A stretch of DNA of 64,000 bases from Pristiophorus japonicus (taxonomy: Eukaryota), in assembly GCF_044704955.1 (NCBI RefSeq), contig NC_091987.1, forward strand, positions 69,006,001 through 69,070,000. The letters run 5' to 3'. This document shows, one piece after another, positions 1 through 64,000 of the stretch. Numbering within the stretch: position 1 is the first letter of the stretch; every line of letters starts with the position of its first letter. The notes beneath the pieces were generated by a model. The model saw only the letters and a list, made by a program, of their open reading frames with translations. It ran no database searches and had not been told where the DNA came from. A program made the translations under genes and the position numbers.

Positions 1-350
1 CCACTTTGATTGTTGTTATTGATGGTCGGGATATAGGCATGACTGGCAAGGCTGGCATTTCTAGTCTGTGGGACAGCTCTCCCAATTTTGGCACAAGTCC
101 CCAGATGTTTGTGAGGAGGACTTTGCAGGGTCAACTGGGCTGGGTGTGCTTTTGTTGTGTTCAAAACAGATGCCTAAGTCAATGCCAGGTGGTCATTGAG
201 TTTTTTGTAGCGGTTCAATACAACCGAGTGGCTAGCTAGGCCATTTCAGAGGGCAGTTAAGAGTCAATCACATTGCTGTGTGTCTGGAGTCACACGCAGG
301 CCAGACTGGGTAAGGAGATCAGGTTTCCTTCTCTGAATGAGATTAGTCAC
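1..350 (-). mobile_element. Internally deleted CR1-related/SINE fragment (same family as 41095-41820)
   Basis: The block ggccatttcagagggcagttaagagtcaatcacattgctgtg...ggccagactggg at ~238-310 recurs at ~41267-41340. A reversed CR1-type 3' tail (ctggcaaggctggcattt) lies near position 45. Confidence 0.5.
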
Positions 351-379
351 ATTTTTTCTTCGTAAAGCAATAATTTTGT

Positions 380-1860
380 TTAATTACCATTTCTGATTGC
401 AGCATAACCCTTTGAACCAAAGGTTGTGGCATAGTGGTATACAGTCAGGAAGGAGTGACAGGGAGTTGTCAACATTGACTCTGGACTGTAAGCGGGCGGG
501 GGGGGGGGGTGAATTGGGAGTTTGTGTTCTCTATGAGGGGGTCGGGTTCCCTTTTGACCAACTTGAGCGGTTCGAATCACTACCACTCCCTTGGGTTCTG
601 TACTCTGGATTTATTTGGGGGGTGTGACAAAAGTGCAGAGGACACTGGTTTGATGCAAAGAGCTATGGTTTTATTGCAGTGAAGGTAACACAGACTTATT
701 ACTCTAGTAAGAAAATACACGGCCAAACTTACAATCACTCTAATAAAGGACAGTACAAGGAAAGGTACAAGGTCAAACTTAAAATCACAAATCACTCGAA
801 TAAAGAACCATGCACTACACATTCAAAGGGGGTTGCAGTAAAATTATACATCCCACCTACCAACACCTAATTTTAGCTAGGCTAGATTCCAGGGCAGGCA
901 GGGGACTTATGCTTACCAATCCTTTTGATAGTTAATGGTAGATCATGATGTTCTTCCTTCCTTCAGGACTTCAAGACTTCGAGGCTGGAGAAGTTAGTTT
1001 ATAACTGTCATGTTGGTTTCTCTCCTTGTCTTGATGAGGTAGTGGCAGCCTTGTAGCTACCTAGCAACCACCTCTCTCCCTAACTCCTGTTGAAAACAGT
1101 GGCCAGTTATACGATTTCAGTGTTCTAATCTGAGCGCCAAATCTCTTCAAAATCCTTTGTATAATTTTGGTGGGCTTGGTTCTTTGTAATATTTTGTCGG
1201 GCTCGTTAAAAGTTGATATGTCTTGGGTGGATTGATGTTCGAAAACTGTTTCTTGATGGAAATATTAGTTTGGTAATTGCAATGTCCTTTTGTGCTTGGT
1301 CTTTTGCATACAGGCTGGATTGGGCCTCTGCGTGATGTATATGCTGAAATGGTTGTCCAGACCCATGTTGATGGGGAGCTACCTCTGGGTGATTTTCTGA
1401 TGTTAATGTCTCTTGTGGAGAAGGATTTTCAAATACTCAATCTTCTAGACAGGTTAACTCAGTTCTCACACCCAGGTAGCTTTACTTAATTAGACTGTCT
1501 CTTGCTAGCTCCGTAGGTCCGCCCACAGCCTTGAGTTTGTCTTTTAAAATCCAAAATTCTATTAAAGTTTGTAGTTTCTTCCATAAGCACTTTAGAGTTC
1601 CAAATTTTTCGGTAGATAGTTCCAAATTAAATTTCCTTTCAAATGAACCCAAACACTGGGGGGTGGGGGGTTTCTTGTGAATTTTGCATTCCTTCAGCAC
1701 CCCATGAAGTTTCATGGCATCAGGTCGAATATGGGCAAGGAAACCTCCTGCTGATTACCACCTCCCACCCTGACTGAGCTGATGATAAGGTACTCCTCCA
1801 TGTTAAACACCACTTTGCAGAAGCACTGAGGCAAGGGCACAAAATATACTTGTCCATTGA
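380..1860 (+). mobile_element. Old CR1 endonuclease-region fragment, split by the solo LTR at 487-1696
   Basis: caacattgactctggac | cccatgaagtttcatggcatcaggtc...aaacctcctgctgattaccacc joins into contiguous CR1 endonuclease-like coding sequence once 487-1696 is removed. Confidence 0.55.
487..1696 (-). mobile_element. Solo LTR, ~1.2 kb (ERV-like)
   Basis: TG...CA termini (tgtaag...ccttca). 4-bp TSD GGAC (483-486) / GCAC (1697-1700), one mismatch. It cleanly interrupts a CR1. AATAAA on the minus strand near 670. Confidence 0.65.
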
Positions 1861-4080
1861 CTCCATGTGTCCATAAATTTTAGAAATTGGAACTACTGGA
1901 TGTCCTAAACATTTATGTCATACATAATATGATATTAGCATGTAACTACAACGGCTTACATGGGCAACTTTAATCTACATATAGATTGGGCTAACCAAAC
2001 TGGTAGTAATACAGTGGAGAAGGATTAGAAATGGAGTGTATTAGGAATGGTTTTCTAGACCAATATGTCAAGGAACCAATTAGAGGGCTGGCCATCCTAG
2101 ACTGGGTGATGTGCAATGAGAAAGGACTAATTAGCAATCTTGTTGTGTGAGGCCCCTTGGCGAAGAGTGACTATAACATAGTAGAATTCTTTATTAAGAT
2201 GGAGAGTGACACAGTTAATTCAGATACTAGGATCCTGAACTTAAGGAAAGGTAACTTCGATGGTTTGAGGCGTGAATTGGCTAGAATAGACTGGCGAGTG
2301 ATACTTAAAGGGTTGATGGTGGATAGGCAATGGCAAACTTTTAAAGATCACATGGATGAACTTCACCAATTGTACATCCCTGTCTGGAGTAAAAATAAAG
2401 CTGGGAGGGTGGCTCAACCGTGGCTAACAAGGTAAATTAAGCATAGTGTTAAATCCAAGGAAGAGGCATATAAATTGGCCATAAAAAGCAGCAAACCTGA
2501 GGACTGGGAGAAATTTAGAATTCAGCAGAGGAGGACAAAGGGTTTAATTAGGAGGGGGAAAATAGAGTATGAGAGGAAGCTTGCTGGGAACATAAAAACT
2601 GACTGCAAAAGTTTCTATAGATATGTGAAGAGAAAAAGATTAGTGAAGACAAACATAGGTCCCTTGCAGTCAGAATCGGGTGAATTTATAATGGGGAACA
2701 AAGAAATGGCAGACCAACTGAACAAATACTTTGGTTCTGTCTTCACGAAGGAAGACACAAATAACCTTCCGGAAATACTAGAGGACCGAGGGTCTAGTGA
2801 GAAGGAGGAACTGAAGGAAATCCTTATTAATCAGGATATTGTGTTAGCAAAATTGATCGGATTGAAGGCCGATAAATCCCTAGTGCCTGATAGTCTGCAT
2901 CCCAGAGTACTTAAGGAAGTGGCCCTAGAAATAGTGGATGCATTGGTGATCATTTTCCAACAGTCTATCGACTCTGGATCAGTTCCTATGGCTTGGGGGT
3001 AGCTAATGTAACACCACTTTTTAAAAAAGGAGGGAGAGAGAAAACAGGGAATTATGACTGGTTAGCCTGACATCAATAGTGGGGAAAATGTTGGAATCAA
3101 TTATTAAAGATGAAATAGCAGTGCATTTGGAAAGCAGTGACAGGATCAGTCCAAGTCAGCGTGGATTTATGAAAGGGAAATCATGCTTGACAAATCTTCT
3201 AGAATTTTTTGAGGGTGTAACTATTACAGTGGACAAGGGAGAACCAGTGGATATGGTGTATTTGGACTTTGAAAAGGCTTTTGACAAGGTCTCACACAAG
3301 AAATTGGTGTGCAAAATTAAAGCACATGGTATTGGGGGTAATGTATTGACGTGGATAGAGAATTGGTTGGCAGACAGGAAGCAGAAAGTCAGGATAAACG
3401 GTCCCTTTCAGAATGGCAGGCAGTGACTAGTGGGATGCCGCAGGGCTCAGTGCTGGGACCCCAGTTATTTACAATATACATGAATGATTTAGATGAAGGA
3501 ATTGAGTGAGCGGGGAGGTGCAACGAGACCTGGGTGTCATGGTACATCAGTCATTGAAGGTTGGCATGCAGGTACAGCAGGCGGTTAAGAAAGCAAATGG
3601 CATGTTGGCCTTCATAGCGAGGGGATTTGAGTACAGGGGCAGGGAGGTGTTGCTACAGTTGTATAGGGCCTTGGTGAGGCCACACCAGGAGTATTGTGTA
3701 CAGTTTTGGTCTCCTAACCTGAGGAAGGACATTCTTGCTATTGAGGGAGTGCAGCGAAGGTTCACCAGACTGATTCCCGGGATGGCGGGACTGACCTATC
3801 GAGAACTGGGCTTGTATTCACTGGAGTTCAGAAGAATGAGAGGGGACCTCATAGAAATGTTTAAAATTCTGACGGGTTTAGACAGGTTAGATGCAGGAAG
3901 AATGTTCCCAATGTTGGGGAAGTCCAGAACCAGGGGACACAGTCTAAGGATAAGGGGTAAGCCATTTAGGACCGAGATGAGGAGAAACTTCTTCACCCAG
4001 AGAGTGGTGAGCCTGTGGAATTCTCTACCACAGAAAGTTGTTGAGGCCAATTCATTAAATATATTCAAAAAGGAGTTAGA

Positions 4081-6233
4081 AACATAGAAACATAGAAAAT
4101 AGGTGCAGGAGTAGGCCATTCGGCCCTTCTAGCCTGCACCGCCATTCAATGAGTTCATGGCTGAACATTCAACTTCAGTACCCCATTCCTGCTTTCTCGC
4201 CATACCCCTTGATCCCCCTAGTAGTAAGGACCTCATCTAACTCCTTTTTGAATATATTTAGTGAATTGGCCTCAACAACTTTCTGTGGTAGAGAATTCCA
4301 CAGGTTCACCACTCTCTGGGTGAAGAAGTTCCTCCGCATCTCGGTCCTAAATGGCTTACCCCTTATCCTTAGACTGTGACCTCTGGTTCTGGACTTCCCC
4401 AACATTGGGAACATTCTTCCTGCATCTAACCTGTCTAACCCCGTCAGAATTTTAAATGTTTCTATGAGGTCCCCTCTCAATCTTCTGAACTCCAGTGAAT
4501 ACAAGCCCAGTTGATCCAGTCTTTCTTGATAGGTCAGTCCCGCCATCCCAGGAATCAGTCTGGTGAACCTTCGCTGCACTCCCTCAATAGCAAGAATGTC
4601 CTTCCTCAGGTTAGGAGACCAAAACTGTACACAATACTCCAGGTGTGGCCTCACCAATGCCCTGTACAACTGTAGCAACACCTCCCTGCCCCTGTACTCA
4701 AATCCCCTTGCTATGAAGGCCAACATGCCATTTGCTTTCTTAACCGCCTGCTGCACCTGCATGCCAACCTTCAATGACTGATGTACCATGACACCCAGGT
4801 CTCTTTGCACCTCCCCTTTTCCTAATCTGTCACCATTCAGATAATAGTCTGTCTCTCTGTTTTTACCACCAAAGTGGATAACCTCACATTTATCCACATT
4901 ATACTTCATCTGCCATGCATTTGCCCACTCACCTAACCTATCCAAGTCGCTCTGCAGCCTCACAGCATCCTCCTCGCAGCTCACACTGCCACCCAACTTA
5001 GTGTCATCCGCAAATTTGGAGATACTACATTTAATCCCCTCATCTAAATCATTAATGTACAGTGTAAACAGCTGGGGCCCCAGCACAGAACCTTGCGGTA
5101 CCCCACTAGTCACTGCCTGCCATTCTGAAAAGTACCCATTTACTCCTACTCTTTGCTTCCTGTCTGACAACCAGTTCTCAATCCATGTCAGTACACTACC
5201 CCCAATCCCATGTGCTCTAACTTTGCACATCAATCTCTTGTGTGGGACCTTGTCGAACGCCTTCTGAAAGTCCAAATATACCACATCAACTGGTTCTCCC
5301 TTGTCCACTCTACTGGAAACATCCTCAAAAAATTCCAGAAGATTTGTCAAGCATGATTTCCCTTTCACAAATCCATGCTGACTTGGACCTATCATGTCAC
5401 CTCTTTCCAAATGCACTGCTATGACATCCTTAATAATTGATTCCATCATTTTACCCACTACCGATGTCAGGCTGACCGGTCTATAATTCCCTGCTTTCTC
5501 TCTCCCTCCTTTTTTAAAAAGTGGGGTTACATTGGCTACCCTCCACTCCATAGGAACTGATCCAGAGTCAATGGAATGTTGGAAAATGACTGTCAACGCA
5601 TCCACTATTTCCAAGGCCACCTCCTTAAGTACTCTGGGATGCAGTCCATCAGGCCCTGGGGATTTATCGGCCTTCAATCCCATCAATTTCCCCAACACAA
5701 TTTCCCGGCTAATAAGGATTTCCCTCAGTTCCTCCTCCTTACTAGACCCCCCGACCCCTTTTATAACCGGAAGGTTGTTCGTGTCCTCCTTCGTGAATAC
5801 CGAACCAAAGTACTTGTTCAATTGGTCCGCCATTTCTTTGTTCCCCGTTATGACTTCCCCTGATTCTGACTGCAGGGGACCTACGTTTGTCTTTACTAAC
5901 CTTTTTCTCTTTACATATCTATAGAAACTTTTGCAATCCGTCTTAATGTTCCCTGCAAGCTTCTTCTCGTACTCCATTTTCCCTGCCCTAATCAAACCCT
6001 TTGTCCTCCTCTGCTGAGTTCTAAATTTCTCCCAGTCCCCAGGTTCGCTACTATTTCTGGCCAATTTGTATGCCACTTCCTTGGCTTTAATACTATCCCT
6101 GATTTCCCTTGATAGCCACGGTTGAGCCACCTTCCCTTTTTTATTTCTATGCCAGACAGGAATGTACAATTGTTGTCGTTCATCCATGCGGTCTCTAAAT
6201 GTCTGCCATTGCCCATCCACAGTCAACCCCTTA
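4081..6233 (-). mobile_element. Young 5'-truncated CR1 LINE
   Basis: TSD AGTTAGA at 4074-4080 and 6234-6240. (ttctatgt)n tail at 4081-4098. Uninterrupted ORF2. Confidence 0.95.
4175..6226 (-). CDS. CR1 ORF2, reverse transcriptase portion (683 aa, no endonuclease)
   Basis: RT motifs [21 protein letters not shown] and KFADDTKL, with no stops or frameshifts. Confidence 0.9.
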   Translation of the reverse strand: MTVDGQWQTFRDRMDERQQLYIPVWHRNKKGKVAQPWLSREIRDSIKAKEVAYKLARNSSEPGDWEKFRTQQRRTKGLIRAGKMEYEKKLAGNIKTDCKSFYRYVKRKRLVKTNVGPLQSESGEVITGNKEMADQLNKYFGSVFTKEDTNNLPVIKGVGGSSKEEELREILISREIVLGKLMGLKADKSPGPDGLHPRVLKEVALEIVDALTVIFQHSIDSGSVPMEWRVANVTPLFKKGGREKAGNYRPVSLTSVVGKMMESIIKDVIAVHLERGDMIGPSQHGFVKGKSCLTNLLEFFEDVSSRVDKGEPVDVVYLDFQKAFDKVPHKRLMCKVRAHGIGGSVLTWIENWLSDRKQRVGVNGYFSEWQAVTSGVPQGSVLGPQLFTLYINDLDEGIKCSISKFADDTKLGGSVSCEEDAVRLQSDLDRLGEWANAWQMKYNVDKCEVIHFGGKNRETDYYLNGDRLGKGEVQRDLGVMVHQSLKVGMQVQQAVKKANGMLAFIARGFEYRGREVLLQLYRALVRPHLEYCVQFWSPNLRKDILAIEGVQRRFTRLIPGMAGLTYQERLDQLGLYSLEFRRLRGDLIETFKILTGLDRLDAGRMFPMLGKSRTRGHSLRIRGKPFRTEMRRNFFTQRVVNLWNSLPQKVVEANSLNIFKKELDEVLTTRGIKGYGEKAGMGY

Positions 6234-8508
6234 AGTTAGATGTAGTCCTTACTACTAGGGGGATCAAGGGGTATGGCAAGAAAGCAGGAATGGGGTACTG
6301 AAGTTGCATGTTCAGCCATGAACTCATTGAATGGCGGTGCAGGCTCGAAGGGCCGAATGGCCTACTCCTGCACCTATTTTCTATGTTTCTATGTTTCGAT
6401 GTAATATCTACAAGTTTGCAGATGACACTAAGCTGGGTGGCGGTGTGAGCTATGAGGAGGATGCTAAGAAGCTGCAGCGTGACTTGAACAGATTAGGTGA
6501 GTGGGCAAATGCATGGCAGATGCAGTATAATGTGGATAAATGTGAGGTTATCCACTTTGGGGGCAAAAACACGAAGGCAGAATATTATCTGAATCGCGGC
6601 AGATTAGGGAAGGAGCACCGAGACCTGGGTGTCATGGTACATCAGTCATTGGAAGTTGGCATGCAGGTACAGCAGGCAGTGAAGAAGACAAATGGCATGT
6701 TGGCCTTCATAGCTAGGGGATTTGAGTATAGGAGCAGGGAGGGCTTACTGCAGTTGTACAGGGTCTTGTTGAGGCCTCATCTGGAATATTGTGTTCAGTT
6801 TTGATCATCTAATCTGAGGAATGACGTTCTTGCTATTGAGGGAGTGCAGCGAAGATTCACCAGACTGATTCCCGGGATGGCAGGACTGACATATGAGGAG
6901 AGACTGGATCGACTGGGCCTATATTCACTGGAGTTTAGAAGGATGAGGGGGATCTCATAGAAACATATAAAATTCTGACAGGACTGGACAGGTTAGATGC
7001 AGGAAGATGTTGGGGAAGTCCAGAACCAGGGGTCACAGTCTAAGGATAAGGGGTAAGCCATTTCAGACCGAGGTGTGGAGAAACTTCTTCACTGAGAGTT
7101 AACCACCTGTGGAATTCTCTACCGCAGAGAGTTGTTGATGCCAGTTTGTTGGATGTATTCAAAAGGGAGTTAGGTATGGCCCTTATGGCTGAAGGGATCA
7201 AGAGGTATGGAGAGAAAGCAGGATAGGGGTACTGAGGTGAATGATCAGCCATGATCCTATTGAATGGCGGTGCAGGCTCGAAGGGTTGAATGGCCTACTC
7301 CTGCACCTATTTTCTATGTATCTAAAAACTTTATAAGCTCATGGACCATTTATATATTTGGTGTGTGAGTTTCTCTGTTTCAAGAACAAAATACTTCAGC
7401 CCAGTCTGTAGCCAGATATTGTCTACATGATTAGGGGAAATATGACAGAGGTAACTATTAACTATAAATATACAATATTCGAATATTTATTTTCTAACTT
7501 AGTTCTGTCCTTTGCATTCTATTTATAAGAAGCAAGCATTTTCATTATATATCACAAAACCTATGTAAAAGAAACTTTCTTTTAATTATAATGAATTATC
7601 CTATTTTATCAGATGTGTTGTATGCTGCAGTGTAATTTACTTAAGTAACATTTATTTTTAAAAACTATTAATATTTACATTTTAATTCATTTCATAATAG
7701 AATGGCATTTTACGTTGTACTTTAAATAGACTTACAGGTAGCCCTGGTAGTAGATGAGACTGAATTAAACATGAATTAATTATTACCTAGGTAGGCTTTT
7801 ATCACATTATTGATTGGACATTATTGTAGGTATCCACTGGAACTGGTCTTGCAACAAATGCTATAATTGTCCTTTTTACAGAATATGTAAAGCACAGCAG
7901 TAATATTTTATGAATGCAACTAGTTAAGAGCAGTTAGAGCGAAAGGAAGATATAGTGCACATGGATTGGAGTCGATTGTTCTTTTCTAGCTATAATAAAT
8001 AAATAAACCAGGGCATCATTTTCAACCATAAATGCTCTCTCTGTTTTGATGATTAGAGTAAAAGAATAGAAAATGTCCATCAAACTACCTCTTTATTGGA
8101 CAGTTTAAAAATGCACTGTTCCACATGTATCACCACGCTGTACTTTAATATCGATATATAGTGAAGTATGTATCAAACACCACATACATATGGCTTATCA
8201 AAATAATGATAGCCCTACACTTAGAATTCAGAGGGTAAAACTTGGTACAAATACGCATTGTTTAGTGAACCAACTTCATCTTTTCATAGATTCAGTGCAA
8301 ATGTTATCTAAATATATTTTTGATGAATATTAGCCACAAATACATTTTAACAAAGTCACAGTTCATTTCAGATAAAAATGCAGATTGGTTTTAAGCAAGC
8401 TTGTATTCTGTACTCACTTATATCTCTCTTTTATCAATACTCCCGAGTATCTGCTAGCTAAAGGGAATCCACCGTTAAAAGATTGTCATCCTCCTACAGA
8501 CCCTATTT

Positions 8509-11195
8509 TAGAATCATAGAATTGTATAGCACAGAAGGCAGTCAGTCCGTTGGGTCTGTGCCGACTCTGTTGAAGAGCAATCCAGGTAGTTCCACTCCAT
8601 GCTGTTCTTTCATCTTATTCAAGTATTTATCCAATTCCCTTTAGAAGGCTACTATTGAATCTTCCTCCACCACCAGCAGATAGTGCACTCTAAATCCTAA
8701 TCATTCGTTGCATAAAAAGTTTTTCTTCATGTCGCCTCTGGTTCTTTTGCCAATCACTTTAAATCTGTGTCCTCTGGTTATCAACCCTTCAGCCATTGGA
8801 AACAATTTATCTTTATTTACTCTATCTAAATCCTTCATGACTTTAAATACCTCTATCAAATCTCCTCTTAAGCCTCCCTTGCTCAAAGGAGAACAACCCC
8901 AGCTTCTCTAGTCTATCCACGTAACTGCAATCCTTCATCCCTAATACCATTCTAGTAAATCTCTTCTGTGTCCTCTGCAAAGCCTTCAAATCCTTCATAA
9001 CGTGTGGTGTCTAGAATTTGACACAATACTCCAAATGGGGCCAAACTAGTATTTTTTATTGGTTTAGCATAACTTCCTTGCTTTTGTACTCTGTGCCTCT
9101 ATTTATAAAGCCCTAGGATCCCATATGCTTTATTAATTGCTTTGTTAATCTGTCCTGCTACCTTCAAAGATTTGTACATAAGCACCCCCAAGTCTCTGTT
9201 CTTGAACCCCCTTTAAAGTGTAGCATTTAGCTGGTATTGCCTCTCCTCATTCCTCCTACCAAAATGTATCACCTAACACTTTTTTGCATTGAATTTCATC
9301 TGCCATGTGTCCACTCATTCCACTAACCCGTCTAAGTCCTCTTGCAGTCTATTACTATCTTCCTTACTGTTTACTACACTTCTAAGTTTCGTTTCATTGG
9401 CAAATTTCAAAATCGTGTCCTGTACCCCCAAGTACAAGTCATTAATGTATATCAAAAACAGCAGCGGTACTAGTACTGAACCTTGGGGAACTCCACTGTA
9501 TGCCTCCCACAAGTCTGAAAACAGCCATTCACCACAACACTGTTGCGCCAGCCTTTATAAATGGCCGCCTTCGACCTTACAAAGGCCTTTGACATTGTCA
9601 ATCACGAGGGTCCATGGAGCGTCCTCTTCCATTTCGGACACCCCAAAAGTATGTGGCCATCCTCCACCTGCTCCACGATGATAGGAAGGCCATGATCCTT
9701 ACCAACAGATCCATCACAGACCCCATCCACGTCCGGACCGGGGTCAAACAGGGCTGCATCATCGCCCCAACCCTCTTCTCAATCTTCCTTACTGCCATGC
9801 TCCACCTCACAGTCGGCAAGCTTCCCGCTGGAGTGGAACTAAACTACAGAACCAGTGGGAACCTGTTCAACCTTCGCCGTCTCCAGGCCAGATCCAAGAC
9901 CACTCCAACCTGTGTCGTCGAGCTGCAATACGCAGGCGACACCTGCATCTGAACACATACAGAGGCTGAACTCCAGGACATAGTCGACGTATTTACTGAG
10001 GCGTACGAAAGCATGGGCCTTACACTAAACATCAGTAAGACAAAGGTCCTCCACCAGCCTGTCCTCGCCGCACAACGCTGCCCCCCAGTCATCAAGATCC
10101 ACGACGAGGCCCTGGACAACATGGACCACTTCCCTTATCTTGGGAGCCTCCTATCAACAAGAGCAGGCATTGATGATGAGATCCAACACCGCCTCCAGTG
10201 AACCAGTGCAGCCTTCAGCCGCCTGAGGAAAAGAGTGTTTGAAGACAAGGCCCTCAAAACTGTCACCAAGCTCATGGTCTACAGGGCTGTAGTAATACCA
10301 GCCCTCCTGTATTGCTCAGAAACATGGACCATGTACAGCAGACACCTCAAGTTGCTGGAGAAATACCACCAACGATGTCTCCTCAAGATCCTACAAGTCC
10401 CCTGGGAGGGCAGACGTACCAACGTTGGCGTCCTCGTCCAGGCCAACATCCACAGCATTGAAGCACTGACCACACTTGATCAGCTCCGCTGGGCAGGCCA
10501 CATCGTTCACAGGCCAGACACGAGACTCCCAAAGCAAGTGCTCTATTCTGAACTTTTTCACAGCAAATGAGCCAAAGATGGGCAGCAGAAACGTTACAAG
10601 GACACCCTCAAAGCCTCCCTGATAAAGTGCGACATCCCTACTGACACCTGGGTGTACCTGGCCAAAGACCGCCCTAAGGGGAGGAAGTGCATCCGGGAGG
10701 GCGCTGAGCTCCCCGAGTATCGTCGCTGAGCGCATGCAGAAATCAAGCAGGGAGCAGAAAGAGCGTGCGGCAAACCAGTCCCACCCATCCCTTTCCTCAA
10801 CGTCTATTTGTCCCACCTGTGACAGAGACTGTGGCTCTCATATTGGACTGCTCAGCCACTTAAGAACTCATGTTAAGAATGGAAGCAAGTCTTCCTCGAT
10901 TCCGAGGGACTGCCGATGATGATGATGTTTTCTATCAGCCAATTTTCTATCCATGCTGCTACTGCCCGTTTTAGCCCATGTGCTTCAATTTTGCCAACAC
11001 ACTAATTATGTGCTACTTTTATCAAATGCCTTTTGGAAGTCTATATACATATCAACTGCACTGATCTCATCCACTCTGTTACCTCATCAAAACACTCAAT
11101 CAAGTTAGCCAAACATGATTTGCCCTTAAATCCATGTTGGCTCTCCTTTATTAGTACATGCTTGTCCAAGTGGCTGTTAATTTTCTCTGTTGTAC
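8509..11195 (-). mobile_element. Older CR1 LINE, interrupted by an RTE
   Basis: Reversed ttctatga-type tail at ~8509-8521. CR1 ORF remnants at 8701-8886 and 9315-9512 (GVPQGSVL). Resumes after 10927. Confidence 0.85.
9544..10927 (+). mobile_element. RTE (BovB-like) LINE, 5'-truncated
   Basis: RTE RT motifs GVKQGCIIAPTLF and LQYAGD, C-terminal CPTC...H zinc finger, (tga)n tail at 10917-10927. Confidence 0.9.
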
Positions 11196-11424
11196 AGACT
11201 ACTCGACCTGATTAACTCTCACTACAGTAATCTATCCTTAAATTGAACTGTAGCACTGGTTACATCTAATAAAATGTGTTTAACAATTTTATCTCCTATG
11301 CCTGACCCAAATACTTACTTTTCCACTTATGCATCAAACATTCATGTTTAGCATTCCACTGGCTGGATGTGGAGAAACTGGGAGTAGTGAGCTGTGGGAT
11401 TTATTCCCTCTGTGAACAACTTAC

Positions 11425-11544
11425 CTCACCGAAACTTTTCCTCACTGATCTTTTGACTGTAAGGTGTTGAACCTGGCAGGTGATGGCGGTTTCCAGGTCC
11501 CAGTGAATGTCTGTAATCCGCAGCCGGGAGCTCAGGTTGTAGGA
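11425..11544 (-). pseudogene. C-terminal half of an Ig C1-set domain exon
   Basis: The minus strand reads SYNLSSRLRITDIHWDLETAITCQVQHLTVKRSVRKSFGE, with the C1 hallmarks Y-x-x-x-S-x-L, W and T-C-x-V-x-H. It is followed by donors G|GTGAGG (phase 1) and GAG|GTAAGT. The N-terminal half is not recognisable. Confidence 0.65.
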
Positions 11545-12155
11545 TTAAATTAATCCAAGTTACAGCAAATGGAGAGAGAGCAACTGTGGGTTAAAGTTCT
11601 GGATATTTGATACCAAATGGGAAACTAAATAATTAGATTAGATTATGTCTCAACATACAAATCACAAGATACATATAATAAAATATAACATATGTACCCA
11701 AATGAAAAACGAGCCAGAATAATATCCCGTGATTTTACAATAAGTTTCATTCGGGTACAAATTCCCTTTGTTTTTATTTGGACCAATATCAAGAAAATTG
11801 AAATAAAATGACGATGCTTGTTTCACAAACCAGATTGCAATTCGCTTGTTATATAAATAATATTCCGCTGTTACTATAGAATCTTACAGCCCATCTTGCC
11901 TGTCCCGGCTTTGTGAAAGAGCTATCCAATAGTCCCACTCCTTTGCTCTTTCCTGCATTTTTTTCTTTTCAAGCATTTATCCAATATTGGTCTCCGCATT
12001 GTATGATTTTGTCTTTCTTCAAACGAAGGTTTTAAAAATTATATGAAAATCCTACTGTTTAATGGATATTGTGGAATTAAAGTTAAACGCTGGTGTATTC
12101 AGTCCAGTCCCCAGTGCACCGAGCATGTCAGTCCCAGATTAGATATGTGTGTATG

Positions 12156-12851
12156 TGCGGTGGGCTTGGAGCATCGTGGGCCCCCAACTGCGAGAGAACA
12201 TCTCCCACAGGTCGGGCTATAAAAGAACTGGAGCGGCATACGACCACAACTTCCAGCGTGAGCTGACATAAATGGGTGATGTCATCAGGACCCAGGTCAC
12301 TGTTTGGAGCATGGGCAGGAGTATCGGTGGGGCCCTGGTAAAGCAGAGGAGCGGGAAGGTCATGGCAGAAGTGCAGCGAGTGATCGAGGCGGAGGAGCGG
12401 CGCGAGATCGTGGTTGAGGTTCGGGGAATGTTTGGTGCGGAGGGGCAGCGAGTGTTTTGTGGCGGAGGAGCAGTGAGAGATCGTGGCGGAGGAGCGGCGC
12501 GAGATCGTGGCGGAGGTGCGGCAAATGAGGGTACGGGGCCCAAAAGTTCTGAGGGCCCAGGAGCAGCACGGGCCAGCCCACAGTGCGATATGTGTGCACA
12601 CTAGGTCCATGCAGCAGAGCAGGTCTCCAGTCGCCTTGGTTAACCCTTGCCACTGGATAAAGGCCTAACTCTGTCAAGCCCATGTGGTGGCTGATGTGCA
12701 ACGGTCACCACACATGAAAAAAATCCATGCACAGGCATCTTCTACCCTTTTAACTGGAGTTCAGGACTGAAATATCGGGTCCTTCATTGAAACATGTGTG
12801 AACTCATGTGGAAGCAATTCATCTTGTTCGAGGGAGCCCCTATGATGATGA
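12156..12851 (+). mobile_element. Bipartite non-autonomous RTE-related element (SINE-like) with internal 24-bp repeats
   Basis: TSD TGTGTATG at 12148-12155 and 12852-12859. RTE-type cctatgatgatga tail. Repeats of ggcggaggagcggcgcgagatcgt at ~12388-12515. Homologous to 61166-61675 and 41541-41794. Confidence 0.8.
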
Positions 12852-12921
12852 TGTGTATGGAGCTATTCCTGATTCCTTTCCCCATACATTGAACTATTTC
12901 AGTTTTGGTTAATCTAATTAC

Positions 12922-13258
12922 CTTGGATGTTCAGTTCTGTTCCCTCTCCTGTTAAATGTTTCCAGGACTGAGGATTCTCTCTCAAAACCAGGCAGTGGTT
13001 AATGTCCGAATCGTCCACAATCACCTGCCGAATAACAAGCAAGCCCTCCAATACAGATAGACACACGAGAGTTTTTATTGAGAAAATTCCTAATTTTGTT
13101 ACTTCTGATGTCAGGATTGTCTCTTGTCCTAAGCCAGCAATATCTCTCCGAACCCACCCGCTCCTCACGGGATAACGGGGTACAGTTGATCAGAGCTGTC
13201 TGTCCTCTCAGGAAGGACAGAGCTGAAGGAGACTGGATCCAGAGCTGGATTAAGAATT
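12922..13258 (-). pseudogene. Ig V-set exon with a germline-joined J-like motif (frameshifted)
   Basis: Two overlapping minus ORFs join to give IQSPSALSFLRGQTALINC...YCWLR...RVSI/...LLVIRQVIVDDSDINHCLV...TGEGTELNIQ. Cys at 13182-13184 and 12992-12994, core Trp, a D-S-x-x-x-x-C motif, GxGTxL, and a phase-1 donor CAAG|GTAATT at 12921. The length of 337 nt fits one frameshift in a phase 1-1 exon. Confidence 0.75.
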
Positions 13259-13314
13259 CTCTGAATCCCAGGCACCAAGAAATCCTCCCCCCCCCTCCCC
13301 CACCCCCCTCCCTT

Positions 13315-13412
13315 TCAAGAAAAGAAAGAATTTCCCGGCCACCGGACGTCTCAAAGCGCTTTACAGCCAATGAAGTAGTTTTTGGAGTGCAGTCACTGTT
13401 GTAATGTAGGAA
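13315..13412 (-). mobile_element. DeuSINE/L2-type 3' tail fragment
   Basis: caaagcgctttacagccaatgaagta...gtcactgttgtaatgtaggaa is the reverse complement of the tail of the SINE at 59048-59437. Confidence 0.65.
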
Positions 13413-13418
13413 CCACTA

Positions 13419-14004
13419 ACTGGTCTGTAATTTACCATCTAATTTCCTGGTACAAAATGTATGTCTGAGAAAGACTGAAAATCTATGGTCTTGCCCTGAT
13501 CTTCTCTTTGGCATCTTTCAACAGACCAGTGTGCATGGCACCGGGGCCCAGTGACATATCCACCGAGTTTTGATTATTTGTTCAGAACCAATTCCTTTTC
13601 CCAGCTCCCCAACAATTCCTGCATCATGTGTAAAAAGCCTTTTATTTACTATATCTCCACCATATCCATTCTCCACCACTAGACTCCCTGCTCTCCCTTT
13701 AACTGTTTTTACTTACAATAATGAAAACCCTACTTCCTTTTAAATTATCGGCTAACCTTTTTCTTGTATAATCCCGTTTAGCCCTTTAGATCTCCCTCTT
13801 CAGCTCCCCACTTCACTTTCTACATTCCTCCGGATTTTCTTCAGTAATATAAACCCTAATTTATCACTCGCCTCAGTTTAAGTTTCAATTTTTAATCAGA
13901 GATTATGGTTCTCGTATTGGACTGTACAGCCACCTAAGAACTCAGGCTAAGAGTGGAAGCAAGTCTTCCTCGATTCCGAGGGACTGCCTATGATGATGAT
14001 GATG
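13419..14004 (+). mobile_element. Chimeric insertion: ~490 bp of decayed CR1-like DNA plus a ~100 bp RTE 3' end
   Basis: 13-bp direct repeat GTAGGAACCACTA at 13406-13418 and 14005-14017. RTE 3' end and (tga)n tail at ~13906-14004. Confidence 0.65.
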
Positions 14005-14864
14005 GTAGGAACCACTACAACACAAACATGTAGGTTGTAAAATCCATGAAGAAATAGGCCCAGAATGCCTATACACTGCATTGATAAAGTAAATCATATA
14101 ACAATATACTATGCTTAAATGAAACTGATCTAGCAGTTTGGGTGAGTTTTACCAGGAGCCCCATATTTGGCTAAAGCTCTTGGGAGTACGCCCCATAGGT
14201 GCATGCGTTAATCCACCCTTTTCACTTTCAGACCAACAATAAAATTAAAATTACGTGAAAAGAGCTATGGGAAGCTGAAAATTGTATATAACGTGAAAAA
14301 AAAACTGACCAAAGACAATGAAGCAGAAATCTAGGTCATCAGAAATCAACGTGTTGACCTAGTTGCTGATCAGAGGCAGGCGACTTGAGATAGTTTCCTG
14401 AATTGATCAAGTACATTGCCTCACAACTCTGCAACCTGTTTCCAAAATCATGCCATACAGTTCAATTTAATGCGGCAATAGAATGGGCTTTTATTTGTTG
14501 TGAGTGACGCTTGCCGTTCATTTTATTGCATTTGCCGATAGACTTTCTGTGAACCTTTGCACAGGAAGTTGCAATCAGTGGGACATCCAAAATCGCAGCG
14601 CACTCTACAGGGCATCTGGGACCAATCAGCTTGAAGAATCATTAATGAGCCATGCAGAATCTGAACCAGGACGTGTTAGTTGGAATAATGAATTCAATGA
14701 CTAATCAGGTAAACAAACGGAAATTATTTAAATGTTTTCTTTAAAATCTCCAACAATAATTAAAAGTTAAAGCTATGAAACTCCACATCTGTAAAAGTTA
14801 ATTTTGAGTTCCAGAGAGGTTGTTTGGCAATAATTAAAACTTACCACACCGTTAAAAGGGTACT

Positions 14865-15465
14865 ATTATATGGCTCAGAGACATGGACCATATACAGTAG
14901 ACACCTCAAATCGCTGGAGAAATACCACCAACAATGTCTCCGCAAGATCCTGCAAATTCCCTGGGAGAATAGACGCACCAACATCAGTGATCTTGATCAG
15001 GCTAACATCCCCAGCATCGAAGCACTGACCACATTTGACCAGCTCCATTGAGCAGGCCATATCGTCCGCATGCCCATCAAAAGACTCCCAAAGCAAGCGC
15101 TCTACTCGGAACTCCTACATGGCAAGCGATCCCCAGGTGGGCAAGAAATGTTTCAAGGACACCCTCAAAGCCTCCTTGATAAAGTGCAACATCTCCACCG
15201 ACACCTGGGAGTCTTTGGCCAAAGACCGTCCTAAGTGGAAGAAGTGCATCTGGGAGGGTGCTGAGCTCCTCGAGTCTCGTCACCGAGAGCATGCAGAAAA
15301 CAAGCGCAGGCAGTGGAAGGAGCGTGCGGCAAACCAGACTTCCCACCCACCCTTTCCTTCAACGATTGTCTGTCCCACCTGTGACCGAGACTATAATTCC
15401 CGCATTGGACTGCACTGTCACCTAAGCAAGTCTTCCTCAATTTCAAGGGACTGCCTATGGTAATG
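14865..15465 (+). mobile_element. RTE 3' fragment
   Basis: [22 protein letters not shown]...CPTC. Degenerate tail. Shares a ~20-bp deletion before gcaagtcttcctc with the copy at 29717-31706. Confidence 0.9.
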
Positions 15466-16027
15466 ACTTAGACTGGAGTGGACAAGCCCTAACTTTCCAT
15501 GGAGATTTTAGTCCATATCTACCATACAAGTACAGGAGCTTTATGTCGTTCAATATATTTGAATAGGGAGTCAGTTGGTGGGATGTCGTTTACAATGAAT
15601 TATTACATTTATTAGAACATTGTATTTATTAGGTTGTATTTGGCTCCTACAATGAATACACTCATTTTCTGCTATTAACTGCACATTTCTCTGGAAATTA
15701 TGAGCTCTGGTTAGAGATGTACCTACACCACCGGCATGTAAAGTCCGTACCAAAAAAAAGTTAAAAGGACAGGAAGTACAGAAATAAATAGCAGTGATGA
15801 CTGTGGATTGCAATTGTATTCTTTTTCTTGTGCTACATTTAAGAGCTCAGTCTGAACAATAGCTGATCAGCTGTGTGGTTAACATGTTGACCTAACCACT
15901 TAAACGCTTGTCGGTATTGAACATAGTTAGCAGAGCTAAAAGGCTTTTTAGCAAAGGGCATTAGTAGCAATCAGAAAATTGTGAACTTTCAGGGTAGGTT
16001 GGTGACTAAGGCATGCAACCAAATTGA
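15466..16027. repeat. Copy 1 of a ~560-bp local duplication
   Basis: Aligns to 31134-31696 with about 16 substitutions by manual count (~3%). Confidence 0.95.
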
Positions 16028-17405
16028 GAGCTTGTAGGTGTGTAAAACACCCACAATGGTTTTCAAATTGCCATCTACCTGAAACGTGTAACAAACTGTT
16101 CAAAGAGATGACATGACATATTAGCATGCATTTGGCATCTCACTGAGCTCTCGCTTTTTAAAAGTAGAATTCTCATCTGATGTTTTAAAAGAAATAGAGT
16201 AAAGTACCCCCAGGAAAAATGAAAAAGAACTTCATTCTGAAGTAGCATAAAATTATCCAGATAGTCTACGTAATTAACTTTTGCAGAAATCTTGGAGCAC
16301 ACTATTCTTAGGTGCATTCAGAACTATCCAAACTACCCAAAACCTTCTCAACATGATGACAATGTTCTTTTAGGACATCAGTTTTTGAAAACTGCAGCAA
16401 CATATTGCACAAAGTTTAAAATTATAAAACACTAGCACATTTTCTCCTAGGTGGAAACTAAACAGATAAAATCATTGCAATCCATTATTATCCCTCAACA
16501 TTTTGTAATACCTACAACTATATATTTTAATAAGGATAATGGATTTCTTAAGTCCAAGAAAACTAATGGAACTTGCAAAATGAGGAATTCCAAATGCCAC
16601 CTGAGCTATGATCCGATTGGTTTGAAATGTTGATGTGCATAATAGATACTTTTCATATTTTGCTATTTAAGCCATTTAAATATTGTATGTCTTTACCTTT
16701 CAAACAGTATTTTGTGTTAGTAACTCGAAACAATATTGAAAGGGTTGTATTTCGGTTGATTAGAGTTCCTACAGGCTTCAGTTAGTTAAGATGTTGTGTA
16801 AGATTAGGATCTTACGCACTTTCAGAACAATTTCACACACATACCCAAGGGGGTCTTAGAAGTTATAAGGCACTTTTATTAAGGGAGCGGTAGTTCAAAT
16901 ATAGTCAAACACAACACACAATCAGGATAGACATAGTAGCTGTTATTAGTCCTGATCGGACAGGCGCCTGATGACACGAACAGTTCTTATCTTCACAGTC
17001 TGCGCTGAAAAGCACTTTAGACGTCTTTTTCATTGTCGTTTTAAGGGTGGGCCTGGCGGAGGGAGCCCCATGGCCTTTCAAGTTCTTTATCTCCACACTC
17101 AGGTGAAACCCTCCCCTTCACATGCCTTTCATGTTTATGCTTTCTGAAAATCCATCTCCCACAGTTGGAGTCAGACATGCCTTCAGATGTTTGGAGCTGC
17201 CTGTAATCAGCTATTTAAGTTCACGCTGTTCAAGTCGCTTTAGCTATTGTACCATGGAATGAATCTTTTAATTCTAACACCAGAGACTTTTTGGTCTCAA
17301 GTAATTTCTTCCAATTTACGATTTCTTACAGTTGGAAACTGACACACCAGGTTTCTCAAAGGAGTGTTTTTGCCACTCTCATGTGGCTCAGCAGGGAGAG
17401 GAGAT

Positions 17406-19490
17406 TGTCATGTATTCAACCAGCATTGTAACCCATGTATAATCTGACCTAAGTTGTACACTGTGAGAACAAAGACCACGAGGTGAGAGACACTCCTAAC
17501 CTGGACCTTCAGATATAAAAGGGGAAGTTCCACCCACCCTCATCACTTGAGTGCTAAGAAATAAAGGATAGGTCACAGACTGACCTCTCAAGCATGGGCC
17601 TCGTGTGCATTTATACTGTATAGTAAGGACGCATCAATGTCGACGAGAAACTGGGATTTAAACCATGCGAGCATGGCCACCAGCAGAACATACGAGAGGT
17701 ACAGTGTTAAGGAATGGTTGGGACAGAGATTCAACATTGTTAAAGCAGCACACAGTTCTCCAGGCAGACAAGGGCAGTCAGGCATGCCCCAACATATAGT
17801 CGAACCTAGAGGGGGAGTTCGACAGAGACACTGGCAAGTTGAACGGCGATTCACGCCATTTCAAGGGACAATGCGGCCAGTAATGGGGCCATCAACACCT
17901 GTTAATGGCACACTCAAGGACAGTCACGGGGCAGTCAGGGACGATCGACTGGCAAGGGACCTTTTGTTTCCAACAGCAGCTCATGTTGGAGGCGTGGAGG
18001 CACACACTCAGCCGGAGTTTGCAGAGATGAGCAAACTACCTGCAGAAATTGCAGAAATGAACGCTGGGGGAAATCGCTGGAAGCTGAAGTTCAGCGAGTT
18101 CCTGTGGAGCACGTATACAGTTCATACACCAGGACGCCACCGATAATGATGAAAGTGCTCCTCAATAGCATCCCAGTATCAATGGAGCTAGACACGGGGG
18201 CCAGCCAGTCCCTGATGGGTATCAAACAGTTCGAAAAGTTGTGGGCGTCCAAGGCCAGGAGGCCAAAATTATCGCCGATTGACGCACAGCTATGGACTTA
18301 CACAAAGCAGATCATTCCGGTGCTAGGCAGCGCCACGGTAGTCGTGACCCACAAAGATTCGGAGATCAGGTTGCCACTCTGGATTGTCCCAGGGGATGGT
18401 CCCGCACTACTGGGGAGGAGTTGGCTTGCTGTCATGAACTGGAAATGGGGCGATGTCAATGCAATTTCCTCTGTGGAGCGAGTATCATGCTCACAGATCC
18501 TGGACAAATTTGGCTCATTATTTAAACCCGGCATCGGCACTTTCATGGGGGCCAAGGTAGTGATTCATAAGCCAGCCTCAAATGGCCAGGCAGAACGAGC
18601 AGTGCAGATAATCAAACAGGGGGTGCTCAGAATCCAAGGGGGTTCCCTACAAACCCGCTTATCACGCCTCCTGTTAGCCTATAGATCCCGACCACACTCG
18701 CTCACAGGGGTTCCACCCACAGAGCTGCTAATGAAAAGGACGCTCAAAACTCGGCTATCCCTTATACACTCCACCATGAAAGAAATTGTCGAGAGCAGGC
18801 GCCAGCCACAATATGACTACCATGACAGGAATGCGAGGGCGCGATCTTTGATGTAAATGATCCTGTTTTTGTCCTCAACTACGCTGCAGGGCCCAAATGG
18901 CTCGCAGGCACTGTGATTGCCAAAGAGGGAAATAGGATTCTGGTAGTTCAACTTACCAATGGACAAAATCTGCCGCAAACACGTGGATCAAACAAAAAGG
19001 AGGTTCAGCAACCCCATAGAAGAAGCAGAGGAAGAACACGATGTAGAGTTCACTCCACCACGGGTGACCGCACACCGGAACCAAAGGGAGGAGAGCCCAA
19101 TCACTGTGGGCAGTCTGGATAGGCCTGAGGCACCGCAAACAGCAGACACTCAGGCCAGCACCCAAAAACCGCAGCCCCAACTCAGGCGCTCTACAAGAGA
19201 GCGTAAACCACCAGAGATACTCAACCTGTGATCCCAACAAGACTTTGGGGGGGAGGTGATGTCATATATTCAACCAGCATTGTAACCCATGTATAATCTG
19301 ACCGAAGTTGTACACTGTGAGAACAATGACCACTAGGTGGGAGACATTCCTAACCTGGACCTTCAGGTATAAAAGGGGAAGCTCCACCCACCCTCATCAC
19401 TTGAGTGCTAAGAAATAAAGGACAGGTCACAGACTGACCTCTCAAGCATGGGCCTCGTGTGCATTTATACTGTATAGTAAGGACGTATCA
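17406..19490 (+). mobile_element. Non-autonomous Ty3/Gypsy (Mag-like) LTR retrotransposon, 2085 bp
   Basis: 231-bp LTRs at 17406-17636 and 19260-19490 (TG...CA, 10 mismatches by manual count). TSD GAGAT at 17401-17405 and 19491-19495. PBS-like tgtcgacgag, PPT ggggggga. Contains a gag zinc-knuckle remnant, protease LDTGA and integrase C-terminus (PASNGQAER), but no RT or RNase H. Confidence 0.92.
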
Positions 19491-20032
19491 GAGATCACTT
19501 CCTATGTTGCTACAGCAAGTCTTTCCAATGGTCCATTCACCAAATAGCTCCATTCGCAATGCCTGTGGAAATGTTCCTGGACTTTTCCTTCTATTGTCCT
19601 AGAAGATGAGAACAAGGTGAATAGACAGAGGATTAATTTTGAATAGGTGAAAAATTGTGATAAAAATTGTTCTAAAGGTGCGTAAACCAAATTTAATGGA
19701 TATTTGACATATTAGTGAACACAATATACCCTTAGATTAAACATGATGAGAATTATCAATCACGTGTAAGATACATAGTAGAAATAAATGGGTCATCTTT
19801 GGGTTGACAGGTTGTAACTAGAGTATCGCAAGGATCAGTGCTTGGGCCTCAGCTATTCACAACTATATAAATGATTTGACTGAGGGGACCAAATGGAATA
19901 TATCCAAGTTTGCTGATGACACAAAGGTAAGTTGTGAGGAGGATGCAAAGAGGCTTCAAGGGGATATAGATAGGCTAAGTAAATGGGCAAGAACATTGCA
20001 AATGGAATATAATGTGGAGAAATGTGAAGTTA

Positions 20033-20091
20033 CATAAGAACATAAGAACATAAGAACATAAGAACATAAGAACATAAGAACATAAGAACAT
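20033..20091 (-). repeat. (CATAAGAA)n octamer, the CR1 3' tail
   Basis: About 7 tandem copies directly abutting a CR1 3' UTR. Confidence 0.9.
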
Positions 20092-21037
20092 GGAACAGGA
20101 GTAGGCCATCTAGCCCCTTGTGCCTGCTCCGCCACTCAACAAGATCATGGCTGATCTGGCCGTGGACTCAGCTCCACTTACCCGCCCGCTCCCCATAAGC
20201 CTCAACTCCCTTATTGGTTAAAAATCTATCTACCTGTGATTTGAATACATTCAATGAGCTCGCCTCAACTGCTTCCCTGGGCAGAGAACTCCACAGATTC
20301 ACAATCCTCTGGGAGAAGGAATTCCTTCTCAACTTGGTTTTAAATTGGCTCCCCTGTATTTTGAGTCTGTGCCCCCTAGTTCTAGTCTCCCTGACCAGTG
20401 GAAACAACCTCTCTGCCTCTATCTTGTCTATCCCTTTTACTATTTTAAATGTTTCTATAAGATCACCCCTCATCCTTCTGAACTCCAACGAATAAAGACT
20501 CAGTCTACTCAATCTATCATCATAAGGTAACCCCCTCATCTCCGGAATCAGCCTAGTGAATCGTCTCTGTATCCCCTCCAAAGCTATTATATCCTTCCTT
20601 AAGTAAGGTGACCAAAACTGCACGCAGTACTCCAGGTGCAGCCTCACCAATACTCTGTACAGTTGCAGCAGGACCTCCCTGCTTTTGTACTTCATCCCTC
20701 TCGCAATGAAGGCCAACATTCCATTCGCCTTCCTGATCACCTGCAAACTAACTTTTTGGGATTCATGCACAAGGACCCCCAGGTCCCTCTGCATCACAGC
20801 ATGTTGTAATTTCTCCTCATTCAAATAATATTCCCTTTTACTGTTTTTTTTTCCAAGGTGGATGACCTCGCATTTTCTGACATTGTATTCCATCTGCCAA
20901 ACCTTAGCCCATTCGCTTAACCTATCTAAATATCTTTGCAGCCTCTCTATGTCCTCTATACAACCCGCTTTCCCACTAATCTTTGTGTCATCTGCAAATT
21001 TTGTTACACTACACTCTGTCCCCTCTTCCAGGTCATC

Positions 21038-21388
21038 TGTTAGATCTCTTAATTTCCAATGAAATACGAACTCCGATTGTAGTTTTAATGTCACTTTATT
21101 TTGGCTGCAATAACAAGCTCTTGGCTTTAAGCCAGGTCTTTGTCCTTCTGATATCACATGGCCAAAATGGCTGTATTTATACCGGGTTCAATTTACAGAA
21201 AAGAACTCGCCTTCTTTCACCTTATTGGCTCAATTAATAGTCTTTTCACCTTTTAATTGGCTCGCTACCCAAGATCCTAAAATGTCAAGTTGATTGATGA
21301 TTTAATGCAACATGCTGAACTGCATGTAGACATGGGAGTCTGTGTTTTCTCAACCTGTCTAAATGCAGCCTGTTTGAATTCTCTATCA
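21038..21388 (-). promoter_or_regulatory. ERV 3' LTR (351 bp)
   Basis: TG...CA termini. PPT aaagggggg immediately upstream (21391-21399). On the minus strand: two CCAAT boxes (~21224, ~21256), TATAAA (~21176-21181) and AATAAA (21095-21100). Confidence 0.85.
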
Positions 21389-21726
21389 ATCCCCCCTTTG
21401 ATACTTTCACAAACTGAATCATAAAACATCAGGTATCACCGGTTAAACATTCTACAAAATAATTTCATACATGTTAATAGAGTTTCCTTCTAAAATTTGT
21501 TGATGTGTTTCACCACATGTCCGGATTAGTAGCTGCCACACAAATTCACATCAACTCGAGTTCCATCGTGGCCACAATGGAAGTCTGGTTTTCGTAGGTT
21601 AATTAACCTTATTCCAATTTAATCCAAATCAATATCTTAATTCAACCAGTAAACAACCTTTCCTTCAGCATAACATACCCCTGTGCCACGTACAGATGGT
21701 CTGCTGGGACCTGCAAGGTGTCTCAC

Positions 21727-23016
21727 CTACTGGACAGCAGCTACAGCCGCCTGGTCGTAACAACATTTAATCAACATAAACAAACAATATAAAAGTAAAA
21801 TAATTACAACAAATAGGATTAAACCTTCCACCAATGAAGTTCCTATTGAACCTAGCCATTCAGTGGCTCCACTCCACAAAGTGAATGATGGGGGTTGCTT
21901 AAGTTTTTCTACCTCCTTTTGGATATGCTCCGCTAAGTGGGTAATTTCTTCGGAACTATCTGGGATATATGTGCAACACTCAGTTCCGAGTAGGGCGCAA
22001 GTACCTCCCTTTTCAGCCAGGATGTAATCAAGGGCCAGTCTATTCTGTAGGGGTACTGTGCGGATTGCTACCATTTCTGCATTGATTTTAACTAGGGCCT
22101 CTGAGGTATCATTGGCTACCCGTTCCACAATGGATGCCATGTTAATGGATTCCCTTGCCAGTCTGGCGGTCCCATACCTAGGGATCAGAATGGCAACGAA
22201 CCTCTCTATTTCTGTGATAGCTCTCTTAGGATGGTGTAAATGTTCCGACAGTGACTTTATATGATATATATAAGGCACAATGTAGGCTAAATAGCAGGAT
22301 CACGACCAATTCTGAGGCAGTCAAGGTTAGGTCTTGTGGCCACACACCCAATAGGTGCCATTATATGTAATGAAGGTTAGCTGTTGCTTTGTCAGCAACA
22401 CTCCGGGGCCTGTCCAGGCTTTTCCATCTGTTTTATTCAGAATTCCCATTACGTTAAAAATTCCCACATCGACCCAGTTTGGACAGTTCCGTGGCTTGAT
22501 TATATTATAATTCCGGGAGCAGTTACTATACCCCATATTTTGGCCTCCTTTGATATTTCTAATCAGACAAACCGATTCCCCCGGTCTTCCTATTCCCGTT
22601 GTATTAGTGATAACAAAAAATGGAGGCCGTTTGGAATTATTGTAACATGGTTGGTATCCCCCTTCAAAGGTAGTCAGATTGTAACCTGCTGACTTCCATT
22701 TACGCGCCCAGTTTTCCATATCCTGAAATGCCTTGCCTGTTTTGTTTTGATTAATTATCCACTCAGCCATTTCCGAGATATTCAAGGGAACTGGCCTCAA
22801 GGGAATCCCTCCCTTTGAGTGAATAGAAATATGCGCGCACACCCAACAACTAGAAATGTTACCTTGTTTGGCATAAATGTATGACATATATAAAAAGGTA
22901 TTTACATGTAATTCCCTTGCTACTCTACTATTTCCCTTTGGTGCAGAGAGTCGGCTAGTAAGAAGTAGGCCTATGCCTAGAATACCTACAGTCAGTAATA
23001 CAGTAAATTTATACAT
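21727..23016 (-). pseudogene. env: ERV env, gamma-type (three in-frame stops at 22300-22329)
   Basis: Signal peptide, CWVC (CxxC), basic cleavage site PKR/AI, immunosuppressive domain LQNRLALDYILAEKGGTC, CX6CC (CALLGTECC) and a TM helix. The two ORFs share one frame. Confidence 0.92.
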
Positions 23017-23040
23017 TTTGGCAAAAAGTAATTGTCCTTA

Positions 23041-25116
23041 TTAGATTTCAGCTTCAGTTACGGGTGCTCGTTTAACGTGTGAAGCGTGGATCCAGGCTTT
23101 CTTTCCTTGGACTTTAACAGCTGCCCGGGTGGTCAATAACACTTGATAAGGTCCCTCCCACTTGGCACCCAAAGGTTCTTTATGCAACTTTTTCACATAC
23201 AACCAGACTCCCAGGATGATGTCGTGTCCTCCTTTGGGTGGATTACCCCAAGCTGCCGATACCTGTTGGGAAACAGAACTAATAGCATTGGTTAAGTTCT
23301 GACAGTATGATAACAAAGTGTCACTCATTAAGTGAACATCAGCTTTCCGTAAATCGATAGTTCCTGGCAGCGATATGGGTCTTCCTGTTATAATTTCAAA
23401 TGGACTTAGACCTGTAGCTCTGTTCGGGGTTGCCCTAATACTACATAGCACTATTGGTAATGCCTGGGGCCATGGTGTTCCTTTTTGGTGATATTTGGCA
23501 AGCTGTTGTTTCAGAGTTCGATTCATTCGCTCTACTTGTCCTGATGATTGTGGATGATAAGGACAATGTAAATCCCACGTAATGTTCAGTAATCTACAGA
23601 CTTCTTGGCAGACAGCACCTGTGAAGTGTGTTCCCTGATCTGAGTCAATGCTACTCGGGACTCCCCATCGGGGAATGTAATCCTTACAGAAGACCTTTGC
23701 AGTGTGATTGGCTGTGTGTCCTTCTGCTATTCGACATGCTTCTGACAGGGCCCGTAACTCGGCCTGCTGTGCTGACGTTCCGGAGGGTAAACATCCTTTT
23801 GCCACTATGTCATATAAGGTTGTAACTGCCCATCCTGCTTTTCTGGTACCATTGTCAACAAAGGAGGAACCATCTGTAAACAAGATGAGGTCTGGGTTGT
23901 GCAGAGACTCCTCTGCTGCTAAGGCTGCTTTTTCTGTTTCTTTTAAAATCTCCACGCAGTCATGCTCTTCACATTCTCCCCCCTCTTGCTCCCTCGATTC
24001 TGACATCGGGAGCATAGTTGCGGTATTAATCGGGCTGGCCCGGACAATATGGAGATTAGGAGCTTCCAAAACTGCTGTCCAGCGGGTCCATCTAGCTGCC
24101 GTCACCTGAGACATTCTATTCATAGACAGCAAAACATGTACAGTGTGGGGACACTTGACAATCAGCTTTTGTTCGAGGACTAGACCCGCAGTGATCATTA
24201 CCGCTCGACATGTAGCTTCCATAGCCCTTAGGCAACTTCCCCATCCGAGGGCTACCGCATCCAGTTTTGCCGAATAATAGCTAATAGGTCTTTGCCGATC
24301 CCCATGTTCTTGTGTCAGTATAGCAGTCATATATCCTTCTTTCTCATGGACAAACAGGGTAAATGGCTTACCACTGTCGGGGATTCCCAGAGCCGGTGCC
24401 GAACACAAAGCCTTTTTCAAACTCAGGAAGGCCTCTTGCTGTTCCTTAGTGAGGGTGATGGCTTCTTTAGAGGCACGTTTCCCCTTTAAGATATCATTCA
24501 ATGGCTGAGCAAGCTGTGTGAAGGAGTCAATCCAATTTCTGTTAAAGTTACACAATCCCAAAAAAGACCTTAGTTCCTGAATAGTGGTGGGTTTTTTAGC
24601 AGCCCGAATGGCTGCAGTTCTATCCTGGGTAAGTTCTCTCTTTCCTTGTGAAATCTTTTGTCCCAGGTATACAACCTCTTCTTGGGATATTTGTGCTTTG
24701 TCGATGCTGGCTTTATGTCCTTTCAGCCGAAGGTGGTCCAGCAAAGCTCGTAAATCTTGTTCATGCTGGTCTTCCGTGTTTGAAGCTAGCAGGATATCGT
24801 CTACATTTTGGATGACTGTGGATGACAGGGGAGATAATTCTCGCAAATGACTTTGTAAAGCCATGTGGAATACCGTAGGGCTGTTGTGGAAACCCTGTGG
24901 TAACCGGGTCCAAGTATACTGTTGTCCTTCGACCGTGAAAGCAAACCACTGTCGAACCTTCGGTGCCAGAGGCACCGACCAAAATCCGTTGGCCATATCT
25001 ATAACCGAGAAATATTTATGTTCCGGTTTGAGGGCATTAAAAATGGTGGAGGGATCTGCGACCAAAGGAGCTTTTTGATCAATACACTGGTTAGCTTTCC
25101 TATAATCGACAGTCAA
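23041..25116 (-). pseudogene. pol: ERV pol (RT, RNase H fused to integrase core; internally deleted)
   Basis: IDMANGFWSVP, LPQGFHNSP, NVDD in place of YVDD, FTDGSS...SAQQAEL, integrase DSDQGTHF...SSGQVERMN and a GPY motif. Confidence 0.92.
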
Positions 25117-25750
25117 ACGCCAAGTCTCATTAGATTTCTGTACTGGCTACACGGGGCTATTGGAGGAGCTATGCGTTTTAATAAGCAGCCCTGTTTCTCC
25201 AATTGCTGAATAACCGGTAAGATTCCCGCAATGGCAGTTGGACTGATGGGATACTGTTTAGTGCATGGAGGCTTGGTCCCGGTAAATGACGCAGGCTCCA
25301 TCTGGAGTAGGCCACAATCGTTCTTATTTTTAGCCCATATCAGTTGTTCCTTCAATTCTTCTTTCTTCAAAGTTCTAATTGACCATGTCACCCGACCATC
25401 CTCGAAATGCAACGATGAATCTACTTGGATTAAAACGTCCATTCTCAAAAGGGGTTGATCTACTGGGCCTATCCAGACTGGCGTGGTTAGTTCATGTGGA
25501 CCCAGCCCTATAAGTACCGGTGTTGTCCTTTTAATTTCCATTTTATGGCCCCCAACTCCATAGGCTGTATGTGCCCTACCATCCAACACAAAAAGTCTCC
25601 ATACTGTAGGGGTAAGCATGTTAATTCCGCCCCTGTGTCTAAAAGACAGTCCACATCCTTATCGCCCACCCTCACAGTTATATATAGCCCATCTCCCCTT
25701 TGTTGTATTAGTGCGAGGAGGTGGACCAGGGTGGGCTCTAATCGTTTTTT
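25113..25750 (-). pseudogene. pro: ERV protease and RT N-terminus (frameshifted)
   Basis: The -1 frame relative to gag reads ...VDCLLDTGAELTCLP, then shifts frame near 25590 into GVGG...QPLLRMDVL...KQYPI. Confidence 0.85.
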
Positions 25751-27302
25751 GCTATCCCAAGTAACTCCTTCTGTTGTTGTATTGTCAGTTGCTTAAATGC
25801 TTCTATGAGGTCGTTATTTTGTGACCAGTCTGGTTTGTTGGCTGAATTGTATCCCTGGCTGCGTCCTCTTCTCCGGCCACGACCTTGCTGTTTTGTCCTG
25901 CACGTCTTGGCCCAGTGACCTTCTTTCCCACAATAATGACATTTTCCGGCTAATTTTCCTAATAACTGTTTATCGGAATCCTGGGATTTCCATCCCATAG
26001 CCTGTACAGCTCGGACTTTAGCTCCCATATCCCGATCTAATTGGTTACATCGATCCACCAATGCTGCAAAGGTAGTTCCTCTACCTTCCCAGTCCGGTAA
26101 CACTACCTTAAGCATTTTGGACAGTTCTGGCTTTAGACCTGCCACGAAAGCTGCTTTCGGGGGTCCAAACACTTGTTCATCCATTTCCTCATCCGTATTA
26201 TTCATACCCGAATGTTCTAGCCACGTGCATCTAAACCGCTCGTCATACTCCAGGACCTCCTCTGTTCCTTTCTGTTGGCAGGCTGCAATTTTTCCCCAGT
26301 CTGTCTTAGCTGGACTGAAGGCTTGCAGCCAGTGTTTAATCGCCTCCCATCCTGCTTCTAATTCTTGCTCATCCTGCCCCAAAGTTTCTTCTACCTTGTC
26401 GTGCAATTTTCTTCCCTGTGTTTTTGGCACCATTATGGTCAAAATTTGCACTCCGTCCCAGGGATGAAGTTGATATATATTTCTTAAGCGGTCCAATTGG
26501 TCCCACGTTTTCACTCCCCCTTTCTTTGGATTGGGCAATTCCTTGGACCATTTATCAATTTTCTCTGGGTCTGCCGGATCATGAACTAAGTATTTTGCAT
26601 ACAGCCTTTTCTTCGTTTTTTTGGTTCCGCCTTCATCTGCAGTTTCTTCTGATTTGACTACAACACATCTTTTTTTTTAAACGGGGCAAAGCGCACCCCT
26701 AATTCTTCATCCTCCGATCCTGTATCGTCGGAGGATTCAGAATCCGTATCTATTCCTCGGTCGTGTCTTCGTGTTTGCGCTTTTAATTTATCCAAACATG
26801 GGTACCCTGGGAATTGACCGATACATTTTCCTTTTCCTATTACTGTCTCTGGACCAAATGATTTTTTCCATTCTTTAATTTCACCTTTAAGATCTTTAAC
26901 TTCCGCTTCCGACTTTTCAAGGTCAAGTTTTTTCTGTCGGAGCTGTTCACAAACAGCTTGCAATTGGTCCTTTTTACTGGTCAGTTCTCGATCATGTTGG
27001 GAACGCATTATAATTTCATTCCGCTTTCGAATCTGTCCCATAACCGCTAGGGACCATCTGATTCGCTCTTTATTTTTCATACGGGTTGTTTTTCCCCAGA
27101 CCCTTTTAATCTCGTCCAAGGACCATTGTCCTTTGGAGGTACCGTATTTTTGTTCGATCTTAATACAGGTTTTAGATAAATTGAATTGTTGCTCTATGTA
27201 TTCTTTCAACTGTTCGAGAATTTCATCTAGCGAAACCTCAGGTGGTGCCAGCCCATCTTTAACAGTTGTAGGCAATTCTTTGCTCTTATCTCCTGCTGCC
27301 AT
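25738..27302 (-). pseudogene. gag: ERV gag (split into two ORFs)
   Basis: Coiled-coil-rich N-terminal part (26658-27302). The capsid/NC part has a single CCHC knuckle CHYCGKEGHWAKTC and an RG-rich tail. Confidence 0.85.
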
Positions 27303-28159
27303 AATACTGATTTCTTTACTGGGGTCTCGAGTCGTAAGCTTTCTAGCCGATCAATAGGTCGGTGATTAATTAACTAACACACCGCCAAAGTTTGATGTCT
27401 ATGGGACCTAGAGCCGACTACCAACCGGAGGGTTCACAAACCGGAGGCTTTCGGAATCGCGTAGGAGGAGAGGCGAATTTAGACTTTTGACCGAAGACTT
27501 TTATAATGAGGAGTCCTTACCTCAGTACCCACATTCCCGTGACCAGCAATTTTTGGCATGGTTTTTGTGTCTTCCACTGTGAAGACCGAAGCAAAATAAT
27601 TGTTTAAGGTCTCAGCCATTTCCACATTTCCCATTATTAAATCCCCCTTCTCATCTTCTAAGGGACCAACATTTACTTTAGTCACTCTTTTCCGTTTTAT
27701 ATATCGGTAAAAGCTTTTACTATCTGTTTTTATGTTTTGCGCAAGTTTACTTTCGTTATCCACTTTTGTAGGAAAAATAGAAAAGCAGAGTATTTTTTAA
27801 TGGTGTGGGGCTGGGAAATGTTGGTGTTCAGAGGGACTTGGATGTCCTTGTACACGAATCACTGAAAGTTAATATGCAGGTACAGCAAGCAGTTAGAAAA
27901 TCAAATGGCATTTATTGCAAGAGGATTTGAGTATATGAGTAAAGACATCCTAATTAAATTATATAGGGCTCTGGTGAGATCACACTTGGAGTATTGTGTA
28001 CAATTTTCATCTCCTTACTTAAGAAAGGTTATACTCGCCATAGAGGGAGTGCAATGACGATTCACCAGACTGATTCCTGAGATGGGAGGATTGTCCTATG
28101 AGGAGAAATCGAGTAGACAAAACCTATATTCTCTAGAGTTTAGAAGAATGAAAGTCGAT

Positions 28160-28938
28160 GGCCCAGAAATCCTGGTTGACTGCTTTCCGCGGGCAATCGA
28201 GGGAAAAAGTTAAAAAAGATGCGCACCTACTTGTTCCTGCTGCGCTCACACGAGTTCCCGGTCCTGAGGCCTCCACTGACTGCGTGTCGTAGCGCATGTG
28301 CGTCTGGACATCCGCAGGGCTGGAGCTGCAGTCACATGGCTCTGGGCAGCCAATCCAGGTAAAGTATGTTCTCATTCATAATAATGGGAATACCGTAAGT
28401 TGAAGTTCCCATTATTGTGAATGAGAACCTCGCCCCCACCCCCAACACACACAACTCTAATTAAAAAAATAGAAAAAATATACCACATTTTTATTAATTT
28501 AAATTAGTTATTTATGTATTATAAAAAATATATATTTTTCCAATTAAAAAAAAAAGGTTTTTCAGTTATGATTTAAAATAAACTTACCGCCATGGGGAGG
28601 GTTTTTTAACAATAACATTTGTTTTTTAAATTTTATTTTATAATGTTTTTGTGTATTTTAAAACTCTTACAGTTGTAAAAGTAGGCTATGTGCCTGCTCT
28701 TATCAAGCGCAAGAGTTTTCAGTACATCCGCTGGGCAAGATATGGGTAAATACCACAATCATGCTCATGCGAATGTCCTGGATGTGGAGATGCAGAGGAT
28801 CTGTCAAACTTCAGCTTGACTGATCGGAAAAGCCGGTTTTCAGCGCATACTCATTGTGCGCTGAAATCCGGCTTTTGCGATGCCTTCCAGAGTCCGTATA
28901 CACTCCGTACCAACCCGGGAGGCAGGAATTTATGGGCC
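28160..28938. mobile_element. MITE / non-autonomous DNA transposon (Harbinger-like TIRs)
   Basis: Imperfect TIR ggcccagaaatcctg ... caggaatttatgggcc. It interrupts CR1 coding sequence. Confidence 0.7.
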
Positions 28939-29716
28939 CATATCATTGGAACATACAGGGCTTGACAAGGTAGATGCAGGGAGGATTTTTCCCCTGGCTG
29001 GGGAGTCTGGAACCAGGGGGTCACAGTTTCAGAATAAGGGGTCAGCCATTTAGGACTGAGATGAGAAGAAATTTCTTCACACAGAGGGTTGGAATTCTCA
29101 ACCAGCAAAAATGGCTGTGGAGGCTCAATTATTGAGTATATTCAAGACAGAAATCGATAGATTTTTTGATATTAAGGGAATCAAGGGATATGGGATAATG
29201 CAGGAAAGTGGAGTTGAGGTTGAAGATCAGCCATGATCTTATTGAGTGGTGGAGCATGCTGAAGGGACAAATGGCCTACTCCTGCTCCTATTTCTTATGT
29301 TCTTATATCACAATTTAAGTGTTGAATTATAATTTTCTGAAACATCTATTGGCTCAGTGATCTTGCATTTTGTAGCATTGGTTTCAAATGTACTATTTCT
29401 TCTCTAAACTGCTATTTCTTCCATCTGCCATTGAAACCCTCACCATGTCGCTTTTTACCTCTAGACTTGACTATTGCAATGCTCTCCTGGCTGGTCTCCC
29501 ATATTCTACCCTACGTAAACTTGAGGTCATCCAAATCTCGACTGCCCGTGTCTTAACTCGCCCATGTCCCATTCACACATCACACCTGTGCTTGCTCACC
29601 TGCATTGGCAAGACCTCAATTTTAAAATTCTCATCCTGATTTTCAAATCCCTCCAAGGCCTTGCCCTCCGTATCTCTGTAACTTTCTCCAGGTCTATAAC
29701 CCTCCGGGCTCTCTGT

Positions 29717-31706
29717 GCTCCGTTTCGGCTGTCCCCAAAAGTTTGTCCTAATGCTCCGGCTGCTCATAGAAACATAGAAAATGGGTGCTGGAGTAGGCCA
29801 TTCGGCCTTTCGAGCCTGCACCACCATTCAATAAGATCATGGCTGATCATTCCCTCAGTACCCTTTTCCTGCTTTCTCTCCATACCCCATGCTCCACGAC
29901 AACATGCAAGCCGTGATTCTGACCAACGGATCCACCACAGACCCAATCCACATCCGGACCGGGATCAAACAGGGCTGCGTCATCGCGCCAACCCTCTTCT
30001 CGATATTCCTCACTGCAATGCTCCCCCTCATACTCAACAAGCTCCCTGTTGGAGTGGAACTAAACTACAGAACCAGTGGGAACCTGTTCAAACTTTTTCA
30101 TCTCCAGGCCAGATCCAAGACCATCCCATCCTCTGTCGTCGAGCTACAGTACACGGACGACACTTGCGTCTGCGGACATTCAGAGACTGAACTCCAAGTC
30201 ATAGTCAACATCTTCACTGAGGCATACGAAGGCATAGGCCTTACACTAAACATCTATAAGACAAAGGTCCTCCACTAACCTGACCCCACCACACAGCACT
30301 GCCCCCCAGGCATCAAGATTCACGGCGCGGCCCTGGAAAACGTGGACCACTTTCCATACCTCGGGAGCCTATTAGCAGCTAGGGCAGACATCGACTATGA
30401 GGTTCAACACTGCCTTCAGTATGCCAACGCAGTCTTCGGCTGCCTGAGGAAGAGCGTTTTCGAAGATCAGGTCCACAAATCTGGCACCAAGCTCATGGTC
30501 TACAGGGCTGCCGTGATACCCGCCCTCCTGTATGGCTTAGAGTTGTGGACCATATACAGTAGACACCTCAAATCGCTAGAGAAATACCACCAATGATGTC
30601 TCCAAGATCCTGCAAGTCCCCTGGGAGGACAGACACACCAACATCAGTGTTCTCGATTAGGTCAACTTCCCCAACGTCGAAGCACTGACCACACTTGACC
30701 AGTTCTGTTGGTAGGACCACATTGTCCGCATGCCCGACACAAGACTCCCAAAGCAAGCGCTCTATTCTGAACTCCTACGCAGCAAGCGATCTCCAGGTGG
30801 GCAGAGGAAATGTTTCAAGGACATCCTCAAAGCCTCCTTGATAAAGTGCAACATCCCCACCGACACCTGGGAGTCTCTGGCCAAAGACCGCCCTCCGCCA
30901 AAGTGGAGGAAATGCATCTGGGAGGCCGCTGAGCTCCTCAAGTCTCATCGCCAAATGCATGCAGAAAACGAGCGCAGGCAGCGGAAGGAGCGTGCGGCAA
31001 ACCAGACTCCCCACCCACCCTTTCCTTCAACGATTGTCTGTCCCATCTGTGACAGAAACTGTAATTCCTGCATTGGACTGTACTGTCACCTAAGCAAGTC
31101 TTCCTCAATTTCAAGGGACTGCCTATGGTGATGACTAAGACTGGAGTGGACAAGCCCTAACTTTCCATGGAGATTTTAGTCCATATCTACCATACAAATA
31201 CAGGAGCTTTATGCCATTCAATATATTTGAATAGGGAGTCAGATGCTGGGATGTCGTTTACAATGAATTATTACATTTATTAGAACATTGTGTTTATTAG
31301 GTTGTATTTGGCTCCTACAATGAATACACTCATTTTCTACTATTAACTGCACATTTCTCTGGAAATTATGAGCTTTGGTTAGAGATGTACCGACACCACC
31401 GGCATGTAAAGTCTGTACCAAAAAAAAATTAAAAGGACAGGAAGTACAGAAATAAATAGCAGTGATGACTGTGGATTGTAATTGTATTCTTTTTCTTGTG
31501 CTACATTTAAGAGCTCAGTCTGAACACAAGCTGATCAGCTGTGTGGTTAACATGTTGACCTAACCACTTAAACGCCTGTCGGTATTGAACATAGTTAGCA
31601 GAGCTAAAAGGCTTTTTAGCAAAGGGCATTAGTAGCAATCAGAAAATTGTGAACTTTCAGGGTAGGCTGGTGACTAAGGCATGCAACCAAATTGATGATG
31701 ATGATG
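29717..31706 (+). mobile_element. RTE insertion carrying ~560 bp of extra non-RTE 3' sequence before its (tga)n tail
   Basis: RTE body 29717-31133, duplicated segment 31134-31696, (tga)n 31694-31706. The host L2 resumes immediately after it. Confidence 0.85.
29766..29889 (-). mobile_element. Short CR1 3' end inserted into the RTE
   Basis: CR1 3' UTR and tail. TSD TGCTC at 29761-29765 and 29890-29894. Confidence 0.8.
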
Positions 31707-34058
31707 GCTTCTTCAATTTCGGTCTCTGGGACATCCTACACTTTTTTGCTCCACCATTGGTGGCCATGCCTTCAGCTGCCTAGGCCCTAAGCTCTGGAAT
31801 TTCCTCCCTAAATCTCTCTGCCTCTCTACCTCGCTTTTTGTTTTAAGACACTCCTTAAAATCTACTTCTTTGACCAAGCTATTGGTCACCTTTCCTAATA
31901 TTTACTTATATTGCTCAATGTCAAATTTTGCTTGATAATTGCCTCCTGTGAAATGCCTTAATTTTACTTTGTTAAAGGCGCTATATAAATGCAAGTTGTT
32001 ATTTTTGTAAACTGTAAACAAAGGCTAAGATACAAATGGAAGGAAAGCGTCAAACAAGAGTTCAAATTGCCTTCTGGGTTTATTAAAAAGAAGGAAGAGG
32101 TACTTAATTTTCTTGAAATAAGTTTAGAATATGTCATGTTTTTTGAGTTTTTACACTTGTTGGGGATGAAATTGGACCCCATTGCACCAGTTTCCCAGGT
32201 GGAAAACGGGTGCAAAGAGGTCCAATTTAAGGCGCCAATCTCCCATGCCAAACAGGTTAGGAAACACGTCCAGTGCCATGTTGGTTTCGTGGACCAAGTT
32301 AACAAAGGATGAGATGAACCATTGCCCACAAACAACAATGAGATAATGAGGTGGGGTAGCACTGTTAATAAAGGATGGCATCAGTGCTTTAATGAGAAAT
32401 TATATTGGTTCAGAGGATCAAGATGTTGAATCAGTTTGGGTGGAGATAGGGAATAATAAAGGGAAAAAATCAATGGTGGGCATAGTCTATAGGCCCCCTA
32501 ACAGTAGCTATACTGTTGGACGGAGTATAAATCAATAAATAATGAATCGACAATAATCATGGGTAATTTTAACCTTCATATTGATTGGACAAGCAAATAG
32601 GCCAGAGTAGCCTTGAGGAGGAGTGCAGAGTGTATCCGGGATAGTTTCCTTGAACAGTATGTTGCAGAACCAACCAGGGAGCAGGCTAAATTAGATGTGG
32701 TACTGTGTAAGGAGCCAGGGTTAATAAATGATCTCGTAGTAAAAGGTCCTCTAGGAATGAGTGACCATAAAATGGTTGAAATTCAAATTCAGTTGGAGGG
32801 TGAGAAAGTTGGTTCTCAAACCAGGGTCCTAAGCTTAAATAAAGGAGACTGCAAAGGTATGAGGGCAGAGTTGGCTAAAGTGGACTGGGAAAATAGATTA
32901 AAGTACGGGACAGTTGATGAGCAGTGGCAGATATTTAAGGAGATATTTCATAACTCGCAACAAAAATATATCCCAATGAGAAGAAAAGAATGTAAGAGAA
33001 GGGATTATCATCCGTAACTAACTAAGGAAATAAGGGAGGGTATCAATGTGGCCAAGACTAGTGGGAGGCCAGAGGATTGAGAAATTTTTTAAAGCCAGCA
33101 GAGAACAACAAAAAAATGATTGAGAGGGAAGATAGATTATGAAAGTAAATTAGCACGAAACATAAAAACAGATAGTAAGAGTTTCTATCGGAACATAAAA
33201 AGGAAGAGTGGCTAAAGCAAATGTTAGTCCCCTGGAGGATGAGACTGGGGAATTAATAATGGATAACAGGAAAATGGCAGAGACGTTAAACAAATATTTT
33301 TGTATTGGTTTTCAAGGTAGAAGACACTAAAAACATCCCAATAGTGGATAATCAAGAGGCTATAGAGGTAGGTACAATCACTATCACTAATGAAGTAGTA
33401 CTTGGTAAAATAATGGGACTAAAGGCGGACTAGTCCCCTGGACCTAATGGCTTACATCCTAGGGTCTTAAAAGAAGTGGCTGCAGAGATAGTGGATGCAT
33501 TGGTTGTAATCTACCAAAATTCCCTGGATTCTGGGGCGGTCCCAGCGGATTGGAAAACCGCAAATGTAACGCCCCTTTTTAAAAAAGGAGGCAGACAAAA
33601 AGCATGAAACTATAGGCCAGTTAGCCTAACATCTGTTGTTGGGAAAATGCTGGAGTCCATTATTAAGGAAGTAGTAGCGGGACATTTGGAAAAGCATGAT
33701 TCAATCAAGCAGAGTCAGCATGGTTCAATGAAAGGGAAATCATGTTTGACAAATTTGCTGGAGTTCTTTGAGGATGTAACGAGCAGGGTGGATAAAGGGG
33801 AACCAGTGGATGTGGTGCATTTGGATTTCCAGAAGGCATTCGATAAGGTGCCATATAAGAGGTTACTGCATAAGATAAAAACTCATGGGGTTGGGGGTAA
33901 TATATTAGCATGGATAGAGGATTGGCTAACTAACAGAAAACAGATAGTCGGGATAAATGGGTAATTTTCCAGTTGGCAAACAGTGACTGGTGGGGTGCCT
34001 CAGGGATCGGTGCTGGGTCCTCAACTATTTACAATCTATGTTAATGAATTGGATGAGG

Positions 34059-34664
34059 TTCATGGTCTGCAGGGCTGTAGTAATATCCACCCTCCTGCAT
34101 GGCTCAGAGACATGGACCATGTACAGCAGACACCTCAAGTCGCTGGAGAAATACCACCGACGATGTCTCCGCAAGATCCTACAAATCCCCTAGGGAGGAC
34201 AGATGCACCAATATTGGCATCCTTGACCAGGCCAACATCCCCAGCATAGAAGCACTGACCAGACTTGTTCAGCTCCGCTGGGCAGGCCACATCGTTCGCA
34301 TGCCAGACACGAGGCTCCCAAAGCAAGCGCTCTACTTGGAACTCCTCAACAGCAAAGGTGGGCAGAGGAAACATTACAAGGACACCCTCCCTGATAAAGT
34401 GCAACATCCCCACCGACACCTGGGAGTCCCTGGCCAAAGACCGCCCTAAGTGGAGGAAGTGCATCCGGGAGAGCGCTGAGCATCTCGAGTCTCATCGCCG
34501 AGAGAATGCAGAAATCAAGCGCAGGCAGCGGAAAGAGCGTGCAGCAAACTAGTCCCACCCACAGGGACTGTGGTTCTCATATTGGACTGTTCAGCCACCT
34601 AAGTACTCATTTTTAGATTGGAAGCAAGTCTTCCTCGATTCCGAGGGACTGCCTATGATGATGA
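34059..34664 (+). mobile_element. RTE 3' fragment; its (tga)n tail continues at 38110-38117
   Basis: RTE C-terminal coding sequence and gcctatgatgatga. About 70 bp of host sequence is duplicated at 33990-34058 and 38118-38189. Confidence 0.85.
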
Positions 34665-37600
34665 AAATGGAGGGTGAACAGCCAGTTGTCGTGGTGCATA
34701 TAGGCATCAACAATATAGGTAAAAAATGGGATGAGGTGCATATAGGTATCAACGATATAGGTAAAAAATGGGATGAGGTTCTACAAGACAAATTTAGGGA
34801 GCTAGGAGCTAAATTTAAAAAGTAGGACCTCAAAAGTAGTAATCTCAAGATTGCTACCAGTGCCACGTGCTTGTCAGAGTAGGAATCGCAGGATAGCTCA
34901 GATGGCTTGAGGAGTGGTGCAGAAGGGACGGATTCAAATTCCTGGGACATTGGAACCGGTTCTGGGGGAGGTGGGACCAGTACAAACCAGTCAGGCGACA
35001 CCTGGGCAGGACTGGAACCAATGTCCCAGGGGGAGTGTTTGCTAGTGCTGTTGGTGAGGATTTAAACTAATATGGCAAGGGGATGGGAACCTATGCAGGG
35101 AGACTGAGGGAAGTAGAATGGGGGTAGAAGCAAAAGATAGAAAGAAGAAAAGTAAAAGTGGAGGGCAGAGAAACCTAAAGCAAAAAGGGCCACATTACAG
35201 CAAAATTCTAAAGGGTTAGAAAGACAAGTCTGAAGGCTCTGTGCCTCAATGCGAGGAGTATTCAGAATAAGGTGGACGAATTAACTGCGCAGATAGCAGT
35301 TAATGGTTATGATGTAATTGGCATCACGGAGACATGGCTCCAGGGTGACCAAGGCTGGGAACTCAACATCCAGGGGTATTCAACATTTAGGAAGGATAAA
35401 CAGAAAGGAAAAGGAGGCGGGGTGGCATTGCTGGTTAAAGAGGAAATTAATGCAATAGTAAGGAAGCACATCAGCTTGGATGATGTGGAATCTGTATGGG
35501 TGGAGCTGCGGAATACCAAAGGGCAGAAAACACTCGTGGGAGTTGTGTACAGACCACCAAACAGTAGTAGTAAGGTTGGGGACATCATCAAACAAGAAAT
35601 AAGGGATGCGTGCAATAAAGGTACAGCAGTAATCATGGGTGATTTTAATCTACATATTGATTGGGTGAACCAAACTGGTAACAATACGGTAGAGGAGGAT
35701 TTCCTGGAGTGTATTAGGGATGGTTTTCCAGACCAATATGTCGAGGAACCAATTAGAGGGCTGGCCATCCTAGACTGGGTGATGTGTATTGAGAAAGGAC
35801 TAATTAGCAATCTTGTTGTGCGAGACCCCTTGGAGAAGAGTGACCATACTATGGTAGAATTCTTTATTAAGATGGAGAGTGACACAGCTAATTCAGAAAC
35901 TAGGGTCCTGAACTTAAGGAAAGGAAACTTCGATGGCATGACATTTGAATTAGCTAAAATTGACTGGCAAATGATATTTAGAGGATTGACGGGCAATGGC
36001 AAACATTCAAAGATCACATGGATGAACTTCAACAATTGTACATCCCTGTCTGGTGTAAAAATAAAACAGGGAAGGTGGCTCAACCGTAGCTCACAAGGGA
36101 AATTAAGGATAGTGTTAAATCCAAGGAAGAGGCATATAAATTGGCCAGAAAAAGCAGCAAACTGAGGACTGGGAGAAATTTAGAATTCAGCAGAAGAGGA
36201 CAAAGGGTTCAATTAAGAGAGGGGAAATAGAATATGAGAGGAAGCTTGCAGGGAACATAAAAACTGACTGCAAAAGCTTTTACAGATATGTGAAGAGAAA
36301 AAGATTAGTGAAGACAAATGTAGGTCCCTTGCAGTTGGATTCAGGTGAATTTATAATGGGGAACAAAGAAATGGCAGACCAATTGAACAAGTACTTTGGT
36401 TCTGTCTTCATGAAGGAAGACACAAATAACCTTCCGGAAGTAATAGGGGACCGAGAGTCTATTGAGAAGGAGGAACTGAAGGATATCCTTATTATGCGGG
36501 AAATTGTGTTAGGGAAATTGATGGGATTGAAGGCCGATAAATCCCCGGGGCCTGATAGTCTGCATCCCAGAGTACTTATGGAAGTGGCCCTAGAAATAGT
36601 GGAAGCATTGGTGATCATTTTCCAACAGTCTATCGACTCTGGATTAGTTCCTGTGGACTGGAGGGTGGCTAATGTACCATCACTTTTTAAAAAGGGAGGG
36701 AGAGAGAAAACGGGTAATTATAGACCAGTTAGCCTGACATCAGTAGTGGGGAAAATGTTGGAATCAATTATTAAGGATGAAATAGCAGCGCATTTGGAAA
36801 GCAGTGACAGGATCGGTCCAAGTCAGCATGGATTTATGAAAGGGAAATCATGCTTGACAAATCTTCTGGAATGTTTTGAGGATGTAACCAGTAGAGTGGA
36901 CAAGGGAGAACCAGTGGATGTGGTGTATTTGGACTTTCTAAAGGCTTTTGACAAGGTCCCACACAAGAGATTGGTGTGCAAAATCAAAGCACATGGTATT
37001 GGGGATAATGTACTGACGTGGATCGAGAACTGGTTGGCAGACAGGAAGCAGAGAGTCGAGATAAATGGGTCCTTTTCAGAATGGCAGACAGTGACTAGTG
37101 GAGTGCCGCAGGGCTCAGTGCTGGGACCCCAGCTCTTTACAATATACATTAATGATTTAGATGAAGAAATTGAGTGTAATATCTCCAAGTTTGCAGATGA
37201 CGCTAAACTGGATGGCGGTGTGAGCTGTGAGGAGGACGCTAAAAGGCTGCAGGGTGACTTGGACAGGTTAGGTGAGTGGGCAAATGCATGGCAGATGCAG
37301 TATAATGTGGATAAATGTGAGGTTATCCACTTTGGGGGCAAAAACACAAAGGCAGAATATTATCTGAATGGCGGCAGTTTTGGAAAAGGGGAGGTGCAAC
37401 GAGACCTGGGTGTCTTGGTTCATCAGTCATTGAAAGTTGGCATGCAGGTACAGCAGGCGGTGAAGAAGGAATGTTGGCCTTCATAGCTAGGGGATTTGAG
37501 TGTAGGAGCAGGGAGGTCTTACTGCAGTTGTGCAGGGCCTTGGTGAGGCCTCACCTGGAATATTGTGTTCAGTTTTGGTCTCCTAATCTGAGGAAGGACG

Positions 37601-38111
37601 TTTTTGCTATTGAGGGAGTGCAGCGAAGGTTCACCAGACTGATTCCAGGGATGGCTGGACTGACATATGAGGAGAGACTGGACCAACTGGGCCTTTATAC
37701 ACTGGAGTTTAGAAGGATGAGGGGGGATCTCATAGAAACATGTAAGATTCTGACGGGACTGGACAAGTTAGATGCGGGAAGAATGTTCCCGATGTTGGGG
37801 AAGTCCAGAACTAGGGTCACAGTCTTAGGATAAGGAGTAGGCCTTTTAAGACTGAAATGAGGTGAAACTTCTTCACTCAGAGAGTTGTTAACCTGTGGAA
37901 ATCCCTGCTGCAGAGAGTTGTTGATGCCAGTTCATTGGATATATTCAAGAAGGAGTTATATATGGCCCTTAAGGCTAGGAGGATCAAGGGGTATGGAGAG
38001 AAAGCAGGAAAGGGGTACTGAGGGAATGATCAGCCATGATCTTATTGAATGGTGGTACAGGCTCGAAGGGCCGACTGGCCTACTCCTGCACCTATTTTCT
38101 ATGTTTCTATG
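34665..38111 (+). mobile_element. Long CR1 with an ORF1 SGNH-esterase remnant and near-complete ORF2
   Basis: ORF1 VVVHIGINDIG...LLPVPRA. ORF2 endonuclease (GITETWL, VVYRPP, GDFN, SDH) at 35272-36165 and RT at 36290-37833. ttctatg tail. Confidence 0.92.
34693..34776 (+). repeat. 42-bp tandem duplication in CR1 ORF1
   Basis: ggtgcatatagg(c/t)atcaac(a/g)atataggtaaaaaatgggatga twice. Confidence 0.9.
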
Positions 38112-39479
38112 ATGATGAGTGGGGTGCCGCAGGGATCGGTGCTGGGTCCTCAACTATTTACAATCTATATTAATGACTTGGATGAAGGGACCGAGTGTAA
38201 TGTAGTCAAGGTTGCTGATGATACAAAGTTGGGTGGGAAAGCAAATTGTGAGGAGGATACAGAAAATCTGCAAAGGGATATAGACAGGCTAAGTGAGTGG
38301 GCAAAAATTTGGCAGATTGAGTATAATGTGGGAAATTATGAGGTTATCCACTTTGGCAAAAATAATAGAAAAGCAAATTATAATTTAAATGGAGAAAAAT
38401 TGCAAAGTGCCGCAGTAAAGAGAGACCTGGCCTTGTGCATGAAACACAAAAAGTTAGTATGCAGGTACAGCAAGTAATCAGGAAGGCAAATGGAATGTTG
38501 GCCTTTATTGCAAGGGGGAGAGTATAAAAGCAGAGAAGTCCTGTTACAGCTGTACAGGGTATTGGTGAGGCCACACCTGGAGTACTGTGTAGTTTTGGTC
38601 TCCGTATTTAAGGAAGGATATATTTGCATTGGAGGCCGCTTAGAGAAGGTTCACTAGGTTGATTCTGAAGATGAGAGGGTTGACTTATGAGGATAGGTCG
38701 AATAGGTTAGGCCTATGTACATTGAAGTTCAGAAGAATGAGAAGTGATCTTATTGAAACATATAAGATAATGAGGGGGCTTGACAAGGTGGATGCAGAGA
38801 GGATATTTCCACTCATAGGGGAAACTAAAACTAGGAGACATAGTCTTAGAATAAGGAGCCACCCCTTTTAAAACTGAGATGAGGAGAAATTTCTTCTCTG
38901 AGGGTTGCAAATCTATGGAATTCTCTGTACCAGAGAGCTGTGGAGACTGGTTCATTGAATATATTTAAGGAGGAGATAAATAGATTTTTGAGCGATAATG
39001 GAGTAAAAGATTATGGGGAGCGGGCAGAGAAGTGGAGCTGAGTTCATGATCAGCTCATGATCTTATTGAATGGCGGAGCAGGCTCGGGGAGCCAAATGGC
39101 CTACTCCTATTTCTTATGTTCTTAATGACCTGATAATCCATTTTGTGGTGTTGATTGAGGGGTAAATATTGGCCAGGATACTGGAACAACTTCCCTGCTT
39201 TTCTTTATAGTGCCATGGAATCTTTTACATCCACCTAAGAGAGCCGACAGGACCTCCGACAGCACAACACTCCCTCAATACTTAACTAAAGTGACAGTCT
39301 GAGTGGGACTTGAATCCATAACCTTGTGACTGAGGTGTAATGCGACCAACTGAGCCAAGGCTGACACCGAATGAAATGTTGACTGGTCTGTTTGCTGCAC
39401 AGATGTTGACTAACCTGCTGTGTATTTTCAGCAATTTCTGTTTTTGTTGCCGATTTCCAATATTTGCGATGTTTTACAT

Positions 39480-40480
39480 TTATACAAACTTGACAGGTTT
39501 AAATGACCTTTGTAAAGACACACGGACTGGATAGGCTCCTTGACACGAGTCTTCCAAACCTGAACTGGCAGTACCTGCAGCCGATGCAGATTGAACCTTG
39601 AAGAAAACTCTTGTCTCAGAGCCAATGTTTGAGTATTTTAATCCCGCCTTGCTGGTGCAGATTGGTGTATTGACCTGGGCGTGTAAGCTGTTGGTTGGCC
39701 TTGTCTGGCAGTCAATCACAAGAGAAGTTGGCCTGTGATTGAAAGTGACGAGTTTGGACGAAAAATTTGGGAGTTTATTTTGCTGGAAACTTTCTTGGAT
39801 TTGGAAGCCCCAGTTCAGACTAACAGCGTTCGGAGTTACATAACTATAGCACAGTCTGACTTTATGCCATGAGGATTTAAACAATATTCAGTGGGGAAAA
39901 CCTGAAGGAAAAAAAGTTACGGAAAGTTGTCGGGATTGGTGGTTCTGGTTGAGTGAAGAACGAGGAATGTGTTCGGAATGGAGACGAGGGAAAGTTTGAT
40001 TTATATTTAGTAAAAGGGGAAATCGGGTGGTGCCGTTTGATGTTATATGGTGACCTACATTGTAATATCGAGCAGTGCCTGTGAAATTCATTAATTACAA
40101 AGTGATCGAACACTTTGATCATTTGACACCAGAATTAAAAATAAAAGTGGATTAATATACTGTGACTGGACACATTTCTTAAATACTTAATAATCTTCAT
40201 TAGATATCTGCATTGGATATTATAGTAGAAAATGGGTGGGGAGTTTTAAATTATGAAATACATATTTTAGTGCCCGCAGAGCAATAGGCACCATTGGAGT
40301 AAGTCAAGTGACGAACTGATGTATTTAAGGATTCAGATTTAAATCTCATTAAACTATTAATATCAACCAGTTAGGATGCTGGAGGATTTTTTGGGGATGT
40401 TGAGATGTTTTTTTAATGCACTTGGGATTGAGCAAATTGAATTAAATTTAGTTTTGCATATTTTTCTGTAAATTTCCAAA
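39480..40480 (+). promoter_or_regulatory. Putative TRIM45 promoter / 5' region
   Basis: A repeat-free kilobase directly upstream of the ATG, with ATTGG (CCAAT-box) motifs near 39661 and 39934 and more CpG than its surroundings. No TSS can be placed. Confidence 0.35.
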
Positions 40481-40481
40481 A

Positions 40482-40960
40482 ATGTCAGAGAATCAGGAAA
40501 CGTTGGGAAATAACTCTGCTAAAACTGCTGCACCGCCCTCGACAAGTTCAGAATCTCTGCGGAGCTGCAGGACAAAGTGTTTGGTTTGTAAAAACTTTTA
40601 CACCGATCCGAAGATCTTGCCTTGCCTGCACACGTTCTGTCTGGGCTGTGTGAGCGGCTTGGAGCAGTTCTCTGTCCCTCGCACTCAGAGGGAGGTTGAG
40701 TGTGGATCTGGGGGATCATTAGATTGCTCCGAGCCCGGGGCCTCTATCCTGTGCCCAGTCTGTGACTGTGAGGTGCATGTACCGGCTGCTGGAGCGCCAG
40801 GGCTGACTAGTAACCATCTGATTCAGAATGAGGTTTTACTGGAGAGTCTGAAGAGACCCGACTACAGGTTAGTCTGTGATCTTTGTAACGATGGAAATGC
40901 TGAAAGAAGGTGTCACATCTGTTCAGCAAATCTCTGTGACTTCTGCTCCAAAGCACACAG
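40482..40960 (+). CDS. TRIM45: TRIM45 coding exon 1 (RING and B-box 1)
   Basis: RING CLVC...LPCLHTFCLGC...CPVC and B-box CDLC...CHIC...LCDFC...H. Donor AG|GTAAGA at 40961 (phase 2). Confidence 0.88.
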
Positions 40961-41094
40961 GTAAGACTCTGGACTAGTGATTAGGATTTTATTGGTTCCC
41001 CTTGTATGCATCTTCAAAGCTTTATTTATTGTGTGCAATGATTCTAGTGAACTATACCATTGTAGGAAAGAGATCTAATTTTTTAAAATTATTC

Positions 41095-41820
41095 GATAAC
41101 AGGTTGTGGGCATCGCTGGCAAGGCCAGCATTTATTGCCCATTCCTAATTGCCCTTGAGAAGTGGGTGGTGAGCCGCTGCCTTGAACCGCTGCAGTCCTT
41201 GTGGTGAAGTTACTCCCATGGTGCTGACTTTGTCACAGCCATTTGTTACAACGAAGTGGCTTGCTAGGCCATTTCAGAGGGCAGTTAAGAGTCAACCACA
41301 TTGCTGTGGGTCTGGAGTCACGTATAGGCCAGACTGGGCAAGGATGCCAGATTTCCTTCCCTAAAGGACTTTAGTGAATCAGATAGGTTTTTATGACAAT
41401 CCAGTCGTTTCTGGTCACCATTACTGATACTAGCTTTTTAAAATTCCAGATTAAAAAAAAAATCACCTGAATTTAAATCCCCCAGCTGTGTGGTGAGATT
41501 TGAACTCTCGTCTCTGGATTACTAGTCCTGTATCATAACCCTCACTCACAGGCAGTCCCTCAAAACAAGGATGACTTGCTTCCATGCCAAAAAAGGATGA
41601 GTTCACAGGTGTTTCTATGAAGGACCTGAATTACATCCTGAAGGGTGGAAGATGCCTGTGCGTGAATTTTAAAAAAAAAATGTGTGGTGGCCGTTGCACA
41701 CCAGCCACCACACGGGCTTGACAGAGCTAGGTCTTGGTCCAGTGGCAAGGATTACCCAAGACGACTGGAGACCAGTTCTGCTGCACGGACCTAACATAAC
41801 CACAATGCTTCTGTACCCCC
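41095..41820 (-). mobile_element. tRNA-headed SINE-like element with a CR1-type tail (split by 41541-41794)
   Basis: The minus strand begins ggggtacagaagcattgtggttatg...gagttcaaatc (A/B-box-like) and ends gggcaataaatgctggccttgccagcgatgcccac. Confidence 0.6.
41541..41794 (-). mobile_element. 5'-truncated bipartite RTE-related element
   Basis: Reverse complement of the 3' half of 12156-12851. TSD CATAACC at 41534-41540 and 41795-41801. Confidence 0.78.
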
Positions 41821-42020
41821 TATAGATGTCACTTCATTATAATATTTTATGTCCTGACATATAATGTAATTAAATAAGGGTAAGATTATTAAGTAAGCTG
41901 CACTTTTCAAACTGATATGAGGCATAGCCACTTTACAATTAAATTAATCTAGTTAAAACTGAAAATAACCATGGTTGGTGCTCATCAGTTTTTAAGCTGT
42001 AAAACTCATCATTCCTGCAG

Positions 42021-42757
42021 GAGGCAGAGGATGACTGCTTCTCACAACACAGTGGCCCTGAAGGAGCTACAAGGTGGAACTGAGAGAATGGTGAAGCCCA
42101 TCATGTGCTCTGCTCATCATGCAGAGGAACTGAGACTATTTTGTGAGACATGTGATCGTTTGGTCTGCAGGGATTGTTGCATGGTGGATCATCGTGACCA
42201 TAACTGTGACTTTATTGCTACTGTCATCAACAAACATGGCAGTTTCATCAGGGAGCTTCTGAAGCAAGCACAGCCACACATTGGTGCATTGCAGGAGACT
42301 TTGCAAAAGATTGGCAATACTCGGCAGCTAGTACATGAGCGGCTGAGAGTGATAACTGAAGAAATTAATAGTTTTACAGAGGATTATATCCGGGCTTTAG
42401 AGAAACATCGGAACAGACTTTTGAAAGAGCTGGAAGAGTTGAGAGTCCAGAAGGAGGATTCCCTGTATCTGCAGCAGATCCAGTTGGAACAGGTCCTGGC
42501 GGATATGAAGACTGGAGTGGATTTCACCGAGCACTTGCTGACCAGTGGGTCTCATGCGGAAATCCTACTAACCAAATGTGTGGTAGTCAACCGACTGAAA
42601 CAGCTGAATAAGGTTAGTTACAGCACGCACCCTGGAGAGGATGATGGGATATGGTTCCAACCGCAGGAGAGAGCAGGACAGTGCGATGGGGTTGAGGTGT
42701 TCGGAATCATTGTCACAAAGGCAGTTGATCCCAGCAAGTGTGTTCTTCAGGGTGAAG
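42021..42757 (+). CDS. TRIM45: TRIM45 coding exon 2 (B-box 2, coiled coil, filamin start)
   Basis: Acceptor ttcctgcag| at 42020. CSAHHAEELRLFCETCDRLVCRDC...HRDHNC, a coiled coil, and VDPSKCVLQGE. Donor G|GTAAGA at 42758 (phase 1). Confidence 0.9.
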
Positions 42758-43624
42758 GTAAGAGAGAAAGACAAACTTAACTTTTCAAGTATTGAATTTC
42801 TTTAAAGTTTTTGAATTATTTATGCATCTCCCGTAGATTTGGTTGTGCTGTGAGGGTTGGAGGCCTCGGTGCAAGTGGCAGAGTGGGGTTGTGGCAGAGT
42901 AGAAAGGGAGTGCCAAGTATGAGGTGAGGGCCGTCAATTGGGAGGTCTATGATAGAGAACAACAGGCAATGCTGGTGGTTACAGGGTGGTAACATGCTGA
43001 AGGTGTTATGAAGGTAAGTTATGACGACCTTGGTGTTCCACATTTGCTGGGTAGCTGTGTACTATCATGATGGAAGGAAAAAGGAGTATCATGTTGTTCA
43101 CAGTAGAAACACAAATCACTGGATTCAATCAGAAAATCTGGACAGGAGCCAACATTTCAACACTCAGAAAGCCAATGCCTAAGGCTGCAGACACAAACAT
43201 TATATTTTGATAAATATGTCGGATCTGAGGGCCTGGGTTGAAATCTTGTATGATGGCGCCTGTCATTTCACTTTACTGTTTATGGAGGATAATGCATATT
43301 TTTATAGTTAACTTTATGTAAAGTCATGAAACAATAGGAGACATACTGATAGAAAAAGTTCGAGACACCGAGTGTATGAATGGTCAAAGGGGTAGGCAGG
43401 TGGAAAGGGAAACATGGAAATCTGGCAAAGTGGAGCAGGCACCACTACCACAGGAAAACAAACAAAGTAAAATACTGTAAATAAAAACACAAAATTCTAG
43501 AAACACTCAGCTGGTCAGGCAGCATCTGTGGAGAGAGGGAGGTTGATGATCTATCATCAGAGCCAGGTTCCGCTGAACATTTTCTGTTTTTATTCCATTG
43601 GCACAGGATCTTGGTAGAAGAAAA

Positions 43625-44330
43625 AATGCAGGTTGACACCAAAGTGATCATTCTTTGTGTCTAAATAAACTTCCCTCTGATCTCTCTCTCAAATTTTCCC
43701 TTTTCTAGTTTGAACCTGTGTCCCCTTGTTCTACTCACATTAATTTAAAGTAATATTCCGGGTTTACCTTTTCTGTTCCATTAACTATCTTGCATGTCTC
43801 TACAAGATGACCTCTGACCCCTCCTTTCCAGGATGAAAAGCCAAGGTTTCTGAAGTCATTCTTCATCATTCACACCCATGCTCTTCACTTTCTGTAAGCT
43901 TCATGACTTTCTCTGCACTACTTGAATGTTTATCTTATAACTAAAACTGGACAAAGTAATTGAGATGCGGTCTGACCAGAGAGTTGTATAGTTTCAGCAT
44001 GCCATCCTCTGACTTGCACTGTACTGATGTAGCAATATAGTTCACCAGTTTATTTAGCTTGTTGAATGTTCCCGAATGACTGGACACGTTGAGTCTGCCC
44101 CCCCTCCCCCCACCCCCAATTTGTTCAACACTATTCAGAGAGTAGATTAATTACCCATGTTTTTTTCTGCAATGAACAGTGCCTAACATTTATCCAAAGC
44201 AAGTTTCATCTAAGTGTCCATTTTATCTAGCCCATTCTGTAGAGTGCCTCAGCAGACCTCCAATGTCTCTCTTCCATTGTTCAGCTTCATCTGACTGCCC
44301 ACATGATTCCATTCTTTTGTGCTTCTCCAG
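43625..44330 (-). mobile_element. Highly decayed CR1 fragment
   Basis: Residual reversed CR1 C-terminal sequence (gaacctgtgtccccttgttc...cttcatctg). Confidence 0.5.
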
Positions 44331-44399
44331 CAATAGGTTCTCTTCCTAACCCCTCACAGTCATCTCTGGAGTTCTTCAAGAAACTTTCCTTAGTCCAGC

Positions 44400-47300
44400 A
44401 ACACAACAACAACAACAACTTGTATTTATATAGCACCTTTAACATAGTAAAACATCCCAAGCCGGTTCACAGGAGTGTTAAAAGACAACACATTGACACC
44501 AAGCCAGTTGAGAAATTAGGGCGGATGTCCAAAAGCTTGGTCATAGATGTAGGTTTTAAGGAGTGTCTTAAATGAGGATAGAGAGGCGGAGAGATTTAGG
44601 GAGGGAATTTGAGAGCTTGGGGCTTAGGTAGCTGAAGGCACGGACACCGATGGTTGGTTGAGCGATTTATTACATGGAATATATGGCACAGAAACAGGCC
44701 ATTGTTCTATTGATGGCCTCTAGTTATGTTCTTCCCCACAAGTGGAAACATTCTCTCTGTATCCACTCTTATCAAAACCATTCATAATTTTAAGACCACT
44801 ATTAGGTCACCCTAAGCCGCCTTTTCTCAAGAGCAAAGAGACCCAGACTGTTCATCCTTTCCTGATATATATATCCTTGCATTTCGAGTATCTTTGTAAA
44901 TCTTCTCTGCACCCTCTCCAGTGTCTCTATATCCTTTTTATAATATGGCGCCCAGAACTGTATGCATTAGTGATCTAACCAAGATTTGATACAGGTTTCG
45001 CATAACTTCCCTACTTTTCAATTCTATACCTCTAGAAATAAACCCTAGTACTTGATTTGCTCTTTTTATGGCCTTGCTAACCTCTGTCGCAACTTTTAGT
45101 TGTTTGTGTATTTGTACTCCGAGATCCCTTTGTGTTCCTCTACCCCACCTAGACTCGTGACCTCCCTATTCTTCCTACCAAAATGTAATAACTCAAACTG
45201 TGCCAATTTTATGCCTATTCTGAAAGTTTATTCTTGTCCTCCTGTAATTTGTTGCAGTCTTCCTTAGTATTGACTATCCCCACCCCCCCAATTTGGTGTC
45301 ATCTGCAAATTTAGAAATTGTGGTTTTGATTCCAAAGTCTAAATCGTTAATGTAAATTGTGAACAGCAGTGGTCCCAGCACTGATCCTTGTGGAACACAA
45401 CTACCCACCTTCTGCCAATGTGGCTAGCTACCCTTTACTCATACTCTCTGCTTTCTTGAAACTAGCTAGCTAGCAATTCTGCTACTTGTCCCCTGACTCT
45501 GCATTCTCTGACTTTGTTCATCAGTCTATTATCGGGCATCTTATCAAAGGCCTTTTGAAAATCTAGATAAATTACATCTACTGCATTACCATTGTCTACT
45601 TTCTCTGTTATCTCTTCAAAAAATTCAACAAGGTTGGTTAAGCAAGACTTTCCCTTTATGAAATCCATGCTGACTATTCATTTTTTTTTTTGGTTTCTAG
45701 ATGTTCTATTTTCTCCTTTTAAGTAGGGCTTCCATTATTTTTCCTATCACAGATTCCCTGGACGTGTTCTATCCCCCTTCTTAAATATAGGTATTACGTT
45801 AGCTATCTGCCAATCCTCTGGCACTTCACCTTTTTCTAACGAATTATTAAATATGTGTAGTAATGCCTCTGCTATCTCTTCCCTAGATTCTTTTAAAATG
45901 TGTTGATGCAATCCATCTGGACCAGGGGTTTTATCTTCTTTGTGTTTGATTTAGTTTATTTAATATATCCCCTTTCTTAATTTTAAATGCGCTTATCTCA
46001 TTACCAATCATCCAATGTTGTGTCCACCTGTTCTATCTTGCTGGTAAATTCTGCAGCAAAATAATTATTTAATATTTCTGCTATCTCTCTATCGTTGCCT
46101 GTGGTATTATCGTGTCTATGTCTTATTGGCCCTACTCCCATCCCAACCTTTTTTTAATTATATTTGTAAAATATTTTATTATTTTGTTCCTTGATTATCT
46201 AATTTCATAGTTCCTCTTTGCCGTCCTAATTTTTTTTTGACTTCTCTCCTAATCTCTTTGTATTCTTGCTTATCATGCACTCCCCTGCTATCTAAGTGCG
46301 TAATGTATGCCTCTTTCTTTACCCTCAATTGTTCCCTTATGGCTTTATTCATCCATGGAGTTTCATTAGTGTTTAGTTTGTTCTTTCCTTTTAGTGGAAT
46401 ATATTTTTCCTGCACTCTGTTGAATACCGTTTTAAATGTTTCCCATTGCTGTTCTACATTGTTGTTTGCCAATGTTGTTGCCCATTTTATTTTCCCATGT
46501 TCTATTTTCAAACCCTTAAAATCAGCTTTTTTCCAATCTATTAACCTGGTTTTGTCATACTTATGTCCTTCTCTCATTTCGCACATTACAACAGTAACTA
46601 CACTCCAAAAAGTACTTCATTGGCTATAAAGCACTTTGAGATGTCCATCGTAAAGCATATTAAATTATGGTCACTATTGCCTAAATGTTCCCCTACTATT
46701 ACTTCTCTTACCTGCTCTAATTCATTTCCTATTTAATAGCAAATCCTGCCTTGTTGGGCTTTTTACATATTGGGTTAGAAAGGAGTCCTGTACACACACA
46801 GGAACTCCATTCCCTTATCCCCTTTACCTACCTCTTCAGTCCAATTAATATCAGGGTAGTTGATATCCCCCATGATTATTATTCTATGCTTTTTACTCAT
46901 TTCCTTACTTTGCATATTTTTTCCTCCACCTCCCTTCCACTATTAGTGTGATTGATCCTTCATTATCTTTTATATCTACCCAAATGGATTATATTTGTGT
47001 ATTGCTGATAGCTGCGTCACTTACAATCAGGGATGCTCAAGAGGGCAGAATTTGAGGAACGCAGATATCTTGGGCAGAGTGGGGAGGTGGAGGGTGGCGG
47101 GGTTGTGGGGCTGAAGGCGATTACAGAGATGGGGAGGGGCGAGGCCACGGAGTGGTTTGAAAACAAGAGTGAGCATTTTGAAATTGAGGCATTGCTTAAC
47201 TGAGAGCCAACGTGGGTCAGCAGGCACAGAGGTGATGGGTGAACTTGGTGCGAGTTAGGACACGGGCAGCCAAGCTTTGGATGATCTCAAGTTTACGTAT

Positions 47301-49090
47301 GGTACAATGTGGGAGGCCAGCCAGGAATGCATTGGAATAGTCAAGTTTGGAGGTAACTGGCATGGATAAGGGCTTCAGCAGCAGATGAGCTGTGGCAGGG
47401 ACGAAGACGGGCAATGTTACGGCGATGGAAATAGGCGGTCATAGTTATGCTGCGGATATGTGGTTGTAAGCTAATTTCAGTGTCAAATATGACCCCAAGG
47501 TTACGAACAGTCCGAGCCAGATGCCACGGAGAGGAATGGAGTTGGTGGCTAGGGAATGGAGTTTGTGGCGGGGCCCGAAGATAATGGCTTTGGTCTTCCC
47601 AATATTTAATTGGAGAAAATTTCTGCTCATCCGGTCCTGGATGTCGGACAAGCAGTGTGTCAATTTCGAGACCACGGAGGGGCCGAGAGAAGTGGTGGTG
47701 AGGTAGAGCTGGGTTTTGTCAGCATATATGTGGAAACTGACAGTGTTTTTAGATGATGTCACCAAGGGGCAGCATATAGATGAGAAATAGGAGGAGACAA
47801 GGATAGATGCTTGGGGGACACCAGAGGTAATGATGTATGAGTGGGAGGAGAAGCCATTGCAGGTGACTTTCTGGCTACGATTAGCTAGATAAGAATAGAA
47901 CCAGGCGAGTGCAGTCCCACCCAGCTGGATGATGGTGGAGAGGCGTTGGAGGAGGAAGGAGTGATTAACCATGTCAAAGGCTGCAGACAGGTCGAGAAGA
48001 ACGAAGAGGGATAGTTTATATTTGTCACAGTCACAAAGGATATTATTTGTGACTTTGATGAGAGCCATTTCGGTACTGTGGCAGGAGCGGAAACCTGATT
48101 GGAGGGACTCAAAACATGGAATTCCCTGTAAGATGGACACGGATTTGGGAGGTGACAACACATTCAAGGATTTTGGGGAGGAAAGGGAGGTTGGAGTTGG
48201 GGCGGTAGTTTGCAAGGACGAAGGGATCAAGGTTGTTTTTTTGAAGAGTGGTGATGACGGCAGATTTGAAGGAGAGGTGGACAGTACCTGAGGAGAGCGA
48301 ACATTAAGAATATCAGCTAACATGGGAGCCATAAAAGGAAGTTGGGTGGTCAGTGGTTCAGTGGGAATAGGATCGAGGGAGCAGGAAGTGGGTCTCGTGG
48401 ACAAGATGAGCGTGGAGAGGTCAAGCGGGGAGATCGGAGAGAAAGATGTGAGTTCAGGGCTAGGGCAGAGGAGCCTTAGAGGAAGTTTAGCCTGGTGGGC
48501 TAGGAGAAGGAAGGCAAATGGCAGAAGCAGCTGATCGGATGGTCTCATACTTAGAGACAAAGAAGTTAATGAGCTCCTCACACTTGTTGGAGGTGAGGGT
48601 GGAAGAGAGAGGGGAAAGGGGTTTAAGAAGATGGTTAGCAGTAGAGAAAAGAAGCCAGGGGTTATCTTTGCATTCCAGAAGAGTCGGACCTGATGATGCT
48701 TTATGTGGTTCAGCCAGATCTAGCGGTGAATGGCTAAACCAGTTGTCCGCCACATCCGTTCAAGTCTGTGTCGCTTGGACTTGAGGGAGCGAAGATGTGG
48801 GCTGTACCAGGGGGAACAGCCAGGGTGAGAGAGTGTAATTGTTTTAATAGGGACGAGGGTATCAAAGGTGAGGGTGGTGAGGGCATGATTGAGCAAATTG
48901 GTAGCTGCAGATTTGTCATGGTGAATGGAAGGCCAAAGGCTGGACAGTTGGGATTTCGTAAGTGTCGTTGTAAGAGAGTTGGTAGAGAATTTGTTCCGGG
49001 GCGAACACAGAAGGAAGTAGGGTTGGGTGAGGGAAGGGTTTTGTGGGTGGAGAGCGATACAAAGAAATGGTCAAAGATGGCCTTATTTTC
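44400..49090 (-). mobile_element. L2 LINE with a (caa)n tail, split by the CR1 at ~44670-47020
   Basis: ORF 47445-48581 has LQSGFR, LLDLSAAFD, GVPQ and YADKTQLY; SKLDYSNAFLAGLP follows. Tail at 44400-44420. Confidence 0.88.
44670..47020 (-). mobile_element. Older CR1 nested in the L2
   Basis: KGKSCLTNLVEFFE...YLDFQKAFDK (45462-45668) and the endonuclease-RT linker (46179-46586). A SINE tail fragment is inserted at ~46582-46660. Confidence 0.82.
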
Positions 49091-49099
49091 GGTAGGAGA

Positions 49100-50970
49100 A
49101 GTGAGGCCACGAGAGTTGAGAAGATCCTCTTCCTTATCTACATGTTGCTACAGGAAGTTGGCTTTCACATGTATACCAATAATACTCAACTGTACTTCTC
49201 AATCGCCTCAATTGATCTTTTTCTGCTTCTATGTAGTCTGCCTGCTTGTCTGACATCCAGTCCTGAATGAGTCATAGCTTCGCCCAGTTTAACATTGGAA
49301 GACTGGAGTCTTTGTCTTTGGTTGTAATCTTTCATCCTTGTCAAAAATGTCCATTTGACATCGATTCCATTCCTCCCTGGCCACAGTCTTGGTTTAATCC
49401 AAACTATTTATAACCTTGACATCCGGTTTGACCCTGAGCTGACATTGACCCTGTTTCCCTTAAGACTGCCTAGTTCCACCTGTAGTGACATTGCTGGTCT
49501 CTGCTCTCGTTCAGTTCCTGTAGCCTTCGTACAAACATATGTTGCCTTCATACTCAACTGAGTATGTTGCCGTCATCGTCCCAACGCTCTTCTCAATCTT
49601 CCTTGCTGCCATGCTCCACCTCACAGTCGACAAGCTTCCCGCTGGAGTGGAACTAAACTACAGAACCAGTGGGAACCTGTTCAACCTTCGCCGTCTCCAG
49701 GCCACATCCAAGACCACCTCAACCTCTGTTGTCGAGCGACAGTACGTGGACGACGCCTGCGCCTGCGCACACACAGGCTGAACTCCAGGACATAGTTGAT
49801 GTATTTACTGAGGTGTACGAAAGCATGGGCCTTACGCTAAACATCAGTAAGACAAGGGTCCTCCACCAGCCTGTCCTCACCACACAGCACTGTCCCCCAG
49901 TCATCAAGATCCATGGTGCGGCCCTGGACACCGTGGACCACTTCCCTTATCTCGGGAGCCTCCTATCAACAAGAACAGGCATTGATGATGAGGTCCAGCA
50001 CTGCCTCCAGTGCGCCAGTGCAGTCTTCGGCTGCCTGAGGAAAAGAGTGTTTGAAGACCAGGCACTCAAAACTGCCACCAAGCTCATGGTCTACAGGGCT
50101 GTAGTAATACCAATCCTCCTGTATGGCTCATAAACATGGACCATGTACAGCAGACACCTCAAGTCGCTGGAGAAATACCACCAACGATGTCTCCGCAAGA
50201 TCGTAAAATCCCCTGGGAGGACAGACGTATCAACGTTGGTGCCCTTGACCAGGCCAACATCCCCAGCATTGAAGCACTGACCACACTTGATCAGCCCTGC
50301 TGGGCAGGCCACATTGTTCACATGCCAGACACGAGACTCCCAAAGCAAGCGCTCTACTCGGAACTCCTTCACGGCAAACGAGCCAAAGGTGGGCAGCGGG
50401 AACGTTACAAGGACACCCTCAAAGCCTCCCTGATGAAGTGCAACATCCCCACCGACACCTGGGAGTCCCTGGCCAAAGACCGCCCTAAGGGGAGGAAGTG
50501 CATCCAGGAGGGCGCTGAGCTCCTCGAATCTCGTCACCAAGTGCAGGCAGCGGAAAGAGTGTGCGGCAAACCAGTCCCACCCACCCCTTCCCTCAATGAC
50601 AATTTGTCCCACCTGTGACAGAGACTGTGGTTATTGTATTGGACTGTACAGCCACCTAAGAACTCATGTTAAGAGTGGAAGTAAGTCTTCCTCGATTCCG
50701 AGGGACTGCCTATGATGATGCTGATCATGCTCAACTATTCTAATACTCTCCTTCATGGCATCGCATCTTCCAGTCAGTATAACTCCAAATTTTCCAAAAT
50801 TCTGCTTCACATATCCTGTTCGCACTAAGTCCTGCTCACCTATAACCCCTATCCTCACTGACCTACATCGATTTCCACTACCTTTTAAATTTAACATCCA
50901 TATCCATGTCTTTAAATCCTTCCATGATCTTGAGCCACTATATCACTGTAAACCCCTCTCCTCTCCCATC
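49100..50970 (+). mobile_element. Decayed L2 fragment hosting an RTE
   Basis: FHMYTNNTQLY and SPITPILTDLH L2-type remnants lie on either side of the RTE. Confidence 0.6.
49560..50724 (+). mobile_element. RTE LINE, 5'-truncated
   Basis: QYVDD RT motif and (tga)n tail. TSD TCATACTCAACT (49548-49559) / TCATGCTCAACT (50725-50736). Confidence 0.9.
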
Positions 50971-51100
50971 TAAGTACATCATTCTGTAAGGTTGAAATGT
51001 CACTTCCTCAAAAAATTAATTGACTGTTCTCCGTGTATTGCCCAAATAAGTGTGTTTAGTTTTTGTGCAGAATTAAAGGTAGGGTTTATTCTGAATTCTT

Positions 51101-54100
51101 CATAGGCAGTCCCTCAAAATCGAGGAAGACTTGCTTCCACTCTAAAAGTGAGTTCTCAGGAGACTGTACAGTCCTATACAGGAATTACAGTCTGTGTCAT
51201 AGGTGGGACAGTCATTGAAGGAATGGGTGTGTGGGGAGTCTGGTTCGCCGCATGCTCCTTCAGCTGTCTGCACTTGGTTTACGCTTACCGTGTAGGAGTT
51301 CTGAGTTCTGCTTTGGGAGTCTCGTGTCGGACATGTGGACAATGTGGCCTGCCCAAAGGAGCTGGTCGAGTGTGGTCAGTGCTTCGATGCTGGGGATGTT
51401 AACCTGATCGAGAACACTGACATTGGTGCATCTATCCTCCCAGTGAATTTGCAGGATCTTGCGGAGGCAGCACTGGTGGTATTTCTCCAGTGCTTTGATA
51501 GAAACATAGAAAATAGGTGCAGGAGTAGGCCATTCAGCCCTTCTAGCCTGCACCGCCATTCAATGAGTTCATGGCTGAACATGCAACTTCAGTACCCCAT
51601 TCCTGCTTTCTCGCCATACCCCTTGATCCCCCGAGTAGTAAGGACTTCATCTAACTCCCTTTTGAATATATTTAGTGAATTGGCCTCAACTACTTTCTGT
51701 GGTAGAGAATTCCACAAGTTCACCACTCTCTGGGTGAAGAAGTTTCTCCTCATCTCGGTCCCAAATAGCTTACCCCTTATCCTTAGACTGTGACCCCTGG
51801 TTCTGGACTTCCCCATTGGGAACATTCTTCCTGCATCTAACCTGTCTAAACCCGTTAGAATTTTAAACGTTTCTATGAGGTCCCCTCTCATTCTTCTGAA
51901 CTCCAGTGAATACAAGCCCAGTTGATCCAGTCTTTCTTGATAGGTCAGTCCCACCATCCCGGGAATCAGTTTGGTGAATCTTCGCTGCACTCCCTCAATA
52001 GCAAGAATGTCCTTCCTCAAGTTAGGAGACCAAAACTGTACACAATACTCCAGGTGTGGCCTCACCAAGGCCCTGTACAACTGAAGCAACACCTCCCTGC
52101 CCCTGTACTCAAATCCCCTCGCTATGAAGGCCAACATGCCATTTGCTTTCTTAACCGCCTGCTGTACCTGCATGCCAACCTTCAATGACTGATGTACCAT
52201 GACACCCAGGTCTCGTTGCACCTCCCCTTTTCCTAATCTGTCACCATTCAGATAATAGTCTGTCTCTCTGTTTTTACCACCAAAGTGGATAACCTCACAT
52301 TTATCCACATTATACTTCATCTGCCATGCATTTGCCCACTCACCTAACCTATCCAAATCACTCTGCAGCCTCATAGCATCCTCCTCGCAGCTCACACTGC
52401 CACCTAACTTAGTGTCATCCGCAAATTTGGAGATACTACATTTAATCCCCTCGTCTAAATCATTTATGTACAATGTAAACAGCTGGGGCCCCAGCACAGA
52501 ACCTTACGGTACCCCACTAATCACTGCCTGCCATTCTGGAAAGTACCCATTTACTCCTACTCTTTGCTTCCTGTCTGCCAACCAGTTCTCAATCCACGTC
52601 AGCACACTACCTCCAATCCCATGTGCTTTAACTTTGCACATTAATCTCTTGTGTGGGACCTTGTCGAAAGCCTTCTGAAAGTCCAAATATACCACATCAA
52701 CTGGTTCTCCCTTGTCCACTTTACTGGAAACAACCTCAAAAAATTCCAGAAGGTTTGTCAAGCATGATTTCCCTTTCACAAATCCATGCTGACTTGGACC
52801 TATCATGTCACCATTTTCCAAATGCACTGCTATGACATCCTTAATAATTGATGTATATGGTCCACATCTCTGAGCCATATAGGAGGGCGGGTATCACTAT
52901 TGCCGTGTCGACCATAAGCTTGGTGCCAGATTTCAAGCGACCGAAGGCTGCGCTGGTACACGAGGCAGTGTTGGACCTCACCGTTGATGTCTGCCATTGT
53001 TGAGGTATGGAAAATGGTCCACATTGTCCAAGGCCATGCCGTGGATTCTTATGACCGGGGGGGCAGTGGTGTGTGGCGGGGTCAGGTTGGTGGAGGACCT
53101 TTGTCTTACGGATGTTTAGTGTAAGGCCCATGCTTTCGTACGCCTCGGTGAAGATGTTGATGGTGGCTTGGAGTTCAGCCTCCAAGGTTGCCATTGGTTC
53201 TATAGTTTAGTTCCACTCCAGCGGGGAGCTTGTTGAGAGTGAGATGGAGCATTGCAGCAAGGAAGATTGAGAAGTGTGTTGGCGCAATGATGCAGCCCTG
53301 CCTGACCCCGGTCCGGCCGTGGATTGGGTCTGTGGTGGATCTATTGGTCAGGATCATGGCTTGCATGTAGTCATGGAGCAGGCGGAGGATGGTGACAAAC
53401 TTTTGGGGGCAACCGAAACTGAGGAGGACACTCCATAGTCTCTCATGGATGTCTGTGTTAAAGGCCTTTGTGAGGTCAAAGAAGGCCATGTACAAGGGTT
53501 GATGCTGTTCCCTGCATTTCTCTTGTAGTTGTCGTGTGGTGAAGATCATGTCCGTTGTACCCCTTAATGGACGGAATCCGCATTGTGACAATGGGAGGTG
53601 CTCTTCAGCCACAGGGAGAAGACGGCTGAGGAGGATTCTAGCGATGACTTTCCCAGTGGCCGACAGCAGGGAGATTCCTCTGTAGTTACCGCAGTCAGAC
53701 TGGTCCCCTTTTTTTAAAGATGGTCACGATTACGGCATTTCTGAGATCTCCCGGCATGCTCTCCTCCTTCCAGATAAGAGAGATGAGGTCATGCATTCAT
53801 GCCAATAGTGCTTCTCCACCATACTTTAGTACCTCATCGGGGATTCCATCTGCTCCTGGTGCCTTGTTCTTGAGCTGATGGATGGCCTTTTCTACCTCAT
53901 GCAGAGCTAGGGTTTTGCTGAGATGGTGGCGGATAGCATGCTGCGGGATGGAGTCGAGGACACTCATGTCAAAGGCAGAGTCTTGATTAAGGAGATCTTT
54001 TGAAGTGCTCCTTCCAGAGGGCCCTGCCTGCCTCGATGTCCTTGATGAGTGTCTCTCTGTTCTTGGCCAGCAGTCGGCTGGGGCCTTGGGTGCTTGGGCC

Positions 54101-55035
54101 GTAGGTGGACTTAACTGCGGTGAAGAATCCTCGCATGTCACGGCTGTCGGCCAGCTGCTGGATGTCCTGTGCTTTCTCCACCCACCATCTATTCTTTAGG
54201 TCACGAGTATTTTGTTGGACCTCGGCCTTCAGCTATCTGTAGAGCTGCTTTGATGCTCCAGAATTGGATTGCTGCTTTCAGTTCAGAAATGCCTTGCGCT
54301 TGTGGTTCATTAGCTCCTAGATCTCCTGGTCATGCTCATCAAATCAATCCTGGTTGAGTGACCGAGCCTCTCTTCGCAGGTGCTGGTTATGGTGGCCTGG
54401 AGGGCAGACGAAGCACTGTGGGCATTCTGGGTCATCGAGGGTTGCCAGGTTGGCAGTGAGACTGTATAGGGCTGTCGTAACTGGATATTTGAGTGCCCCA
54501 GCGTTGATTTTTCTGCGCCATTGCTTCTGTTGCCGTCGTCGCTTTGGGACTATATTAATGTTGATGACGGATCGGATTAGGCGATGGTCCGTCCAGCAGT
54601 CGTCGGCTCCTGTCATGGCACAGGTGATGCACATGTCCTTGCGGTCCCTCACTCGGAAGATGACTTAGTCGAGCAGGTGCCAGTGCTTGGAGCGAGGGTG
54701 TTGCCATGATGCCTTGTACTTGTCCCTCTGGCAGAACAAGGTGCTGGTGACAACAAGGTCGTGTTCTAGGCATTTTGTCAGGAGCAGGGTACAGGTGGAG
54801 TTGGTTTTCCCTACCCACTCTCTGCCGATCACACCTCCCCAGAGGTCTGTGTCCTGACCGATTCTGATGTTGAAGTCGCCGGGGAGGATGAGTTTGTCGC
54901 CCGTAGGGACGCGGGACAGGGATTGTTCGAGGCTGGAGTAGAATTCCTCTTTGGCCTCATCTGTTGCGTCGAGTGTTGGGGCGTACGCACTGATAACTGT
55001 GGCGCACTGGTCCCGGGATAGGGTGAACCGGAGAG
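51101..55035 (-). mobile_element. Long RTE LINE (endonuclease plus RT remnants) with a ~90-bp TSD
   Basis: Endonuclease VISAYAPT...GDFN and WTDHRL; RT QCGFR...FFDLTKAF...GVRQGC. Direct repeat at 51008-51097 and 55036-55125. Confidence 0.9.
51500..52847 (-). mobile_element. Young CR1 3' part inserted in the RTE
   Basis: ORF 51589-52497 is nearly identical to the C-terminus of 4175-6226. TTGAT flanks both ends. Confidence 0.9.
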
Positions 55036-55307
55036 TCAAAAATTTAATTGACTGTTCTTAGTGTATTGCCCAAATAAGTGTGTTTAATTTGTGTGCAGAA
55101 TTAAAAGAAGGGCTTACACTGAATTAATTCATGAACAGCTAGTAAATTATTAGCTCAATGCACATACTGATATATATTTTTTTCTTTTTATGTTAAAACC
55201 AACAGGAGATTCCCATCAAGAATTTGTATGGGTCAGAGGTTTTTTTAGCTGCAAATTTGCTTGCGTGAATTTCACCCATGGTATCAAGTGGAGCAGGAAA
55301 ACAGAAA

Positions 55308-57027
55308 TTTCCTTAGACTGTGACTTCTGGTTCTGGACTTCCCCAACATTGGGAACATTCTTCCTGCATTTAACCTGTTCAGTCCAGTCAGAATGTTATA
55401 TGTTTCTATGAGATCTCCTCTCATTCATCTAAACTCCAGTGAATACAGGCCCAGTCGATCCAGTTTCCCCTCATATGCCAGTCCCGCCATCCCAGGAATC
55501 AGTCTGGTGAATCTTCGCTGCACTCCCTCAATAGCAAGAACAACCTTCCTCAGATTAGGAGACCAAAACTGAACACACTATTCCAGGTGAGGCCTCACTA
55601 AGGCGCCCTGTACAACTGCAGTAAGATCTCCTTGCTCCTATACTCAAATCCCCTAGCTATGAAGGCCAACATGCCTTCTTCACCGCCTGCTGTACCTGCA
55701 TGCCAACTTTCAATGACTGATGTACCATGACACCTCCCCTTTTCCTAATCTGCCGTCATTCAGATAATATTCTGCCTTCATGTTTTTGCCACCAAAGTGG
55801 ATAACCTCACATTTATCCACATTATACTGCATCTGCCTTGCATTTGCCCACTAACCGACCTGTTCAAGTCACCCTGCAGCCTCTTAGCATCCTTCTCACA
55901 GCTCACACTGCCACCCAGCTTAGTGTCGTCTGCAAGCTTGGAGCTATTCCATTCAATTCCTTCATCTAAATCATTTGATGTATATTGTAAATAGCTGGGG
56001 TTCCAGCACTGAGCCCTGCGGCACCCCACTAGTCACTGAGAACGACCCGTTTATCCCTGCTTCCTGTCTGCCAACCAGTTCTCTATCCACATCAATACAT
56101 TACCCTCAATACCATGTGCTTTAATTTTGCACACTAATCTCTTTTGTGGGGCCTTGTCAAAAGCCTTTTGAAAATCCAAATACACCACATCCACTGGTTC
56201 TTCCTTGTCCACTCAACTAATTACACCCTCAAAAAATTCTAGTAGATTTGTCAAGCATGATTTCCCTTTCATAAATCCATGCTGACTTGGACTGATCCTG
56301 TCACTGCTTTCCAAATGCGCTGCTATTTCATCCTTAATAATTGATTCCAACATTTTCCCCACTACTGATGTCAGGCTAACTGGTCTATAATTACCCGTTT
56401 TCTTTCTCCCTCCCTTTTTAAAAAGTGGTGTTACATTAGCCACCCTCCAGTTCATAGGAACTAATCCAGAGTCGGTAGACTGTTGGAAAATGATCACCAA
56501 TGCATCCACTATTTCTAGGGCCACTTCCTTAAGAACTCTGGGATGCAGACTATCAGGTCCTGGGGATTTATCGGCCTTCAATCCCATCAATTTCCCTAAC
56601 ACAATATCCTGACTAATAAGGATTTCCTTCAGTTTCTTCTTCTCGCTAGACCCTCAGTCCCCTAGTAGTTCCAGAAGGTTATATGTATCTTCCTTTTGTG
56701 AAGACCAAACCAAAGTATTTGTTCAATTGGTCTGCCATTTCTTTGTTCCCCATTATAAATTCACCTGATTCTGACTGCAAGGGATCTATGTTTGTCTTCA
56801 CTAATCTTTTTCTCTTCACATATCTATAGAAGCTTTTGCAGTCAGTTTTTATGTTCCCAGCAAGCTTCCTCTCATACTCTATTTTCCCCCTCCTAATTAA
56901 ATCCTTTGTCCTCCTTTGCTGAATTCTAAATTTCTCCCAGTCCTCCGGTTTGCTGCTTTTTCTGGCCAATTTAAATGCCTCTTCCTTGAATTTAACGCTA
57001 TCCCTAAGTTTCCTTGTTAGCCACGGT
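55308..57027 (-). mobile_element. CR1 internal fragment
   Basis: ORFs 56213-56602 and 56679-56969 are CR1 ORF2. Confidence 0.88.
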
Positions 57028-57718
57028 AAATAGCTTTATAAGTGTTAGATCTGAGTGGCTTGGGAAAGATTTTAATCGCTGAATTGAAATTCTGTATGTT
57101 GCCATTTTGTTTTTGCTCTTTACTGCGACTGACCAGAAGTTAGGTACTTGCCCACAAGAAAAGTGATTAGCCATTTGTCCTCTGTAATTCTGTTCACCTC
57201 ATAGTGGCATGGGTAGGATTCTAAGGACTATTTGTGCTACCCTTTCAGTAGGATATTGGTACATTGGGGAGAGTGCAGTTGGGGATGGCAATAAATTAAA
57301 TAATGCTGTTTGGCTGTGGGAAGGTGAGAATAGAGTTGCATTCTTTTAGCCTCCTGAGGCCAAGCAGCCAACTGTAGTTAAGAGAGTTGATTGGCAACTT
57401 TCTGTTCATGCTCCAGTCAGCCACTGGAGAGCGAGCTGATTTGCTTCTGATACTGGCCTGTGTGAAGACACTCCTCTGCACAGCACCTCCCAGCGAAAGT
57501 GTAGTTGAGTTCAGGAGTGGGAATCAAACCTGCTTCTCACTATTCATGGAGTCACACTGGTGCCTTTGTGATTTATATGTGTTGTATACCTTGAGGGGTG
57601 TGCGGGCAGTGGGAATGTGGTTTTAAGTGTTGTATTTAAATAAATACATCCGGTATTCCTGTAAAGTCACAAGTCTAGTGTATTCTGCATAATGCAGTTC
57701 CAATTTGCTCAAATTCAG

Positions 57719-57848
57719 GCCTCCATGTGGCTCGACAAGATGAACCAAGTGTATTCGTACTGGTCTGTAATGACCAATCGGGGCAGCAAATGGGGAGAGG
57801 AGGCGAATCCATTCGGGTTAGCATCTTCAACAAGAAGAACAAAGAAAG
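57719..57848 (+). CDS. TRIM45: TRIM45 coding exon 3 (filamin repeat)
   Basis: Acceptor aaattcag|. In phase 1 it reads (G)LHVARQDEPSVFVLVCNDQSGQQMGRGGESIRVSIFNKKNKE. Donor AG|GTGGGT. The phases match exons 2 and 4. Not in the ORF track. Confidence 0.82.
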
Positions 57849-58197
57849 GTGGGTAATTTCTCCAAGAGATAACTGGACCATAAATTAATGTCTCTCAAAA
57901 TGTAGCTGTCTTGCTTTGTAAAGTCGGTTAAGATTATCGAGTAGCTAATTTCGACAGCTTCCATCCCTTGCATCTGATCCAAGTTAATCTGACTCGATTA
58001 AACCAGATCTGATTTTCTTCAGAACTATACATTCCACAAGTCAAATTTAAAACTTTGTTACTTAATTACTGTCCAGAAAGAGCATTTCATGTACAGATTC
58101 TTTGAAACGCACCTTTCAAATGATTCATCTATTGGGAGGAGAATTTCTGCTGCTTTGTATCTACAAGCATTCTACCTGATTTTCTAATAGAATTATC

Positions 58198-59042
58198 GGG
58201 CCCAAGTTTCCGATATCCACTAGAATGGCGTAGCTCCGAGAAGCCCACCTATTTTGTGGAATGAAAAGTGCGGCAAAAACTTACCTCGCGATTCTCCGAG
58301 TGCAGCAGGCCTGTTCAGCAGTCAGCACGATGCAGCACAACAGCCGGTAGGCAGAGCTACAACCCTGGGCCAAAAAGAGCGCCGGCAGCTGTGCGCATGC
58401 GCAATGGAGTCTGCGTGAGTGCGCAGTAGCTCCTGGCCCCCAGATTCTGTGTGCGTGTGCTGCTGGCTGTGTGGGAGGGGCCCGAAGCATGCAGCCCCTA
58501 GCCCTGGCCGAATTGGCTCCTGGAGCGGGCAGAGTGCTGATTTCCAGCCTGCAGCATGCAGCCCCGAGCCCTGGCTGGGCTCCCGGTGCTCCCGAACGGG
58601 TAGGTGAGGTAGAAACTTTTTATTTATTGACTTATTTATCATTTATTATTGATGATGGTTCTTTATTTTTAAAAGTGAAGTGCTTAATGCTTTGGAAAAT
58701 CCCCTAACTTCCCTCTAACTTCCCTTCGCACCCCCCCCAATCTCTGGCTTACCTGCGCCTAATTCTAAAGTGTACGTAAGGTTTTTCTGAGCGTACAAAA
58801 GTCAACAATTACTCCGTTCTAAGTTAGCTTGGAGTAACTTTTCGGTGCCTAAACTTGCAAAATAGGCGTAAGTGGCTGGCGACGCCCCCTTTTGGAAAAC
58901 AAAACTGAACTAAAACGAAACTAAACTAACTCGCTAGAACTGGAGCAAACTAAATGCTGAGAATTGCGATTTCTAAGATACTCCAAACTAACCTAGTTGC
59001 TCCAAAAAAAAATAGGAGCAACTCCACCCGAAACTTGGGCCC
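58198..59042. mobile_element. MITE / non-autonomous Harbinger-like DNA transposon
   Basis: Perfect 13-bp TIR GGGCCCAAGTTTC ... GAAACTTGGGCCC. Confidence 0.8.
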
Positions 59043-59047
59043 ATACA

Positions 59048-59437
59048 AGTCAGAAGATTGTGGGTTCAAGTTCAACACCAGAGACTTGAGCACAAAAATC
59101 TAGGCTGACACTCCAGTGTTGCAATGTCGGAGATGCTGTCTTTCAGATGAGACATTAAACTGAGGCCCCGTCTGCCCTCTCAGGTGGACGTAAAAGATCC
59201 CATGGCACTAGGGGAGTTACCCTGGTGCTCTTATTTATCCCTCAATCAACGTTACTTTTTAGAAAAAAAACAAAGATTATCTGGTCATTATCATATTGCT
59301 GTTTGTGGGAGCTTGTGCACAAATTGTCTGCTGTGTTTCCTACATTACATCAGTGACTACATTTCAAAGGTAGTTAATTGGCTGTTAGATGCTTTGGGAC
59401 ATAATGAGATCGTGAAAGGCGCTATCAAATCTTTTTT
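59048..59437 (+). mobile_element. DeuSINE (SacSINE1-like)
   Basis: B-box ggttcaagt, Deu core gtggacgtaaaagatcccatggcacta, L2-type tail gtgaaaggcgctat. Confidence 0.8.
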
Positions 59438-59534
59438 TAAATGGTACACAATGACATGCTTTGCATAAGCACGAGACACTTGGGTGTATACAGAGCAGAC
59501 TTTATTTAACTCTGTAGAGAGTAGCTTTTCAATT

Positions 59535-60930
59535 TCATAGAATCAATGAAGCTCATGGCAGAGAAGGAGGCCATTCGGCCCATTGTGTCTGCTGGCTGAA
59601 AACGAGCTATCCAGCCTAACCCCACTTTCCAGTTCTTGGTCCATAGACTTGTAGGTTACGGCACTTCAAGTGCAAATCCAAGTACTGTTTAAAGGTGATG
59701 AGGGTTTCTACCATTTCAGGCAGTGAGTTCCAAACCCCCACCACACTCTGGGTGAAAAGATTTGTCCTCAACACCCCTCTAATCCTCCTACCAATTACTT
59801 TAAATCTATGCCCTCTGGTTATTGACCCCTCTGCTAAAGAAAATTGGTCCTTTCTATCTCCTCTATCTAGGCCCCTCATAATTTTATATACCTCAATTAA
59901 ATCTCCCCTCAGTCTCTGTTCTAATGAAAACAACCCCAGTCTATCCAATCTTTCCTCATGGCTAAAATTCTCCAGTCCTGGAATCTCCTTTATACCAACT
60001 CTAGTGCAGTCACATCTTTCCTGTAATATGATCAGAACTGCACACAGTACTCTAGCTGTGGCCTAACTAGTGTTTTATTCAATTCAAGCATAACCTCCCT
60101 GCTCTTGTATTCTATGCCTCGGCTAATAAAGGAAAGTAAATCCCTATGCCTTCTTAACCACCTTATCTACCTGTCCTGTTACCTTCAGGGATCTGTGAAC
60201 ATGCACTCCAAGGTCCCTCTATTCGTCTACATGTCTCCGTATCCTACCATTTATTGTTTATTCCCTTGCTTTGTTAGCCCTCCCCAAATGCATTGCTTCA
60301 TATTTCTCAGGATTGAATTCCATTTGCCACTTTTCTACCCACCTGACCAGTCCATTCATATCTTCTTGCAGTCTACAGCTTTCTTCCTCATTATCAACCA
60401 CACAACAATTTTTTTTATCATCTGCAAACTTTTTAATCATGCCCCCTACATTGAAGTCTAAATCATTGATATATACCACAAAAAACAAGGGACCAAGTAC
60501 TGAGTCCTGTGGAACCCCACTGGAAGCAGCCTTCCAGTCACAAAACACCCATCAATCATTACCCTTTGTTTCCTGCCACAGAGCAAATTTTGGATCCAAC
60601 TTGCCACTCTCCCTTGGATCCCATGGGCTTTTACTTTTCTGACCAGTCTGCCATGTGGGACCTTGTCAAAAGCCTTGCCAAAATCCATATTCACTACATC
60701 AAACGCAGTGCCATCATCGACCCTCCTTGTTACCACCTCAAAAAATTCATTCAAGTTAGTCAGACTCGATCTTCCCTTAACAAATCCGTGCTGACTGTCC
60801 CTGTTGAATCCGTGCTTGTCTTAATGACAATTAATATGGTCCCTCAGAATTTTTTCCAATAATTTGCCCAACACCGAGGTTAGGCTGACTGGCCTGTAAT
60901 TACACGGTCTATCCCTTTCTCCCTTTTTAA
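59535..60930 (-). mobile_element. CR1 3' part
   Basis: DFGKAFDKVPH, GVPQDSVLGP and KFADD. Tail near 59535. Confidence 0.88.
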
Positions 60931-61165
60931 TTAACTATTTCTGTATCTATCTTTGAGCTCTCTAAATAACTGTTTAAAGACATGTTCCTTTTATACACCT
61001 TAGTTTGCCTACATCAAAGATACATGTCCCAGTATCTCTTCCTAAATCCTTTTGAAAACAGTCTATTTACATAAACAGTCATAGTTGTTTACTTCAAAGA
61101 TAATTCCTGACTTAATTTTTCACTTATTCTTTGAGGAGTAGTTTTATTAACCACTTATCTTCCTA

Positions 61166-61675
61166 CCGGCATTTGGCGCGGTGGCCCCGACCTGCAAGGA
61201 CCATCAGCAGGTCGGGGCCTTGAAAGGAGCGTACCACTTCAAGGTGCAGCGCGTGCTGGAGAGCGACAGCTGTGAAGAGGCCGACTGGATTGGACGTCAC
61301 CAAGGTCCAGGTCACTGATTGGATCGTGGACAGGTACAGCAGGAGCGGTGATGCTGGAGCGGCGAATGATCATGGAGCAACGTGATCGGGCCCAGGAGAG
61401 GCGTGAGTGCGGGGCCCAGAAGAGGCGAGGGCACAGGGGCAGCACGGGCCAGCCCACACTGCGATATGTGTGCGCACTAGGTCCGTGCAGCGGAGCTGGT
61501 TTTCAGTCCTCTTGGTTAATCCTTGCCACTGGATAAAGGCCTAGCTCTGTCCAGCCCATGTGGTGGCTGGTGTGCAACGGCCACCACACGTTAAAAAAAA
61601 TCCATGCACAGGCATCTTCCACTCAACATGTAGTTCGGGACCTGGAATATTAGGTCCTTCCGCCTATGATGATGC
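61166..61675 (+). mobile_element. Bipartite non-autonomous RTE-related element
   Basis: Homologous to 12156-12851, with a gcctatgatgatg tail. TSD TATCTTCCTA (61156-61165) / TATCTTCTTA (61676-61685). Confidence 0.78.
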
Positions 61676-62508
61676 TATCTTCTTAAAAAAAAGACTTGTA
61701 TTTATATAATGCCATTCATGACCACCGGACATCCTAAAGCACTTTACAGTTAATGAAGTGTTCCTTATACTATAGTTAATGGGCACTTCTGCCTATGTTT
61801 ATTACACTATTACTAAAGGTATAGTTTAATAATTCATGGTTGATGCCGTCCCAGTCACTTATTTCCTTGTTTAAGCATTTCTTGTAGATAATACTCAGCC
61901 ATTAAAAGCAAACAATAAGTCATGCTTTCATCTCATTGGCTTTGCTCCCTTCTTTGGGTGTCTCCACAGGTTCCTCCAGAAGATCATTAGAACTAAAGAA
62001 TTGCTAGACAAAAAAAGACCACGATACATCTAATTCACATTCTACCATCCTAGTAGTCGCATGATACAATGATAAAATTACTCTACAAGAGACCCAGACA
62101 TGAGGTGAAGAAACCCAAACCCCCCAATAGTGGAAAGCTTTGAAAATCATAGGTCCAAGGTCACCTTTTGCTTCCAAGCATGCACATTTACCATATGCTA
62201 TGTTTGAAATTACTCCTATTACATGGGAGTTGCACAACTGAACAGGCTATTGTATTTAATTTATCTCGCCCTACAATTTATGGTGGAGTCAGTGCTGGAA
62301 ATATTGAACTAAACTCCAGCATCCCTTGGGAATCTTCCATTTTACATCTCAAACTGGTTGCTTTCATTGCCATTACATTTTCAGTCATAGAAACTCAGGA
62401 ACAATCCTGTGCTTTCCTCTTTCTTCTTTGTGTGCGTTTGCACATGTGCGTGTTAACTGAATGAAAGCAGCTGTGATGAACATTTTGGTCTTCTGTTATT
62501 TCATGCAG

Positions 62509-62623
62509 CAGTCTCAAGGCAATGCTGCAGGACAATAATGATGGAACTTATCGTCTTACATACACTCCCCGGGTAGCCGGCTCGTATGTAGCATGTGTCT
62601 GTGTGAAGGGACAGCATGTACAG
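62509..62623 (+). CDS. TRIM45: TRIM45 coding exon 4 (filamin repeat)
   Basis: Acceptor ttcatgcag|. In phase 2 it reads (S)SLKAMLQDNNDGTYRLTYTPRVAGSYVACVCVKGQHVQ, containing the filamin DxxDGTY...YTP...G.Y motif. Donor CAG|GTGAGT. Not in the ORF track. Confidence 0.85.
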
Positions 62624-63255
62624 GTGAGTTAACCGGAGATGAAGGTCAGTAAAATGATGACTGAAAAGGGTATAAATTCTATTGGCATATTGCATTAGAT
62701 CACTTGCCTTGTGCCTTTGCGACTTGGGTTTGAATACATCCCTGATAGGCTAGTTAAGAATATTTTCTCTAGATCTTGAAATGCGATGTCCAGTTGTATG
62801 TTTTTGCCCAGAATACATAACTGATTGTAAAATGTACATTTCCCATATACTTTTGGCTCACAAAGTGCAGCAGGGACATTAAATCTGAAGCAGTGTGGTT
62901 TTGGGGTCACTGCTACTGGGAATGAAGTATGTGTTATTTAAGAAATAGGACGCAAAAAATAGGAGCAGGAGTCGGCCATTTGACCCCTCTTCGTTCTCAG
63001 CTGGACTAATTCAGTGAGCTCTTTTACAGCATTGCAACCTTTGCAGCCAGAGAGTAAAAAGCAGCTGGTGTTGTTGCTCCTCCCTCCTAGAAGAAGAAAG
63101 CAGGCAGGATATAAATGTTTTTGTATCTGTGTGACTGAATCATTTGCAGTATCTTGGAACTTTCTCCTAATAAAATCCTGCTCTTGATCTCTCCAAGCAT
63201 TAATCTTCTGAACTGTTGCTGGTTGATTCAAAAATTGGTATGTGTAAATCTCCTT

Positions 63256-63370
63256 GGGGCATAAATTTCCATCTTTGTTAATTTAATGAGAAAGTAGATG
63301 AGAAAAAAAAGTGCTGTACCTGCACTTTTTAACTCACCAAAATTGATGAAGATAGGAATTTCAGTCCCCA
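63256..63370. mobile_element. Very short MITE-like element
   Basis: Imperfect TIR ggggcataaatttccatc ... gataggaatttcagtcccc. Confidence 0.4.
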
Positions 63371-63554
63371 GGGTTTAATTTCTGCTCTTATTTTTTAGCA
63401 CACTGGTTAACATGTTAATCTCTGCGCCAATTAATTCCAGTCAATAATCTATTTATTTTAAAATAGTTAATGCCTGCATTAAAATAGTGCAGACAGGAAG
63501 TTAACAAAAACACACTAACCAGTGCTCCATAATAGTGCAGAGTAATTAACCCCT

Positions 63555-64000
63555 GGGGCTAGAAATGAGTTACAGCTAAGAAATGGGCAATTTTTTTAAA
63601 TTTAAAAAAAAAAAGGTTAAGCTGCGCCACCTGAAAATCATCTAGGATGCCACAAAATTTGTGCTAACTCCTCTAAAATGATTGTAGTCATGATTCTAGT
63701 CTAAAAACTCAAGCTGATTGGCATTGCACTAAAAAGCTGGACCAATATCGGGGGCAGTCTGATTGCAAGTCATGATTGCCACAGGAGAGGTTAATTGATG
63801 CTGTCGCACCTCATTGCCAGGATTGTTGTGTTGTTCAGCTGCCCCAGCAGTAAACCAAACGTAGGAACCATGGCAGACCAGAAACGGAGGGAGAGAGCCC
63901 GTAGCTGCTCCGATGAAGCTCTGAAAGCATTGGTGTTCGCGGTAGAGAAAAGGCAGGTGATCCTGTACCTGCCAACTGCCAGGAGGCTCTCATCCCAACA
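63555..64000 (+). mobile_element. Left end of a Harbinger-like transposon with the start of a Myb/SANT-like ORF
   Basis: Starts with ggggctagaaat. The ATG at 63870 opens MADQKRRERARSCSDEALKALVFAVEKRQVILY..., resembling Harbinger Myb/trihelix N-termini, and runs off the window. Confidence 0.55.

What the first reader, a model, noticed from the sequence alone, without database searches (positions are those of the whole stretch)
11425..13258. Hidden remnant of a germline-joined VJ plus C1 immunoglobulin-superfamily gene, divergent from TRIM45
Seen: a frameshifted V-set exon with both Cys, the core Trp and a J-like GEGTELNI end running straight into a phase-1 donor, with no RSS between V and J. 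About 1.4 kb downstream on the same strand is a C1-set half-domain (SYNLSSRL...W...TCQVQH) ending in a splice donor, which implies a further exon, possibly TM. Known: C1 domains are largely confined to Ig, TCR, MHC, tapasin, SIRP and B7-H6. Non-rearranging VJ-C1 genes (PRARP/VJC1-type) and NKp30-like VJ genes are discussed as relatives of antigen-receptor precursors. Mammalian TRIM45 lies in an IgSF-rich neighbourhood (VTCN1, CD101, CD2/CD58). Inference: this is a pseudogenised member of a possibly unannotated non-rearranging VJ-C1 receptor family, and intact paralogues or orthologues may exist.
Basis: partly seen in the sequence, partly recalled or inferred. Interest (0 to 1): 0.82.

Follow-up and report, generated by a model that had tools for sequence, protein, structure and literature searches.

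The report
Dead copy of shark SIRP-like receptor
This is a broken, partly deleted leftover copy of a shark immune-receptor gene (one antibody-like V domain plus one C1 domain) from a large family of working genes in sharks and rays, so it is real but ordinary.

Summary
On the minus strand lie a V exon with a fused J-like end (12922-13258; one frameshift near 13044-13058; phase-1 donor) and, 1.38 kb downstream, the last 40% of a C1 exon (11431-11544).

It is not an Ig light-chain remnant. All three pieces match one elasmobranch family of leader-V(J)-C1-TM receptors at 55-79% identity. RefSeq predicts this family in at least 13 sharks and rays under contradictory automatic names: SIRP-beta-1-like, PTPNS1-like, Ig kappa-like, TCR-beta-like. 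Members come as inhibitory forms (ITIM-like tail) and activating forms (arginine in the membrane span). SIRP-alpha is the closest solved structure.

The window copy is dead:
- frameshift in V;
- 4 of 29 family-invariant residues changed, including Tyr to Asn in the YxC motif;
- first ~60 C1 codons absent;
- no leader, TM or tail exon found anywhere in the 64 kb;
- SINE and LINE insertions on both sides.

A paralogue about 92% identical over the C1 piece exists in the same genome.

The scan had already found this family on other DNA of this genome, including an intact copy reported 0.8 kb left of this window.

The parts
12922..13258 (-). V exon with germline-fused J-like end (GEGTELNIQ). Phase-1 donor G|GTAATT at 12922/12921. 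Acceptor AG at 13260-13259 (an alternative AG lies at 13262-13261).
   Evidence: sequence. (tblastn against family proteins, E 1e-19 to 1e-29). (family V HMM: 83.8 and 54.9 bits in two frames). (no RSS heptamer).
13044..13058 (-). Frameshift zone in the V exon. Frame 1 (..SRVSI) passes to frame 2 (..EGLLVIRQV), a net +1 base relative to family proteins.
   Evidence: Frame 1 stops matching after RVSI, and frame 2 matches EGSLVIREV of Heptranchias P0018.
12977..12997 (-). DSDINHC: the family-invariant DSDTYHC with Thr changed to Ile and Tyr to Asn (the YxC tyrosine of V domains).
   Evidence: 4 of 29 family-invariant columns are changed in the window copy; intact members change 0-2, apart from long-branched Narcine (5 of 34).
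11431..11544 (-). 3' part of the C1 exon (E, F and G strands): SYNLSSRLRITDIHWDLETAITCQVQHLTVKRSVRKSF. Homology to the family starts abruptly at 11544.
   Evidence: Pfam C1-set positions 57-84, 19.7 bits. (79% identity to Heterodontus P0014, 63% to Scyliorhinus P0002). (frameshift-aware alignment does not extend upstream). (64.7 bits).
11419..11430 (-). Exon end and donor, GGTGAG|GTAAGT. It is about 7 nt shorter than a paralogue in the same genome, which reads ..KSFSNSG G|GTAAGT (phase 1). At the GTAAGT the window copy is in phase 0; an alternative G|GTGAGG donor would keep phase 1.
   Evidence: tables 3, 4 and 8: paralogous contig over 11389-11543 with 9 substitutions and 7 inserted letters at 11428-11430..
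11545..12921 (-). V-C1 intron remnant. 11545-12150 is single-copy DNA with no trace of the first ~60 C1 codons. About 12150-12860 is a very high-copy interspersed repeat.
   Evidence: alignment score equals shuffled DNA. (C1 5'-half HMM finds nothing). (copies at 61407-61660 and 41597-41793). table 2 (depth 1e4-1e6).
13330..13480 (-). SINE copy about 70 nt 5' of the V exon, in the place of the leader intron. It is followed by a G-rich run.
   Evidence: copy at 46583-46646. (depth above 1e5; loose ends continue as the SINE consensus)..
8800..11190 (.). LINE reverse-transcriptase fragments that begin about 230 nt 3' of the C1 piece, where a TM exon would be expected. A minus-strand RT fragment is interrupted by a plus-strand RTE-type element.
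   Evidence: ORFs with SQHGF..KSCL.NL and YSELFHSK motifs. (no TM or tail exon anywhere in the window).
40482..42780 (+). First two coding exons of the neighbouring TRIM45-like gene (RING/B-box, B-box2 and coiled coil). It is divergent from the remnant and 27 kb away.
   Evidence: (best PDB match human TRIM45 8sdi, E 1.3e-18).

Best explanation
The stretch is a non-functional, partly deleted duplicate (pseudogene fragment) of an elasmobranch SIRP-like paired-receptor gene.

Working members of the family encode, from separate exons:
- a leader;
- a non-rearranging V domain whose exon already contains the J-like strand (G-x-G-T-x-L-N-I/V-Q);
- one C1-set domain (two in some rays);
- a membrane span;
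- either a long tail with ITIM/ITSM-like tyrosines (inhibitory form), or a span with an arginine and a short tail (activating form).

By analogy with SIRP-alpha/beta, such pairs would signal through SHP phosphatases or a DAP12-like adaptor. That step is inferred, not shown.

The window copy keeps only the V exon and the last 38 codons of the C1 exon. Its state:
- one frameshift in V;
- substitutions at four invariant positions;
- an internal deletion that removed the C1 acceptor and its first ~60 codons;
- a ~7-nt shortening at the C1 3' end;
- no detectable leader, TM or tail exon;
- SINE and LINE insertions on both sides.

It cannot make a receptor. It records birth-and-death turnover of the family next to TRIM45.
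For: - Family found with V piece A alone: P0001 E 1.3e-14 (60% identity), P0002 1.1e-12, P0004 and P0008.
- All three window pieces align to the same proteins in the right order: V about 55-69%, C1 piece 63-79% identity.
- Family HMMs: E 1e-24, 1e-15 and 1e-18.
- Family proteins pass Pfam: C1-set 50-63 bits; V-set 37-41 bits in two of three scanned, 25.5 against the 26 cut-off in P0002.
- They occur in 13 species.
- Inhibitory tails carry LHYASV / EYAVL / IYASL. Activating forms P0011, P0015 and P0016 have Arg in the TM.
- Missing parts: C1 5' half; leader; TM and tails.
- Relaxed constraint: 4 of 29 invariant columns changed against 0-2 in intact members other than long-branched Narcine (5 of 34). 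The end branch is 0.33 against a median of 0.099, inside the shark clade at 99/99 support.
- Paralogue in the same genome: a contig about 92% identical over 11389-11543, with an assembly branch exactly at 11543/11544. The V exon is single-copy at 90% or more.
- Three small runs of unknown library type have no contig on either exon.
Against: - Absence of the leader, TM and tail exons rests on protein-level searches of 64 kb. A 16-codon leader is hard to detect, and exons could lie left of the window start.
- The frameshift and the deletion are seen in the assembly and in contigs of a DNA run that may be the same sample, so independent confirmation is lacking.
- The runs without coverage are not known to be RNA, so silence is not shown.
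The deletion breakpoints and the age of the duplication are therefore inferred from contig tables only.
Confidence: 0.9

Rival explanations
1. It is a pseudogenised germline-joined Ig light-chain cluster (VJ plus C) of the cartilaginous-fish type.
For: - Against PDB, the C1 piece alone matches kappa light-chain C termini best (E 2e-4). Read through the donor, it gives KSFGEVSC, which resembles KSFNRGEC.
- V piece A weakly resembles VL.
- Shark light-chain clusters can be germline-joined (PMC2193156, PMC2192082, listed).
Against: - The same pieces match membrane receptors with TM and ITIM tails far better: 63-79% identity and E down to 1e-29.
- In those proteins the C1 exon is followed by a TM exon, and a paralogue in this genome reads KSFSNSG G|GTAAGT with a phase-1 donor.
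- Among solved structures the family profile's best single stretch is SIRP-alpha at 71.4 bits, against 46.7 for lambda.
Confidence: 0.02
2. It is a still-used gene or exon set, for example an alternative V exon or a short secreted product of the neighbouring intact receptor gene, and the lesions are assembly errors or are tolerated.
For: - Both exon remnants keep good splice signals.
- An alternative G|GTGAGG donor would keep phase 1 (reasoning).
- RefSeq predicts short or odd isoforms in the family: P0020, P0022, P0026.
- An intact copy is reported 0.8 kb left of the window (unchecked note).
Against: - The frameshift sits in the middle of the V domain, and an exact contig confirms it (record 8).
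- The structural Tyr of YxC is lost.
- The C1 acceptor and the A-D strands, including the first Cys, are gone.
- The small runs have no contigs on the exons.
Confidence: 0.05
3. It is a relic of a distinct, older VJ-C1 lineage (UrIg/UrIg2-like or antigen-receptor precursor-like), not a recent dead copy of the SIRP-like family.
For: - UrIg2 V-C1-C2-C3 (9dmx) is the top whole-chain PDB hit of the family profile, E 4e-33.
- The remnant has a long branch.
- By my own knowledge of the human map, TTF2-TRIM45 lies at 1p13, an MHC-paralogous region.
Against: - The UrIg2 rank comes from summing three C1 domains. Its best stretch is 58.6 bits, below SIRP-alpha at 71.4.
- The remnant sits inside the shark clade of the family with 99/99 support and is 70% identical to the Heterodontus and Heptranchias members.
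- A paralogue about 92% identical over the C1 piece exists in the same genome.
Confidence: 0.03

Closest known systems
Elasmobranch 'SIRP-like' V-C1 paired receptors. These are RefSeq predictions only, e.g. XP_051870356/7 and XP_051869794 (Pristis pectinata), XP_038658211 (Scyliorhinus canicula), XP_059824346/7 (Hypanus sabinus), and the Heterodontus francisci and Heptranchias perlo 'Ig kappa light chain-like' models.
   Same: The V(J) exon has the same motifs (IQSPS.L..LRGQTA.INC, YYW.R.RDNP, LVIRE..V.DSDTYHC, G.GTELNIQ) and the same phase-1 donor. The C1 end is the same (TYNLSSRLRITD..TC.V.H..SF). Identity is 55-79%.
   Different: The window copy is frameshifted and lacks the first ~60 C1 codons. 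No leader, TM or tail exon was found. It has changed 4 invariant residues.
Mammalian SIRP-alpha/beta/gamma (PDB 2wng, 4i2x)
   Same: - V domain with a J-like GxGTELSV strand running into AKP and a C1-set domain.
- Paired ITIM-tailed and charged-TM forms.
- Best single-stretch match of the family profile among solved structures: 71.4 bits, E 6e-19.
- A squirrel SIRP-alpha is the only non-elasmobranch hit of the word search, E 6e-16 at 24% identity.
   Different: - One C1 domain instead of two in most members.
- Only about 24% identity.
- CD47 binding is unknown.
UrIg / UrIg2, non-rearranging shark VJ-C1 antibody-like genes (PMC12227049; PDB 9dmx)
   Same: Non-rearranging single-exon VJ followed by C1 domains, and restricted to elasmobranchs. 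The family profile matches UrIg2 V-C1 at 58.6 bits.
   Different: UrIg2 is V-C1-C2-C3 and dimerises like an Fc, and it is linked to the Ig/TCR complex. The present family is V-C1-TM with signalling tails. The match is weaker than to SIRP-alpha.
Germline-joined Ig light-chain clusters of sharks and skates (PMC2193156, PMC2192082)
   Same: VJ fused in the germline and a C1 exon 1-3 kb downstream on the same strand. The C1 piece alone resembles the C-kappa end.
   Different: There is no light-chain-type C terminus in the family. The C1 exon splices on to a TM exon, and the closest proteins are membrane receptors.
NKp30 (NCR3) and other VJ-only receptors
   Same: A non-rearranging V exon with a J-like strand.
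   Different: NKp30 has no C1 domain. It did not appear among the hits of any search here.

Membership tests
Elasmobranch SIRP-like V-C1 receptor family (database-predicted, unnamed) | V-set exon with fused J-like strand G-x-G-T-x-L-x-I/V-Q and a phase-1 donor | tested here: met
   GEGTELNIQ then G|GTAATT at 12922. Family V HMM 83.8 + 54.9 bits. No RSS heptamer.
Elasmobranch SIRP-like V-C1 receptor family (database-predicted, unnamed) | C1-set domain with ..LTC.AAGFFP.DL.ISW.. and ..TYNLSSRL..TC.V.H..SF | tested here: inconclusive
   The second half is present at 63-79% identity. The first half, including the first Cys and the Trp, is absent. It is a member by descent, not an intact domain.
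Elasmobranch SIRP-like V-C1 receptor family (database-predicted, unnamed) | Membrane span plus either an ITIM-type tail or an Arg-bearing span | tested here: not met
   No TM, inhibitory-tail or activating-TM exon anywhere in the 64 kb. This is expected for a truncated pseudogene.
Elasmobranch SIRP-like V-C1 receptor family (database-predicted, unnamed) | Groups with family members in a tree | tested here: met
   Inside the shark clade at 99/99, on a long end branch of 0.33. No outgroup was included.
SIRP family proper (SIRP-alpha/beta/gamma orthologues) | V(J)-C1-C1 ectodomain closest in sequence to SIRP | tested here: inconclusive
   The family profile's best single PDB stretch is SIRP-alpha at 71.4 bits, but identity is only about 24%. 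Most members have one C1 domain. No tree with SIRPs was built.
SIRP family proper (SIRP-alpha/beta/gamma orthologues) | Conserved synteny with the tetrapod SIRP cluster | not testable with these tools
   The window shows TRIM45 as neighbour. Human SIRPs are on 20p13 and TRIM45/TTF2 on 1p13 (my own knowledge).
SIRP family proper (SIRP-alpha/beta/gamma orthologues) | Binds CD47, recruits SHP-1/2 or pairs with DAP12 | not testable with these tools
   Only sequence motifs were seen: xxYxxL/V tyrosines and a TM Arg.
Cartilaginous-fish Ig light chain (germline-joined cluster) | C domain ends the protein (C-terminal Cys, stop in the C exon), with no TM exon | tested here: not met
   Family proteins continue into TM and tail. 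The same-genome paralogue has a phase-1 donor after KSFSNSG.
Cartilaginous-fish Ig light chain (germline-joined cluster) | V and C closest to the kappa, lambda, sigma or sigma-cart isotypes | tested here: not met
   The best relatives are SIRP-like receptors at 55-79% identity. Light chains reach only E 2e-4 to 1 on the pieces.
UrIg / UrIg2 | V-C1-C2-C3 secreted or dimeric architecture, MHC or AgRC linkage | tested here: not met
   The family architecture is V-C1-TM. The UrIg2 match of 58.6 bits is below SIRP-alpha. The locus is next to TRIM45.

The most novel reading that the evidence does not exclude
That lineage would be sister to tetrapod SIRPs and related to the UrIg/UrIg2-type antigen-receptor relatives. 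This remnant would then document birth-and-death turnover at the ancestral site, giving a third genomic anchor for the VJ-C1 precursor question.
Probability: 0.12. Interest if true: 0.55.

Novelty: new member of a known kind. Interest (0 to 1): 0.2.

Why it matters
The remnant matters little by itself. It is one dead copy in a multigene family that turns over by duplication, deletion and transposon insertion.

Its use is as a marker. It shows that the TRIM45 neighbourhood of this shark holds more than one copy of a V(J)-C1 paired-receptor family. Databases label that family inconsistently, and no paper I could search describes it.

The family combines a single-exon VJ, a true C1 domain and SIRP-style inhibitory and activating signalling. 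That makes it relevant to how antigen-receptor-like domains were used before or beside V(D)J recombination. That question is better studied on the intact members than on this fragment.

Tried and rejected
1. Ig light-chain reading, my first guess from the KSF....C tail. Rejected after the family was found.
2. Word-index protein search with the V ORF: no hit. This says nothing, because of its length and word limits.
3. Hunt for the missing first half of the C1 exon.
   - Frameshift-aware alignment over 11545-12925 scored no better than shuffled DNA.
   - A tblastn hit at 17231-17398 (+), E 0.019 with ray queries, looked like the missing half. It scored only 6.7 bits (E 0.85) with the family HMM, no better than three unrelated segments at 7.5-8.0 bits. 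Rejected as chance.
   - 'AVTW' just upstream of the C1 piece in another frame is also not supported.
4. Leader exon search 3.7 kb upstream: nothing.
5. TM, tail and activating-TM HMMs: nothing.
6. Other V or C1 copies in the window: none.
7. Literature search for 'PRARP' returned only urology papers. One search failed on a term under three letters.
The pieces were searched apart by reference. Only inside a script were the aligned columns of the three pieces placed in one row, for the tree and the invariant-column count.
Full report
**What is there**

The feature lies on the minus strand.

The V exon begins after cagAG at 13258. An alternative AG lies two bases upstream.
- Frame 1 reads ..IQSPSALSFLRGQTALINCTPLSREERVGSERYCWLRTRDNPDIRSNKIRNFLNKNSRVSI.
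- The frame slips by one base between about 13058 and 13044.
- Frame 2 continues EGLLVIRQVIVDDSDINHCLVLRENPQSWKHLTGEGTELNIQ.
- The exon ends CAA G|GTAATT, so its last base is 12922 and the donor is in phase 1.
- Both domain cysteines, the core Trp and a J-like G-x-G-T-x-L strand are present.
- No RSS heptamer lies in the exon.

The C1 piece starts 1,377 nt further on.
- 11544-11431 reads SYNLSSRLRITDIHWDLETAITCQVQHLTVKRSVRKSF, followed by GGTGAG|GTAAGT.
- A TAA codon directly precedes the S of SYNL in that frame.

**Generic profiles on the fragments**

Pfam scores the fragments below its cut-offs:
- V-set 15 bits, E 0.03, first half only;
- nothing for the second V half;
- C1-set 19.7 bits, E 0.0011, profile positions 57-84.

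Against solved structures, the C1 piece resembles kappa C termini best (E 2e-4). The V pieces resemble VL or TCR V only weakly. At that point I favoured a dead germline-joined light-chain cluster.

**What it belongs to**

- The word-index search with the V ORF found nothing.
- The exhaustive HMMER search with V piece A alone found P0001 (E 1.3e-14, 60% identity), P0002, P0004 and P0008.
- These proteins have a leader, V(J), one or two C1 domains, a TM and a tail.
- Their C1 domains end TYNLSSRL(R/Q)(I/V)TD...TC.V.H...SF. V and the C1 piece thus belong to one gene type.

tblastn of 17 family proteins on the window hits only the three pieces, in the right order. The best E-values are 1e-29 (Cetorhinus, V) and 1e-14 (Heterodontus, C1 piece, 79% identity). 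HMMs built from 13 members give 83.8, 54.9 and 64.7 bits on the six-frame window.

**The family**

Two further searches list members in 13 species: Pristis, two Mobula, Hypanus, Hemitrygon, Narcine, Heterodontus, Heptranchias, Hemiscyllium, Stegostoma, Scyliorhinus, Mustelus and Cetorhinus.

RefSeq's automatic names contradict each other:
- SIRP beta-1-like;
- tyrosine-protein phosphatase non-receptor type substrate 1-like;
- Ig kappa light chain-like;
- TCR beta chain-like;
- Ig heavy chain Mem5-like;
- uncharacterized.

Properties of the members:
- Intact members pass Pfam for C1-set (50-63 bits). Two of the three scanned pass V-set (37-41 bits); P0002 scores 25.5 against a cut-off of 26.
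- Long forms carry LHYASV, EYAVL and IYASL-type tyrosine motifs.
- Short forms (P0011, P0015, P0016) have an arginine in the membrane span and almost the same ectodomain as the long form of the same or a related species. This is the paired-receptor pattern.

Among solved structures, the family profile's best single stretch is SIRP-alpha d1-d2 (71.4 bits). It is ahead of UrIg2 V-C1 (58.6) and a lambda chain (46.7). UrIg2 tops the whole-chain list only because three C1 domains add up.

I found no paper describing the family. UrIg, UrIg2 and NKp30 are the VJ genes discussed in the recent literature.

**Why this copy is dead**

1. There is a frameshift inside the V domain.
2. Four of 29 family-invariant columns are changed: Leu to Phe, Leu to Pro, Thr to Ile, and the YxC Tyr to Asn. 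Intact members change 0-2, except long-branched Narcine at 5 of 34. The end branch is 0.33 against a median of 0.099.
3. Homology to the C1 exon starts abruptly at 11544.
   - A frameshift-aware alignment does not extend upstream.
   - The whole 11545-12925 interval scores like shuffled DNA against the first ~60 C1 codons.
   - The C1 5'-half HMM finds nothing in the window.
4. No leader, TM, inhibitory-tail or activating-TM exon is found in the 64 kb.
5. A SINE sits about 70 nt 5' of the V exon. A very high-copy repeat fills 12150-12860. LINE fragments begin about 230 nt 3' of the C1 piece.

**Evidence from sequencing runs**

- In a DNA run of the same organism, the V exon is covered by one exact contig at unique depth.
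- The region 11300-11870 carries a second set of contigs with differences.
- One of these (11389-11543) differs at 9 positions and has 7 extra letters just after the KSF codons.
- Applying those differences gives SYNLSSRLRITDTRWDSGTAITCQVQHLTVKGSVRKSF, then SNSG and G|GTAAGT. This is the family's normal phase-1 exon end.
- That contig ends at 11543, and the exact window contig starts at 11514.
- I infer that this is the k-1 overlap of an assembly branch, and that the paralogue diverges from the window copy exactly where the C1 homology stops. That fits an internal deletion in the window copy.
- Three small runs of unknown library type have contigs only on the repeats, none on the exons. This is compatible with silence but does not prove it.

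**Context**

- ORFs at 40482-40964 and 41971-42780 (+) are the first exons of a TRIM gene whose best solved match is human TRIM45 (E 1.3e-18).
- The remnant is divergent from it, 27 kb away, with an endogenous retrovirus and LINEs between.
- Earlier notes of this scan, which I did not check, report an intact activating copy just left of the window, an intact inhibitory copy about 75 kb to the right, and many more copies elsewhere in the genome.

**Verdict**

The family is already computer-predicted in many elasmobranchs and has been met repeatedly by this scan. This copy is a truncated pseudogene.

**Limits**

- No outgroup tree was built.

Noticed in passing
window 21038-27525 (minus strand ORFs 26658-27302, 25738-26538, 25113-25619, 23041-25116, 22327-23016, 21727-22278): An endogenous retrovirus with long gag-, protease-, pol- and env-like ORFs lies between the remnant and TRIM45. 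I only observed it.
   Followed up: no
window 4175-6226 (-), 36290-37486 (+), 51589-52497 (-), 20168-21157 (-): Several copies of one LINE family, the longest with a 683-aa open RT ORF. This suggests recent activity in this genome.
   Followed up: no
P0022 (Mobula birostris, 221 aa) and P0026 (Stegostoma tigrinum isoform X3): The tail of P0022 (PELPAAGERLP...) is an out-of-frame reading of the YNLSSRLR part of the C1 exon. P0026 skips the first part of the C1 exon. Lesions or alternative junctions inside the C1 exon thus recur in the family, one of them close to the break seen in the window.
   Followed up: partly
window 12363-12424 and 12460-12521: An internal 62-nt direct duplication (85% identity) inside the high-copy intron repeat. 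Contigs of several runs show variable joints there.
   Followed up: no
P0010 / P0011 (Pristis), P0012 / P0016 (Hypanus / Hemitrygon): Inhibitory and activating forms of the same or a related species have nearly identical ectodomains and cluster together in the tree. This suggests homogenisation or very recent duplication of paired receptors.
   Followed up: partly
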